This document shows positions 1 through 64,000 of a DNA stretch of 64,000 nt, piece after piece (the first letter of the stretch is position 1; each line of letters starts with the position of its first letter). The position numbers were made by a program, and so were the translations under genes. The DNA is taken from NCBI GenBank assembly GCA_963522285.1, contig CAUQWV010000001.1, positions 124,317 to 188,316 of the forward strand. The letters are read 5' to 3'. Source of the stretch: an uncultured Campylobacter sp. Its GTDB lineage: Bacteria > Campylobacterota > Campylobacteria > Campylobacterales > Campylobacteraceae. The notes under the pieces were generated by a model that searched no databases, was not told the DNA's origin, and was given only the letters and a program-made list of their open reading frames with translations.

Positions 1-97
1 GCATTTTTAGCACGCTAAAAGGGCAGCTGCTCGCGCAGACGCCGCAGCCGATACAGCGGTCTTTCGTAACCACTTCGCTAATTACATTGAAGCTCAA
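1..97 (-). CDS. 5' end of a 4Fe-4S protein, probably F420 hydrogenase beta-subunit (FrhB)-like, common in glycan loci; runs off the left edge
   Basis: Manual translation from TTG at 97 (AGGAGG upstream, overlaps flippase stop): LSFNVISEVVTKDRCIGCGVCASSCPFSVLKM, with CxxCxxCxxxCP. Confidence 0.7.
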   Translation of the reverse strand, partial: MSFNVISEVVTKDRCIGCGVCASSCPFSVLKM

Positions 98-1632
98 GCC
101 CGCCTCCTTATCTTAGCCGCAATGCCGCCAAAAATCGCGCGCTCATAATCATTCATCGCCCAAAAATACGCGCTTAGCACAAACATAGCCGAATAAAGCC
201 CGCCGCAAATTAGCAAAAAGCTCACTCCGTGCAAGTCTAGTGCGTAATTTATCGCTAGGCTTACTGCTATTGCGGGAGCGAATTTTACTACCATCGCGCC
301 GATATTTCGCCAAAATTTAGCGATGTCAAGTCCGATTACACGAGCATAGTAGATGTTCATTACGCAGATATTTAGCAAGGTGATCGCGAAAGCCGTGCCG
401 CACGCAGCACCCACGCCACCGTAAGCTTTAGCTAGCGGGATAGAAATAGCGATGTTTACTAGCGTGACGCAAAACGCAGCGATTGAGCGAAATTTGACTT
501 TGTTTTTTGCCTGAAGCACGGCTAGGCCTAAATTTTGAATCAACGGCACGCTTACTGGAAGCACCAAAATAAGCGCGATTGCGTATGAAATTTCATAATT
601 TGCGCCAGCCCAGAGCACGATAAACTCCCGTCCAAAAATCACCAAAAGCGACGCGATAAAAAATATCACGTAAAATTGCAGCCTGCCTATTTTGATAAAT
701 TCCGCGCTAAGCTCAGAATCGGTGGAGTTTGCAGAGACCATTTTGGCGATTTTAGGAAGCATCACGCCGCTAATGGTGAGCGAAAGCGTGACGAAAGTGG
801 CATTTATCGTGCTTGCTACGGCATACGTGGAGACCGCCGTAGCGCCTGCGACCGCGCCTAAGATAAAATTATCGACGTTCCAGTTTACTTGATCAACTAC
901 GATGCCTAAAAATATAAAAAACGAGTAGCCAAAAATTTGCTTAAGCGTGGGGGCGTCGAAATTTCGCACGCTTATCACGGGCGAGACTTTGCGCTTGCAG
1001 TAGATGAAGTCCGCCGCGACGCAGATTAAATTTACCGCCGTAGCGATGATTACGATCGCGATAGCCTTATATCCCAAAAGTAGCGCAGGTACCGCAGCTA
1101 GCGGCAGAGCGATCGTGCGAAAGATCCCAATTAGCTTGATAAATACGAAATTCTCATGCGCCGTAAGGATCGACGAATAGATGCTAAAAGGAAAGCTAAT
1201 CGCTAAATTTGCAGTTAGCAGCATTAGCATAATGCGAATTTCACCCATCTCGCTAGCGCTTAGCTTAGCGCCAAAAATCGCGTGCAGATTGGCTAGCAGC
1301 GCAGCTCCTGCAATCACGATCACCGCGCTCATTGCTAAATACACGCTAAAAATCGTTCCGTGCAGCTTATGCGTGCGCTCCACTTCGCCGCTTGAGGCGT
1401 ATTTGGCGGTATAGACCGTCACGGCGTTACCAAAACCTAAATCCAAAATCGCCAAATAGCCGATAACGCTACTAGCCAAAGAATATAGCCCAAACTCGCT
1501 CTGCCCCAGCGCCCGCAGGAAAAACGGCGTATAAACCAAAGTAAGTATCGTAGAAACAAAGATATTCACATACGATAGCACGACGCCGAGCTTACGCTGC
1601 GCGGCTTCGGGGGCGTTCAGAATTTTAAGCAA
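94..1632 (-). CDS. Oligosaccharide flippase (Wzx/MATE-like polysaccharide export protein)
   Basis: 512 aa, many TM segments, N-terminal 'LGQSEFGLYSLASSVIGYLAILDLGF' typical of Wzx-like flippases; next to galE. Confidence 0.85.
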   Translation of the reverse strand: MLKILNAPEAAQRKLGVVLSYVNIFVSTILTLVYTPFFLRALGQSEFGLYSLASSVIGYLAILDLGFGNAVTVYTAKYASSGEVERTHKLHGTIFSVYLAMSAVIVIAGAALLANLHAIFGAKLSASEMGEIRIMLMLLTANLAISFPFSIYSSILTAHENFVFIKLIGIFRTIALPLAAVPALLLGYKAIAIVIIATAVNLICVAADFIYCKRKVSPVISVRNFDAPTLKQIFGYSFFIFLGIVVDQVNWNVDNFILGAVAGATAVSTYAVASTINATFVTLSLTISGVMLPKIAKMVSANSTDSELSAEFIKIGRLQFYVIFFIASLLVIFGREFIVLWAGANYEISYAIALILVLPVSVPLIQNLGLAVLQAKNKVKFRSIAAFCVTLVNIAISIPLAKAYGGVGAACGTAFAITLLNICVMNIYYARVIGLDIAKFWRNIGAMVVKFAPAIAVSLAINYALDLHGVSFLLICGGLYSAMFVLSAYFWAMNDYERAIFGGIAAKIRRRA

Positions 1633-1713
1633 ACAAGGCTTCCTTTTGCTCGCCGCTATTAAACGCGGCGGAGTAAAATTTTAAAATTTCAAATCGCACT
1701 TTCACGCTAGAAC

Positions 1714-2703
1714 CTAGAGCTTCTTTTCCCAATTAAGCGCACTTAGGATGATTTCATCCAAGCTCTCGTGCTCGGGATGCCAAGAGGTTTTGGTGCGAAT
1801 TTTATCCGCGTTTGAGATGAGGCAGGCAGGATCGCCGGCTCTGCGTGGAGCGATCTGCACTTTAAAATCCACGCCACTTACTTTTTTAGCTTCATTGACG
1901 ACCTCTTTTACGCTAAAGCCCGTGCCGTAGCCTACGTTAAAGACCGCGCTGTCGTTAGTCTGCAGATAATCAAGTACCGCCAGATGCGCGCTTGCTAGAT
2001 CCTCTACGTGGATGTAGTCGCGTATGCAGGTGCCGTCCTTGGTGTCGTAATCATCGCCGAAAATGCTCATCTTATCGCGCTTGCCGACGATCGTTTGAGT
2101 AGCTACCTTAATTAGATGCGTCGCGTTCGGATAGTTCTGCCCGATCGTGCCGTCGCTAGCGGCTCCTGCAACGTTGAAGTAGCGCAAAATTCCATATTTA
2201 AAATTCGGATTTGCCGCGGCTGCGTCTTTTAGCACCCACTCGACCATCAGCTTGCTTCTGCCGTACGGATTGATCGGATTTTGCGGAGTTTCCTCGCTTA
2301 CTTGCGGGATGTCCGGCTCGCCGTAGGTCGCCGCAGTGGAGCTAAAGATAAAGTCTTTCACGCCGTATTTGTTCGCAAGCGCGATCAAATTCATCGCATT
2401 GGCGGTGTTGTTTAGATAGTATTTTAGCGGATTTTGCGTGCTTTCAAAAACCTCGATAAACGCCGCGAAGTGAATGATCGCATCAAATTTCTCGCGCTTA
2501 AAAAGCTTCTCGATTGCGGGGGTATTTTCTAGGCTTTCCTGTACGAACTCAAACTCGCCTATTTTGCGAAGCGCCTCGATCGCTCGCATCGAGCCTTTGC
2601 AAAGATTATCCAGTATGACGACGTCGTGGCGGTTCGCTTCTAAAAGCGCCTTTGCGACGTGGCTACCGATGTATCCCGCGCCGCCTGTAATTAAAATTTT
2701 CAT
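1714..2703 (-). CDS. galE: UDP-glucose/UDP-GlcNAc 4-epimerase
   Basis: GGAGYIG, HFAA, FSSTAATYG, YGRSK, LRYFNVAGA, DGTCIRDYIHV motifs. Confidence 0.95.
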   Translation of the reverse strand: MKILITGGAGYIGSHVAKALLEANRHDVVILDNLCKGSMRAIEALRKIGEFEFVQESLENTPAIEKLFKREKFDAIIHFAAFIEVFESTQNPLKYYLNNTANAMNLIALANKYGVKDFIFSSTAATYGEPDIPQVSEETPQNPINPYGRSKLMVEWVLKDAAAANPNFKYGILRYFNVAGAASDGTIGQNYPNATHLIKVATQTIVGKRDKMSIFGDDYDTKDGTCIRDYIHVEDLASAHLAVLDYLQTNDSAVFNVGYGTGFSVKEVVNEAKKVSGVDFKVQIAPRRAGDPACLISNADKIRTKTSWHPEHESLDEIILSALNWEKKL

Positions 2704-2755
2704 CTATTCTCCTTCGGATCAAATTTATCAAAATACAGGATTATAGCCCCTTAGA

Positions 2756-3610
2756 TTAAATCGCTGGTCGCACGCGCAAAAATACGGGGAAGCGCGGCTT
2801 TTTCTCGCGGGTTAGGTTTTGGTATTGATAGGTGATGATCGTGCCTACTTTAGGCGGATTTGCCCGCATCTCGTCGCTAAAGCCCGTGCCTACTTTAAAT
2901 TTCACTCCGCTACGTAGATCCACGCAGCTTAAAGAGCCCATCTTGCCTTCGTTTTTGCCGTAGCCCGGGTTGATTTTTACGACCTTGCACTCGCTATCGT
3001 GCGTCTTTTTGTATTTTAAAATTTTATCGCTGCGGCCGCTTTCATAAAGCGCGTTTGGATCGCGCAGCACGACCCCCTCGCCGCCTGCTGCGATGACGCG
3101 ATCGAAATACGCCTGCACGTCGGCGTGCGTGCTTACCGGGGTTTGCTGCACGATGAGTAAATTTTGCGCACCGCTTGAGGCAATAAAATTTCTTAAAATT
3201 TCCATCTTCGCGCTTAGGTTTTTCTGCTCCTTAGGCAGGTCAAACGCATAAAATTTCACCCTGCTCCACCGCTCATCCGGCACGCTAGAAGAGACGATCG
3301 AAACGAGCTGCTCAAACTCTCCGCGCGCCGTGTATAGCTCGCCGTCGACGAAAAAAGGCGGAAAGCCCGCGCTCCAGCCCTCGGGAGCGTTTATGATCTT
3401 ACCACGTCTGGAGCGCAGATTACGCCCGTCCCAGATCGCGCGCACGCCGTCTAACTTCTCGCTAATCACCCAGCCGGTGATATTCATGCCGGGGACATAT
3501 TCTTTAAGCAGCATCGGTTTAAATTTAGCCTCATCTGCAACCGCGCCGCAGAGCAAAAACAGCGCACCCAAAATCGCGCCTTTTAAAATTTTAAAAATTT
3601 CACTTCGCAT
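2756..3610 (-). CDS. Minimal ATP-dependent DNA ligase with N-terminal signal peptide (Lig E type)
   Basis: SEKLDGVRA adenylation motif, DGEL, EGVV, C-terminal OB domain (KVGTGFSD...PRFPVFLRVR); hydrophobic N-terminus ending AVA. Confidence 0.9.
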   Translation of the reverse strand: MRSEIFKILKGAILGALFLLCGAVADEAKFKPMLLKEYVPGMNITGWVISEKLDGVRAIWDGRNLRSRRGKIINAPEGWSAGFPPFFVDGELYTARGEFEQLVSIVSSSVPDERWSRVKFYAFDLPKEQKNLSAKMEILRNFIASSGAQNLLIVQQTPVSTHADVQAYFDRVIAAGGEGVVLRDPNALYESGRSDKILKYKKTHDSECKVVKINPGYGKNEGKMGSLSCVDLRSGVKFKVGTGFSDEMRANPPKVGTIITYQYQNLTREKKPRFPVFLRVRPAI

Positions 3611-4967
3611 ATACCGCTAGCTCCCTTTCTATAAAGTCGCAAAAAACTGGCGTATAGCTCATGCCCGCGCACTCTTTTTGCAAAAATTCGCCCATCACCG
3701 CGATGTAATTCAGATAGTCGTCCTTGGTGACCTTGCCGCGCAAAAGCTCGTATTTTAAAAATAGCCAGTAGGTATTGAGCACGTCGGATCTGCAGTACTC
3801 GTCGATCTTGGCCTGCTCGCCGCCGTAATACAGCTGCAGGACCTGATCTCCGTGCACGTCGTATTTGCCGGGAAGGCCCACGCTAGCGCAGATATGATCG
3901 AGCTTGAGCCCGCGCACGGCGCCAAAATCGCTGATGTGATCAAGCAGATCCAGATGGAACCGCCCGTCGTAGCGGCTGCGGTAGTTCTCCCATTTGCTCT
4001 TGTTGTTATCGCGATCGTTCGTCTCAAAATACGCCGCAGCGCTTAGATCGTAGCACATCGCGCGCGCCATAATCATCGGCAGATCGAACCCGCGCCCGTT
4101 GAAGCTCACGAGGCGCGGATTAAAATCCTCGATGAAGGCTAGGAATTTTGCGATTTTATCGCGCTCGTTATCGCCATCAAGCGTCGAGACGCGCAAAAAC
4201 CTGCCGAATCCGTCCGCCATCACGGCGCTAATGCTAACGACGCGGTGGAAGCAGACGGGCAGGAATTCGCTACCGGTTTTTTCTTTGAAAATCTCCATCG
4301 CCCTAAGCGAGAGCAATTTGTGGTTTAAAATTTTGCTTTTATCCGCGTTAAAGATCGGCTGCTCGCCGTAAATTTTAAAATTTAGCGCGTTTAACGCGAG
4401 ATCTTGCGCGGAACCTGAAGCGAGATTTTCGCTATTTTGACTTTGGGATGCGGAGCTTTGAGACGTAGAGCTTTCCGCTACAAAATTCTGAGGCGCAGGG
4501 CTTCGGAGCGCAGAATTTTCTACCGCGGCGCTCTGTGCCGCGGAGCTTTGAGGCGCAGTATCGTCGTAGGTTAAATTTAGCGACGCGGAATTTTTGGGCG
4601 CCATATTTTGCGACATGGAATTTTCGCTCGTAAAATTTCCCTGCGTTGGATTTTCAACAGGATTTTCACTCGCGAAGCTTTGAAGCACAGCGTCTTGCTG
4701 CGTAAAGCTTTGCGGCGCGGAATTTTGCTCGGAATTTTCTATTTTAGAATTCTGCTCCACCGAATTTACAGCAAAATTTAAAGACGCGCTCTGTTTCTCG
4801 CCGCCGATCTTTTGCGATGCCCGCGCGTCAAGAAGCTTTGCGAAGCTTTTTTTATCGAAAGGCTCAAAGCAGTCCGCGATCGCGTCCTCATCCAGCACCC
4901 GCACCAGCGCCGCTACGTCGGGGATCGTCTCGCAGTCGAATACGCAGATATAATCCTTTTTCATCAA
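3600..4967 (-). CDS. PolB-like 3'-5' exonuclease (WlaX-like) with a ~150-aa low-complexity insertion
   Basis: DEDD motifs VFDCETIPD, LVSFNGRGFDLP, HLDLLD, YCRSDV. Confidence 0.85.
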   Translation of the reverse strand: MMKKDYICVFDCETIPDVAALVRVLDEDAIADCFEPFDKKSFAKLLDARASQKIGGEKQSASLNFAVNSVEQNSKIENSEQNSAPQSFTQQDAVLQSFASENPVENPTQGNFTSENSMSQNMAPKNSASLNLTYDDTAPQSSAAQSAAVENSALRSPAPQNFVAESSTSQSSASQSQNSENLASGSAQDLALNALNFKIYGEQPIFNADKSKILNHKLLSLRAMEIFKEKTGSEFLPVCFHRVVSISAVMADGFGRFLRVSTLDGDNERDKIAKFLAFIEDFNPRLVSFNGRGFDLPMIMARAMCYDLSAAAYFETNDRDNNKSKWENYRSRYDGRFHLDLLDHISDFGAVRGLKLDHICASVGLPGKYDVHGDQVLQLYYGGEQAKIDEYCRSDVLNTYWLFLKYELLRGKVTKDDYLNYIAVMGEFLQKECAGMSYTPVFCDFIERELAVYAK

Positions 4968-5217
4968 GCTCCTTCCTGGCGGCTTTTACCGCTTTTTTCA
5001 AAAACGGCTCTGAAACAATCCTCTATCTTCATGCCGTTTTTATGTACGCGCCTAATCGATCTCCTCGCTCATCTGAGGTTCTCATCGCCGCTTTCAATCT
5101 TAAAATTTTACGCTGCCGCATTTTCGCAACAAAAAGGGGCGCGCGGAGGCGCGGCAAATTTCGCTACTGCTCGCCGCGATGCAATTACCGCGCGCAAAAG
5201 CGTGCCGGTCGTTAAAT

Positions 5218-5562
5218 TTATCTTTCGATCAAGCGCTTGATACCCGGCAAAAGCTCGCCGGACGCCTTGCAAATCCTGCTTCGCAGCATGCTAAAATCGC
5301 CGCAGTAATCGCCCAGAAGCTGCAAAATATCGTCTCTGATGGCTTGCGAACGCTCGGTTAAAAGCAGCTCCTGCAAAAGGACGAAAATTTCGCTCTCATG
5401 CGCCAGCGTGCAGCCGTAGTAGGGATCAAGGTAATAATCTAAACACAACAAAAGCGAGGCCTTTTCGGCCTCGTCATCACCTCGCAAAACGGCGGCGATG
5501 CCCTCTATGCCGCCATCTGCTATGGCTTTGTGCCTAGCCTCGTAATATACCGTGCGCGTCAA
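5218..5562 (-). CDS. Hypothetical helical protein
   Basis: 114-aa ORF with AAGGG RBS, co-oriented downstream of fabI. Confidence 0.6.
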   Translation of the reverse strand: MTRTVYYEARHKAIADGGIEGIAAVLRGDDEAEKASLLLCLDYYLDPYYGCTLAHESEIFVLLQELLLTERSQAIRDDILQLLGDYCGDFSMLRSRICKASGELLPGIKRLIER

Positions 5563-5583
5563 ATTTTCCCTTTTGCACGTCGT

Positions 5584-6423
<840 letters not shown>

Positions 6424-6728
6424 CTATTTTTGCTTGGCTTTTGAGCTTTTTTTGGCGATTTTGTTAAAATTTTGCTCGGCAGACTATCTGTCTAGCCTAC
6501 GCAAAATTTTAACTGCAAAGCCCCAAAAAATCATCTCAAAATCCTTCGCAATTTGACTTAAAATTTTACAAATTAAAATTCGCGAAATCTCGCGAAACGC
6601 CAAATTTTAAACGCAATTCGATAGCGGCAGTATCGCGAGATGGATTTTAATGTTGTGCAGAAATTTTAAGTCAAGACTAGGCGCATAGCCTGTCGCGGAC
6701 TTAAAATTTCAAACTCATTAAAAGACGC

Positions 6729-7421
6729 TCACGAGACAACGCGTATAAGCTCCAAAAAGCTAGAGGCGTCCCAGCTTGCTGTGCCCACTAGCACCCCGTC
6801 GCAACCTCTTATCGCGCAAATTTTTGCGATATTTTCCGCATTTACGCTGCCGCCGTAAAGTAGCGGCGCGGGGCTTTTAGCGCGCAAGAAATTTAGCATT
6901 CTTTCGATCTGCTCGCACTGCGCGCTTCTGCCCGTGCCGATCGCCCAAACAGGCTCGTAGGCTAGTATTAAATTTCGGTATTTCAGATCGATACCCTCAA
7001 GCTGTGCCGCTACAAAATCCTCGCTGCGATCTTGCGCGAATGCCGCCTCATCCTCGCCGACGCAAAAGACGATGCGCCAGCCACGTGCTGCGGCAAAACC
7101 GAATTTTTCTTTTATCAGCTCCGCGCTCTCGCCCAAAATAGCGCGCCGCTCGCTATGTCCGATAAGAACGGTTTTGATGTCGAATTCCGCCAGCATATCG
7201 CCGCCGATCTCGCCTGTAAAGCTGCCGTGCACGGCAGGATAGAAATTTTGCGCGCCTTGGGTAAAATTTTTTACCTTCGCGCAAAATGCGCTAGCAGGAG
7301 GAAAAACTAGAATTTCATTCTCGCGCGAAATTCCGCCCGCTAAGCCTTCATCTAAAGCTTTAGCATACCGCTCAAAGCTAGCGCGAGTATGGTTGCATTT
7401 AAGATTCGCTGCTAGTATCAT
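6729..7421 (-). CDS. tpiA: Triosephosphate isomerase
   Basis: [28 protein letters not shown]. Confidence 0.97.
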
Positions 7422-8629
7422 CGCAGCTCCGTTTTAGCGGTGAGCACTCGCACGCCCGGCAGCTCCTTGCCCTCGATGAGTTCTAAGCTCGCGCCGCCTC
7501 CAGTGGAAATAAAAGTCATATCATCAGCGTTACCAGCGCGTTCGACGACATCTGCGGTATCGCCGCCGCCCACTACGGTCGTGGCGTCGCTATCTGCGAT
7601 CGCGTGCGATATATGCAGGCTGCCACGAGCGAATTTGTCGATCTCAAAAACTCCCATCGGTCCGTTCCACCAGATCGTTTGTGCATCGTCTAAGGCTTCT
7701 TTAAAAAGCGCTACGGTCGCAGGCCCGATATCTAGCCCCATCCAATCGCTTGGAATTTCTTGGACGGTAACCTTTTTTGTAACGGCATCTTGCGAGCATT
7801 GCGGAGCTGCGACGGCATCGACGGGGATATAAATTTTAACCCCAAGCTCGCGAGCATTGCGGAGAATATTTTTTGCTTCCTCGATTAGATCCTCTTCGAG
7901 CAAAGATTTGCCGATGTCATATCCGACGGCTTTTAAAAACGTAAACGCCATGCCGCCTCCGATGATGAGCTTATCGACTTTAGGAAGTAAATTTTTAAGC
8001 GCCTGAAGCTTGCCGCTTACTTTGCTGCCGCCCGTTACGGCTACAAAAGGACGCGCAGGATCTTTAATAAGGTCTTTAGCAAATTTTATCTCTTTTAGCA
8101 GCAAAAATCCCGCCGCCTTATGCGCCTCATCGTAGAATTTCGTAATCGCCTCCACCGAAGCATGCGCGCGGTGGCATACGCCAAAAGCATCGTTGATATA
8201 AAATTCCGCGTAGCTCGCAAGCCTCTTAGCTAGTGCTTCGTCGTTTTTGCTCTCGCCCTTTTCGAAACGCAGATTATCCAGCAGCAGCACTTCGCCCTTT
8301 TTAAGCGAATTTACCGCAGCTCCTGCCTCCTCGCCTGCGACATCGGAGACAAATTTTATCTCGCGCTCCAAAAGCCTAGATAGCCTCTTTACCACAGGCT
8401 TTAGGCTAAGTCTTTCTTCGTATCCGTTTTTCGGGCGCCCTAAATGACTGGCTAAAATTACCGCGCAGCCCTCGTCTAAGCAATATTTAATCGTAGGGAT
8501 AGACGAACGAATGCGACGATCGTCCGTAATATTGCAAAACTCATCCATCGGCACGTTAAAATCGCACCTGATAAAAACGCGCGCGCCGTCTTTAAATTTC
8601 AAATCTTTAATCGAAAGAATTTCGCCCAT
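7418..8629 (-). CDS. pgk: Phosphoglycerate kinase
   Basis: [43 protein letters not shown]; start moved to ATG 8629 just after the gap stop. Confidence 0.97.
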
Positions 8630-8630
8630 C

Positions 8631-9635
8631 TTATTTCCTTCTTTTTGCCGCATATAGGGCTAAATCGATGAGGCGCTCGCTATATCCCCACTCGTTGTCA
8701 TACCAGCTCATCACTTTTATCAGATTGCCGTCAATTACCTGAGTGCAGTCGCTAGCTACGATGCTGGAGTATTCTGAAGTACAAAAATCGCTGCTGACAC
8801 GGCTATCGTCGTCTACGAGCAAAATTCCTTTCATCTCTTTAGCGGCATAGCGACGGAAAATTTCATTTAGCTCCTCGGCGCTCGTCTGCTTGCGCGTTAG
8901 CACCGTTAGATCAACCATCGATACGTTAGCCACCGGCACGCGCACAGATTGCCCGTGCATCTTACCGCTTAGCTGCGGAAGTACCTTACTAATCGCTTTT
9001 GCCGCGCCCGTCGTAGTCGGAGCGATATTAAGAGCAGCGGCGCGTGAACGGCGGAAGTCCTTAGCTTTTACATCGACTAGGCTCTGTCCGTGCGTATAGG
9101 CATGAATTGTCGTCATAAGACCCTTTTCGATACCAAGCTCATCGTCTAGAATTTTTGCAATCGGAGCCAGGCCGTTAGTGGTGCAGCTAGCGTTTGAGAT
9201 GACGCGTTGTCCTGCATAAGCGCCCTCATTAACGCCGATTACAAAAGTAGGCGTATCATCCTTGGCAGGCGCGCTCATTACGACTACGCCGATACCGTTG
9301 TCTATGAACGGCTTACATTTTTCGCTCGTTAAAAACGCACCCGTACATTCCAGCACAGCTTCTGCACCATCGCCCGCAAAATCAAGCTCCGCAGGCTCTC
9401 TGGTGGAATAGACGCGGATTTTTTTGCCGTCTACGGCTATGCATTCATCGCTTAGAATTTCTACTTTTTTACGAAACTCGCCGTGAACGGTGTCGTATTG
9501 AAGCAGGTATCTCGTAAGCTCGCGTTTAGCGGTATCGTTGATCGCCACAAGCTCTACATCGTCCCTGCTTAGCGCAATTCTAGCCGCGCACCTACCGATC
9601 CTTCCAAAGCCGTTGATTGCGATTTTTACTGCCAT
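8631..9635 (-). CDS. gap: Glyceraldehyde-3-phosphate dehydrogenase
   Basis: [26 protein letters not shown]. Confidence 0.97.
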
Positions 9636-9772
9636 AAGGTTCTCCTTATTTGGGATGTTTTCAGCTGGAATTTTACTAAATTTGGGTTAATCTTTGATTA
9701 AATAAAAAGTCGCGAAATCTAGGATTTACTTTTTGGCTATATAATTCGCGAACTTTTTTTAAAGGAGAAAAA

Positions 9773-10150
9773 ATGAGACGAATTGTATTCTCGTCATTAG
9801 CGGCAATCGCGCTTTTAAGCGGATGCAACCAACCTAAGGCCGATACGGCTCCGCAGCAAAAGCAAGAGTCTGTAGCGCACACGATCGTATTTCTGCTAGG
9901 AGACACCGGAGATAAGCGCATCAGCCTTAGCTCGAACGATATGTTTGCAACGGGCGTGTTAACCGACGAAAAAGGCAAAAAGCATAATCTTAAACGCGCG
10001 GCTTCCGCAAGCGGCATAATGCTTACGAACGACGAAGGTATCGAGCTTCTTTTCAAACGTGGAGAGGGAGTGTATACACCGGGAAAAGGCAAGAAGGATA
10101 TTCCGGTAACCTACACCGAGCACGAGCACAAAAGCGGCGAAATGATGTAG
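9773..10150 (+). CDS. Lipoprotein, possibly MliC/PliC-like lysozyme inhibitor
   Basis: AAGGAG RBS, lipobox LLSGC, 'LKRAASASG' resembling the MliC SxSG motif. Confidence 0.6.
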   Translation: MRRIVFSSLAAIALLSGCNQPKADTAPQQKQESVAHTIVFLLGDTGDKRISLSSNDMFATGVLTDEKGKKHNLKRAASASGIMLTNDEGIELLFKRGEGVYTPGKGKKDIPVTYTEHEHKSGEMM

Positions 10151-10528
10151 CCGCGGCGGGGTTAAATTTAAACGCCCTAAAAAACGAATTAAATTTAACC
10201 CCTCATTTCTAAATTTCGACTTCTTTATCCATAGCAAAATTTAACCCTTGTTTCGATCTCTTTGATCTGTGATGAAATTTAACCTTTTATTTTCGCTTCT
10301 TTCATCTATGCAAATTGAGCTTTTTTTGTAAATTTGAGCTCGCGTGCGTTAAAAAATGAGCTCCGCAAGCCCAGCATCCTAAATTTTACAAAATTTTCAT
10401 TTGATTTGCGCTTTGGCGACGATTTTGGATTTCAACCGAATTTTACTAGGATTTTGCTAAACTGCGACGAAATTTTAGCAGGCCGGTACAAATACGGCGC
10501 AAAACAGATCATTTAGCGAGATTGCCGC

Positions 10529-10978
10529 ATGGATAGCATTAAATTTTACCTAAACGATTACGAAATTGAGAGCGAAAGCTTTACCGAAGTCGTCGTTACG
10601 ATAAACGGCGAACCTCTGCTTGAACTGATTAGGCAGCGTGAGCAAAGCTTTGCGGCAAAGAACGGACAAGCTAGCATCGCAGGAGGCTACGCCTACTTGA
10701 GTCTAATTGATTTTGAAAAGCTATTCTTGGACGCGCTCTTGCCTAACGGACAGCTTGCAGCTAGCAGCGAGCAAAACGCCGTGCTACTAGGCTGTCCGTG
10801 TGGGATCTGGGACTGCTGGTATCTCGCGCTTAAGATTAAATTTGAAGCGAACGCGGTTAAATTTACCGACTTTACAAACCTGCGCCGCAAAGATTGGCGG
10901 TATGGGCTTGAGTTTAAATTTGACCGCGTGAGTTTTGTGAGTGAAATTTCCAAAATCGCCTCTTTTAATAAGCTCTAA
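10529..10978 (+). CDS. Hypothetical protein with a CxCG..DCW motif
   Basis: 149-aa ORF containing LLGCPCGIWDCWYL. Confidence 0.65.
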   Translation: MDSIKFYLNDYEIESESFTEVVVTINGEPLLELIRQREQSFAAKNGQASIAGGYAYLSLIDFEKLFLDALLPNGQLAASSEQNAVLLGCPCGIWDCWYLALKIKFEANAVKFTDFTNLRRKDWRYGLEFKFDRVSFVSEISKIASFNKL

Positions 10979-11079
10979 AATTCAGTAAATTTTAACGGCA
11001 CGCTCGAAACTGCGCCGAAACAAACCTACCTTTGCCTCGGCAAAATTTAGCTTTAAAGCGGAATGGCTGCCTCGCAAGC

Positions 11080-11361
11080 TCATAAGATTAAAATTTTCGC
11101 CTCGCCGCTGCGCAAAACTTCGAGGAAAATATCATAAAATTTACCCAACCTTAGCTTTAAAATTCCGCCCCTTTTGATGATCACGAAAACCTGCCCGCCC
11201 CGCTCGCCAAGCGCGTCGTAGAGCGCATCTAAATTTGCGACGTATTCGGGCTTGAAATTTAGCGCTGCGGCAAACAGCGCGAAAATTTGATCTTTGCGCC
11301 TAATCTTTATGCCGTCGATGATGATCTTTGCGGCGCTGCGCGTTTTAAAATTTAAACTCAT
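11080..11361 (-). CDS. Barstar-family ribonuclease inhibitor
   Basis: 'LNFKPEYVANLDALYDAL' barstar signature; 4-nt overlap with the upstream RNase. Confidence 0.85.
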   Translation of the reverse strand: MSLNFKTRSAAKIIIDGIKIRRKDQIFALFAAALNFKPEYVANLDALYDALGERGGQVFVIIKRGGILKLRLGKFYDIFLEVLRSGEAKILIL

Positions 11362-12134
11362 TGCACGCGCTCGAAGCTTTCGTAATGATCGGCGGTGTAG
11401 AAGATCAGCCCGTCGTTTGAAAATATCAGCCGCTTAGCGCCGCGCGGGCCGCCGCGATACTCGATGTCGCACTCGCGCCAAATCCGCCCCTTTTTATCAG
11501 GCAGCCTGCGCTCGAAATTGCCGAAACGATCGCCGCCGATGCTCTTGCCGCGCGCGTATCGCCACAGATCACCGCCCTGCCAGCCAAGCTCGCCGGCCTG
11601 CTTTTTCGTGATGAAATTTTGCGGCAAAGAGCCCGTATGGCGGATATGAGCGCTCACGCACTCCCTGCTTATGCAGGGCTCGTCCGCGAGCTGATTTTTA
11701 GAATTTGCGACGGGATTTTGCGAGTTTGAAGCTTCGTAATCTGCGCTGCGCCACCTGTGAGCGTCCGCCTCATCTTTAGGATTTGTCGCGGCGCGCTCGT
11801 TTTCTCGCAGATGAGATTTCAAATCTCCCATGCCTGCTCCGCGCCCTGCCCCGCTGTCTGCGCTTCTTGCACCGTCTATATTCGTGCTATATGCGCCCTT
11901 TTTGCCGCTCTCATCTTTTGCGCCGGCGCCACTTGCAGGATTTTGTGAGCTTGAAATTTTACGATCGTTGCCGTTTTTGATATCTTGCGCGCCGCTTTTA
12001 CGAGAAGCGGCATCCAGGGTTTTGGAGGTAAAAACCCGTTCATCTTTAGCCGCGGGGTTGCGCGAATTGGAGATGAAATTTAGCGCCAAAAGAAGTGCTA
12101 CGAAAATTGCGATCGGGATCAGCTTTTTTGCCAC
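11358..12134 (-). CDS. Barnase-like (N1/T1 family) ribonuclease with N-terminal membrane anchor/signal and disordered linker
   Basis: LPQNFITKKQA, IGGDRFGNFERRLP, WRECDIEY, RGAKRLIFSNDGLIFYTADHYESF. Confidence 0.9.
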   Translation of the reverse strand: MAKKLIPIAIFVALLLALNFISNSRNPAAKDERVFTSKTLDAASRKSGAQDIKNGNDRKISSSQNPASGAGAKDESGKKGAYSTNIDGARSADSGAGRGAGMGDLKSHLRENERAATNPKDEADAHRWRSADYEASNSQNPVANSKNQLADEPCISRECVSAHIRHTGSLPQNFITKKQAGELGWQGGDLWRYARGKSIGGDRFGNFERRLPDKKGRIWRECDIEYRGGPRGAKRLIFSNDGLIFYTADHYESFERVQ

Positions 12135-12136
12135 CG

Positions 12137-12700
12137 CTAGCCTTTTTTACGCGTGGCAAAGCGAAAATAGAGCACGATCAATGCTACTATCGCGCCTAGA
12201 GCCAGCGGAGCGACCCACGGTGCGCCCTTAATGTGTACATAGAGCTCGCGCACGAAATCGCCCGCGTAGTAGCTCAGCAGCCCCACCACAAGCGCCCAGA
12301 TGAGCGAGCTTACAGCATTGATGACGCTAAATTTTAAAAATGAATATTTTGTGATACCAATCGCGATCGGCACGAGGGTTTTGAGGCCGTAGATAAATTT
12401 TTTGATTAAAATTATACGGTCGCCGTATTTACGAAATAAAATCTGCGCCAGAGCGAGGTTGCGGCGCTGTTTGCGCAGATATGGCATGATCTCTTTTTTA
12501 TTGTAGCGGCTTACTAAAAATAGCCCCGAATCGCCTATGAAGTTCGATATGCAGGCGATTACAATGCATAAGACGATATTGAGCTCGCCGGCCGAGCTTA
12601 GCACGCCCGCTGCTGCAAGCGCCAAAAATCCGCCGCCCAGCGAATACAAAAACAGTATCAGATACCCCCACGTATGGAGGTTTGCAAACATCGATTCCAT
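12137..12700 (-). CDS. DedA-family membrane protein
   Basis: 187 aa, 'NFIGDS', 'KFIYGLKTLVPIAIG' DedA-like pattern. Confidence 0.85.
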   Translation of the reverse strand: MESMFANLHTWGYLILFLYSLGGGFLALAAAGVLSSAGELNIVLCIVIACISNFIGDSGLFLVSRYNKKEIMPYLRKQRRNLALAQILFRKYGDRIILIKKFIYGLKTLVPIAIGITKYSFLKFSVINAVSSLIWALVVGLLSYYAGDFVRELYVHIKGAPWVAPLALGAIVALIVLYFRFATRKKG

Positions 12701-13180
12701 CGAATCCTTTCATTAGATCGTATAAAATTCTAAAAATTTGACTAAAACAGCTTTAAAATTCGGTGCGAAAACTTCACTACAACGTCCCATAACGCTACTT
12801 GATTTTGCTGCGACATTAAATTTAAAATTCCGCACGGCTGTCGCGAAATATAAAATTTCGCCGCAAAATATTAAGCGAAATTTTAAAATAAAATTTCTAG
12901 ACATCAAGTAAAATCACCGCAAAATTTAGCGGTAAAATTTTGCGACTCTAAATTTAATGACAAAATTTCGACTTCTTTAGAATTCAAAGTAACTTGTGAA
13001 TTACGCAGGATTTACGCGATACCTTCAAATACCTCCCACCCCGCGAATTGCAATAAAATTACGCACCCAGGTCTATTATTCTGCAGAAATTACGCGAGCA
13101 AAATTCCAAGCCGCTAATAAAACACTCATAAAGCAGGAATTTTTCGCTAATCTATGCGCCTTAGCATTTCTAGCTAAATT

Positions 13181-13762
13181 TTACTCATCTGCGCCAATTA
13201 CTCGCATCAAAAGCGCATAGCCCTCGGTATTTGGATCAAAAGCGCGGTCATTTTTGGTCTCTAGCACCGAACCGCCCAGGCTCACTCCCGCAAATAGCCC
13301 GCCTTTATTCGTAAAGACATACATATCTTGATTTAGCACGTCTAAAGAGCCGGAATCGGCGCTGTAGTTACCCGCAACCGCCGTCGCATCGCCCGAGAGC
13401 GTGATTTGGGAATTTCGCATTTTTTGGATTACATCGTCATGCATTACGAAAATAACCAGATAATTATCCTCATAGCCGATCTGAAGTCCTACGCTGGCGC
13501 TGCTGATCTCTGCGCCGCTTACGCTGCGCGCGCCGTCGTTATTATAGATAATGATCCCCTCGCCATACATTCCGCCTATGATGAAGCCTAGCTTCTTGAC
13601 GCTCGGAAATATCACTATCGCGCGGGCTTGCTGCGCTAGGTATTTATACTGCGCGTTCGTGCGCATTACCGACGAATAAGCGCTCGCGCTATCAATGATG
13701 AGCTCATCCTCGGCAAATGCTGCGCTAAAAAGCAAAAATAAAACGATTATAAATTTTTTCAT
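13181..13762 (-). CDS. Secreted SYLF/Ysc84-domain lipid-binding protein
   Basis: Signal peptide, 'IFPSVKKLGFIIGGMYGEG', 'SVGLQIG', 'GLFAGVSLGGS'. Confidence 0.8.
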   Translation of the reverse strand: MKKFIIVLFLLFSAAFAEDELIIDSASAYSSVMRTNAQYKYLAQQARAIVIFPSVKKLGFIIGGMYGEGIIIYNNDGARSVSGAEISSASVGLQIGYEDNYLVIFVMHDDVIQKMRNSQITLSGDATAVAGNYSADSGSLDVLNQDMYVFTNKGGLFAGVSLGGSVLETKNDRAFDPNTEGYALLMRVIGADE

Positions 13763-13772
13763 TTCACACTCC

Positions 13773-15326
13773 TTATTTGGCTATCTCGACCGCGCGAAGC
13801 TCGCGTATGACGTTAACCTTGATCTCGCCCGGGAATTGGACCTTATCTTGGATCTCTGAAGCGATCTCTTTAGCGACCAAAACCGCCTCGTCGTCGTTCA
13901 TAAGCTTAGCGTTTGCTATGACGCGGATCTCGCGGCCTGCGTTGATCGCATAGGCTTGTTTGACGCCCGTTTTACTCATCGCAATCGCTTCGATGTCGCT
14001 AACGCGCTTTAGATAGCTCTCTAGCACCTCTCGTCTAGCGCCCGGGCGCGCGGCACTTAGCGCGTCTGCGGCACAGACGGCGGCGCTTTCTACGCTGGTC
14101 GCCTCCTCGTGGCCATGGTGGGCGTAGATCGCATTTATCACCACCGGATGCTCTTTGTAGCGGCGGCAAACCTCGGCGCCCAGATCCACGTGCGAACCCT
14201 CGTATTCGTGAGTTAGAGCCTTGCCGATATCGTGAAGCAGGCCCGCTCGCTTGGCCAGCTTTTGATCCCCGCCCGTTTCTGCGGCGATGATGCCTGCAAG
14301 ATGCGCGACCTCAAGGCTGTGCGCAAGGGCGTTCTGTCCGTAGCTAGCGCGAAATTTAAGCTTGCCGATGAGTTTTAAAATTTCTGGATGAATTTTACTA
14401 AGGCCTAGATCCATTACGATATTTTCGCCCTCTTCGGCGATGCTAGCTTCAAATTCGTCGCTTACTTTTTTGTAGATGTCCTCAATGCGCGCAGGCTGAA
14501 TTCTGCCGTCCTCGATAAGAGTTTCGATGACGCGAACGGCGATGGCGCGGCGGTAGAGATTGTGCGAGCTTACGATGATCGCATTCGGGGTATCGTCGAT
14601 GATGACGTCCACGCCCAAAGTCATCTCAAGCGCCTTTATGTTACGCCCCTCTTTACCGATAATGCGGCCTTTAAGCTCGTCATTTTTGATATTTACGACG
14701 TTGATAAGCCGCTCTGCCGCAAACTCGCCCGCGAAGCGCGACGTAGCCTGCGCCAAAATATAATTCGCCTTTTTTCGCGCCTCTTTTTTGGCTTCCTCTT
14801 CATATTTTCGCACGATGTGAGCGATGTCGGTGCGGCTTTGCTCCTCGACCTTTTTAAGCACCTGCGCGCGCGCCTCATCCTGCGTAAAGCCCGCCACGCG
14901 CTCAAGTACCTTAAGCGCTTCGGCTAGCTTCTCTTCATAGCTTTTCTTTAAATTTGAACCCTCTTCGTAGAGGAATTTCGCCTCTTTTTTGGCGCTTTCG
15001 AGCTCTTTTTTACTATCTTTTAAAATTTCTTGCTCGGTTAGAAGCGCGTGCTCCTTTTTACCGAGCTCGTCAAATTTAACATTAAATTCTTTCTGCAGTT
15101 TGCTTGCTTTATCTTCGTATTTTTTCTTAGCTTCAAACTCAGCTTCCTGTACCGAAATTTTAGAATTTCGCAAGATGCCCTCGGCTTCAAATTCTATAGC
15201 TTTGGCTTTAGCTTTGGCTTGTTCTACGAAAAAATCGTAATTGGCGTTATTGATTTTTCTAGCTACTAAGTATCCTATGCCAGCGCCCACCGCAAGAGCG
15301 CACAAGGCGATTAAAATCTCTATCAT
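13773..15326 (-). CDS. rny: Ribonuclease Y
   Basis: N-terminal TM, coiled coil, KH (KGRIIGKEGRNIK), HD (LLHDIGKA), ADALSAARPGAR. Confidence 0.97.
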   Translation of the reverse strand: MIEILIALCALAVGAGIGYLVARKINNANYDFFVEQAKAKAKAIEFEAEGILRNSKISVQEAEFEAKKKYEDKASKLQKEFNVKFDELGKKEHALLTEQEILKDSKKELESAKKEAKFLYEEGSNLKKSYEEKLAEALKVLERVAGFTQDEARAQVLKKVEEQSRTDIAHIVRKYEEEAKKEARKKANYILAQATSRFAGEFAAERLINVVNIKNDELKGRIIGKEGRNIKALEMTLGVDVIIDDTPNAIIVSSHNLYRRAIAVRVIETLIEDGRIQPARIEDIYKKVSDEFEASIAEEGENIVMDLGLSKIHPEILKLIGKLKFRASYGQNALAHSLEVAHLAGIIAAETGGDQKLAKRAGLLHDIGKALTHEYEGSHVDLGAEVCRRYKEHPVVINAIYAHHGHEEATSVESAAVCAADALSAARPGARREVLESYLKRVSDIEAIAMSKTGVKQAYAINAGREIRVIANAKLMNDDEAVLVAKEIASEIQDKVQFPGEIKVNVIRELRAVEIAK

Positions 15327-15876
15327 ACTTTCCTCTTTTTAGGTAATTTTGACTCGGAGTTATGTAAAAATCGCCCTTTACGTCGTGATCAAACGATAAA
15401 ATTTCGCTGCAAAAGCAGTCTTTTATACTCACGAACGCGATTGCGGGCTTAAGCTTCAGACCTGAAAAAAACATATCGTAAAATCCTTTCCCATGTCCTA
15501 TTCTAGCCATTGCGCCATCCACTCCGATAGCTGGAACCACGGCTAGATCGACCTTTTTAAAATACCCGTTTTGCGGAAGCGTCTGCCGTAGCCCAAAGCG
15601 CGAAATTTTAAAAGGTTGGCGCAATCTTACCATTTTTAAGCTAATATCCACCATAAACGGAACGTAAAATTCACAGCTTTTTGATAGCTTTTTTCTTAAA
15701 ATCAAAACGTTCGGCTCGTAGCTCATCGGCAAAAATATCAAAATTTTACGCGCTTTTAAAAATTTTATCAGCCGCTCTATACGCCTTAAAAGCACGTAAT
15801 GCTCGCATCTGGCCGCGCGTGCGGCGTGAGATTTTAAGCGCGATTTGCAAATTTTTCTAAATTCATTCTTTTGCAT
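15259..15876 (-). CDS. 5-formyltetrahydrofolate cyclo-ligase
   Basis: 'DLAVVPAIGVD...RIGHGKGFYD' motif; typical rny neighbour. Confidence 0.9.
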   Translation of the reverse strand: MQKNEFRKICKSRLKSHAARAARCEHYVLLRRIERLIKFLKARKILIFLPMSYEPNVLILRKKLSKSCEFYVPFMVDISLKMVRLRQPFKISRFGLRQTLPQNGYFKKVDLAVVPAIGVDGAMARIGHGKGFYDMFFSGLKLKPAIAFVSIKDCFCSEILSFDHDVKGDFYITPSQNYLKRGKYDRDFNRLVRSCGGRWHRILSS

Positions 15877-15956
15877 AGCTTAAGCCTTTTATAAAATTTT
15901 AACGCTTATTTTAGCTAGTTTTTGTATAATCTTGCGATTAAATTTTAAGGTTTATT

Positions 15957-16538
15957 ATGAAATTTCGTTTTTTTCTAGCACTTTTTACGGCTGCTTTATT
16001 TCTTGCGGGTTGCGGCGATGATGAGGATAAAAAATCAAGCGATGCCCCGACCGAGACCAACACCACGCAGCCGCAGTCCGAAACCGAAGCCGTAATCCAG
16101 GTCGATTATACCGCTCCTTTTACACTTCAGCTAAGTAACGGCAAAATTTTAAATATGCAAAAGACAAAGCAGGGTTTTCGAATCGATAATAACTCCACCG
16201 TGACGCTATTTGCGTTTTTTACGCCGTGGTGCGACGCCTGCGCCGTGCAGGTAAGCGCACTAAATGCCGCCAAACAAGCATATTCTGGCAAGCTTGATAT
16301 CATCGGCGTGATGATCGGTGATGCAAATTTAGACGATGCAAAAAATTATGCAAGCGCACACGAAGTAAATTACGCGATCGCTTACGGCGAAGGGACGGAC
16401 TTTTTTACAAAGGCGCTAGGCGACATAAACGAAGTGCCGTATATGGCGATCTACGACGAAAAAGGCGAGTTTAGCGCGCAATATTTCGGGCTGATGCCGG
16501 AAGAAATTTTAATGACCGAATTGGAGAAAATTTTCTGA
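15957..16538 (+). CDS. TlpA/thioredoxin-fold lipoprotein
   Basis: Lipobox LAGC, FFTPWCDAC CxxC motif. Confidence 0.85.
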   Translation: MKFRFFLALFTAALFLAGCGDDEDKKSSDAPTETNTTQPQSETEAVIQVDYTAPFTLQLSNGKILNMQKTKQGFRIDNNSTVTLFAFFTPWCDACAVQVSALNAAKQAYSGKLDIIGVMIGDANLDDAKNYASAHEVNYAIAYGEGTDFFTKALGDINEVPYMAIYDEKGEFSAQYFGLMPEEILMTELEKIF

Positions 16539-17401
16539 TGTTCGAATTTTTTAAAAAAGGGCTTAGCAAGACCATAGACGCGATGCGAGGCGCGAAAAGC
16601 GAAGATAAAATTTCAAAAGAAATCCTAGAAGAGATGCTGCTTGAAGCCGACGTAAGCTACGAGCTTGTAGAAGAGATTTTAGAAAAACTGCCCGCAAAAA
16701 AGCTAGTCGCAAAAGATGATCTCAAGGGCGTTTTGAAGAACTATTTCGATTACGAGATCGCTAAAGCCGCAGATGAGAAGCCGTTCGTAGAGCTCATCAT
16801 CGGCGTAAACGGCGCAGGCAAAACTACGACGACCGCAAAGCTTGCAAATTTATATAAAAATAGCGGCCAGAGCGTGATTTTAGGCGCATGCGACACCTTT
16901 CGCGCAGGCGCGGTCGAACAATTAAAAAAATGGGCGCAAATTCTAAATTTGCCGATCGTAGCGACCACACAGGGGCACGATCCCGCTGCCGTGGCGTTTG
17001 ACACCGTAAGCTCGGCAAGTGCCAAAAACATCGATCGCGTCCTGATCGACACCGCCGGACGCCTGCAAAATCAGAAAAATTTAGCCGCGGAGTTAGAGAA
17101 AATCGTGCGAATATGTGACCGCGCAAAAAGCGGCGCACCACACCGCAAGATCATCGTACTTGACGCCACTCAGGGCAATCACAGCGTCGCGCAAGCCAGG
17201 GCGTTCAACGAGATCGTAAGGCTCGACGGCATCATCATCACGAAGCTCGACGGCACGCCAAAAGGCGGCGCACTTTTTGCCATAGCGCGCGAGCTGCGGC
17301 TGCCGATACTTTTCGTCGGCGTGGGCGAGCGGATGGAGGATTTGGCGGAATTTAACTCGGATGAGTTCGTAGAGACGCTGGTGGATGGGATTTACGCTTA
17401 A
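16538..17401 (+). CDS. ftsY: SRP receptor GTPase
   Basis: GVNGAGKTTT, DTFRAGA, DTAGRLQ, TKLDGTPKGG. Confidence 0.97.
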   Translation: MFEFFKKGLSKTIDAMRGAKSEDKISKEILEEMLLEADVSYELVEEILEKLPAKKLVAKDDLKGVLKNYFDYEIAKAADEKPFVELIIGVNGAGKTTTTAKLANLYKNSGQSVILGACDTFRAGAVEQLKKWAQILNLPIVATTQGHDPAAVAFDTVSSASAKNIDRVLIDTAGRLQNQKNLAAELEKIVRICDRAKSGAPHRKIIVLDATQGNHSVAQARAFNEIVRLDGIIITKLDGTPKGGALFAIARELRLPILFVGVGERMEDLAEFNSDEFVETLVDGIYA

Positions 17402-17554
17402 GCTCTGGGTGTCTACGTAAATTTACATATTCTCGCCGAACAAGTTTAAATTTTACGCGCCGAAATGCTCGGCAAATTTTGCTTGGTTGATTATCTTAGA
17501 ATAAATTTTACTTAGAATTTTACGATTTTCATTTAGAATTTTACAAAATTTTAG

Positions 17555-17625
17555 CTCACGCACTGCATAAAAATGCGCTTACCCGCATCTGCTCGCATCA
17601 AAACATGTAGAATCCCTCCGCCATC
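17555..17625 (-). pseudogene. Degenerate copy of the 3' end of the 18118-19884 gene
   Basis: 'ctcacgcactgcataaaaatgcgcttacccgcatctgctcgcatcaaaac' aligns with 18117 onward 'ctcacgtgcactgcataaaaaacgcgctcacccgcgtccgctcgcaccaaaac'. Confidence 0.75.
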
Positions 17626-17640
17626 AGCAAAGCAGCGCTC

Positions 17641-18093
17641 CTACACGAATTCTTCAATGATCTCAAGCCGCTTAAATTTTACGGTTATCCTCTGTCCGCT
17701 CGCAAAGATAAAATCATACTCGCAAACGCCTCTAGGCTTTAGCGAAAATTGATGAACTATCAGATCGTTATTTTTAAAGCTCTTATCGTCCGTTTTGAAG
17801 CGGACGGCTAGGACGTTTTTGAAAACAAATTTAAAATTTCTATCTCGGTAGGGCGATAAAAATTTCATCGTTAATTTATCTTCGTTTTTTAAAATGCCAA
17901 ATTTAAATTCAGTCAAAACGGCGTCGTGAAGGGTTTCTTTCGTACTGAACAGATACCTTTTCGGATCCAAGACGAACTGCCTGATAGGCTTTGCTATTTC
18001 GTTTTCATTCTTGCGAAGCGACTTAAAATAATCGTCAAAATACCAAACATTGCCCCTTCTTTTTATTTTCGCCGTGATCATCCGTCCGTCCAT
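17641..18093 (-). CDS. Hypothetical basic protein (AT-rich)
   Basis: 150-aa ORF co-oriented downstream of the 588-aa gene. Confidence 0.65.
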   Translation of the reverse strand: MDGRMITAKIKRRGNVWYFDDYFKSLRKNENEIAKPIRQFVLDPKRYLFSTKETLHDAVLTEFKFGILKNEDKLTMKFLSPYRDRNFKFVFKNVLAVRFKTDDKSFKNNDLIVHQFSLKPRGVCEYDFIFASGQRITVKFKRLEIIEEFV

Positions 18094-18117
18094 TTGCGCG
18101 TTCTTCTTAAATTTTAC

Positions 18118-19884
18118 TCACGTGCACTGCATAAAAAACGCGCTCACCCGCGTCCGCTCGCACCAAAACACATATAAAATCCCGCCGCTGCCGAACATCA
18201 CCTCGCCGCCTTGCTCGCAGCTTGGAAGCTCGCTGTCAAGCTGCATCAAAAACTCCATCTTTTCGCCGCATATCGGGCACGTCAGCACCAAAGCGCCCTG
18301 TATCCACGAAGGCTCGCCGCCGATGCGCGCGAGGTTTTGCCTGCTGTTTGACATCCCCCAGTCCTGAGCCGCCCAGCGCGCCGCCGTGGGCGCAAGTACT
18401 ACTTCGCACTCCTTTATCGGTTCGTCAAAGGCGTATTCGACCTGCGTCCTTTCGCCGATACGTCGTGGCATACCCTGCGCGTCGTGCTCGTAAAAGACTA
18501 TCTCGCCTTCGTTTATCTCTCTAACATGAGCGGCGAGGATTAGGCGCGGCAGCGAGCGCACGGGCAAGTCGCGGGGCAGCGGATCAAGCGTGATAAGATG
18601 AAATAGAGGATTTTGCGCATCGCCGCCCGGCTCGTCCAAGACCCCGCCTAGCTTATAGCCTGCCTCGCCGCCATCAAACCGCCAGGTCGGATGGTGCTTC
18701 GCCAGATGCGGCGCATAGGGCGCGCCGAAATAGCCTCGCGGAAAGATTATGTGATACACGCGCTGGCCGCAGTATCTTTTGAGCCTGAATTTCTCGCCGC
18801 CAAAGTTTATTTCATCGTTCGGTACTTTTTGTGATTTATCGGCGGCTGGCTCATTTGAGTTAAATTTAGAGTCGTGTTCAGCCGCGCACGCTTTAAAATT
18901 TTGGCTCGCTACCGATTTTAACTCGCCAGCGTTAAATTTAACGGCACTTGCCGCATCGCACGCTTCATCTAAATTTTTGCGCGATACGTCGCACTCATCC
19001 GCTTGCAGCGACGCTGAAGTAGCGCCGCCCGGCTCGTTTGACATCTGCGATAGATCGCACTCGCTAGATTGAGTTTGTTTTGCGCCGGCACATTCGTCCA
19101 CATCCATTTTTAAAATTTCATCCGCCGCTTGAGCCGTCCCGTCTGCGTCAAATTTAGTCCGCTCAAAAGTAAATCCCACGGCCTCTAGCCAGTAGCCTAT
19201 ATATTCGAGCAAATCGCACGGGCGATCGAAAAAATCCTCCGCAAGCGCGAACTCGCAGGCAAATTTTATATTTCGCGGATCGCGGGTTTGCAGCAGGCAG
19301 CTAAAAATTTTTTGCTTATCATCTTTGCTCGTATGCGAATCCGCAAGCCTCTCGCGCCAGATTTGCGAGCTCTCATAACTAAGCCCGCGCCACGGATACT
19401 CCGCGTAATACGCGCTCTCGTTCGGCTGCAATTTAAAAAGCTCGCCAAGATATGGATGCAAAAAAGGTGCGAACTCGAGACTTGCCGCTGCGATGACCTC
19501 TTCGGCGTTTTTCCAGCGTGCGCTTTTTTCATCTCTGCTGCGTTGCCATGCGCTTTTGCCTGTGCATTCGTCCGAGCGCGCATCCTCCCCCATCTGTGCC
19601 GCGCTTTTGCTCTGCTGCGTTTCGCGCCCCTCTGCCGCCTCCTCGCGTAAAATTTCAACCGCCGTAGCGATCAAAGCTTTAAAATCCTCCTCGCCCACGT
19701 AGCCCATAGCGTCCTTTAGCAGCGTGCGGCCGTCCCTCCGCCCGCGCAGCAGGCTGTCCGCTAGCGCAAAATACGCCGTCTCGTCGCCTTGCAGCCGCCA
19801 AAACCGCTCGTATAAATTAGGCATACTAAAGCCGTCGCGTTCGAAATCTCGCGCCAGATTTAGTGCCTCGTCCAGCTTGCCCAT
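18118..19884 (-). CDS. Hypothetical protein with C-terminal YwqG/DUF1963-like domain and an acidic insertion
   Basis: C-terminus 'RIGGEPSWIQ...CPICGEKMEFLMQLDS...FGSGGILYVFWC...FFMQC'; AAGGA RBS. Confidence 0.7.
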   Translation of the reverse strand: MGKLDEALNLARDFERDGFSMPNLYERFWRLQGDETAYFALADSLLRGRRDGRTLLKDAMGYVGEEDFKALIATAVEILREEAAEGRETQQSKSAAQMGEDARSDECTGKSAWQRSRDEKSARWKNAEEVIAAASLEFAPFLHPYLGELFKLQPNESAYYAEYPWRGLSYESSQIWRERLADSHTSKDDKQKIFSCLLQTRDPRNIKFACEFALAEDFFDRPCDLLEYIGYWLEAVGFTFERTKFDADGTAQAADEILKMDVDECAGAKQTQSSECDLSQMSNEPGGATSASLQADECDVSRKNLDEACDAASAVKFNAGELKSVASQNFKACAAEHDSKFNSNEPAADKSQKVPNDEINFGGEKFRLKRYCGQRVYHIIFPRGYFGAPYAPHLAKHHPTWRFDGGEAGYKLGGVLDEPGGDAQNPLFHLITLDPLPRDLPVRSLPRLILAAHVREINEGEIVFYEHDAQGMPRRIGERTQVEYAFDEPIKECEVVLAPTAARWAAQDWGMSNSRQNLARIGGEPSWIQGALVLTCPICGEKMEFLMQLDSELPSCEQGGEVMFGSGGILYVFWCERTRVSAFFMQCT

Positions 19885-20077
19885 CTTGCCATCCTTACTT
19901 TTGAAATTTTATTTTGATAATTTTAGCGTAAATTTAGGTTAAATTTTTGAAGGCGACTTATTTTATATGTCAAAATTCCAGTAAAAAATATGTGAGATTA
20001 AATTCGGCGACGAATTAAAATTTAGAAGTGTGCCGAACCCCATAGAGCCCGGCTAAATTTTAAAATAGCTCTTAAAT

Positions 20078-21409
20078 TTAAAAGCTATCGTCTCTTTTTT
20101 CAAAGATTAGATGCAGCACATATGTCACGGCGAAGGTCAAAGTGCTAGGCACTATCCAGCCGAGCATCGAGTCGTAAAACGGCATCATCTTCACAAACGA
20201 TGTCACAAGCGGCACCGAAATCCCCAAAATATCAAGTCCGTTTATTACGCCCTCGACGACACAAACATAGACGCAGGCGCGGTAAATCAACTTGCTCGAA
20301 TCGATCCACGGATTAATCAGCGAGAGGATTATCAGCATGATAGAGATCGGATAGATGGCGACGAGCACGGGGATGGAGCCTTTGATGATGGTCGTAAGGC
20401 CGAAATTTGCGACTCCAAAGCCGATCACGCACCAAGCGATCGCCCAGGTTTTATATTTGATCTTGCCTTTCGTAAGCTCTTCGAAGTATTCGCTAGCCGA
20501 GCTTATAAGACCCAGCGTCGTGGTGATGCAGGCTAGGAAAAACGCACTACCCAGGATCACGACGCCAACTCTTCCGAAGTAATGATCGCTTACTCGCGAC
20601 AAAAGCTCCGCTCCGTTGATGTTGGGCGTATCCTTGAAAAGCTCCGCGGAGGTCGCGCCCAGATAGCCCAGCATAAAATATATCGTCATCAGTATGACGC
20701 CCGACATCATTCCCGCTTTTATGGTAGAGGTGACGAGGTGCTTCTCGTCGCTCACGCCGGTTGCTTTAATGGCGTTAATTACGATGATACCGAATGCTAG
20801 CGACGCAAGCGCGTCCATCGTCTGATAGCCCTCTACGAAGCCCTTTGCTGCAGCGTGATCAACGTACTCGCCGCTAGGGGCGACGAAGCTTCCGATCGGA
20901 AACAAAAATCCCGCGCCAAAAAGCAACAAAATAAGCGCTAAAAGTATCGGCGTAAGGTATTTTCCTAGCAGATCGACGAGCTTTGAAGGGTTCATACAGA
21001 TGTAATAGTTCAGCGCAAAATATGCCGCGGAATAAACAAATAGCCAAATTTGAAGGCGATCTTCCGCAATAAAAGGCTTAATCGCGATATCAAAAGGCAT
21101 ATTTGCCGCACGCGGTATCGCAAAAAGCGGCCCGATCGTAAGATATAAAAGCGCGGTAAAAACGATCGCAAACACGGGATCTATGCGGCGCACTAGACTC
21201 TGAAGTCCCTTGGCGCGCGCGATGGCTGCGACGCCGAGCACCGGCAGAAGCACCGCCGTAGCGCAAAAAAACATTATTGCGATATAAAAATTCTGTCCGG
21301 ATTCCCTACCGAGACCCGGCGGAAAAATAAAATTTCCCGCACCGAAAAACATCGCAAATAGCGTAAGCGATATCGTCAAAAACTGGCTTCTACTAAGCTT
21401 GCCCTTCAT
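20078..21409 (-). CDS. brnQ: Branched-chain amino acid:cation symporter
   Basis: LFAMFFGAGNFIFPP, IGPLFAIPR, GYQTMDALAS. Confidence 0.95.
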   Translation of the reverse strand: MKGKLSRSQFLTISLTLFAMFFGAGNFIFPPGLGRESGQNFYIAIMFFCATAVLLPVLGVAAIARAKGLQSLVRRIDPVFAIVFTALLYLTIGPLFAIPRAANMPFDIAIKPFIAEDRLQIWLFVYSAAYFALNYYICMNPSKLVDLLGKYLTPILLALILLLFGAGFLFPIGSFVAPSGEYVDHAAAKGFVEGYQTMDALASLAFGIIVINAIKATGVSDEKHLVTSTIKAGMMSGVILMTIYFMLGYLGATSAELFKDTPNINGAELLSRVSDHYFGRVGVVILGSAFFLACITTTLGLISSASEYFEELTKGKIKYKTWAIAWCVIGFGVANFGLTTIIKGSIPVLVAIYPISIMLIILSLINPWIDSSKLIYRACVYVCVVEGVINGLDILGISVPLVTSFVKMMPFYDSMLGWIVPSTLTFAVTYVLHLIFEKRDDSF

Positions 21410-21619
21410 CTTAAACCTTCTTTAAATAAAGTGAAATTTGTATTATAGTTATAAATGTTTAAAACATATTTAAATTTAGCTCAAATTTAGCTACAAACCC
21501 TCCGTCTCGTGATTTTTAATCCCGCAAGCAGCGCACGAGGCGGCTAAAATTTTAAAAATTTTAAGTATAATTTCGCAAAGCTTGAGGCTAAATTTAAGCG
21601 AAAATGAGCGAGGATAAAA

Positions 21620-22969
21620 ATGGCGAAAATTAAAACTACGATTTTTGAATGCCAACACTGCGGCAATCAGCAAAGCAGATGGCTCGGCAGATGCCCCGAC
21701 TGCGGCGCATTCGATAGCTTCATCGAGCTCAAGCCCGCTCAGATCAAAGCGCTAAAAGAGATCGAGGGCGAGCTTGCCCGTGCCTCATCCGCAAGCGCCA
21801 AAGCGATCAGCGAGATACAGATCGAGCAAATTTCGCGCATCGACACCAAGGATAGCGAGCTAAATTTAGTCCTCGGAGGCGGCGTAGTGGAAGGCTCGCT
21901 CGTGCTAATCGGCGGCAGCCCCGGCATCGGAAAATCCACGCTGCTGCTTAAGATCGCGGCAAATTTAGCAAGTGGCGGCCGCGCCGTGCTTTACGTAAGC
22001 GGCGAGGAGAGCGCCAGCCAGATCAAAATGCGTGCGCAGCGGCTGGGCGCGATAAGCGAGCAGCTGTTTTTGCTCACCGAGATAGATCTAAACGCCGTGC
22101 TTGAAGAGGTGGAGCGCAGGGATTATAAGTTTATCGTCATCGATAGCATCCAGACGCTTTTTAGCGACAAGGCCTCCTCTGCGCCGGGCTCGATCACGCA
22201 GGTGCGCGAGATCACCTTCGAGCTGATGCGACTTGCCAAAGCGCGCGGGATTTCGATCTTCATCATCGGACACATCACCAAAGAGGGCTCGATCGCGGGC
22301 CCGCGCATATTAGAGCATATGGTGGACGTGGTGCTGTATTTCGAGGGCGATGCGAGCAAACAGCTTAGAATTTTGCGCGGTTTTAAAAACCGCTTCGGGG
22401 CTACGAGCGAGGTGGGGATTTTCGAGATGGGGCCGCACGGGCTTGTAAGCGCAAAGGACGTCGCGAGCAAATTTTTCACGCGCGGCAAGGCGGTAAGCGG
22501 CTCGGCGATCACGATCACGATGGAGGGCACGCGCGCGCTCGTCGTGGAGATCCAAGCGCTCGTGTGCGAGAGCGGCTACCCCAAGCGCAGCGCCACGGGC
22601 TTTGATAAAAACCGCCTCGATATGCTTCTAGCGCTACTTGATCGCAAGCTTGAGATCGGGCTTGGCGGATACGACGTCTTCGTAAACGTAAGCGGCGGCG
22701 TAAAAATCACCGAAACGGCGTGCGATCTCGCCGTCGTCGCGGCGATCGTAAGCAGCTTCAAAAACCGCCCGATCAGCAAAGAAAGCGTCTTCATCGGCGA
22801 GGTGAGCCTAAACGGCGAGATCAGAGAGATCTTCAACCTCGATGCGCGCCTGAAGGAGGCCGCGATGCAGAAATTTAAAAATGCGATCGTCCCGATGAAG
22901 CCGCAAAACGCGCAGGGGCTTAAAATTTTCCACGCTACGGAGATCACGCAAATTTTAGATTGGATGTGA
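21620..22969 (+). CDS. radA: DNA repair protein RadA/Sms
   Basis: Zn ribbon CQHC...CPDC, GSPGIGKST, KNRFG, Lon-like C-terminus. Confidence 0.97.
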   Translation: MAKIKTTIFECQHCGNQQSRWLGRCPDCGAFDSFIELKPAQIKALKEIEGELARASSASAKAISEIQIEQISRIDTKDSELNLVLGGGVVEGSLVLIGGSPGIGKSTLLLKIAANLASGGRAVLYVSGEESASQIKMRAQRLGAISEQLFLLTEIDLNAVLEEVERRDYKFIVIDSIQTLFSDKASSAPGSITQVREITFELMRLAKARGISIFIIGHITKEGSIAGPRILEHMVDVVLYFEGDASKQLRILRGFKNRFGATSEVGIFEMGPHGLVSAKDVASKFFTRGKAVSGSAITITMEGTRALVVEIQALVCESGYPKRSATGFDKNRLDMLLALLDRKLEIGLGGYDVFVNVSGGVKITETACDLAVVAAIVSSFKNRPISKESVFIGEVSLNGEIREIFNLDARLKEAAMQKFKNAIVPMKPQNAQGLKIFHATEITQILDWM

Positions 22970-23699
22970 GACGGCTCGCGATGAGTTCCAGCTTGGCGGT
23001 CGGCGCGAGAGGACGAAAATGGACTTTGAGCGGCAAAGGGTGCGTTACTTTTGCATGGGCGCGGCAAAGAGCGCAAGTGCGCCGCTTTTTGCATGGCTCG
23101 CAAGCAAGCGCAAATGAGCTTGATCGCCAAAGCACGATTTTTGGAATTTCACGTATCGTAGCGGCTCAAAAATTCGTTTGAGCTTTAAAACGGCTCGGCG
23201 ATGGTGCGGTTAAAATTTAATCATTCGCGCCGCATTCCAAGCCAATACAAGGCGAGCGCTTTGCTTAAAATTTTGCCGCAATGCGGCGTAAAGCCAAGTC
23301 CGATAGGTCTTGCGTCGCGCAAAATTCTATCGCGGCGCACAGGACGTATCGCATAGGGCTAAGAGCCGATAAAATTTTAGCGGCGCCAAGTTCTCATGCG
23401 CGGGTGCAGATACCACAAGCAAAGTATCGCGCGCCGAGCCGAATGGGCGCCGCCGTAGCACGTCGCGACCCGAAAAAGGCTTGCTAGCGAGACGCTATGC
23501 AAGCCAAAGCGCGCAGTTCCGCCTCACGTAGCCAAAATACAGAGCCGAGAGGCGGCAAGATAGCAACGCAGCGAGAGCGCGATGAAATTTTAATGCAAAC
23601 CGCATAAGCCGTCGGCAAAGCCTAATTCTACGGATAGGTTCCGCGGATAAAATTTCGCAAATCTAGCGTGGATAAAATTTTATAAATTTAAACGGAAAG

Positions 23700-24449
23700 G
23701 TGCGTATGAGCCCAAACGTAATCGTAAAATTCGTCATTTTGTTTTTCATCAGGGCGCAAAGCTTAAACGTCAAATTTAGCAGGCTCGATGCTGTCGTGTC
23801 GCGCGCTTACGCCAAATACGGGGTACTGTTTAAACTAAGCGTGCCGTTACTTGCCGTAGCATCGGCGTTTGCGCTGTTTAACCTATACGATTTTGCCAAA
23901 GCCAACTACGCGCTGACGCTCTTTTTGCTCGCTTTGGGCGCACCTCTGCTTACATATAGCTTTTTTAAGGCGATAAAATCGGCGATGACCTTCGCGCTAT
24001 TTGTTATCCCCTTTGCGGCGGTGTTTGCGATCATTGCGGTGACGGGCGCACAGAAGCTTGATAACTCGCTAAATTTTAACATCGTCTTTCCGCTGTTTTT
24101 CACCATCGTGTGGTTTGCGATGTCGGTGATCGCCGACGAGGACGTGGCGCAGATCATGAATAAGATCGTATCGAAGCTCTCGACGCTTTTCGTGACAATT
24201 TTCATCCTTTATAACTACGAGGCACTGCATGGGATTTTAACCGCAAGTGCGGGAGGGTATCGCGCAAGCGAGGATGAGCTAAGCGCGCTCGATCTAGTGT
24301 TTATGACGATTAGATTTTTTACGCTGCCTTCGATTTTTACGTTGATGATTTTTGAGATCAAGGATTATCTTTTTACGAGATACAGCGCGTTCGTGCAGGC
24401 TCAGCAGGAGCGCATGGAGGATTCAAAAAATTCCAAGGGCTCGGAGTAA
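23700..24449 (+). CDS. Hypothetical multi-pass membrane protein
   Basis: 249 aa, about 7 hydrophobic segments. Confidence 0.7.
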   Translation: MRMSPNVIVKFVILFFIRAQSLNVKFSRLDAVVSRAYAKYGVLFKLSVPLLAVASAFALFNLYDFAKANYALTLFLLALGAPLLTYSFFKAIKSAMTFALFVIPFAAVFAIIAVTGAQKLDNSLNFNIVFPLFFTIVWFAMSVIADEDVAQIMNKIVSKLSTLFVTIFILYNYEALHGILTASAGGYRASEDELSALDLVFMTIRFFTLPSIFTLMIFEIKDYLFTRYSAFVQAQQERMEDSKNSKGSE

Positions 24450-24681
24450 AATTTTAAAGCTTAGCTCGATCTAATTTTGCGCGCCGTAAATGCTCGCAAA
24501 TACTGAAGACTGCGACCGCCGTGTGCACGCTGGCTTAGGCGCGGCAGTGGGACTAATAAAATTTGAAATGAAATTTTAGGACAAAATTTTGAGATGGAAT
24601 TTTAATGACACACCGCTTATGCGTGGGTTAGAATTTAAAGCCGCGAAGCTTCAAATCCCGACCCGCATCAAATTTAAAATT

Positions 24682-25488
24682 CTAAAAGAAGCTGTATATG
24701 TCGTCTAAAAGGAAGTATTTTTTATCGACGGTGCCTTTGTAGAAAGGCTCGAAAGTATCGTTATACGCCTTTTTGAAAAAGCCCTCTTTGCTAAGCGAGA
24801 TGAGCGCTTGATTGACGGCTTCTGCGAGATCTGCGTTGCCCTTTTGCATCGCGATGCCTAAAAATACGTTCTCGCCGAGGCTTTTGATATTAACCTCGAC
24901 GCTAGGATCTGCGACCGGATAGACCATCACAAATAGATTATCGTCGCACGCGCCATCGATTTCGCCACTTTTTAGCCGTTTATAGCAATCAGAGGAATTT
25001 TTGCAATACACTAAATTGTAGCCGCCATCCTTTTGCATAAACGCTTCGCCCGTCGAGCCTCGGATGACGCCTACTTTCTTACCTCGCAAATCGCTCATTT
25101 TTTGGATATTGTCGCTTTTTTTGGTTAAAACTCCGGAATTTACCGAAAGATAGGGCATCGAAAACTCATAATTTTTCTTTCTCTCCTCAGTAATGCTCGC
25201 AGCCGCGATAAGCATATCCGCCTGATTATTTTGAATCGAAGGAAAGCGCGCCTGAGCAGATACCGGAATGAGCTCTATACGTCCGCCTGCTGCACCTAAA
25301 ATTTTACTACCAATTGCATTAGCAAGCTCTACGTCAAAGCCCTCAAAGCCGTTATCCGTAACTCTACTAAACGGAGGTTCATTTTCATAAACGGCGATAC
25401 GAATGACTTTACTCTGCTTTATTTGGCTTAAAGAATTCGCAAGCGCAAAGATGCAAGATAGAAGAATTAAAAACAGTGATTTTTTCAT
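24682..25488 (-). CDS. Amino-acid ABC transporter substrate-binding protein (family 3), paralogue 1
   Basis: Signal peptide, PPFS, GFDVELA, ITEERKK, FSMPY. Confidence 0.9.
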   Translation of the reverse strand: MKKSLFLILLSCIFALANSLSQIKQSKVIRIAVYENEPPFSRVTDNGFEGFDVELANAIGSKILGAAGGRIELIPVSAQARFPSIQNNQADMLIAAASITEERKKNYEFSMPYLSVNSGVLTKKSDNIQKMSDLRGKKVGVIRGSTGEAFMQKDGGYNLVYCKNSSDCYKRLKSGEIDGACDDNLFVMVYPVADPSVEVNIKSLGENVFLGIAMQKGNADLAEAVNQALISLSKEGFFKKAYNDTFEPFYKGTVDKKYFLLDDIYSFF

Positions 25489-25505
25489 TTCAAATTCCTT
25501 TTTTA

Positions 25506-26312
25506 TTAAAAAAAGCTGTAAAGATCGTCAAGCAAGAAGTATTTTTTATCTACGGTGCCTTTATAGAAGGATTCGAAAGTATCCTCATAGGCCTTTTTGA
25601 AAAAGCCTTCTTTGCTAAGTGCGATCAAGCCTTTATTGATCGCTTCTAGCAGCTCCGCATTGCCCTTTTGCACCGCGACGCCTAAGAATACATTATCGCC
25701 TAAATTTTTTATATTGACTTCGACTGCAGGATCTACGATCGGATAGACCATTACAAAAAGGTTGTTGTTGCAATACCCGTCGATCTCGCCGCTTTTTAAT
25801 CTCCTGTAGCAATCGACCGAATCGTTGCAATAAGAAACATTATAACCGCCGTCCTTTTTGATATACGCCTCGCCGGTAGTCTTGCGGATGATGCCGATCT
25901 TTTTGCCCATCAAATCGCCTATTTTGTGAATATTTGAGTCTTTTTTCGTTAAAATTCCCAAATTTACCGTAAAATACGGCATCGAAAAATCCACGCTGCC
26001 TTTACGCTCTTCAGTAATACTTGCGGCTGCGATTATCATATCAGCTTGATTATTTTGCAGCATCGGAAAACGCACTTCGTTCGTTACCGGTATAAGCTCG
26101 ATACGACCGCCGCTGTTGCCGAAAATTTTACCGGCTAGCGCATTGGCAAGCTCGACTTCGAAACCCTCAAAGCCTTTCTCGCTCGACTTACTAAAAGGCG
26201 GCTCATTTTCATAAACGCCCACTCTGATAACCTTGCTTTGCTTGATCTCGCTTAAGGAATTCGCAAAAACAAAGATCGCCGACAATAGAATAAGAAAAAA
26301 TGACTTTTTCAT
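25506..26312 (-). CDS. Amino-acid ABC transporter substrate-binding protein, paralogue 2
   Basis: Same motifs; closely similar to paralogue 1. Confidence 0.9.
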   Translation of the reverse strand: MKKSFFLILLSAIFVFANSLSEIKQSKVIRVGVYENEPPFSKSSEKGFEGFEVELANALAGKIFGNSGGRIELIPVTNEVRFPMLQNNQADMIIAAASITEERKGSVDFSMPYFTVNLGILTKKDSNIHKIGDLMGKKIGIIRKTTGEAYIKKDGGYNVSYCNDSVDCYRRLKSGEIDGYCNNNLFVMVYPIVDPAVEVNIKNLGDNVFLGVAVQKGNAELLEAINKGLIALSKEGFFKKAYEDTFESFYKGTVDKKYFLLDDLYSFF

Positions 26313-26757
26313 AATTTCCTCCTTGAATTTTAAATTTTTCGTAATTGTAATGTAAATTTTCTTAAAATTTCATTTTACCAGAACCGAAACTATTCCCTAA
26401 ACTGCGAGCTTAGCGATAAAATTTCGCAACTAAAATTTCTAAGCATAATGATAGAAGCTTTTTGAATTTTACCGTCTTTGACCAAGCTCCGCCTGCTCTA
26501 ATTAAATTTTAGCGCTTCGCTATAAAATTCTATGCGTCTATTAGCGCCGCGCAAAAATAGCATGCCGCTGCGAAATTCTACGGAATTTTATAAATTTTGC
26601 AACAGCGCGTTAGTAGAATTTTACAATCCAAACCCAAGCTCGCAAAGTCGGGCAAAATAGCAAGGCTATGCAAGCCTTTTAAATTTTACCTGGCGTATAG
26701 CGCACAGCTCTATGCTTACTGCAAGCAAATGCAGGCGAGCCGTACTGCTATGCTCGC

Positions 26758-27564
26758 CTAAAATAAGCTATAAAGATCATCCAACAAGAAATATTTTTTC
26801 TCCGCAGTGCCCTTGTAATACGGCTCAATTGTCTCGTCATAGGTCTTTTTCATAAAGCCGTTCTTGCTTAGCTTGACTAGCTCGCCATTTAAGAACTCAA
26901 GCAGATCCTTATTGCCCTTAGAAACTGCAATGCCTAAGAAATCCGAAACACCTAAATTCTTGATATTTACCTCGGTGTCGCTGTCGATTACAGCATAAGC
27001 CAAAACTATTAGATTATCTGTCGCATATCCGATGCCCTTACCATCCTTTAGCATTTTATAGCATTCGTTTGCGGTAGCGCAATTTACGATTTCAAAGCCC
27101 TCTTTTCTAAAATACGCTTCGCCCGTAGTTCCGGTTTCTGCGATGATCGGCTTGCCGTGCAGATCCGATACAGTCTTGATCCTATCGCCGGCGCGGGTTA
27201 GCACGCCGATATTTACTGCGAAATACGGCGTCGTAAAATCGACTAGCTGCTTACGCTCATTTGTGATCGTAAAGGTCGCAAGCACCATATCTACTTTATT
27301 TTCTTCCAACGCTTTTAAACGCTCGCTAGCCTTTACGGGCACGAATTCCACCTTGCCTGCCTTACCGCCAAATATATCTTTTGATAGCGCCTCGGCTAGA
27401 GTAACCTCAAATCCTTGAAATTTGCCGTCTTCAAATTTACTAAAAGGCGGTTGCGCCTCAAATACGCCCACTCTAATCGTGCCCGATTGCCTGATCTCAG
27501 ATAGGGTATTTGCCACTACACTACTTGTAAATAGCAAGAAAATTCCCAAAATTATCTTTTTCAT
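26758..27564 (-). CDS. Amino-acid ABC transporter substrate-binding protein, paralogue 3
   Basis: PPFSK, VDMVLATFTITNERK, DFTTPY; same 268-aa length and YFLLDDLYS C-terminus. Confidence 0.9.
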   Translation of the reverse strand: MKKIILGIFLLFTSSVVANTLSEIRQSGTIRVGVFEAQPPFSKFEDGKFQGFEVTLAEALSKDIFGGKAGKVEFVPVKASERLKALEENKVDMVLATFTITNERKQLVDFTTPYFAVNIGVLTRAGDRIKTVSDLHGKPIIAETGTTGEAYFRKEGFEIVNCATANECYKMLKDGKGIGYATDNLIVLAYAVIDSDTEVNIKNLGVSDFLGIAVSKGNKDLLEFLNGELVKLSKNGFMKKTYDETIEPYYKGTAEKKYFLLDDLYSLF

Positions 27565-27735
27565 ATCGTTCCTTTAATTACAATGATTAGCCTAGCCGCG
27601 CATTCGCGTCGCTTCGGCAAGCCGTCTTAAGCCGGTCGTATATTATTCGCTCACTTCTCCTTTCGACATTTTTTAAAATTTCTTTACCTTTGAAATTTTG
27701 CGGCGCATTTTACGCAAATTTCATTTAAAATACAT

Positions 27736-28431
27736 TTAATTTGCGCCGTGATTTAGATCCCAATCGATCTCTCCTAGACCGTGCGCGCGCAGATATTCGT
27801 TGCATCTGCTAAAATGCTTGCAGCCGAAAAACGCCCCTCCTGCAAGCGGGCTAGGATGCGCGGCGGTTAAAATGAGATGCTTCTGCGCGTCGATCAGCGC
27901 CGATTTTGCTTTGGCGAAATTTCCCCACAGCATAAAGACTAAGCTTTGCCGCCTCGCGCTTAAAATTTTAATCACGGCGTCGGTGAAAATTTGCCAGCCG
28001 AAGCCGCTGTGCGAGTTCGCGCGGTTTGCGCCCACGCTAAGGCTCGCATTAAGTAGCAGCACGCCCTGCTTCGCCCAGTAGCTCAGATCGCCGCTTTCAG
28101 GCTCGCTGATACCCAGATCGCTTTCAATCTCTTTGTATATATTTACGAGGCTGGGCGGAATTCGCACGCCGCGCGGCACCGAAAAGCTAAGCCCCATCGC
28201 CTGATGCGCGCCGTGGTAGGGATCCTGCCCCAAAATCACCGCGCGCACCCGTTCAAACGGAGTTAGATTGAAGGCATTAAAGATCAAATTTCCCGGCGGA
28301 TAGACGATCTCGCGCGCCTTTGCGGCGAGCAGGTTTTCTTTGATCTTTGCAAAATACTCGCTTAAGAATTCCTCCCTAAGCGCCTCTTTCCAGCCGCTCT
28401 CGATCCTCACGTCGTCTAAGTTTATCTGCAT
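27736..28431 (-). CDS. ung: Uracil-DNA glycosylase
   Basis: GQDPYH, PPSLVNIY, GVLLLN, HPSPL. Confidence 0.97.
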   Translation of the reverse strand: MQINLDDVRIESGWKEALREEFLSEYFAKIKENLLAAKAREIVYPPGNLIFNAFNLTPFERVRAVILGQDPYHGAHQAMGLSFSVPRGVRIPPSLVNIYKEIESDLGISEPESGDLSYWAKQGVLLLNASLSVGANRANSHSGFGWQIFTDAVIKILSARRQSLVFMLWGNFAKAKSALIDAQKHLILTAAHPSPLAGGAFFGCKHFSRCNEYLRAHGLGEIDWDLNHGAN

Positions 28432-28944
28432 GCCGGTCCTTTAAATTTAATGAATTAACGCCATAATTTTACAATAAATTTTAAAAATAGTATCGCTCGC
28501 ATGCGCCACTGCAATCAAAGGCGAATCGCCCGCGCTCTCGCGCCGCAACCGATCCCGCCGATTTATAGGCGCCGCTACACGATCACGATCAAAAGCGCCA
28601 TAAAAAACAGCATGGCGATCGTCTTTTTATTATCGTTAAGTAGGGTCCGCGGGTAAAAGCAAACAAAATCGCGTAGGCAAAAAGCGCGATTGCGAACTCC
28701 CACGGGTTATTATCTCTGAATTTTAACCTATAAGCGACCCGAAAGCTATATGCGAAAGCAGCGATAAAATTTGAGCCGGTTTCATACTATCTTTGTGATC
28801 TCCTATTTTATGAAAAACCCACTATATCGTTATTTTATCTACTTTGATAAATGTCCGCAAGACCAAAGTCTAAATTTTTAAATTTTATCCCAAAAGCTTT
28901 TAAATTTAGTTCGCAACGTTATATTAAATCGACCATAAGTAAAT

Positions 28945-29562
28945 TTAGCGCACGCTATAATATCCTAAAGTATTTATTTGAACTATATTAAATTCGGGAT
29001 AAAAAATAACCTCGTGATCATAATCTATCGGCTGTCCCCACGGTATATGATCCTTTTTATGCCATATTTGCCTTTTATCGTTCATTAACGCCGTTAGTTT
29101 TAAATTTTTAGTTGAGCCGTAGATTAAATATTCCCGACTGCCGGCATAGTGATAAAACGGCGCTGCCCACGACAATTTAAATTCATGTAAATTTTTAGTT
29201 TGGGCTATACAGTCTGACTCGGAAACAAGTTCGTAACCCTCTTGCAGCATTTTTTGTTTCGTCACGGAAAAAGGCTTATCCGCTTTTATAAAATGCGTGT
29301 AGCATATACAAGTCTGCCATTTATTGAAACAAACACCATCGGGAATCTTTTTGCGATATATCAGCAAAGTTTCGCCCTTTCTACTTGTTAGAGATTCAAA
29401 TTTAGCCAAATCTCGACCTTTTACGTATGGAAATTTAAATAACGGCGAAATTTGAGCATATAAACATATACACGTTATCAATAAGAAAAGCGGTAAAATG
29501 ACTACAAGTGCCGTAATCTTGATGACTTTCCACAATATTTTTAAGATCTTTACTGCTTGCAT
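28945..29562 (-). CDS. Hypothetical protein with N-terminal TM segment (AT-rich)
   Basis: ORF track; start moved to ATG 29562 behind a GAGAGGGG RBS. Confidence 0.6.
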   Translation of the reverse strand: MQAVKILKILWKVIKITALVVILPLFLLITCICLYAQISPLFKFPYVKGRDLAKFESLTSRKGETLLIYRKKIPDGVCFNKWQTCICYTHFIKADKPFSVTKQKMLQEGYELVSESDCIAQTKNLHEFKLSWAAPFYHYAGSREYLIYGSTKNLKLTALMNDKRQIWHKKDHIPWGQPIDYDHEVIFYPEFNIVQINTLGYYSVR

Positions 29563-29641
29563 TATAATCTGCCCCCTCTCTATTTTAAAATTTACTGCGG
29601 TATTTATAAACCGGTCCGCCGATCTTAGCGGCTTTAAATTT

Positions 29642-30238
29642 TCATCGCGCAAGCTTGCTTCTAAGGCCGCAATACGGATAATCCATCGCCGCAGCGGCAG
29701 CCTCGCGCGCAGAGCCGCCTGCGAATTTTTCGATCACGCAAAGTCCAAGCTCGATAGAGCTGCTCACGCCGCCAGCAGTGATGATCTCGCCTCCTGCGGG
29801 CAAGCTCTCGCATACGAGCCGCTCGCGCACCACGTCCGCGCAGTAAGGCGCCAGCAGATCGTAGCAAAACGGATGCGTGGTCGCGCGCCTACCTCGCAAA
29901 AACCCCGCCGCGCCCAGAAGCAGCGAACCGGTGCAAACGCTAAACTTATACTTCGCATCGCGCGCGGTTGCGAGCCACGAGATGAAGCCCGCATCGTCTT
30001 TAAGGCGGCGCGTCGCCATACCGCCGGGCACAAAAACCGCATCAAAGTCGCCTAGATCCGTCGTGATCTCGCCCACGTCAATCGTCAGGCCGCCGCTATC
30101 CCAAACCTGCCGCTCGCGCGAGCAAAACCTCATCTCAAGCTGCGGGCGGGCGGCTTTTAGCCTTAGCATACAATCGTAAAATCCCACAAAATCGAGGTGC
30201 GTCTGTCCGCTAAACATCACAAGCGCTAGATTTTTCAT
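29642..30238 (-). CDS. DJ-1/PfpI family protein
   Basis: VFVPGG, SVCTGSLLLGAAG, RATTH, IITAGGVSS. Confidence 0.9.
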   Translation of the reverse strand: MKNLALVMFSGQTHLDFVGFYDCMLRLKAARPQLEMRFCSRERQVWDSGGLTIDVGEITTDLGDFDAVFVPGGMATRRLKDDAGFISWLATARDAKYKFSVCTGSLLLGAAGFLRGRRATTHPFCYDLLAPYCADVVRERLVCESLPAGGEIITAGGVSSSIELGLCVIEKFAGGSAREAAAAAMDYPYCGLRSKLAR

Positions 30239-30458
30239 AATCCGTCCTTTAAATTTATCGCTCGCCCAAGCTTTCGGCTTGCCGCCGCTGCAATTCTCGG
30301 CGCCGCAAGTCGTAAAATGCGCGGCGGCTAAAATTTTATACCGCAGGCTGCCAAAAACCCGTTCAAACGAATTTTAAATTTTACCCGCGTTAAAAACTTG
30401 CAGAAATTTTACCGCCCGCGAATGAAATTTCAGAAGCGGTTAAAATTTTGCGCGTTTT

Positions 30459-31205
30459 TTATTCCGCTTTATTTAAATTAGAAAAAGCCCGCAAACCCGC
30501 ATAATGCAGCCTTTTTGAAACATTCTCAAATTCTAAATTCCAAACCCCCTCGTCGTATTTCCATTCAAACGGCGTTTTGTAATTCGTCCAAATTTCATAC
30601 GCGCGTTCGTTTAGCCGCTCAATCAACGCAGAAATCCCTAAATCGCCGCCCGCTATCTCCATCATCAAATGCCAGTTATCCAAATCGGCGGGGTCGTCGG
30701 TGTGGATGGATTTTTCGCGCGGCAGATAATACACAAAATCGCCCGTATCGAAAGGAAAGAGGGTGTGGCACAGCGCAATGCCGTAAATTTTTTGGGCAAA
30801 TACGGTCGGAAGCTGCTCGTCCGAATAGCCGAAAGTTGAAACGTATAAAAAGCTGCGCAAAATGCTCGCTAAATTTCTACAAACGGGCGCAAAGGCGTAT
30901 CTGCATGCCTGCTGCGTTAAGGCGCCGTTTCTAATAAAACTTATGGCGCTATCGATCTCTTTTCTTCTTGCTTGCACGTATTTTATCTTTTTAAATCGCC
31001 AAGCTTGCAAAAGCTGCAAAGAATTGTCGATAACTCGCAGATGCTTGTCTCTTTTTTCATCCGCCGTGCCGCTTAGCTCCGCGATCCTCGCAACGGCCTG
31101 CCTCCAAAACGGAATCAGAGTTTTTACCCATCCCAGGTAGCTAAGATAAAGCGCGCTCGGCCCATCATTTTCAAAAGCCGCTCTCATCTGCGTAAGTTTT
31201 ATCAT
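30459..31205 (-). CDS. Hypothetical protein
   Basis: 248-aa ORF with GAGG RBS downstream of thyX. Confidence 0.7.
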   Translation of the reverse strand: MIKLTQMRAAFENDGPSALYLSYLGWVKTLIPFWRQAVARIAELSGTADEKRDKHLRVIDNSLQLLQAWRFKKIKYVQARRKEIDSAISFIRNGALTQQACRYAFAPVCRNLASILRSFLYVSTFGYSDEQLPTVFAQKIYGIALCHTLFPFDTGDFVYYLPREKSIHTDDPADLDNWHLMMEIAGGDLGISALIERLNERAYEIWTNYKTPFEWKYDEGVWNLEFENVSKRLHYAGLRAFSNLNKAE

Positions 31206-31240
31206 CGCAAGCCTCTTATATCAAAATTTTATCCCGCTCG

Positions 31241-31879
31241 CTACTCCTCGTCCTGCGTATTCTCCCCGCCCGCCATGCAGCTTTGGAATATAAATTTATG
31301 CTCCTGCGGCAGCGCTTCATAAATTTTACCCGCAAGCTCGCGGATCTCCCAAAGTGCTGCCTTGCTAGAGCGCAGAGCGAGGAAGTTTTGCAAGCTGCGA
31401 GCGTTTATGCTCCAGCTAAGCTCACTCTTGTAGCACTCGGGCAGGCAGTATTTGGCAATATCAAGGCTGATTGGGCTTTGTAAGATTACGCGCAGATTTT
31501 CAAGAGCCGCGATACTTGCTTTATCGACCGCTTCGTTGCCGGTAAGCACGATGTATCGCGCGGCGTTTTCGAAGTCTCCTTGCGCGAAGCTACCCTCGCC
31601 GCGCAATTCTTTGAGAGTGTAGCGAGTGGATTTTACGCTAAGGCTTGCTAGGCGGTGGCGCGCCAGCTCCTGAAGCAGTGCGCGCGAAATACCGCTGATG
31701 TAGAAGTTGTAGTAGAGGTGCTCGAGTGTGCTTGAGTGCTTGAGCTGATTGCCGACGCGATCAATGAGCGCTAGGTCTTTGGCGCCGCCGCAATCGCCGC
31801 GCTCAAAGCTCTGCCAGCAGGTGCGGATCGCGTTTGAACAGACCCAAAGCGGAGTGAAATTTAGAAGTTTGACTTGCAT
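31241..31879 (-). CDS. thyX: FAD-dependent thymidylate synthase
   Basis: HSSTLEH, ELARHRLASLSVKSTRY, ALWEIR; start at ATG 31879 after AAGGA. Confidence 0.95.
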   Translation of the reverse strand: MQVKLLNFTPLWVCSNAIRTCWQSFERGDCGGAKDLALIDRVGNQLKHSSTLEHLYYNFYISGISRALLQELARHRLASLSVKSTRYTLKELRGEGSFAQGDFENAARYIVLTGNEAVDKASIAALENLRVILQSPISLDIAKYCLPECYKSELSWSINARSLQNFLALRSSKAALWEIRELAGKIYEALPQEHKFIFQSCMAGGENTQDEE

Positions 31880-32006
31880 GTTTATCCTTTGAAATTTTAA
31901 GCGCATTTTAACGCTATCGCACTTTTAAACCGATAAAATTTCGCAAAATGATGCTTTTAATAAACGAAACTCGCGCCTAAGCTTTGCAAGCAGAAGCGCC
32001 CCCATT

Positions 32007-32633
32007 TTATCTTTTTTCGCTGCCGCCGCGAGAAATTAAAATTTCATCCAGCCCGTAGCGCGTGTGCGGGTATTTGCTAGGCTCACCACGTCCCAAAGCC
32101 ACGACGATCGCAGGACGAAATTTTGCCTCTAAAGCGCAGAATTTTTCCAAAGCTGCGGCGTCAAAGCCGGTCATTATACACGAGCGCACGTCAAAGCCCT
32201 CGGCGATATTAGCGATATTTGCCGCTAAGATATAAAGCTGCTTGGTTGCGTAGTTCATCAGCGCTTCGTCGTCTAAGCCCGCAAATTTCGCGTGGAAATA
32301 ATTCATCGCAGCTTCATATTTTTGCGGAGTGTTTGCGCGGCGGCGAACGGTTCGTTCTAAATACTCCTCGCCCACGCGCAGATCGTTACGCGCGATTAAA
32401 ATTACGGCGTGCGAGCACTCAGCTACTTGCGGCTGGCTGTTGCAGGCTGCAGAAAGCCCTTTTAGCTCGCAAGGATCCGAGATTATCATCATCCTCCAAG
32501 GCTCTAATCCGCATGAGCTAGGACTTAAGCGCGCAAGATCAAGCATCTCGCGCACGAGCTTGCTATTTAGCTTGTCGCTGCAAAATTTACGGCAGCTGTG
32601 GCGAGAGAGCATCACTTCTTTTATCGATTTCAT
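32007..32633 (-). CDS. Nitroreductase family protein
   Basis: SRHSCRKF, LSPSSCGLEPW, SCIMTGFD. Confidence 0.9.
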   Translation of the reverse strand: MKSIKEVMLSRHSCRKFCSDKLNSKLVREMLDLARLSPSSCGLEPWRMMIISDPCELKGLSAACNSQPQVAECSHAVILIARNDLRVGEEYLERTVRRRANTPQKYEAAMNYFHAKFAGLDDEALMNYATKQLYILAANIANIAEGFDVRSCIMTGFDAAALEKFCALEAKFRPAIVVALGRGEPSKYPHTRYGLDEILISRGGSEKR

Positions 32634-32754
32634 TTTATCTTCTTTAAAATTCGCGGCATTATAGCGGGTTTGCCTAAATTCCACCCGGCTAGCTTGGCGA
32701 GTTAAGCTAGATTTTGCTAATATTGCCTTTTAAAATTCTGCTACAAGGCATAAT

Positions 32755-34104
32755 ATGAATGATAAATTTAGCAAAATCGGCTTCATTCTCGCAGTCGCAG
32801 GCAGTGCCGTAGGGCTCGGCAACGCGTGGAAATTCCCCACTTTAGTAGGCACCAACGGTGGCAGCGCCTTTATCTTGCTATATCTTTTGCTGACGCTTTT
32901 GGTTAGCTTCGTGATCTTTTTAGCCGAGATCGTCATCGGCAGGCTAAGCGAAAGCGATCCGGTGCGCGCGTTTGAAAAGCTCGCGCCCTCATACAAAGGC
33001 GCATGGAAATACGCGGGATTTTTTATGATTAGTGCGCTTTTGATCTATGCTTTTTACAGCGTCGTAATGGGCTGGATCCTAAAATACGTGGTCTCAAGCG
33101 CTTTTTATCTGCCAAAAAGTATAGATGAAAGCGGTGCAGCGTTTAACGCACTTTTAGGCAGCGACTTTTTAAGCGTAGCGGTGTGCTTTACCATAGCGTC
33201 GGCGTTTTGCTTTTTCATCGTATCTAAGGGCGTCAAAAGCGGCATCGAGCGGCTTAATGTCTGGATGATGCCTGCGCTATTTATTTTGCTGGTTTTAATG
33301 CTAATTTACGCCGCGAGTTTCGATGGATTCGGACGTAGCGCAAAATTCTTGCTAGTGCCAGATTTTTCCAAGCTTAATAAAGATAGCGTTCTTTCGGCGC
33401 TAGGACTTGCGTTTTTTACGCTCTCGCTTGGCGTTACTACGATTATGACTTATGCCGCGAGCCTGCCTGCGCGAACCAATATCCTAACCTCAAGCATAAA
33501 TATCGTCTGCATTAATGTCCTAATCGGCGTGATGATGGGACTTATCGTCTTTACCTTTATCTTTGAATTCGGCGGCGATCCCAAAGCGCAAGGTCCGGGG
33601 CTAGTGTTTGTCTCACTGGTGGTGCTTTTTTCAAAGCTCGGTGCGATCGGAAACATCCTAGCCTTTTTATTTTTCACCTCGCTATTATTTGCGGCTATTA
33701 CTTCTGCAATTTCGATGCTGGAGCCTGCGATTTATTATCTCGTAAACTCCCGCAAGCTAAGCCGAAAGCGCGCTTCACTTTTAGTTTTTGCCGTGACGTA
33801 TGTTTTAGGGATATGCTGCATTTTGGGTTATTACGGGGGCACGAGCGAGTATTTTAGCCTAGGTGGCAAGAGCTTTTTTGACGTGCTTGATTACCTGACC
33901 TCAAATATCTTAATGCCTCTTAGCGGTATAATCGTGGCGATTTTCGTAGGGTTCGTGATCAAAAAACGAGCCGTCGAAATTCTACTGCGCCCATATATGG
34001 GACGAATGGGCTTTAAGCTGTGGTATTTCGTGCTGCTGCGCTTCGTGGCGCCAGTCGCGATCGTAGTGATAGCGCTCAACCAGCTAAAAATTTTAAATTT
34101 TTAA
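32755..34104 (+). CDS. Sodium-dependent (NSS/SNF family) transporter, copy 1
   Basis: GSAVGLGNAWKFP, AFFTLSLG, GPGLVF, SAISMLE. Confidence 0.92.
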   Translation: MNDKFSKIGFILAVAGSAVGLGNAWKFPTLVGTNGGSAFILLYLLLTLLVSFVIFLAEIVIGRLSESDPVRAFEKLAPSYKGAWKYAGFFMISALLIYAFYSVVMGWILKYVVSSAFYLPKSIDESGAAFNALLGSDFLSVAVCFTIASAFCFFIVSKGVKSGIERLNVWMMPALFILLVLMLIYAASFDGFGRSAKFLLVPDFSKLNKDSVLSALGLAFFTLSLGVTTIMTYAASLPARTNILTSSINIVCINVLIGVMMGLIVFTFIFEFGGDPKAQGPGLVFVSLVVLFSKLGAIGNILAFLFFTSLLFAAITSAISMLEPAIYYLVNSRKLSRKRASLLVFAVTYVLGICCILGYYGGTSEYFSLGGKSFFDVLDYLTSNILMPLSGIIVAIFVGFVIKKRAVEILLRPYMGRMGFKLWYFVLLRFVAPVAIVVIALNQLKILNF

Positions 34105-34609
34105 ATTTTGCAAAGCGGATGGATAGCATGGAAGTTAAAATTTGGCGCTAAAGTAGTCCAAAAGCAACGCGCCAAATTTCATAGCGAACTTGCCGAGATC
34201 CGTTAGCCTTGCAGCGATAGTTTAAAATTTTATGTTTAGATAGAGGAAGGTCAAAGTATGCAGCGGCAATCAGCTTTCGGCGCGACCGGGGCAACCTGCA
34301 TGGCGATCGGTGCGCGTGGCAAAGACGCCGTAGCGCAGCCGCGTCTGATTGCGCTGCGGAATTTTAAAATTCTAAACCTAAACGGTCGGTGCACAGCCGC
34401 CGCGATAGTTTATGACGCGGTCTGTGCAATCTGCCGCAGAAGTGGCGCGTAAAATTTTGTGGTGACCCGCGCGACATCGCGCTTGGAATTTTAAAATTTA
34501 GCGCTAAGGCGATCCAAAAGTAGCGAGCCAAATTTCATAGCGAGATGCGGCGATAGTTTGGAATTTTAAAATTCCGTAGCTTTAAAATTTAAAAATCATC
34601 GGAGAGAAA

Positions 34610-35953
34610 ATGAACGATAAATTTAGCAAAATCGGCTTCATACTTGCCGTCGCAGGCGGGGCGGTGGGGCTTGGCAACGCATGGAAATTTCCCACCCTCG
34701 TGGGTCAAAACGGCGGCAGCGCCTTCGTGCTTTTATACCTCGCGCTCACGCTGGGCGTGGGCTTTAGCATATTCCTAGCCGAGATGGCGCTGGGCAGGCT
34801 AAGCGGGAGGGATCTGCCGAGCGCGTACGAGACGCTTGCGCCGCGCGGCGGACGCAAATGGCGCACCGGAGGCGTCTTCATCGCGGGCGGCATGCTGGTA
34901 CTGTCCTTTTACCTCGTGATCCTCGGCTGGGTGATCCGCTACATATTTTTGGGCTTTTCTCCGCTGCCCGCAACCGCTGAGGAAGCGGGCGCCGTGTTTG
35001 ACGATCTCATCTCGCATTCGCTAGCCACGAGCCTAGGCTTTTACGCGCTTGCGCTCGTGCTGACGCTTTCCGTCGTCGCGCGCGGCATCAAAAGCGGTAT
35101 CGAGCGGCTAAACGTCGTGATGATGCCTCTGCTTTTCGTGCTGCTGCTCGCGATGCTTGCGTATGCGTGCACGATGCAGGGCTTCGGCGCGGCGGCGAAA
35201 TTTCTTTTCTACCCAGACTTCGGCAAAATCACCGTTAGCTCCGTCCTCTCCGCACTCGGGCTCGCGCTCTTTACCCTGTGCGTGGGCGTCGGCTGTATCG
35301 CGGCATACGCGGCATCGCTTAGCGAGGGGGTGCGGCTCGTGCGAAGCTCGGTAAACATCGTATTTATCAACATCGCGATCGGGCTGATGATGGGGCTCAT
35401 CGTCTTTACTTTCATCTTCGAATTCCGCGCCGATCCCGCGCAGGGTGCGGGGCTCGTATTCGTCTCGCTCACTACGATGTTTGCAAAAATGGGGCTAGCA
35501 GGGCAGGTGCTTGAAGTCGCGTTTTTCGTCTCGCTCTTTTTCGCGGGGATCACGAGCGCGGTTTCGATGATCGAGCCCTTCGTCTTCTATCTCATCGGCA
35601 GGTTTAAAATTTCGCGCCTGCGCGCAGTCTGCATATCTGGGCTTGTCATAGCGGCGCTAGGCGCATGCTCGCTGCTATCGATGCACGCGGATTATGCGAG
35701 CAGGTTTAAGCTTTTCGGCGCGAGCTTTTTTGACTGCTTGGACTTCGTAAGCTCAAACGTCATGCTACCTCTGGGCGCGCTAACCTCGGCGATCTTTGTT
35801 GGCTTTGTGATGGATGCGCAGCGCCTGCGCGGGCTTTTTGGCGTCGATATGGGCGAGCTTGGATTTAAAATTTGGTACTTTTCGCTGCGCTTCGTAGCGC
35901 CCGTCGCGATCGTGATCATAATGGCAAATCTGCTGTTTTTCAGCGGGAAATAA
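34610..35953 (+). CDS. Sodium-dependent (NSS/SNF family) transporter, copy 2
   Basis: GGAVGLGNAWKFP; N-terminus nearly identical to copy 1. Confidence 0.92.
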   Translation: MNDKFSKIGFILAVAGGAVGLGNAWKFPTLVGQNGGSAFVLLYLALTLGVGFSIFLAEMALGRLSGRDLPSAYETLAPRGGRKWRTGGVFIAGGMLVLSFYLVILGWVIRYIFLGFSPLPATAEEAGAVFDDLISHSLATSLGFYALALVLTLSVVARGIKSGIERLNVVMMPLLFVLLLAMLAYACTMQGFGAAAKFLFYPDFGKITVSSVLSALGLALFTLCVGVGCIAAYAASLSEGVRLVRSSVNIVFINIAIGLMMGLIVFTFIFEFRADPAQGAGLVFVSLTTMFAKMGLAGQVLEVAFFVSLFFAGITSAVSMIEPFVFYLIGRFKISRLRAVCISGLVIAALGACSLLSMHADYASRFKLFGASFFDCLDFVSSNVMLPLGALTSAIFVGFVMDAQRLRGLFGVDMGELGFKIWYFSLRFVAPVAIVIIMANLLFFSGK

Positions 35954-36924
35954 AAGCGAACGGAATAGATAGGAGCGAGCAAAATTTCGCGCGATAAATC
36001 GCGCGGCAGATTTGCGCGGCGAAGCGGCACGCGGGGATCGCGAATTTGCGACGTCTAAACTCGGCTCAATCGCGTACTGCGATCCGCGAAGCGCCCGAGC
36101 AAAGGGCTTTGCGTAATGAAATTTCATGCGGTAAATCTTGCGCAGTAAAATTAAAGCGTAAAATTTTACGCCTCGTTTCGTAACGAAAAGAGCCCAAATG
36201 CGCCCGAATTTAAAATTTACGCGTTGAAATTTCACAATCCGTGCGGCAAAGTCTAAAAGCATTAAAATTTTACTACCCGCCAGCATAGCGAGCGCCGAAA
36301 TGTACCTCACAAATAAAATTTAGCAACAAAGGCAGAAAGCGATTTGATCGGTCCGAGCCGTTAAATTTTACTCAAAACGCCGTCCGTATGTCTCGGGCAT
36401 GGCTGGCTTGCGGATCGCCGCAGCAAAGTAGATAAAAAAGCGGCTTGAGCTTTCACAAAACGTATCGATGGAAAATTAAAATTTTGTGTGCGGGCGGCGC
36501 ATAAATTTAATAGGCACCTTAAATTTGCGCGCAAATACGCTTAATCCATAGCGCGGCTGCGATCGGCTGCGGCGTCCGTCGTAAAACGAAAAGTCTAAGC
36601 GCGTTTTTCATACCAAACCAGCATAAGTTATTTTTGGTGCAAGAGCATAGCCGTCCATTCTCCTACCGCGGCAGAGAAAAGCAATATAGCGCATTGAGTG
36701 ATAACAGAATAAATTTAAGCGGGCGTATTTTGCGCCGCAGTACCACAAAAAAAACGCATGCGCTCTGCACGCAACTCCTACCTGGCGTAGCAAAACAGAA
36801 TATGTACCCGTAAAAGGGCGGTCAAAATTCTCGCGTCCGTAGCGCGAAATTTAAACCGACAAGCATGCGGCGCAAAGTAGCCGCCGCGGGGGCGCTTGTA
36901 GCAAGACGCCTGCTCGGAAGCGTC

Positions 36925-36948
36925 GCGACGAGTTGCGACACTCGTCGC
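36925..36948. terminator. Stem-loop downstream of rho, possible terminator
   Basis: GCGACGAGT-tgcgac-ACTCGTCGC perfect 9-bp stem; no clear U-tract. Confidence 0.4.
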
Positions 36949-36992
36949 CTGCAAATTTAAAACGAGCGGGCGAGCAGCAAATTTAATAGAAT

Positions 36993-38339
36993 TTAGCCGT
37001 TCATTATCGATAGCAGTTCGGTGTTGTCTTTGGTTTTTAGCATCTTGGCGTATAAAAATTTCAGCGCCTCGACGTCGTCCATCGTCGAGATCGCCGAGCG
37101 CAACGCCCAGATCTTTTGCAAATTTTCGCTGCCTTGCAAAAGCTCCTCTTTGCGCGTGCCGGACTTGGTAATGTTGATCGCGGGGTAAATTCTACGGTCC
37201 GAGATGTTACGATCGAGGATGATCTCGCTGTTGCCCGTGCCTTTGAACTCCTCGAAGATTACGTCGTCCATACGCGAGCCGGTCTCGATGAGCGCGGTAG
37301 CGACGATGGTGAGCGAGCCGCCGTTTTCGATATTTCGCGCCGCACCGAAGAAGCGCTTCGGCTTATGCAGGGCGTTTGCGTCCACGCCGCCACTTAGGAC
37401 TTTGCCGCTGCTAGGCGTGACGGTGTTGTAGGCGCGCGCAAGGCGGGTGATGCTATCAAGCAGGATGACGACGTCCTTGCCGTTTTCGACGGCGCGTTTT
37501 GCCTTTTCGATGACGAGCTCGGCTACGCGGACATGGTTGAATGCGGGCTGATCGAAGGTCGAGCTAAACACCTCGCCACGCACGCTACGCTCCATGTCGG
37601 TGACCTCTTCGGGGCGCTCGTCGACTAGAAGAACTAAAAGCTCGACCTCGGGGTGGTTGCGCGTAATGCCGTTGGCAAGCTCCTTCATAAGCTCCGTTTT
37701 ACCGCTACGCGGAGGCGCCGTGATGAGCCCGCGCTGCCCCTTGCCGATCGGCGTGAAAAGATCGAGCACGCGACCGGTAAGGCGCATAGGATCGTATTCA
37801 AGCTTGAGCTTTTCGGTCGGGAAAAGCGGCGTGAGATTGTCAAATAGCGGGCGCTCTCTGGCCTCTTGAATCGATTTGTAATTGATCGCCTCGATCTTTA
37901 AGAGCGCGTAGTACTTCTCCTGATCCTTCGGCTCGCGCACCTGACCCGTGACGATATCGCCGACGCGCAGGGCAAATTTGCGGATCTGGCTGAGGCTCAC
38001 GTAGGCGTCATTAGCGCTGTCGCTTAAATTTGAATCTATACCGCGCAAAAAGCCGTAACCCTCGGCGGTAACCTCCAAAATCCCCGTAAAAAGTATGAAG
38101 CCGCCCTGCTTCGTCTGCATGCGTAAAATTTCAAAAACGAGCGCCTGGCGGCGGAATTCGCGTGGGTTCTCGACGCCTAGCTCGTCTGCTATGGCGATGA
38201 GATTTTCAAGATCCATCGAGCGGAGCTCCTCGATCTGGTAGCCCTCGACGGGAACGTGCGTTTTAGCGTAAGTTTTTCTGCCGTTTTGATTAGAATTTGA
38301 AACGGCGGTCTGAGCGGAATTTTGATTTGTATTTTCCAT
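36993..38339 (-). CDS. rho: Transcription termination factor Rho
   Basis: [45 protein letters not shown]. Confidence 0.98.
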
Positions 38340-38400
38340 TTGTCCTCTTAGAGTGTGAAGTTATTAAATTTGGTTTTAAAAAAGTCGCGAAATTTAAAAT

Positions 38401-39339
38401 TTAGTTCTCTTTATAAGCACCGAACCTTAAAATTTTTTGTTGTCTTCTGCTGATGAGCTCATCTATGCTAAGATCGTCTAGCTTGTGCAACTCGGTTAAG
38501 ACGTAGTTTCCAAGCGCTTTTATCGCGCCGTCTTTATCTCTGTGGGCGCCCGTTTTAGGCTCTTTGATCACGTCATCGATCAAGCCCAGCTCTTTTAGCT
38601 CCTCGGCGGTGATCTTTAGCGCTTTCGTAGCGGCCTCGCTCTTGCTTGGATCGTTCCACAAAATCGCAGCACAGCCCTCTGGAGAGATAACCGAAAAAAT
38701 TGAGTTTTGAAGCATCGCCAACCGATCAGCCACGCCGATAGCCAAAGCTCCACCGCTGCCGCCCTCGCCTATAACTACGGCAATCGTAGGAGTTTTAATA
38801 TCGCTAAGCTCATATAAATTTCGCGCGATTGCTTCGCTTTGACCGCGTTCCTCCGCACCAAGTCCCGGATATGCGCCCGGAGTGTCGATCAAAAATAGAA
38901 TCGGAAGGTTAAATTTCTCGGCAAGTTTCGCTACGCGCAGAGCCTTGCGATAGCCCTCCGGATGGGGCATACCGAAATTTCGCTTCAGCTTGTTTTTAGT
39001 ACCGCGACCCTTCTGCTCGGCGATCACGGCAATTTTGCGGTTACCCATAATGCCCAAATAGCACACGATCGAAGGATCATCTCTAAAGGCGCGATCGCCG
39101 TGAAGCTCCCTGGCGTCTTGCAAAAGCGCACGAATATAATCGATCGCGTAAGGGCGATCCGGATGACGCGCAAGCTGAAGTCTTTGGTATTCGTTTAAAT
39201 TCTTATAAACTTTGGAAATTTCTTTTTCGAGGTTCTTATTTAAAATTTCGACTGCGTCCTCATCGCCGCGAATTTTTGCAGCGGTAATGTCCTCGTCGAT
39301 CTGCTTTATAGACTTTTCGAAGTCCAGATAGCTCGCCAT
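38401..39339 (-). CDS. accA: Acetyl-CoA carboxylase carboxyltransferase alpha
   Basis: [39 protein letters not shown]. Confidence 0.97.
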
Positions 39340-40556
39340 TAATCTACTCTTTTGAAAATAAGCGACGCGTTTGTGCCGCCAAATCCGAAATTATTGCTCA
39401 TAACGCAATCGAGTTTGGCCTTCCTAGCGACGTTTGGCACATAATCCAAATCGCAATCTGGATCTTTTGAAATTTGATTTATCGTAGGCGGTATGATGCC
39501 GTTTTGCATCGCCAAAAGGCTGATCGCAGCCTCTACCGCTCCGGCAGCGCCTAGGCAATGTCCCAGCTGGCCCTTAGTGGAGCTGACCGCAGGTACTTTG
39601 TCCTCGCCGAAAAGCTCTTTTAACGCTGCGGTTTCGTTTTTATCGTTTATCGCAGTGGACGTTCCGTGGGCGTTGATATAATCAATCTTCGGGCGTCCTG
39701 CCATCTCGTAGGCCTTTTTCATAGCGCGAATCGGACCGTCTAGGCTAGGTGAAGTGATATGATAAGCATCGCCGCTAGCGCCGAATCCTACGAGCTCGCC
39801 GTAAATTTTAGCACCGCGCGCTTTTGCGTCTTCTAGCTCTTCTAAAACTAAAGCCGCCGCGCCTTCGCCCATAACAAAGCCATTTCGCTCCGCATCAAAC
39901 GGACGTGAAGCGTGTGCAGGATCGTCATTTCTAGCACAAAGCGCCTTCATCGCAGCAAATCCGCCGATACCTACGGGACAAACCGCAGCCTCGGCACCCA
40001 CTGCAAGCATCTTTTTCGCTTCGCCAATCATGATAACTCTCGCAGCGTCCATAATCGCATGCGCGGAAGCCGCACAAGCCGTAACGCTGGATAAATTCGG
40101 ACCTTTTAATTTATAATATATTGAAACAAAGCCGCCGAGCATATTTACTAACGCAGAAGGGATAAAAAACGGAGAAATTCGCCTAGGGCCGCGCTGCAAG
40201 CAGGTATTGGCATTTATCTCGATATTCGGTAAACCGCCGATACCGCTAGCGGAGCTAACGCCGAATTCGTCGCTATCAAAGCTACTAAATTTAGCGTCAT
40301 CCATAGCTTCGCCCGCAGCTTTAAGCCCCAGTTGGATAAATCTATCCATCTTTTTTATCTCTTTTCCATCCTCGATTATGCTAGAAGGATCGAAACCTTT
40401 TACTTCAGCTGCAATTTGAACCGGGAATTCGCTAGCGTCAAAGAGCGAAATTTTATCAACCCCGGTTTTTCCGTTACAGATATTTTCAAAACTGCTCTGT
40501 TTGTCAAGCCCGAGAGAGGTTATCATCCCGATGCCCGTTACTACGACTCGTTTCAA
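39339..40556 (-). CDS. fabF: 3-oxoacyl-ACP synthase II
   Basis: [39 protein letters not shown]. Confidence 0.97.
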
Positions 40557-40574
40557 AACCGCTTCCTTAAAATT

Positions 40575-40811
40575 TTATTTCTTAGGCAAATTTTCTATAT
40601 AATCTACCACGTCTTTAATGCTTACTAATTTTTCGGACTCGCTATCAGGGATCTCGATACCGAATTTCTCCTCTAAAGCCATTACTAGCTCAACTACGTC
40701 AAGAGAGTCCGCGCCCAAATCCTCGATAATTTTAGAGTCAAGTTTAACCTGATCCGGGCTAACGCTTAGTTGTTCTACAACTACGTCTCTTACATCTTCA
40801 AATACTGCCAT
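40575..40811 (-). CDS. acpP: Acyl carrier protein
   Basis: [20 protein letters not shown]. Confidence 0.98.
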
Positions 40812-40879
40812 TTTAGCACTCCTTTAAAAAAATACCGCGTAATTCTATAATATTTAACCTTAAATTCCGCTATTTAACG

Positions 40880-41623
40880 CTACATATAGAGCCCGCCGTT
40901 GATTTTAAGCGTCTCGCCTGTAATGTAGCCCGCGCCGTCGCTAAGTAAAAACGCAACTCCTTCGGCGACGTCGCTCGTGCTTCCGAGGCGCTTAAGCGGG
41001 ATGCTCGCTTCGTAGCTTGCTTTTACGTCGTCGCTTAGCGCATCCGTCATATCAGTAGCGATGAAGCCCGGAGTTATGCAGTTGAAGCGGATGCCGCGCG
41101 CTGCGCCCTCCTTTGCAAAGCTCTTGCTCATCGCGATCATTCCGCCCTTGCTCGCGCTGTAATTGACCTGCCCCGCGTTTCCCATTTCGCCGACGATCGA
41201 GGCGATGTTTACGACCGCGCCGAAGCGCTTTTTGCTCATTAGCTTTAAAGCTTCGCGGCAGCCGATGAAGGCGCTGCTTAAATTTGCTTCGATCACGCTC
41301 GTGAAGTCTTCCAGCTTCATCCTAAGCGCGAGCTTGTCGTTTGTGACGCCCGCGTTATTTACGAGATAGCTTAGCTCGCCGTCGCTTTGCGCGATCAGGG
41401 CAATCGCCTCGCTAAATTCCGCCTCGTTCGTCGCGTCAAATTTTATCACCGCGCCCTCTCCGCCGTTTGCGCGGATCTCCTCTAGCAGCGCGTCGGCTAT
41501 CTCGGGCTTTGAACGATAATTGATCCACACCTTAAGCCCATAGCCAGCCAAAGTCCTTGCGATCTGCGCGCCGATACCGCGGCTTGCGCCCGTGATTAAA
41601 ACGTTTTTTCCACTAAATTTCAT
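40880..41623 (-). CDS. fabG: 3-oxoacyl-ACP reductase
   Basis: TGASRGIG, NNAG, YSASK, PGFIATDMT. Confidence 0.96.
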   Translation of the reverse strand: MKFSGKNVLITGASRGIGAQIARTLAGYGLKVWINYRSKPEIADALLEEIRANGGEGAVIKFDATNEAEFSEAIALIAQSDGELSYLVNNAGVTNDKLALRMKLEDFTSVIEANLSSAFIGCREALKLMSKKRFGAVVNIASIVGEMGNAGQVNYSASKGGMIAMSKSFAKEGAARGIRFNCITPGFIATDMTDALSDDVKASYEASIPLKRLGSTSDVAEGVAFLLSDGAGYITGETLKINGGLYM

Positions 41624-41724
41624 ACTTGTCCTTTTATTAAAATTTTAATATCTAGCGTAAATTTATCCAAATTTACCTAAATTTTAGCAGTTTAAATTTG
41701 CTCGCGAGCTGCGCCGTTTAAATT

Positions 41725-43191
41725 TCAAAATAGCGCCTCGTCCATCTCCGCGGGCTTCGATAGCCCCATTAGCTTTAGCACGGTCGCTGCGACGTTGCTA
41801 AGCCCAAGTCCGCTCTTTAGTTCACGCACGCCGCGTCCCAGCACGAAGCAAAATACGTCAAAGGTCGTGTGGTTGGTCAAAATTTCGCCGCCCTCGTCTC
41901 GCATCGCCTCGCAGTTGCCGTGGTCGCTGATCTGGACGTAGGCGTAATCATGCATCTTCGCCGCGTTTAAAATTTTACCGATGCACTCATCCACCGCCTC
42001 GACCGCCTTTACCGCGGCGTCGTAGTTGCCCGTATGACCGACCATATCGCCGTTTGCGAAATTTACGACGATAAAATCGATCCCCGCTTCGATGCCGCGG
42101 ATCACCGCATCGCACACCGCAGGCGCGCTCATCTGCGGCTGCTCGTCGTAGGTTTTTACTTTAGGACTTGGTATCAGCACGCGAGTTTCGTTCGGCAGTG
42201 GCTCCTCGACGCCGCCGTTAAAGAAAAACGTCACGTGGGCGTATTTTTCGGTCTCGGCGGTGTGAAGCTGCGTAAGACCGGCTTCCGCGATCACTTCGCA
42301 AAGCGTGTTTTTAAGCACGGGCTTCTCAAATAGCAGTGGAAATTTAAAGCTCGCGTCGTATTCGCTCATCGTGATTAAATTTTGCACGACGAATTTTCGC
42401 TCAAATTCGCTAAAGCTCTCATCGCCCAAAGCCGCGCAAAGCTCTCTAGCGCGATCGTTTCTAAAATTTATAAAAATCACTCCGTCATCCGCGCCGATAC
42501 CGCTAAAGCCGTTAAAGCTCGCAGGCTCGATAAATTCGTCGCTCACGCCGTGCTCGTAGCTTTGCAGTATGTACTCGCTAGGCGAAATTTCAAGCGGAGC
42601 CGCTTCGCCCATGAGCACGTCGTAAGAACGCTTCACGCGATCAAAACGCTTGTCGCGATCCATCGCGTAAAAGCGCCCGCACACGCTCGCAACTTTAAAT
42701 TTAGCCTGTAAATGCTTTAAAAATTCCGCTCCGCTGCTCGGCGAAACATCGCGTCCGTCGGTGATAGCGTGCGCCCATGTCTCGCAACCAGCATTCTGCG
42801 CTATCTCACAGATCGCGTCGAAATGGCGTAGATGCGAATGCACGCCGCCGTCGCTGTAAAGCCCTATGACGTGCACTCTGCGGCACTTTGAAAGCAGGCT
42901 TTGCAGCGCTTCGTTTTTCTCAAGCGAGCCCTCATCGATCGCGCGATCGATTTTGACTAGGTTTTGATACAAAATTCTACCGCTTCCGATCGTCATATGC
43001 CCTACTTCGCTGTTTCCCATCTGCCCCTGCGGCAAACCCACGGCAAGCCCAGAGGTGCGCAGCAGCGTATTGGGCGCGTTTTTAAAAAGATAATCATAGG
43101 CGGGCTTTTTCGCGTTTGCAAACGCGTTAAATTTATCGCTAGCGTTAAAGCCGATGCCGTCGGTGATAAGTAAAATCGTCTTTTGCCCCAT
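41725..43191 (-). CDS. gpmI: 2,3-bisphosphoglycerate-independent phosphoglycerate mutase
   Basis: GQMGNSEVGH, SDGGVHSH, AETEKYAHVTFF, NGDMVGHTG. Confidence 0.97.
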   Translation of the reverse strand: MGQKTILLITDGIGFNASDKFNAFANAKKPAYDYLFKNAPNTLLRTSGLAVGLPQGQMGNSEVGHMTIGSGRILYQNLVKIDRAIDEGSLEKNEALQSLLSKCRRVHVIGLYSDGGVHSHLRHFDAICEIAQNAGCETWAHAITDGRDVSPSSGAEFLKHLQAKFKVASVCGRFYAMDRDKRFDRVKRSYDVLMGEAAPLEISPSEYILQSYEHGVSDEFIEPASFNGFSGIGADDGVIFINFRNDRARELCAALGDESFSEFERKFVVQNLITMSEYDASFKFPLLFEKPVLKNTLCEVIAEAGLTQLHTAETEKYAHVTFFFNGGVEEPLPNETRVLIPSPKVKTYDEQPQMSAPAVCDAVIRGIEAGIDFIVVNFANGDMVGHTGNYDAAVKAVEAVDECIGKILNAAKMHDYAYVQISDHGNCEAMRDEGGEILTNHTTFDVFCFVLGRGVRELKSGLGLSNVAATVLKLMGLSKPAEMDEALF

Positions 43192-43389
43192 TTTGGCTCC
43201 TAAATTTCGTCTAAATTTCGCCGCACAGGCCTTTTGAAGCAGGTCTGCGGCGCTGTTTTTACGAGCGGCATTATACTTTTTTTTGGCAAATGCGGCAAAA
43301 TTTCATCCGCCCTAAAAGCTAAATTTTACCTCTTTTATACTAAAATGCGCGTTTTCGTATAAAATTTCATAAAATTTAAAAGGCAAACT

Positions 43390-44454
43390 TTGTTTTATTA
43401 TCTTTACCATCTTACGAATATAAATTTCTTCCAATACATCACCGCTCGCGCAGGAATCGCGTTTTTTATCGCTTTTTGTTTTTCGGTCTGGGCTATGCCG
43501 CGGTTTATCCGCTGGGCGCAAGCCAGACACGCCGCGCAGCCCATCTACGAGCTCGCGCCGCAAAACCATCAGAAAAAGAGCAAAACTCCAACGATGGGAG
43601 GGCTCGTTTTCGTTACCGCCGCGGTGCTCGCAAGCCTACTATGCGCCAAGCTAAACAACATCTTCGTGCTCTGCGGACTGCTTTGTTTGGTAGGCTTCGG
43701 CTACATAGGCTTTAAGGATGATATCTCTAAAATTTTAGGCCGCCAAAACCACGCAGGCCTTAGCGCGCGGGCTAAATTTGCACTGCAAAATTTCTTGGCG
43801 TTTCTGATCGGGGCGACGCTTTATGCTTTTAGCGATCTGGGCGGGGAATTTTTCGTGCCGTTTTTTAAATACCCTCTGCTAAATTTATGGATCTTCGCGC
43901 CGCTGTTTTGGACGATCGTAATAAGCGCGAGCTCAAACGCGGTAAATTTAACCGACGGCCTGGACGGACTAGCAACCATTCCGTCGGTATTTTCGCTCTG
44001 CAGCTTGGGCATATTCGCCTATCTTTGCGGGCATGCGATCTACTCGCAGTATCTCTTGCTACCGCGTGTCGCAGGCGCAGGCGAAGTCTGCATCATCGTA
44101 TCGGCGCTCATCGGCGCGCTGCTTGGGTTTTTGTGGTTTAACTGCTACCCCGCCGAAGTCTTTATGGGCGATAGCGGCAGCCTCAGCGTGGGCGCATTTT
44201 TAGGATACTGCGCGGTCATCACGAAAAATGAAATTTTGCTCATAATGATCGGTTTCGTCTTCGTCATCGAAACGCTCAGCGTGATCTTGCAAGTGGGCAG
44301 CTTTAAAATTTTCAAACGCAGAATTTTCCTGATGGCGCCGATACACCACCATTTCGAGCTTAAAGGCTGGGTCGAAAATAAAATCATCATCCGCTTTTGG
44401 ATCATCGCGCTGATCGCAAATATCATAGCGCTGACGTCGCTGAAACTGAGATAA
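43390..44454 (+). CDS. mraY: Phospho-MurNAc-pentapeptide transferase
   Basis: [35 protein letters not shown]. Confidence 0.97.
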
Positions 44455-44568
44455 AATGCGAGCGCAGATTGAACCTGATTTCGAAACGGCGCGCGAAAGA
44501 TACGGCGAAACGGCTGAGCTTAGCGCGGATGAGATAACTCAAATTTTATGGGGCGAAAGGGGAGAAAA

Positions 44569-46050
44569 ATGAAAAAATCGCTATTTGGCTACGGACTTAC
44601 GACCAAAGCGATCGCCGAGCACTGCCGCGACGAAGGCTGCTGGGAGATCTACGACGATAAATTTGAAATTTCTTCGGGCACGCCTAAGCTGGACGAGTTC
44701 GGTAACGCGCTTTTAAACCCGAGCGAGTTCGATCCCGCCGCAAGCGAACTTGAAATCCCAAGTCCAGGCTTTCCGCCGCATCACGAGCTGGTGCGAAAGG
44801 CGCAAAATTTAATCAGCGAATATGATTATTTCGACGATTACAAAGGCCTTAAAATTTGGATCAGCGGCACGAACGGCAAGACCACGACGACAAAGATGAT
44901 GCAGCACCTACTCGAGCGATACGGCTCGCAAATGGGCGGCAACGTGGGCGTTCCGCTTGCAAAGCTTGATAAAAGCGCCAAAATTTGGGTGCTGGAGACG
45001 AGCTCGTTTACGCTGCACTACACCAAGCACGCGCGCCCCGACATCTACGTGCTGCTTGCGATCACGCCCGATCATCTCAGCTGGCACGGCGATTTCGCGG
45101 AGTATGAGCGTGCCAAACTCTCGCCCCTGATAGCGATGCGCGAAGGCTCCGTGGCGCTGATCCCGCGCGCCTACGAAAGCTCCGCCGCCGCGCAAAACAG
45201 CCTAGCCCGCGTGATCTGCTACGAGGACGAAGCGGATCTGGCGCAAAAATTCGGCATCGATTTAGGCGAGATAAAATTCCGCACGCCGTTTTTGATAGAC
45301 GCGCTTTTGGCGCTGTGCGTGGAGAAAATTTTATTCGACAGATGCGACGCCATGCGACTAAACGACTTCGTGATCGAAGGCAATAAGCTAGAGGAGTTTA
45401 CCGACGCGCGCGGCAGAGTCTGGGTCAATGACACGAAGGCCACCAACATCGATGCGTGCGCGCAGGCGCTGAAGCGATACGCGGGGCGCAAAATACATCT
45501 GATCCTAGGCGGCGACGATAAAGGCGTGGATCTGCACCCGCTTTTTGCAGAGTTTAAAAAATACGATCTGCAAATTTACGCGATCGGCTCAAACACCGAT
45601 AAAATCATGCTTTTGTGCGACGAATACGGACTTCCTTGCGTGCGCTGTGAAATTTTACAAACGGCGGTGAGCGAAATTTCGAAGCGCTACAGAGGCGCAG
45701 ATTTTGAAAAAAGCGGCGCAAACAAATTGGAAGTACAAAATTCAAGCACGGATAGCAGGTGTGACGGCGACAGCAAGGCAAAGGAAAGCGCAAAGAACGG
45801 CAAAAATACGCTGCGCAAAGGTGGCGGCTCATCTGCCGCAGGCGACGACGCCTCTTCGCCGAAACGCCGCGCAAACGACGGCGAAACTCGGAATTCGCAG
45901 AATTCTAAAAATTTCGAAAATTTTAAAAATTCCATAAATTCTGCGAGCGAAATAGCGCTGCTAAGCCCTGCATGTGCGAGCCTGGATCAATTTAAAAGCT
46001 ACGCGCAACGCGGCGAGCTATTTAAAAAACAAGTCGCACAACTCGGATAG
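44569..46050 (+). CDS. murD: UDP-MurNAc-L-Ala--D-Glu ligase with ~85-aa insertion near the C-terminus
   Basis: SPGFP, GTNGKTTT, GGNVG, ETSSF, PDHLSWH, NDTKATN, LLSPACASLDQF; start at ATG 44569 after GGAG. Confidence 0.95.
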   Translation: MKKSLFGYGLTTKAIAEHCRDEGCWEIYDDKFEISSGTPKLDEFGNALLNPSEFDPAASELEIPSPGFPPHHELVRKAQNLISEYDYFDDYKGLKIWISGTNGKTTTTKMMQHLLERYGSQMGGNVGVPLAKLDKSAKIWVLETSSFTLHYTKHARPDIYVLLAITPDHLSWHGDFAEYERAKLSPLIAMREGSVALIPRAYESSAAAQNSLARVICYEDEADLAQKFGIDLGEIKFRTPFLIDALLALCVEKILFDRCDAMRLNDFVIEGNKLEEFTDARGRVWVNDTKATNIDACAQALKRYAGRKIHLILGGDDKGVDLHPLFAEFKKYDLQIYAIGSNTDKIMLLCDEYGLPCVRCEILQTAVSEISKRYRGADFEKSGANKLEVQNSSTDSRCDGDSKAKESAKNGKNTLRKGGGSSAAGDDASSPKRRANDGETRNSQNSKNFENFKNSINSASEIALLSPACASLDQFKSYAQRGELFKKQVAQLG

Positions 46051-46567
46051 ATAAGCATATCAAGTTTAGATAGATCAGGTCGAGCCTTTATTAATACAAT
46101 TTGTAATCGTATTTTAAAATTTCAACGCTTCTGCTGCGCGGATATCTAAATAAATTCAACCACGAAGTAAACATCCCCATGTCACACTATTAGCTCGAGC
46201 ACAATGTTTATAAAGATGCTTCGTCAAGTCCAAATTAAAGCCAATTTTCGATGCTAAATTTAACCAATCGCAGCTATCGCCTGTTATATGCGCGCAAATT
46301 TGTCTACTTTGCATAGCCTAGAATCAAGCGTATAATTTGCAAAGTCGGCTAAATAGTAAATTTATATCACTTTGCTTTTAGATTGATAGCCCTTTTTGAT
46401 TATTGCAAATTACTGCGCAAGCAATATTTTTATCACTAAAATTTAGAAAATTCCAACTGAGTAAATTTGGCTGTTTTGGAGCGCAACGTACAAAAATCTA
46501 GCGAAAATCAAGGATTTTAACCGAGATTTAAGTATTGCATGGATAAAATTACTTTTCTTTTTTAGGT

Positions 46568-46643
46568 GGTTGGATAGCTCAGTCGGTAGAGCAGCAGACT
46601 GAAAATCTGCGTGTCGGCAGTTCGATTCTGCCTCTAACCACCA
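46568..46643 (+). tRNA. tRNA-Phe (GAA)
   Basis: 76-nt cloverleaf: acceptor GGTTGGA/TCTAACC, anticodon arm GCAGA-CTGAAAA-TCTGC, T-loop GTTCGATTC, encoded CCA. Confidence 0.97.
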
Positions 46644-46696
46644 TTTCTTTATAAATCCCTATTTTATAGATATTTCAAAGCTTTAAGGTTTGGCTA

Positions 46697-46716
46697 GGTA
46701 CCATCTTGGGTGCCAT
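46697..46716 (+). repeat. Tandem GGT(A/G)CCAT, candidate integrase arm-type sites
   Basis: GGTACCAT 46697-46704 and GGTGCCAT 46709-46716, ~55 nt after the tRNA 3' end. Confidence 0.4.
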
Positions 46717-47393
46717 ATATTATCGTTTTTAAATTTTATTTTCGCACTCCTCAACCAATACAAGAACGACCTTGGACTTTTTTTGTTAAATCTTAAAATG
46801 AATTAAGTTTTATAATAGGTGACTAAATCTAATTTCTCTTGTCTGTTCTTCTGCAATCATTAACCACAAATCATATTTTAGGCAAATCAATAAACGCGCA
46901 AGAATATTGATTTTTATAAGATAAAAGCAAACAACCAAATGATTATTAATTTTTATCAAGATTAATTGGATTAATTTACCCACAATACAAATATTCTCAT
47001 CCCACAAATATTACAGATATTACAAATAAAGATTTGTAAAAAACTTGCATCCATATAAAGCAAACACAGTACTCAAGTAATCAAATCTTACATAAATTAC
47101 AAATAATACAAGTATTTATACGTTACATATTTTACATATTGGACTGATTGCACATAGATTGAGTGGAGCACATGGATAGATTACATGCGGTACTACGGAT
47201 AATACAGATATGCGTATCCTATACATCCTGCAGATTTGACAAATACAAAAATGCTATAGGTATTTTTGTTTTTCACGTATTACAAATCATACGGATGCAC
47301 ACAGCAACTATTATCAAAAATAAATTTTACGTTTTTACCGGGCGAGCATACTATTTGTACTACGGATTTCACCCGCAATACAAATCATACTCG

Positions 47394-47460
47394 TTAGGGG
47401 GAGCCCCCCCTAAAACCCCTGACTTGGCTAAATTTGATAGCTAAGTGGCAGCTGTCAAAT
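47394..47460 (+). other. Candidate oriT (ColE1 bom-like)
   Basis: Hairpin TTAGGGGG-agcc-CCCCCTAA, inverted repeat ACTTGGCTA/TAGCTAAGT, then GATAGCtaAGTGgcagCTGtC. Confidence 0.5.
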
Positions 47461-48200
47461 TTGTACGTTTTTGCATCAGCACTATATGCAACATAAGTAG
47501 TTTGTGTAATGTATGTACTATTATATAATCATCGCCATCCGTTCTTTGAACAAACTGAGGCATAATTTCATTATTTAGTATATATACGTAAGCACGACCA
47601 TAGCCCTTAAGTAAATTTATAATCTTACAAATCTTTTTCTTTTGCTAAAAGCATTTTATGTTTTATTATACTACATGCTTATTTCTATGCCTTTTAAAAA
47701 CAACATCAATAATCTCAATATTATAAGCCGACTTAGTAATTATCGAGCACATCTTTTCCCGCCCTTGCGTGCACATAGTGGCGCCAAATACCCTAAGCAT
47801 ATAGACAGCCTTCGATTACACATAGAAAATCAAACACTAGCCTGTTTGAATATCAAATGTGATCACGGCAAGCTTACTTAAGTTTTTAGTCATTAATTAA
47901 TACAAAGCTATTTTTGTTCTATCCAGGAAAATATTCCTAAAGCTTTTTTCGTAGAAAATATAACATCATTCATTTGACAGTATTTGAGCGATAAATCCAT
48001 TAGGTGACGACACAAAGGTGCACTAAAAACACCACTTAAATCCATGCAAGTACGAGTTTCTTGTGTCTATATAGCTTACCGGTTTTATAACTTTTAGGCA
48101 GAATTTGCATCTGTCAAATACACATCTGCCGCTAGCTATTAACTTAAAAAAGAGCCTTTACCTATTGATGTAGATTTTTCAGAGATAGGACCAATCATTT

Positions 48201-49238
48201 TTACTTATTTTCTAAAATTTCACAAAGTAGCCAACCAAACGGCTGTTTATTTATAAGCCAAGCTGTCGTCTCTTCCTCTTGGATAGATGGTTTTTCCCTG
48301 CCTCTCATGATTTTTATCCTTCTGGCGCCATCTACCGTAACGGCCTTTGCGCCACTATGCTTACCCACTCGTAATAAAAATTGATTACCGACAGGTTTAA
48401 AATTCTCATATTTTTCGATAAATTTATCAGATAGAGCTTCTCGAGTAAATTCGTCCGTTTCATAGCTAAACTGAGAGGCAAATATCGGCATATAGTGAGA
48501 GTTGCAAGCTTTTATTAGCTCTTCTATGCCAAATTTATTATTTTTTATCGTAAATGTTGTTTTAAATTCGCTTTTTGAGTTTATCGCCTCGTATCTTACC
48601 GGTATGCCTTGACTTACATTTTGATCTCTTGAGGCTCTGTTTCTTTTTATATTTGTAGCAACAGAAGCAAAAGTATGAGACTCTATCACCTCGCTATCAG
48701 CTACCAGAAAATCACTAAAATACTCTTTTGTATCATAACTTTTACTCTTTTTTAAAAGCATTTAACCAAAGGCCGTAGCTATAGCACCCTTTAGTGAGCT
48801 TCCTGGGATTATAGCTTTTTTTAAATTTGGAGATATAAGCGTCTTTTCGACAACTAGTTGGTTTATGACTTTTTTGCCGCCACCTTCTCTTTGAACGACT
48901 TTGCCTATTTTGTCATCATAGTCTTCTGCGATGTTTTTTAGTGCCTGTATTTTATAATAAGACACTTTTCTTGCCAAAGAGCTCTTCTCTTTTATAAATT
49001 TTTGCAGCTTCAATATACCATTAACATTAGTGTCTGAGGCTATTTTCATAAATTCATCTTTAGACTTATCGTCAAGTCTTTTAAAAAAATCAAATTCATC
49101 AAAAACATACATATAGTATTTATCGTCCAGACCTTTGTCTATGACGTAGTTCATAGGCTCATAGGCCTCACCGGTGCCTATGTGTATCGGACTGAGCGGC
49201 TTTAGTTTTATTTTATAGTTTCTGGTTTCATTGTGCAT
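48201..49238 (-). pseudogene. csm5: Csm5 RAMP split by an in-frame TAA (48762-48764)
   Basis: LSPIHIGTG, IPGSSLKGAIATA, LLRVGKHSG, PFGW; the two ORFs are in the same frame. Confidence 0.88.
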
Positions 49239-50115
49239 TTTTTATCTCCGTAGCTATTAGTATGCTATATCCTTGGTGCACCGTATTTGCGTTTGTGGAG
49301 TGTCCGCTTATGGCCTTTCCTATATATTCTTTCTCGTAAATTTCTTCATATACCACCACGCTACCGCTATCGGCCATTAGGATCGGGTTTTTAAAAGGAT
49401 TTGTATTTGCAAGTCCTCCGCCATGTTTGCCAAATCTAGTAAAAGGCTCATAGTAAAATTCTTTTAAATTTTCATCATCTATCACGACTGGACTAAGCGT
49501 CATAAAGGCATTTGAGTTATTTTTTACGGATACCTTTTCAAACGCGCTATACTCAAACGCTCCTTTGCCTATGCTAGCTCTCTTGCCGTAGCCGCTTTTA
49601 GATATAAGCTCAAATGCCGTTTCTAATTCTTTGAGTTCAAATTTATCATCTAGCAAAAAATAAATATCTTGTTTGCCTAATTTTATCTCCATTAAAGCAT
49701 AAGGCGCGAATTTACCGCTGTCATCTGTTGTAAATGTGAGATAATTTATGGAATTTTTGATCGTAGCTGTCTTTTTAAGCTCGTAGCCGATCTCATAGCT
49801 TGTTTTAGCATTTTTGAAATTTCCGCTTTGCAGATCCTCCATGCTAAGCCAAATTTTCTTTCTATTTTCTTTTTTTAGCTCCAAATTTTCGCCCAAAAGA
49901 TGACTTGGCATGCTGGGCTTTGACACATATCCGCTAGCAAAACCGTCAGATACTATCAAAAATGGCTTTTTGTCGTAGTCACTTAGCAGTTCATTTAACC
50001 TATCTTCTCCGAGTCTATATCTGATCGCCCAGCAAATTTGTCCAAACAAAGTATCGCCCTTTAGTGGCGTTGTAAAATTTGACTTGGGCGTTATGGCAGT
50101 TTTATAAAGCGTCAT
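49228..50115 (-). CDS. csm4: Type III-A Csm4 (Cas5-group RAMP)
   Basis: KGDTLFGQICW, FLIVSDGF, GYGKRASIGKG; TAATG coupling to csm3. Confidence 0.92.
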   Translation of the reverse strand: MTLYKTAITPKSNFTTPLKGDTLFGQICWAIRYRLGEDRLNELLSDYDKKPFLIVSDGFASGYVSKPSMPSHLLGENLELKKENRKKIWLSMEDLQSGNFKNAKTSYEIGYELKKTATIKNSINYLTFTTDDSGKFAPYALMEIKLGKQDIYFLLDDKFELKELETAFELISKSGYGKRASIGKGAFEYSAFEKVSVKNNSNAFMTLSPVVIDDENLKEFYYEPFTRFGKHGGGLANTNPFKNPILMADSGSVVVYEEIYEKEYIGKAISGHSTNANTVHQGYSILIATEIKNAQ

Positions 50116-50753
50116 TATTCCCACCTTAAATTTGTAAATTCAACCCTTCCGTAACCCCTTGAGCCACTACCGCCTAGATAGTCGTTTTGTATTAGCTTAA
50201 GTCCGCTCTCAACCATCTCTTTTAACTCGTTTTCGTTGTCGCTATAAGGCTCTTTTTCATCAAAAACTTTTAGTCTGATAACAAGGTCAAATTTCACTCC
50301 AGCTGGCACACGCTCGATCTGGCGAGGATGCTCGGCAGTTCCGCTTTCCCTATTGATCACGTTTTCATATTTTGCTTCGCTTAGTTTTAGCCCTTCGCTC
50401 TCTTTAGACAACAAACAATCTCCAACGCTTATTCTAGTAATACCAAATTTATTCTCTTCATCGCCAAAAATTTTTAGTAAATTTTGTGCCACTTTTTTAT
50501 CTGGCTCTGGTACTTTTTCTAAAATTTTAGAGTTAAAGACCTCTCCTTCGCCATATCCAACTAACCTATTATTCCACTCTAGCAAGCTCCTCATTTTGCC
50601 TTTTAGCGAGCTTCCAGGGATGTAAGGCTTATTTGTGTTTATATCTTTTATCACCTGCGAGTCTATGCCGCCTATCTTCATAGTATCATCGCCGCCACCT
50701 ATATGAAGTCCGCTTAAAAGCTCTATTTGTCCCTTTAAAGTTAAAATTTTCAT
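50115..50753 (-). CDS. csm3: Type III-A Csm3 (Cas7-group RNase)
   Basis: SGLHIGG, IGGIDSQV (catalytic Asp position), PYIPGSSLKGKMRSLLE, YLGGSGSRGYGRV. Confidence 0.95.
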   Translation of the reverse strand: MKILTLKGQIELLSGLHIGGGDDTMKIGGIDSQVIKDINTNKPYIPGSSLKGKMRSLLEWNNRLVGYGEGEVFNSKILEKVPEPDKKVAQNLLKIFGDEENKFGITRISVGDCLLSKESEGLKLSEAKYENVINRESGTAEHPRQIERVPAGVKFDLVIRLKVFDEKEPYSDNENELKEMVESGLKLIQNDYLGGSGSRGYGRVEFTNLRWE

Positions 50754-50762
50754 ATTCTCTCC

Positions 50763-51170
50763 TTATTTTTTAGCAAAGCCTATAACGGCCTCAAAAAAGA
50801 GTTTAAACACCCTCAGATCATCTTTTGTCTTTACTTGAGCCACACATTTATTTATCATCTCGACAAATTCATCGCTTGAACATTTTCTTGACTTAGAGTA
50901 AGCCGCTTTTGAATTTAGCATCTTTACAAATGGCAAAACTTCGCTAAAGTCCTCGCTATTTGACTTTTGCTCTAGCTCGATTATGTAGTCATAAAATGCT
51001 CTTATCTGAGTAGCTTTTGTTCTAGCAGAGACTAGATCAGCGACGCTCTTTGCTGTTTCGTCAAACAAATTTGGATTTTTCTTGTAGTCCAAAACTATCG
51101 GCGGTAAAAAGTCAGCTTGCGGTTTATTACCGGCATTATAGTTGCCGCCGCCACTTCTATATCCATTCAT
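50763..51170 (-). CDS. csm2: Type III-A small subunit Csm2
   Basis: TQIRAFYD, KAAYSKSR, FKLFFEAVIGF. Confidence 0.92.
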   Translation of the reverse strand: MNGYRSGGGNYNAGNKPQADFLPPIVLDYKKNPNLFDETAKSVADLVSARTKATQIRAFYDYIIELEQKSNSEDFSEVLPFVKMLNSKAAYSKSRKCSSDEFVEMINKCVAQVKTKDDLRVFKLFFEAVIGFAKK

Positions 51171-52673
51171 CGTTCTCTCCTTTTATATATGTATTCACAA
51201 ATAGCCATTTTGCTCTCCTTTGGATTGTTTTCTATCACATTGTTTAGCATAAGAAGTAGCTCATTCATCTCGCCGCCACCTTGCATATTTCGAGTAAGCT
51301 ATAGCTTAGCTTTGACTTCCACATCGTATTTTTTACATCCTCGCATACGTTTTTGCTCATTTCGCAAAGCTCAAGCAGTCTATACAAAAACGCCGTATTG
51401 TCTATATTAAATTTAGTAAATTCATCTAAAATTTGACCTCTGACGCTTAAATAGCTATCCCACTTGGCAGTCTCTCCAAAGATACTAATCGCATCTTTTC
51501 CCGTCATCTCTTTTGAGCTCTCCAGCCACTTTTCGCTAGTTTGCGCTAGAAAGCTTATCGGCGTGGACGGTTTTGCTAAAACGATGCCAAAAGAGATACT
51601 TAGATCCTTTGTTTTTATAAATTTCATAAACTCTTGCCTTACAAAAACAGCAAGCTCTATCATCTGGTCATAGCTACCAACTATCAGTAGGTCGTCTCCG
51701 CCTGCAAAGACCGTATAGCTATTTTCAAATTTCTCTTTCATCTTTCTTGGCACATATAAAGAGAAAAGTTATTTATCCCTTTTGAAAATGTGTCAAAATT
51801 TGCAAAGCTTTGCGTAACGTCGCTATGTTTTATGAAATTTCCCATATTATCCACGTCAGCTTTTATAACGGCGATCGCATTATCTCCGCGCGATTTTTTA
51901 GCCAAATCTTCAAAGTCCACTATGCTGCCCGCATTTTTAGCAACGTATGATCTTATATTTTCGCTTATCTCAAGATCCACGTCCATAAAGTCTATGCCTA
52001 TATCTTTGCTGTTTATCTTCTTGCCATTGCTAGCCAGCTTTTCACCAAGACGCACAAAAGCGGCACAAATTTCGCATTTATCCTTGTCGTAAGCTATCTT
52101 TCTTATATTGCAAATCCTGCAAAGAGTTTGATTTGTTATGCCCTTGTCATAAGATAGCACCGGTTCTTGCTCTTTTAAATTTAACTTTTTAAATTTCTCT
52201 AGCTCCACAGCCTTGCTGATCTTGTCCCTTAGCTCTTTATATTGCTGTGGCTCCGTAAAGTCAGCCCTTTTGCACTCCACGCAAGATAGGCTAACACCGC
52301 TAACGCCAAAGAAATTTTTTATAAAATAAGCGTTTATAACGCCTTTTATCTCTTCAAAAGTCGCTTCGTCAAATTTAGGCGATAGCATCTCAAATTTACC
52401 GGCCGTACACGATAAGATACATTTTTCATCTATGCCCAGTTTTTGGCAGACAAATTTAGCCAAGACCATCATGAAAAGCTCGCAGAACGCAGACTTTGCC
52501 CTTAGCACCTTAGCCGCGTTTTTTGAGCCTAGGTTGTCAAATATAAATTTTTGTATCCCGTAAAAGTCTCCGCCCATTAAAAACATCCTATCTTGCAATA
52601 TCTCATCTATACTCTTAGGGTCTTGCTCCAAATTCGCGAAATCATCGTTAAAATAACTGCTAAATTTGTTCAT
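51167..52673 (-). pseudogene. cas10: Compact Cas10/Csm1 lacking the HD domain; two single-base frameshifts
   Basis: GGDFYGIQKFIF, CRIC..CEIC, KADVDNMG, YTVFAGGDD. Adding one base at 51764-51767 and one at 51296-51297 gives ~502 aa ending in an ATGA overlap with csm2. Confidence 0.9.
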
Positions 52674-53496
52674 TCATATCCTCCGTTTTTATTTTCCCTA
52701 GTCCAAAAACAGTCTGCTTGCCTACGCCTATTATCTCACCTAGCTTTAGTAGCTCCATACACTCTTTGCTAACGCCTCTTATCTCCAAAGACCCCACCAA
52801 GCCGCCAAAATTCATAGTAGTGTTTTGTCTGTTGCTGCGCCTAGTTAGCTCCACGTATTTTAGGTCTTTTTTAGTTATCTCGCCTTTTATCTCGCACGCT
52901 AACGCCTCATGACCTTGCCCAAAGAGACCAAGCCTTCTTTGGTAGATGGAGTTTAGTATCTCTTTTAGACTTATATTGTCATTTTTTAAAAAAACATTAT
53001 CTTTTTTTATCCTAAGCGGAGTTATAAATTTGACCCTGACATCGCCTCCGTCACCATCAAAGCTAAATTCTCTCACGTACTCTTTAGGTAGACTTATTTT
53101 ATCCTCCGCCAAGCACGCCTCACCATTTACAAACATATCAAATTTCTCATACCTAACCCTATCTTTGCCAAGACCATATCTCTCTAGCATCATATAGGCC
53201 GCAGAGGCGATATATGGTAGTTTTTCGCACGCGCTCTCTAGCAAAACTATACCAAAGTCATACTCTTTGGCCCCTAGCTCAAAGTCCAGCCTATATCTAT
53301 GGTAGCTATTTTTCTTTTCATAAAAGTCGAAATACAGACAGCTCTCACTTGCAAAGCACTCGTCGCACTTATGCATGTGATTTATACAGCTCACGCTTTT
53401 TAGCGCATATCCAAAGGCTCCTCTCACCTGCGAACCGATAAAAAATGGCAGCTTTTGTGATGGTTCAAATTTTACTCTAAGCTCGGTGTATCTCAT
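52660..53496 (-). CDS. cas6: Cas6 crRNA-processing endoribonuclease
   Basis: GSQVRGAFGYAL, Cys cluster, FITPLRIK, G-rich loop GEIIGVGKQTVFGLG. Confidence 0.93.
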   Translation of the reverse strand: MRYTELRVKFEPSQKLPFFIGSQVRGAFGYALKSVSCINHMHKCDECFASESCLYFDFYEKKNSYHRYRLDFELGAKEYDFGIVLLESACEKLPYIASAAYMMLERYGLGKDRVRYEKFDMFVNGEACLAEDKISLPKEYVREFSFDGDGGDVRVKFITPLRIKKDNVFLKNDNISLKEILNSIYQRRLGLFGQGHEALACEIKGEITKKDLKYVELTRRSNRQNTTMNFGGLVGSLEIRGVSKECMELLKLGEIIGVGKQTVFGLGKIKTEDMNEQI

Positions 53497-53697
53497 CTAC
53501 ACCACCTATTTTCACACAGTCAAAAAGCTCGCCCGCCATGATCTCTTTTACGCCTTTTTTGCATTTGTTTTTATGAAATTTTTAAGATTGGATATAAATT
53601 TATCGAGATTCTGTAGTTCTAACGGCACGCCAAGACTATCCCTTGCAGCCCTTAGCTCGCGAGAAAATATCAAAATCATACTAGTTTCATTATTCAC
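53477..53697 (-). pseudogene. Small ORF heading the cas6-csm operon (49 aa as read, ~73 aa with one extra A)
   Basis: GTG at 53697 below a minus-strand TATAAT (53725-53730); the repaired frame overlaps the cas6 start. Confidence 0.45.
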
Positions 53698-53818
53698 TTT
53701 ACCGCTCGATTTTTAATTTCTGTTATTATACATAAATTAAAAATAAATGTTTATGATTTTTAAGTTTTCTGCTTAAAAATTATTATTTTTTATGTACGCT
53801 CATATCTATTCTATTTAA

Positions 53819-53973
53819 ATTTTAGATTTGCGAGATTTATTAGCTGAAATTTGAGCTTTTTTGGTTAAAATCTCTCAGAGCAAGTTTATGAACTTACAAA
53901 AAAGATTTATAAACTTATCTAAAATGATAAATGCCTATTAAACAAATTTGAGCCGATCTAGGGGACTATAATG
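53819..53973 (+). CRISPR. Shortened leader copy plus a solitary degenerate CRISPR repeat
   Basis: 53938-53968 matches 57266-57296 at 29/31; 53819-53871 matches 56845-56897 at 49/53; 53920-53936 is identical to 57076-57092. Confidence 0.7.
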
Positions 53974-53980
53974 CTATAAT
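53972..53980 (+). promoter_or_regulatory. Extended -10 element (TGCTATAAT), candidate promoter for RT-cas1-cas2
   Basis: TGnTATAAT immediately after the solitary repeat. Confidence 0.45.
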
Positions 53981-54306
53981 GACAGCAAAAGGTGCAAACG
54001 GCAAAAATACCGATCAACCCGATAAGCATTGAAAGTAAAAATTGCAGATAAGACGTAGCCGATCATGAAGTCGGCGCCAAATTAGAAATTTATCGCTAGA
54101 GCCTTATAAGAATACTTAGGAATTGATAGATTATTCTTAGCGGGAATGCAAAAATCAATTTGGAAAGAGCTGTTATGAGACTTTTTAGCAGGGATAAAAG
54201 GATGGCTTTAGGCACACATGAAACAAAAAGAAAATAACAACCTAGCAAAGTTTACCACACATATAGATAATAGAAAAACTCTATCTATTTAAAGGCGGGC
54301 ATCAAT

Positions 54307-56542
54307 ATGTTCATGAAAACCTTAGAACAGATATTTACCAAAAATGCTTTAAGCTTTGCTTTTGACGAAATTTCCGCAAGCTCTTCGGGGTTAGATGATA
54401 TCTCATACGCAGATTTTAAGAAAAACTTTGACGAAAATACAAATCATATTATACGCTCACTGACAAACGGCACCTACGCGCCCGAACCGCTAAGAAAGAT
54501 CAACATCCCCAAAGAAAATCGTAGCGGAGTAAGACCCATAGGCATATCCTCCATAAAAGATAAGTTGGTTCAAAGGGTTTTATACTCGGAGTTAAGTCCA
54601 TATTTTGACGAGACGTTTTTATCAAATTCATATGCCTACCGCCCGCATAAATCAACCTACAAAGCCATAAACAGAGCTAGTAATTTCATAAACGAGGGCG
54701 ACTGCTGGATACTCAAAGCCGACGTAAAAGACTTTTTCGAGTCGATAGACCACTCAAAGCTACTGCAAATTTTACAAAAACATATAAAAGACGCAAAGAT
54801 CATAAGCCCAATATCGCTCTTTTTAAAAACCGGCGGATTTTTAAAGCATGACTTTAAAGAACACAAAAATCGGCGTCAATCAGGGCGATATACTATCTCC
54901 CATGCTGTCAAATATCTACCTTGATTTAATGGATAGATTTATAAACAAAACCACGGATAGATTTGTTAGATATGCAGACGATTTTATCGTGTGCTTTGGA
55001 GAAAAAGACGAAGCGACGGATTTTGAGCAAAAGCTAGATGGATTTTTAAAACTACTAAATTTATCCCTCAACAAAGAAAAAACTAAAGTTGTAAACATAA
55101 ACGATGGATTTGTCTTACTGGGTGTTCGTTTCTTTGGAAAAAACCGCTGCGTGGATAATGACAAAATTCAAAAGATCATCTCAAATTTGCACTCCGCAAG
55201 TAAGGAAAAAACAAATTTCATCGACTATATCGACGAGATAAATGCTATTTTGCTTACGCTTAAAAACTACTATCTAAAAATAATACCGCCAAACTCACCG
55301 CAAATAGCGCAGATAAAAGAGCATCTCATAGAGTCCCTGTCGCAAAAGATCGCTCTGCATAAGCAAAACAAAAGCATAAACTCTAAAAAAGAATTTACGC
55401 TCTACCTCGAAAAGATCGATTTTTTGGTATTGTTTAACCAAAACGAGATAAAAGACAAAATAGCCCTAGCTGTGACAAAAGGATATGAAAAATACCTATC
55501 CAAAAAGACTTACGAAAACGACTCCCGCAAGATAAATCAAAAGCGAAATTTCTACGCCTTCAAAATAGCCTCCGACTCGACGCTTCATATCAATCAGATC
55601 GGAGTCCATCTAGGCCTTAGCAAAAATAAATTTACCATAAAACAATACGGTAAAATTTACAAAGAATTTCCTATTTCTAAAATTTCACGCATCATTGTCG
55701 ATAGCGAACACATCTCCTTATCTTCTGCAGTGATCTGGCGCTGCACAAGAGAAAAAATCCATATCGATTTTATAAACAAGCACTACGTCCCATACGCCAC
55801 TTTACTGGCTTACAACAGCGTTTCTACACAGATGGCGCATAAGCAAGCCATGCTCCTAAATACGCCGACGCAACTATATCTTGCCACCTCTTTGGTCGAA
55901 TCAAAGATAAAAAACCAAACCAACTACCTCAAGTACTTAAATAAATACCATAAATTTCTAACTCCAAATATCCAAAAACTAGAAATATCCTAGCAAGAAA
56001 GCTAAAATACGCCAAAAATACAAATGAACTCATGGGCTTTGAGGGCTCGGCTGCTGCTATTTACTGGGACGGCATAAAAAGCATATTGCCGGTAGAATTT
56101 GAAAAACGCATAACATTTGGCGCCAAAGACATCGTAAATTCATCGCTAAACTACGCCTACGCTATACTTTACTCCAAGGTTCAAGAGTGCCTATATGTCG
56201 CAGGGCTTAGCCTGCATATCTCATTTTTGCATGCGCTTGATAGCACAAAGCCGACCCTAGTCTTTGATATGATAGAGCAGTTTAGGACATTTATGGTAGA
56301 TAGAGTCATCGTCTCGATGCTAAATAAAGACGAACCTATCTCGCTAAACAAAGACGGGCTTCTCACCGACGCCTCTAAAAAGCTCATAGCCCAAAATATG
56401 AAAGAAAAACTCGACAGCTACACTATGTGGAAAAAAGAGTCATGCAAATGCGAAAACATAATCATGCAAGAGTGCTACGGACCTAGCTCGCTTTATAAAC
56501 GGCGAGAGCAAAAGTTATAAACCTTTTGTGGGAAAATTCTAA
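54307..56542 (+). pseudogene. cas1: Reverse transcriptase-Cas1 fusion with three single-base frameshifts
   Basis: RT motifs RPIGISSIKDKLVQ, SYAYRP, KADVKDFFESI, GVNQGDILSPMLSNIYL, RYADDF; Cas1 motifs ELMGFEGSAAAIYW, NSSLNYAY, FLH, DMIEQFR. Repaired ~744 aa ends TAATG into cas2. Confidence 0.92.
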
Positions 56543-56817
56543 TGAAATTTGTAATAGCCTATGACATACAAAGCAATAAAAATCGCAAAAAACTCTCCGA
56601 CATCCTAGAAGGCATCGGATACCGCGTAAATTTTAGCGTCTTTGAGTGCGAGCTAAACGAAACCAAGCTAAAAAAACTCATCAAAACCGCCAAACCTCTC
56701 CTAAACGTCAAAACCGATAGCCTTAGATTTTATAGACTATGCGAAAACTGCGTGGATAAAAGCTTTGAGCTTTGCGACAAACCAGCCATCTTTGAAACAC
56801 AAGAGCTCTTTGTTTAG
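56542..56817 (+). CDS. cas2: Cas2
   Basis: VIAYDI, RVNFSVFEC, DSLRFY. Confidence 0.95.
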   Translation: MKFVIAYDIQSNKNRKKLSDILEGIGYRVNFSVFECELNETKLKKLIKTAKPLLNVKTDSLRFYRLCENCVDKSFELCDKPAIFETQELFV

Positions 56818-56844
56818 CTTATGTCATTCTTAAATCTCTCTTTG

Positions 56845-57263
56845 ATTTTAGATTTGCGAACTTTTTTAGCTTAAATTTGAGCTTTTTTGGTTAAAATTTC
56901 GCAAAATAAGTTCGCAAATGTCTATATTTTAAAATATACTCTTTTGCATTTGCGAACTTTTAGTTATGTCTAAGCTTAGGATAGCCTATTTTAGGGGATT
57001 GCGAAACTTATATATCGCTTAAAGTTCGCAAACCTATAAAATTTGAAAATTTTAAAGGAGATTTGCGAACTTTTTTAAAATGATAAATGCCTGAATTTAG
57101 GGGTTCTTTAACTTATCGTTGTTAATTTTACGGAGTTGGTATTTTTAAATATCTATACATTTGCGAACTTTTTTTGAGATTTCTGCGAATTTTAGGTGTT
57201 TTAAAAGATGTTTTCTTAAATAAATTTATTAGTTTTTCTATTGCGAGAGTAGTCTTTTAGGCT
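56845..57263 (+). promoter_or_regulatory. AT-rich CRISPR leader with repeated TTTGCGAACTT motifs
   Basis: Non-coding, between cas2 and the repeat; motif at 56852, 56948, 57061, 57159 (+) and 56908, 57021 (-). Confidence 0.7.
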
Positions 57264-57299
57264 ATTTAAACAAATTTGACCCGATCTAGGGGATTAAGC
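57264..57299 (+). CRISPR. Single CRISPR repeat, no spacers
   Basis: ATTTAAACAAATTTGACCCGATCTAGGGGATTAAGC: CCC/GGG hairpin and ATTAAG 3' end as in type III repeats; no further copy downstream. Confidence 0.75.
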
Positions 57300-57703
57300 A
57301 AAATTAAGTTTGCTTGAAAAAAGAGTTAAAGATGAACGTAAAGCCAAGAGATACGGCTATAGTAGTGTTAGTTAAAGAAGTATAAGTTTGCACTCAAGAG
57401 TCATAAGCCCAAAAAGGCTTGCGTCAGAAGACAAGAAAGCATCAAAATGATACAAAATGACAGCCAAAACAAAAAAGAGTTTTAGAAAATTTCACCATAT
57501 TAGGCTGGCTACGCTTTTTAATATTTTCAAAAAGATTTTATGCGGTTGACTTAAAACACAATATGGCTGGATTTACCGCTCAAAGAAATTATCGATTAAA
57601 GTTACATTGCTCTCCTTATCTCCAAGCCTTAACCCATTTTCTAGCTCCCTGCCTATACTCTCACTATTTATTTTTTCTATGCATTCTGCACCTTTGCCCT
57701 TAT

Positions 57704-58135
57704 CTAGCTTTGACTTTTCTTCTGTTGCGCCAATAAGTCCGGCAACAGCTCGGACGACTTTGTCAAATTTGCCTGCAAATTCTCCAAAGGTTCGGTAAAG
57801 CTCTTTAACGTTTCGTCCAAATCGCTTAAAGAGCTCTCTAGTGCTTGAGGTAATGTCGATAGTTTTTTCATTTGCATCGATAGCGTCACCAAGCTCTTTG
57901 ATATCAGCTCGTCTGACGATAAGATTTGATTGTTTAGATGCTCTATACTTTCGTTTTCTTTCGAGATCCGAGATAAGAGATCTGATATCTGCTTGTTTTG
58001 ACAAAATTCTATTTTGGATAGTTTTAATATTATATACGACAGCTCCTCTAAACTCATTTTCGCCAAGTCCATCTCGTTTAATGTCTCCACTTCCTCCAAA
58101 CCTATCTCTTCCAAATTCGTGTTCATATCTATCAT
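57704..58135 (-). CDS. Coiled-coil gene nested in another frame of the relaxase (MbeD-like position)
   Basis: 143 aa, AAGGAG RBS ahead of the ATG, Leu/Ser/Glu heptad pattern. Confidence 0.6.
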   Translation of the reverse strand: MIDMNTNLEEIGLEEVETLNEMDLAKMSLEELSYIILKLSKIEFCQNKQISDLLSRISKENESIEHLNNQILSSDELISKSLVTLSMQMKKLSTLPQALESSLSDLDETLKSFTEPLENLQANLTKSSELLPDLLAQQKKSQS

Positions 58136-58363
58136 TTATATTCTCCTTTATTATGGTCTCTTCGTTTTTGTTAGCCGACACAAAACTCACCCTATCATCA
58201 ATTTGGTCAAAACCTATCTTTGCTTCTGTCGTGCTACCGGCTTCTAATTCAAATTTAGGCCCGGCGGCTCCATACCTCTTTTCTCCCAAGGATAAAAGAT
58301 TTTTTATCTCACTATTTCTATAGTTTTTAGCTTCTTTTAACCTATGAGCCAATATGGCTATAT

Positions 58364-58567
58364 TTAGGTCTTTTCTTGAAATTTACTCTCTAAATTTGTA
58401 CCGAATACTTTGGCCTCCATCTTGTCTACCAAACGCTCTAAATAGGCTAACCTTTTGGAGTATTTGATTAGCAGGCAAATTATCTCTTGCATCCTTATAC
58501 GCTCTTGCTCTTTCTCTAGCTTTGCTTGAGGGCTCTCCCAAATCTTTAAGACTTCTAAATTTTTCAT
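58364..58567 (-). CDS. Small gene nested in another frame of the relaxase (MbeB-like position)
   Basis: 67 aa, AAAGGAG upstream of the ATG. Confidence 0.5.
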   Translation of the reverse strand: MKNLEVLKIWESPQAKLEKEQERIRMQEIICLLIKYSKRLAYLERLVDKMEAKVFGTNLESKFQEKT

Positions 58568-59269
58568 GAAAAATTTCTCCTTTAAAACGTTTTGATTTTT
58601 TGCTACCTGGTAGCTTTACGGACACATAGTCTTTTCCTATCCTAGTAACTTCTATGTCGCTATCCTTTAAAGACTTTAAAATATCGTCTCTACAGCGGTA
58701 TTTACCCTTTATCAGGTTATCTACTATAATCTTTTCAAGCTCTTCACAATTTTTGCTATCCTTTACATCCTTTTTAGATCCTTGCATTATTTGTTGGTTT
58801 TTTGGATCGCAAGGATCAGTTAAACAATATTTTAAGTTGATAAAATTTTTCCAGGTATTTATCATAGAAAAATCCTTCTTGTGATAGTAAGGATTAAAGC
58901 TTCTAAAATTTAAAAGCTCGACTTTTGGGATACAAAAATTTAGCTCCAAGTTATTCTTATCGCTGTGTTCTACCCAAGAATATTAAAATTTGTGCCAAAG
59001 CCTCCAAAGATCATTTCTTCAAATGATCTTATTATCTTTAGCTTGGTTTCTTCATTTATATCAAGTTCGTTAAATGAAAGACACCCCATGCTAAGCTTTT
59101 GCTTTTTACTTATCATGGATATTATACTTCTAGTTATAGCCTCGGATCCCGATACTACCCTGGCGCTACCAAGACCGACTCTTTCGTTTAATAAATAATC
59201 TATACCTCGCGACGAGCCTCCGAACCGATTTTTAAAAAACTTAACTATCATCTAGACTTGCTTTTATTT

Positions 59270-59548
59270 TTACGTATCTTTTATTGTCGCGTCCAAATTT
59301 AGTTGCACCGCAGAGTACGTTAGATCCGAGCAAAATTGTATATTATCTTTATCCTGGCAAGATACAGAAGATACTGTATCAACATTGTTATCTATATCAC
59401 TAGAATTTTCTTCGTCTAAAAACTCGTCCAACGATGCATCTTCCTGAACTGCATTATCAGCATAAGAACTCTGTGATCCATTTGCACTTTGGCCCACAAA
59501 GTTATTAGAAATTTTAGTAATAGGCTTGCTGCGTTTCTTCAAATACAC
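59270..59548 (-). CDS. Hypothetical acidic protein between mobC and the relaxase
   Basis: 92-aa ORF overlapping the mobC end. Confidence 0.45.
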   Translation of the reverse strand: MYLKKRSKPITKISNNFVGQSANGSQSSYADNAVQEDASLDEFLDEENSSDIDNNVDTVSSVSCQDKDNIQFCSDLTYSAVQLNLDATIKDT

Positions 59549-59846
59549 AATTTACCAAAATATCCATAGATGCTCTTATCTGTTCAATCTTAGTAAGAGC
59601 GTTGGAATCTAAATTATCGTCAGAATTTAGCTTTGCCGCTATTTGATTTAGCAAATTACCAAATTTATTAATTTGCCTTACAGCCTCTTTATCTATACGA
59701 TGAATCGGAGTCTTACTGCCACATATAAGGCTTTTAACATACTCGGATTCGGTTTGCCCGGCAAGATTGGCATTCATTATTAGCCTATCCAATTGCTCTT
59801 CATTAAGTCTAATTGTTACGGATTTCGGAAAGTCAACTGCCTTCAT
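59514..59846 (-). CDS. mobC: Mobilization accessory protein MobC (ribbon-helix-helix)
   Basis: SVTIRLNEEQ...SEYVKSLI RHH; RQINKFGNLLNQIAAKLN signature. Confidence 0.88.
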   Translation of the reverse strand: MKAVDFPKSVTIRLNEEQLDRLIMNANLAGQTESEYVKSLICGSKTPIHRIDKEAVRQINKFGNLLNQIAAKLNSDDNLDSNALTKIEQIRASMDILVNCVFEETQQAYY

Positions 59847-60049
59847 ACCAACTCCTCATTTTTAACGACAGCATGCTTTTCAAGCCACCTGTCCAACTCT
59901 AGCCTATCGTATCTCACATTAGAGTTAATCTTGGTAAAAGGTATAATTCGTTGCATACGGTATTTTGCTTGAGTATTTACCGATAATCCATACTCTTTTG
60001 CTACATCTTTTGGTGTTAGCCATCTTTTTTCCGAAAAAATATTGCTCAT
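59843..60049 (-). CDS. Excisionase-like HTH protein
   Basis: WLTPKDVAKEYGLSVNT...IPFTKI...VRYDRLELDRWL; AGGAG RBS. Confidence 0.85.
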   Translation of the reverse strand: MSNIFSEKRWLTPKDVAKEYGLSVNTQAKYRMQRIIPFTKINSNVRYDRLELDRWLEKHAVVKNEELV

Positions 60050-60139
60050 AGTATTCTCCTAAAAAATTTAGGAAATTGTATTAAAAAAGTAGAATTTATT
60101 TCCGCATTTTTTGTATAAAAACAATAAATTTTGCGGTTT

Positions 60140-60877
60140 TTAAATAAGAACAAAAGTAGTTTTATAGTTTAGGTCGTAGGTTATGGTTTTTATGGCGGTA
60201 TTTATTGCTGAGACAAACTCATTGCGTTTTGTTCTCTCATCAATTTTTAGATTTTTATACCTATTCATTTCCCTCAAAGTATTTTGTATGTCTTTTTCAT
60301 ACTTATAATATCTACAATCCGCTATAGTTTCATAATCATATAGAAGATAAAATTCTGCAGACATAAGATTGTTAAAAGAATTAATAACATCCCTATATCC
60401 TTTATGTTTTTGACAAATCAAAGAATTAGTTTTGGCTACCATATAAATAAACAAACAATATCCAAGATCATACAGATCGACATCTAGATATTTGCTAGTT
60501 TCGGCTATATAGTCTATATTATCTTGGATGCATCCTTTTCTTTTTTTACTTTTTTCTACCAACTTCAAATAGCTCTCGTCATAATCATATGCACCCGTAA
60601 GTCTATCATAAGTAAAATGATCTTCATAGCTTCGAAAGCTGTATTTATCGGCATCAGCAAACATATAATTCTCAAAAAAAGGCAATATTAGTTCCCTCGC
60701 AAACTCGATTATACTCGGAACCGAAGAAACAGCCAATATATTTTGATTATTACAAGAGTTTTTCTCAACTAAGCTTACAGCTATTGCTTTTAATAAATCC
60801 AATGCTCGGCAAGGATCTGACTTTAATATCAAACCGTCTATTTCAATATCTTTGCTCATATTTTCTACATCCCACAT
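60140..60877 (-). CDS. Hypothetical Tyr-rich protein between integrase and excisionase
   Basis: 245-aa uninterrupted ORF; alternative start at 60859. Confidence 0.7.
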   Translation of the reverse strand: MWDVENMSKDIEIDGLILKSDPCRALDLLKAIAVSLVEKNSCNNQNILAVSSVPSIIEFARELILPFFENYMFADADKYSFRSYEDHFTYDRLTGAYDYDESYLKLVEKSKKRKGCIQDNIDYIAETSKYLDVDLYDLGYCLFIYMVAKTNSLICQKHKGYRDVINSFNNLMSAEFYLLYDYETIADCRYYKYEKDIQNTLREMNRYKNLKIDERTKRNEFVSAINTAIKTITYDLNYKTTFVLI

Positions 60878-62002
60878 TTAATATTATCTAACATCTCAAG
60901 AACCTTACAGCTATTTATATAGGTATCGTAAGTTATGTAATTTTTATATGTAACACCATCTCTTTTGTGAGTTAAATGATCTTTAATAATGTCACTATTC
61001 GCACCAAGTTCTTCGAGTGCCGAACCGCTTATGTGTGTCTAGTGCCGTGTAGCTTAAAATCATCAAAACCCACAAATTTATCGAGTTTCATCTTTTGTCT
61101 ATCCGTATTTTTAATAGACTCGCCGGTTTTTGGACTTGCAAATACTAGACCGCATCTATCGGTCGGTATTTGCGTTATGGCTTCTTTTACGAGTAAAGGA
61201 AGCGGCTTTTTATAGTCGTTTTCGTTTTTTGTATCTATTAAGTAATATACGTCGTTTTCCAAGTCGATGTTTTCCCATTTTAGGCTGGCTACTTCTCCTT
61301 TTCGCCTACCATACAGGCAAAATAATAAAAATCCTCTCCAAAACGGATCGTCTTTATAAAGCTCCAAGATAGCCATTTTTAACTTGTAAAATTTACCAAC
61401 AGCATCTTTTACTATCGTTTTTCTAGTCGTTTTAGCTATTTTAGTTAGCAGAGTGCAAGGATTTACTACTATTAGCTGATTGCGAAGCGCTATGTCAAAC
61501 ATCTCACCTAAAATTCGTCTTGTATTATCATATGCCGTACGCTTTGACAATACCTGCACTTTTCCTATTATTTTATTAAATTTTCCATCGCGCATTAGAT
61601 TATGGATAATATCGTCTATTTGGGCAGCTATAACGTCTACTACGATCTCTTTGCCAATACTGTCTTGCAAATAGGTCTCATAAAATGCAATGTCGCTAGC
61701 TACCGACTTTTGCCGATATCCTTTTTGCCTTTCCACAGTTCAAACAGATCATTAACCTTAGTAGTATCTTTAAATTTGAGCCCCTTTGCCTGCTTGCTTA
61801 CGCCCTCTAGCCACTTTAGAAGCTCTTTTTTGGCTTCGTTTTTGTATTCTCTCTTGCTCCATCCGCTACGAGTATCTAGCGTAAGCACTTTTGTGAAGTA
61901 TTTACTGCCAATAACCTTTCTTAGCAAAAAGACGTTTGGTTTTATTTTGTGTACAAATAGGCAAGTTTCAACCTTTCTATAATCAAGTTTATTAATCGCC
62001 AT
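60865..62002 (-). pseudogene. Tyrosine integrase with two frameshifts
   Basis: YGRRKGEVASLKW box I, DTKN, KLHGTRH; the next frame continues ISGSALEELG...HLTH...NY (box II). Shifts near 61710 and at a CACACA run near 61035. Confidence 0.9.
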
Positions 62003-62010
62003 TTTAACGC

Positions 62011-63192
62011 CTAATACAACAATCCAAGCAGCCAAAGCGGTATTTTATTACCGCTTCCTGCCTCTATTTCATCGGCAGCTATATATGAGTCTGAGATACC
62101 TTTTATCTGTTCAAAGCTCTTATTTTTTCCACCCACTTCAAATATAAATTTATCATCTACAATAAAGTCGCCTTGTTTTGGGATATTTAGCCTATGTTTT
62201 ACCCTTAGCTGATTAGCAAAAAAAGTCTCTCTTATGGTGCCCGCCTTGCAATCATCGCCGTAAGCGTAAATCAAATTTGTATTATTCATATATATTTTTG
62301 CCGGCCTTACTAGCTTACTAAGTCCCCTACTTTGCTCATCTATCATATTTACTAGCCTTGCATCTTTTAAATAGGCGATATAATCATATAGTTTAGCTCT
62401 ACTTATCTCGGCAAGAGCTGCGATTTTAGTATAATTCACCTCAAACGGCTCGCTTTGGCAAACTACTTCAAGCAGTTTTTTAAGCTTATATGTGTATTTT
62501 TGCTCAACTAACCCGAGAGACGTTAGATCTACGTCTATACTTAGATTAATCGTGTTTAGCAAGCTTTCGTAGTATGAGCTTTGCTTATTAAAGTAAAATG
62601 GATAGTAGCCAAATTTGAGATATTTTTTAAATTGACTTAGCTTTATTTTTAGGTCGTTTGCTATTGCCTGATGGTTTTTTAGTATCGTCTCTAGGCTAAA
62701 TTTATCTATCGTCACACCGTTTTCAAGCTCTAAAAACTCTCTAAAACTAAGCCCCTCTAGGCTAAATACGCTAACCCTACGCGATAAATCGCTTTTTGCG
62801 TTTAGTATACTTACCGCCGATGAACCGGTAAAAATTACATTTAAAGGACTCATATCGTATATAGTTTTTAAGTGTGCGGCAAAATCTTCGTATTTATGCA
62901 CTTCATCTAGCAACAGATATTCGCCGCCGTTATCTACAAATTCAAAGGCAAGTTCGCTAAGACTAGCAGAGCCTAAAAACGGGTAATCAAGACTTACGTA
63001 TAGAGCCTTTTTGTTTTGAGCTTTTAATTCAATCAGCTTTTGAAATAGCATTGTAGTCTTACCTGTGCCGCGGGCTCCTACTATGCCGATAAGCTTCTCG
63101 CTAAAATTTATTTCATTGTATAAATAACGCTTGTATGTCGTATTAAAATTTTTAAGAAATCTTTCTTGATACTGCTCTATTAAATTTAACAT
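62011..63192 (-). CDS. AAA+ ATPase (AAA_14/DUF4143-like) with C-terminal PD-(D/E)xK-like segment
   Basis: GARGTGKT, LLLDEVHK, FTGSS, YLKFGYYP, GDFIVDDKFIFEVGGK; start at ATG 63192 after AAAGGG. Confidence 0.85.
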   Translation of the reverse strand: MLNLIEQYQERFLKNFNTTYKRYLYNEINFSEKLIGIVGARGTGKTTMLFQKLIELKAQNKKALYVSLDYPFLGSASLSELAFEFVDNGGEYLLLDEVHKYEDFAAHLKTIYDMSPLNVIFTGSSAVSILNAKSDLSRRVSVFSLEGLSFREFLELENGVTIDKFSLETILKNHQAIANDLKIKLSQFKKYLKFGYYPFYFNKQSSYYESLLNTINLSIDVDLTSLGLVEQKYTYKLKKLLEVVCQSEPFEVNYTKIAALAEISRAKLYDYIAYLKDARLVNMIDEQSRGLSKLVRPAKIYMNNTNLIYAYGDDCKAGTIRETFFANQLRVKHRLNIPKQGDFIVDDKFIFEVGGKNKSFEQIKGISDSYIAADEIEAGSGNKIPLWLLGLLY

Positions 63193-63788
63193 TTTTATCC
63201 CTTTATGTAATTGTCTATAAACGTAGACAATATTAAGACATATTAGCATGAAATTTTTAAATTGTCAACGTCTATAAACGATTATACTGTCATGTAGCAT
63301 TTTATTTAAATTTTTATCTTCGTAATTTTAGTTTTACCAAAGTCGTTTGTGGCGTATCATATACTTATTTAACCAGTCTTTACAACTAGCTAAGTTAATA
63401 TAAAACATACGTATTTTCTATAACAATAAGCCTTTGAGAATATTCTATAAAATTCCTTGAGTCGTTCTTAACAGGCTTGCATATAGTATCTTAGAAATTT
63501 ATGCAGTTTGGTAAACGTGAGTTTAAACGACAATTGTTTTGTCTGTCAGCTTATTAGAGTCACTATTAAACTTTAAATATACTTCTTTCTCTGTCATTAT
63601 CTACGGGTTTATTTTAAATACTTGTATTATAATCCTTGAATATTTAGGATTATAATAGAATATTCTTATATTTGTGAATTTATTTGATATGCTGATTGGT
63701 GCTAATAAAAAGTAAAATCTTATTTGGTCTTACTTTTCTACAATAAAGCCATCTTGCTTGTGAGATGCGAAAAAACCGTAATGAAAAA

Positions 63789-63998
63789 TCAGCTTAAATC
63801 AATATCTCTGGGCAAATAGTTAGAAAAAATTTTAACTACCGTATTTTTATCTTCTCTCTCCAGGAAGCGCAACACTTGATTGCAGTATTCTTTATTTTTT
63901 AAATTGAAATAATGCCCTACGCTTTCTACAATTCCTTTTTCATTGAAAATTTTTAATATTTCTACATAGTCTTTAGCATTATCATATATTGTTAATTT
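63789..63998 (-). CDS. 3' end of an uncharacterised gene entering from the right edge
   Basis: Open frame KLTIYDNAKDYVEILKIFNEKG...FSNYLPRDIDLS* to TGA at 63789-63791. Confidence 0.6.
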   Translation of the reverse strand, partial: KLTIYDNAKDYVEILKIFNEKGIVESVGHYFNLKNKEYCNQVLRFLEREDKNTVVKIFSNYLPRDIDLS

Positions 63999-64000
63999 TT

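What the first reader, a model, noticed from the sequence alone, without database searches (positions are those of the whole stretch)
46644..64000. tRNA-Phe-integrated mobilizable element carrying a type III-A CRISPR-Cas system with an RT-Cas1 fusion
Seen: tRNA, candidate oriT, csm5-4-3-2-cas10-cas6, divergent RT-cas1-cas2, leader and repeat, relaxase, mobC, xis-like gene, integrase and AAA ATPase, with no conjugation (T4SS) genes in view. Known: RT-Cas1 fusions of type III systems can acquire spacers from RNA; the well-studied Campylobacter system is type II-C. Inference: a hitch-hiking element that spreads an RNA-recording, RNA-targeting immune module. I cannot establish novelty without a search.
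Basis: partly seen in the sequence, partly recalled or inferred. Interest (0 to 1): 0.85.

Follow-up and report, generated by a model that had tools for sequence, protein, structure and literature searches.

The report
Decayed mobile RNA-recording CRISPR island
A hitch-hiking DNA element in a Campylobacter relative carries a broken copy of an RNA-targeting CRISPR immune system that is intact in related bacteria, where it sits on two different kinds of mobile element and remembers phage genes.

Summary
The anatomy is confirmed. A 25-bp copy of the tRNA-Phe 3' end lies 3.2 kb beyond the window, so the element is 20.6 kb, and one relative has the empty site. It belongs to a Campylobacteraceae family of tRNA-Phe integrative mobilizable elements with exchangeable defence cargo. 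The candidate oriT matches a site upstream of mobC on two MOBP-type plasmids. As assembled, this copy is dead: csm5, cas10, RT-cas1, relaxase and integrase are broken, there are no spacers, and no Csx1 effector. Real decay is likelier than assembly error but is not proven. Seventeen of 325 genomes in the family carry the cassette at 91-99% Cas10 identity, on this backbone (4) or on an unrelated relaxase backbone (10). Cas10 lacks the HD domain. Relatives' spacers read antisense to mRNA (427 of 521) and some match prophages. RT-Cas1 type III systems on tRNA islands are known from Vibrio; the relaxase-bearing vehicle and the two backbones were not found in ten paper searches. Transfer and RNA capture are inferred, not shown.

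The parts
46568..46643 (+). tRNA-Phe (GAA), intact; its last 25 bp (46619-46643) are the attL core, repeated exactly as attR at G000:C1:191494-191518, beyond the window
46697..46716 (+). Imperfect 20-bp repeat also found just inside attR; candidate integrase arm-type site (function inferred)
47340..47420 (+). Candidate oriT: inverted repeat followed by a G/C hairpin; same frame of motifs inside attL of sister elements and upstream of mobC on two small Campylobacter plasmids
   Evidence: fold z -2.8, 3 of 200 shuffles as good
48201..49238 (-). csm5, broken by an in-frame stop at codon 159
49228..50124 (-). csm4, intact
50115..50753 (-). csm3, intact
50763..51170 (-). csm2, intact
51167..52673 (-). 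cas10 without HD domain (502-505 aa in relatives), GGDD kept; two frameshifts near 51296 and 51764
52660..53496 (-). cas6, intact
53800..53970 (+). Short leader copy and one degenerate repeat; also single in L078, so probably inherited in this state
54307..56545 (+). RT-cas1 fusion (744 aa in relatives, 90-93% identical), YADD kept; three frameshifts near 54865, 55983, 56479
56542..56817 (+). cas2, intact
56818..57295 (+). Leader and first 33 bp of one repeat; relatives continue here with an array, WYL, DarTG and CARF-HEPN genes, all missing in this copy
57573..59251 (-). MbeA-like (MOBP) relaxase, at least two breaks; about 50% identical to sister relaxases
59514..59846 (-). mobC (NikA-like)
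59843..60049 (-). HTH_17 protein, probable excisionase (inferred from family and position)
60140..60877 (-). 245-aa protein of no known family, present at this position in sister elements (26-28% identical)
60870..62002 (-). Tyrosine integrase, 85-96% identical to sister elements; frameshifts near 61032 and 61708
62011..63249 (-). AAA_14+DUF4143 ATPase (PADLOC PDC-S01-like), intact
63789..64000 (-). 3' end of an intact AriAB (PARIS-type fusion, 526 aa, L001:2106-3686). Beyond the window follow the rest of it, a second, frameshifted AAA ATPase (L001:3710-5049) and attR (L001:5495-5519)
   Evidence: PADLOC 464 bits

Best explanation
A 20.6-kb member of a Campylobacteraceae family of integrative mobilizable elements (IMEs) at tRNA-Phe. 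Layout: attL, oriT, left cargo slot, relaxase-mobC-xis-hypothetical-integrase-ATPase, right cargo slot, attR. Working members would excise with integrase and Xis, be nicked at oriT by the relaxase and use another element's conjugation channel (inferred). This copy took a type III-A cassette into the left slot. In intact relatives RT-Cas1/Cas2 adds spacers, probably from RNA as well as DNA; Cas6 cuts crRNA; Csm binds phage transcripts; the HD-less Cas10 can act only through cyclic oligoadenylate on CARF-HEPN RNases (inferred from family knowledge). The window's copy has lost array and effector and is decaying; only AriAB and one ATPase remain as plausible working cargo.
For: Shown: attL/attR; empty site in G010, 89% over 398 bp to the flank beyond attR; both att sites around the same backbone in G133, G143, G213, G205, G229; other cargo in the same backbone, including CBASS; G202 has the same integrase-ATPase-AriAB-ATPase right arm without cas genes; oriT-like motif upstream of mobC on both plasmids examined; G133 has every gene unbroken; spacers antisense-like 427 of 521 against 29 of 55 for the host type I-B array; 14 spacers match prophage loci. 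For real decay: 11-12 lesions in about 16 kb of island genes against at most 6 flagged of 127 core genes over 142 kb; similar short homopolymer breaks in the same genes of G033, G143, G192, G194, L072, L079; array and effector loss cannot be an indel error.
Against: Private substitutions in the cas genes show no excess of amino-acid changes (20 N/62 S against 91/220 pooled, p 0.41), which a long-dead locus should show. Lesions are not significantly clustered in genes (p 0.10-0.28). No reads of the source were available. No circle, transfer, expression or RNA-derived spacer was observed. Antisense spacers also follow from selection on any type III system. The empty site was seen in 1 of 13 relatives' tRNA loci; most hold other sequence.
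Confidence: 0.75

Rival explanations
1. The element is as described but its genes are whole in the cell; the frameshifts are local assembly errors, for example low coverage of an island present in part of the population.
For: Most lesions are single-base changes in runs of 2-5 identical bases; no excess of non-synonymous changes; no significant clustering.
Against: Core genes are almost free of breaks; 2.8 kb of the island (ATPase1, AriAB) has none; csm5 has a substitution stop where 20 of 20 relatives have Glu; spacers and CARF effector are absent whatever the indels; similar breaks occur in other genomes.
Confidence: 0.17
2. The region is a pile-up of independent insertions at a tRNA hotspot: a cas cassette at attL and a separate IME behind it, never moving together.
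For: The region is a mosaic; nearest relatives change along it. L079, L081 and G033 have the cassette directly behind tRNA-Phe with no mob/int genes in the DNA held. Other linked genomes have the opposite order.
Against: Only two att cores exist in the genome, enclosing everything. The oriT-like site lies left of the cas genes and the relaxase right of them, the spacing of the left cargo slot in G213, G205, G202, G229. The L079 and G033 contigs end before the place where mob genes would lie.
Confidence: 0.12
3. The cassette spreads mainly by natural transformation and homologous recombination between resident islands; the relaxases are passengers.
For: Strong mosaicism; RT-Cas1 of the two backbones is interleaved in trees; relaxase or integrase is broken in several carriers; no conjugation families found in this genome.
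Against: Conserved oriT-like site, mobC and relaxase in cas-free and cas-bearing members; integrases about 90% identical across two genus-level groups. The two routes can coexist.
Confidence: 0.2

Closest known systems
Vibrio type III systems with RT-Cas1 on genomic islands (PMC6360697, passages): V. metoecus III-A island at tRNA-Leu, V. vulnificus YJ016 III-D island
   Same: Type III locus on an island, empty site in other strains; RT domain in 14 of 18 Cas1 proteins there.
   Different: The word relaxase does not occur in that paper. Here there is a relaxase/MobC/oriT module, an HD-less Cas10, a different class of host and two backbones.
Defence-carrying IMEs of E. coli (PMC10121019, passages)
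   Same: tRNA hotspots, hitch-hiking on conjugative elements, variable defence cargo.
   Different: The passages seen name no CRISPR cargo on IMEs; here the cargo includes a complete adaptive system.
Type III-A CRISPR on SCCmec (PMC10434264, abstract)
   Same: Type III-A on an excisable chromosomal cassette shared between species.
   Different: Resistance cassette of staphylococci; no RT or relaxase named in the abstract; transfer was not achieved there.
RT-Cas1 fusions, clade 2A of Epsilonbacteraeota (PMC6013744, passage); autonomous RT-Cas1 modules (PMC5513706, passages)
   Same: RT-Cas1 architecture, YADD, type III context, horizontal spread.
   Different: Clade membership was not tested against reference sequences. 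A likely vehicle of spread is identified here, and some spacer targets are identifiable.
HD-less Cas10 (PMC11229360, passage)
   Same: About a third of type III-A loci there have no recognisable HD domain (65% have one); cyclase near-ubiquitous.
   Different: No difference in kind; the domain is deleted outright here (residue 29 aligns with residue 220 of 9zs2).
Small MOBP-type plasmids of C. jejuni and C. volucris
   Same: Relaxase 46-48% identical over about 290 aa to the intact sister relaxase; mobC; same oriT-like motif.
   Different: Replicons, not integrated; motif upstream of mobC, whereas in the IME it lies downstream of the relaxase, near attL.

Membership tests
Integrative mobilizable element | Integrase and flanking att direct repeats at a specific site | tested here: met
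   integrase frameshifted in this copy
Integrative mobilizable element | Relaxase and/or oriT | tested here: met
   MbeA-like relaxase (broken), MobC; motif shared with MOBP-type plasmids; nick site not mapped
Integrative mobilizable element | No own conjugation channel | tested here: met
   none among element ORFs; PF03135 and PF02534 not found in the genome
Integrative mobilizable element | Empty site in relatives | tested here: met
   G010, (1 of 13 loci)
Integrative mobilizable element | Excision and helper-dependent transfer | not testable with these tools
   no source reads; the joints listed include no attP joint, but only one end of the element was laid
Type III-A CRISPR-Cas | cas10/csm1, csm2, csm3, csm4, csm5, cas6 | tested here: met
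   csm5 and cas10 broken here, whole in relatives
Type III-A CRISPR-Cas | Cas10 cyclase motif GGDD | tested here: met
Type III-A CRISPR-Cas | Cas10 HD nuclease (common, not obligatory) | tested here: not met
   absent in about 35% of III-A loci
Type III-A CRISPR-Cas | Array with spacers and a cOA effector (needed for function) | tested here: not met
   window: two single repeats, no CARF gene; CARF-HEPN gene in 15 of 17 close genomes
RT-Cas1 adaptation module | RT fused to Cas1 with YADD, next to cas2 and a leader | tested here: met
   744-aa fusion in 12 of 17 close genomes; four pieces here
RT-Cas1 adaptation module | Spacer acquisition from RNA | tested here: inconclusive
   antisense bias fits, as in PMC6821258, but selection explains it too
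RT-Cas1 clade 2A | Placement in the reference RT tree | not tested
   no reference sequences at hand

The most novel reading that the evidence does not exclude
Oral Campylobacteraceae share one portable immune cassette (RNA-recording RT-Cas1, signalling-only type III-A, CARF-HEPN RNases, WYL, DarTG) that is swapped between at least two unrelated mobilizable backbones and two cargo slots, probably by recombination at shared AAA-ATPase genes, and is carried across genus-level lines by conjugative helpers while its arrays keep recording prophage transcripts.
Probability: 0.4. Interest if true: 0.65.

Novelty: new variant of a known kind. Interest (0 to 1): 0.47.

Why it matters
RT-Cas1 modules are known to spread horizontally, and their spacer sources have been called enigmatic (PMC5513706). 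This family supplies a likely vehicle, a fully intact example (G133), natural RT-deleted variants (G143, G192, G194) and matching prophage targets in related genomes. That makes RNA-based adaptation and the transfer of an adaptive immune system testable in one host group. The window's own copy matters mainly as a pointer to the family and as an example of how such cargo decays.

Tried and rejected
Spacer targets: no match for the L078 array and one weak match for the L059 array among 50,697 phage records; one weak match for the G225 array among plasmids; none in the host genome beyond one 26-bp partial. Self-targeting as the cause of decay: none of 100 host spacers matches the element or fetched loci over 24 bp or more. 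A YATCCTG-like nick motif (recalled) near 47230 is not conserved in G077 or G033, rejected. Direct plasmid BLAST of the oriT candidates gave nothing useful; the match came from reading two relaxase-hit plasmids. No att repeats were found around the second backbone in 6 genomes tested, so its ends are undefined. No run holds more than 12% of the window's words and no RNA holder is listed. Two RNA runs laid on the right part of the G133 element show no depth on the island while flanking genes are read; those strains probably lack it, so this says nothing on expression. The window row in the tree had one piece in the wrong frame, so its long branch is an artefact; one search corrects it. Four look-ups of earlier scan findings returned nothing. 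No large protein-database search, fold or complex prediction was run; the key proteins had clear families.
Full report
Observation. tRNA-Phe ends at 46643 and GC drops from about 46-53% to 28-39% behind it. Profile scans give csm5, csm4, csm3, csm2, cas10 and cas6 on the minus strand, RT-cas1 and cas2 on the plus strand, then an MbeA-like relaxase, MobC, an HTH_17 protein, a 245-aa unknown, a tyrosine integrase and an AAA_14+DUF4143 ATPase. The window is G000:C1:124317-188316. The last 25 bp of the tRNA recur exactly once in the genome, at C1:191494-191518, so the element spans 20,584 bp. The part beyond the window holds an intact AriAB gene (PADLOC 464 bits) and a second, broken ATPase. Of 13 relatives' tRNA-Phe loci, one (G010) continues into sequence 89% identical over 398 bp to the flank beyond attR; one (G033) holds the island's left end; the rest hold other sequence.

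The backbone. The integrase has matches in 15 of 325 Campylobacteraceae genomes, this one included; named records with it include three C. concisus isolates. G133, G143, G213, G205 and G229 show both att sites around the same relaxase-mobC-xis-hypothetical-integrase-ATPase block, 20-25 kb apart. Cargo lies in two slots, between attL and the relaxase end, and between the ATPase and attR. It varies: CBASS in L087, and in G202 the same ATPase-AriAB-ATPase arm as here, without cas genes. Of six further integrase-bearing genomes fetched, the five displayed have no cas genes in the element; G201 was not displayed. The same frame lies upstream of mobC on both small Campylobacter plasmids examined, found through relaxase similarity; one is typed MOBP, mobilizable, the other non-mobilizable despite its annotated relaxase. 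This supports an oriT; the nick is unmapped. Neither PF03135 nor PF02534 was found in the host genome, so transfer would need an incoming helper.

The cassette. Cas10 matched 32 of 325 genomes; 17, all in one other genus-level group, are 91-99% identical to the intact query. Of these 17, four carry the cassette in the right slot of the tRNA-Phe element (G133, G143, G192, G194), ten next to an 816-aa relaxase with a different, long integrase in several, two in a third setting and one on a contig too short to tell. The 816-aa protein resembles relaxases of proteobacterial, mostly conjugative, plasmids over its first 240-290 residues at 27-29%. No att repeats were found for that backbone in six genomes, so its mobility rests on relaxase, integrase and low GC. 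Among 29 metagenome loci, three show the tRNA-Phe backbone genes, eight the 816-aa relaxase, and two place the cassette directly behind tRNA-Phe as here. Some loci from different tools are probably duplicates, so the counts are not additive, and kin are not independent. RT-Cas1 is whole (744 aa) in 12 of the 17 genomes, cut to 270 aa in 3, missing in 1 and beyond the contig end in 1. Fifteen of the 17 continue with WYL, DarG, DarT and a CARF-HEPN gene (split in three), and G133 adds a second Csx1-type gene. G133 has every gene unbroken. RT-Cas1 proteins of the two backbones are interleaved in trees, and the host's own type III-D RT-Cas1 is only 41% identical. G151 joins the 816-aa relaxase to the first backbone's ATPase, and G147, G149 and G137 keep a 200-bp scar of that ATPase beside csm5. 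I infer swaps by recombination at these ATPase genes; direction and order are not established. In the window the cassette sits in the left slot, so it entered the tRNA-Phe element at least twice or was rearranged. Nearest relatives change along the element.

Cas10 starts directly behind cas6 and aligns from residue 29 with residue 220 of a solved Csm1; the HD nuclease is absent and GGDD is kept. About a third of III-A loci lack a recognisable HD domain (PMC11229360), so this is not new, but it makes the system depend on cyclic oligoadenylate effectors, which the window's copy lacks.

Activity in relatives. Relatives' arrays gave 547 distinct spacers, 521 after removing near-duplicates; some come from neighbouring type III arrays with a similar repeat. 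By a codon model 427 of 521 read better as antisense to mRNA; the method scores 86% on true antisense fragments and 29 of 55 on the host's type I-B spacers; the host's III-D array gave 7 of 11, too few to judge. One array searched against 142 genomes hit non-array sites. In 11 fetched target regions, 14 of the 547 spacers matched over 24 bp or more, all within 7 regions: 9 antisense inside a called ORF, 4 outside or at the edge of called ORFs but opposite to the neighbouring genes by my reading of the ORF table, and 1 sense to an integrase gene. Genes from six of those regions were scanned; 19 of 20 have phage families (exonuclease VIII, RecT, replication, baseplate, tail fibre, integrase). 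The other four regions gave no match. So intact systems target prophage transcripts. RNA origin of the spacers is inferred from the RT and from V. vulnificus data (PMC6821258); selection on type III targeting gives the same bias.

State of this copy. Against intact relatives: csm5 has an in-frame stop where 20 of 20 have Glu; cas10 two frameshifts, RT-cas1 three, integrase two, second ATPase two; the relaxase at least two breaks. The second repeat stops after 33 bp and the array, WYL, DarTG and CARF genes are gone. Core genes show at most 6 flagged of 127 over 142 kb, and similar homopolymer breaks hit the same genes in other genomes. Against long decay: private changes are 20 non-synonymous to 62 synonymous, no different from relatives (p 0.41), and lesions are not clustered beyond chance (p 0.10-0.28). 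Source reads were not available. Recent decay by slippage is my preferred reading, about 4 to 1 over local assembly error. The host's separate III-D system with whole RT-Cas1 and a 15-repeat array, and a type I-B system, may have made the cargo redundant; that is speculation.

Literature. Ten searches listed no paper that, by title or abstract start, describes this element; two searches returned no paper. The library lacks most subscription papers, and no supplements were read; supplementary tables of RT-CRISPR surveys may list these loci. Seen as passages: PMC6360697 (type III with RT-Cas1 on Vibrio islands, one at tRNA-Leu), PMC10121019 (defence-carrying IMEs), PMC6013744 (clade 2A RT-Cas1 in Epsilonbacteraeota), PMC5513706 (autonomous, horizontally spread RT-Cas1), PMC11229360, PMC6821258, PMC5133609 (Csm genes tabulated in one C. 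concisus strain among the table rows seen, no element context in the passages), PMC12669027 and PMC11656645 (nothing specific). Seen as abstract: PMC10434264 (III-A on SCCmec). Roles of Xis, MobC, Cas6, Csm3, CARF-HEPN, PARIS and DarTG are recalled family knowledge.

Verdict. A real IME with a decayed RT-Cas1 type III-A cassette. Each component and the broad idea are known. The relaxase-bearing vehicle, the two slots, the second backbone and the identifiable phage targets appear undescribed within these searches. New variant of a known kind; interest 0.47, most of it owed to the intact relatives.

Noticed in passing
G000:C2:80061-97922 (L036): Separate host type III-D locus with whole RT-Cas1 (731 aa), Cas10d and a 15-repeat array whose repeat shares its 3' half with the island's; its Csx1 looks split into 257 and 167 aa.
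   Followed up: partly
G000:C11:9011-9700 and 21501-35178: Type I-B-like system (named from my reading of the ORFs, not scanned) with a long array, and a separate degenerate array of another repeat.
   Followed up: partly
L022:6541-11108, L023, L024, L025: A diverged (41-60%) HD-less csm5-4-3-2-cas10 cluster with no cas6, cas1 or array, beside a long ORF of up to 1144 aa; in L022 and L025 a tRNA-Phe att core lies 5-6 kb away. Looks like an orphan effector module.
   Followed up: no
L132:2063-4038 (plasmid NZ_CP021643.1): C. concisus plasmid pICON has a RAMP gene, a 38-bp match to cas10, a HicA toxin and an integrase close together; possibly a remnant of a related cassette.
   Followed up: no
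G143, G192, G194 (L108, L112, L121); L062: Natural deletions removing the RT and the start of Cas1 (230-270 aa left) while arrays and effectors remain; a ready comparison for RT-dependent acquisition.
   Followed up: no
G133 (L106:13500-14400): An extra leader-plus-array copy just inside attR.
   Followed up: no
L087, G213, G229: CBASS (cyclase, phospholipase, E2) in the right slot of the same element (scanned for L087; same ORF starts).
   Followed up: partly
L066:15708-20337: LeoA/LeoBC-like dynamin pair and WYL gene next to csm5, a further setting of the cassette.
   Followed up: no
window 56845-57180: The leader holds several direct and inverted copies of a 12-13 bp motif, also seen in the G133 leader; possible regulator sites.
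   Followed up: no
window 57704-58135 and 58364-58567: Small ORFs overlapping the relaxase in other frames, as mbeB/mbeD do in ColE1 (recalled).
   Followed up: no
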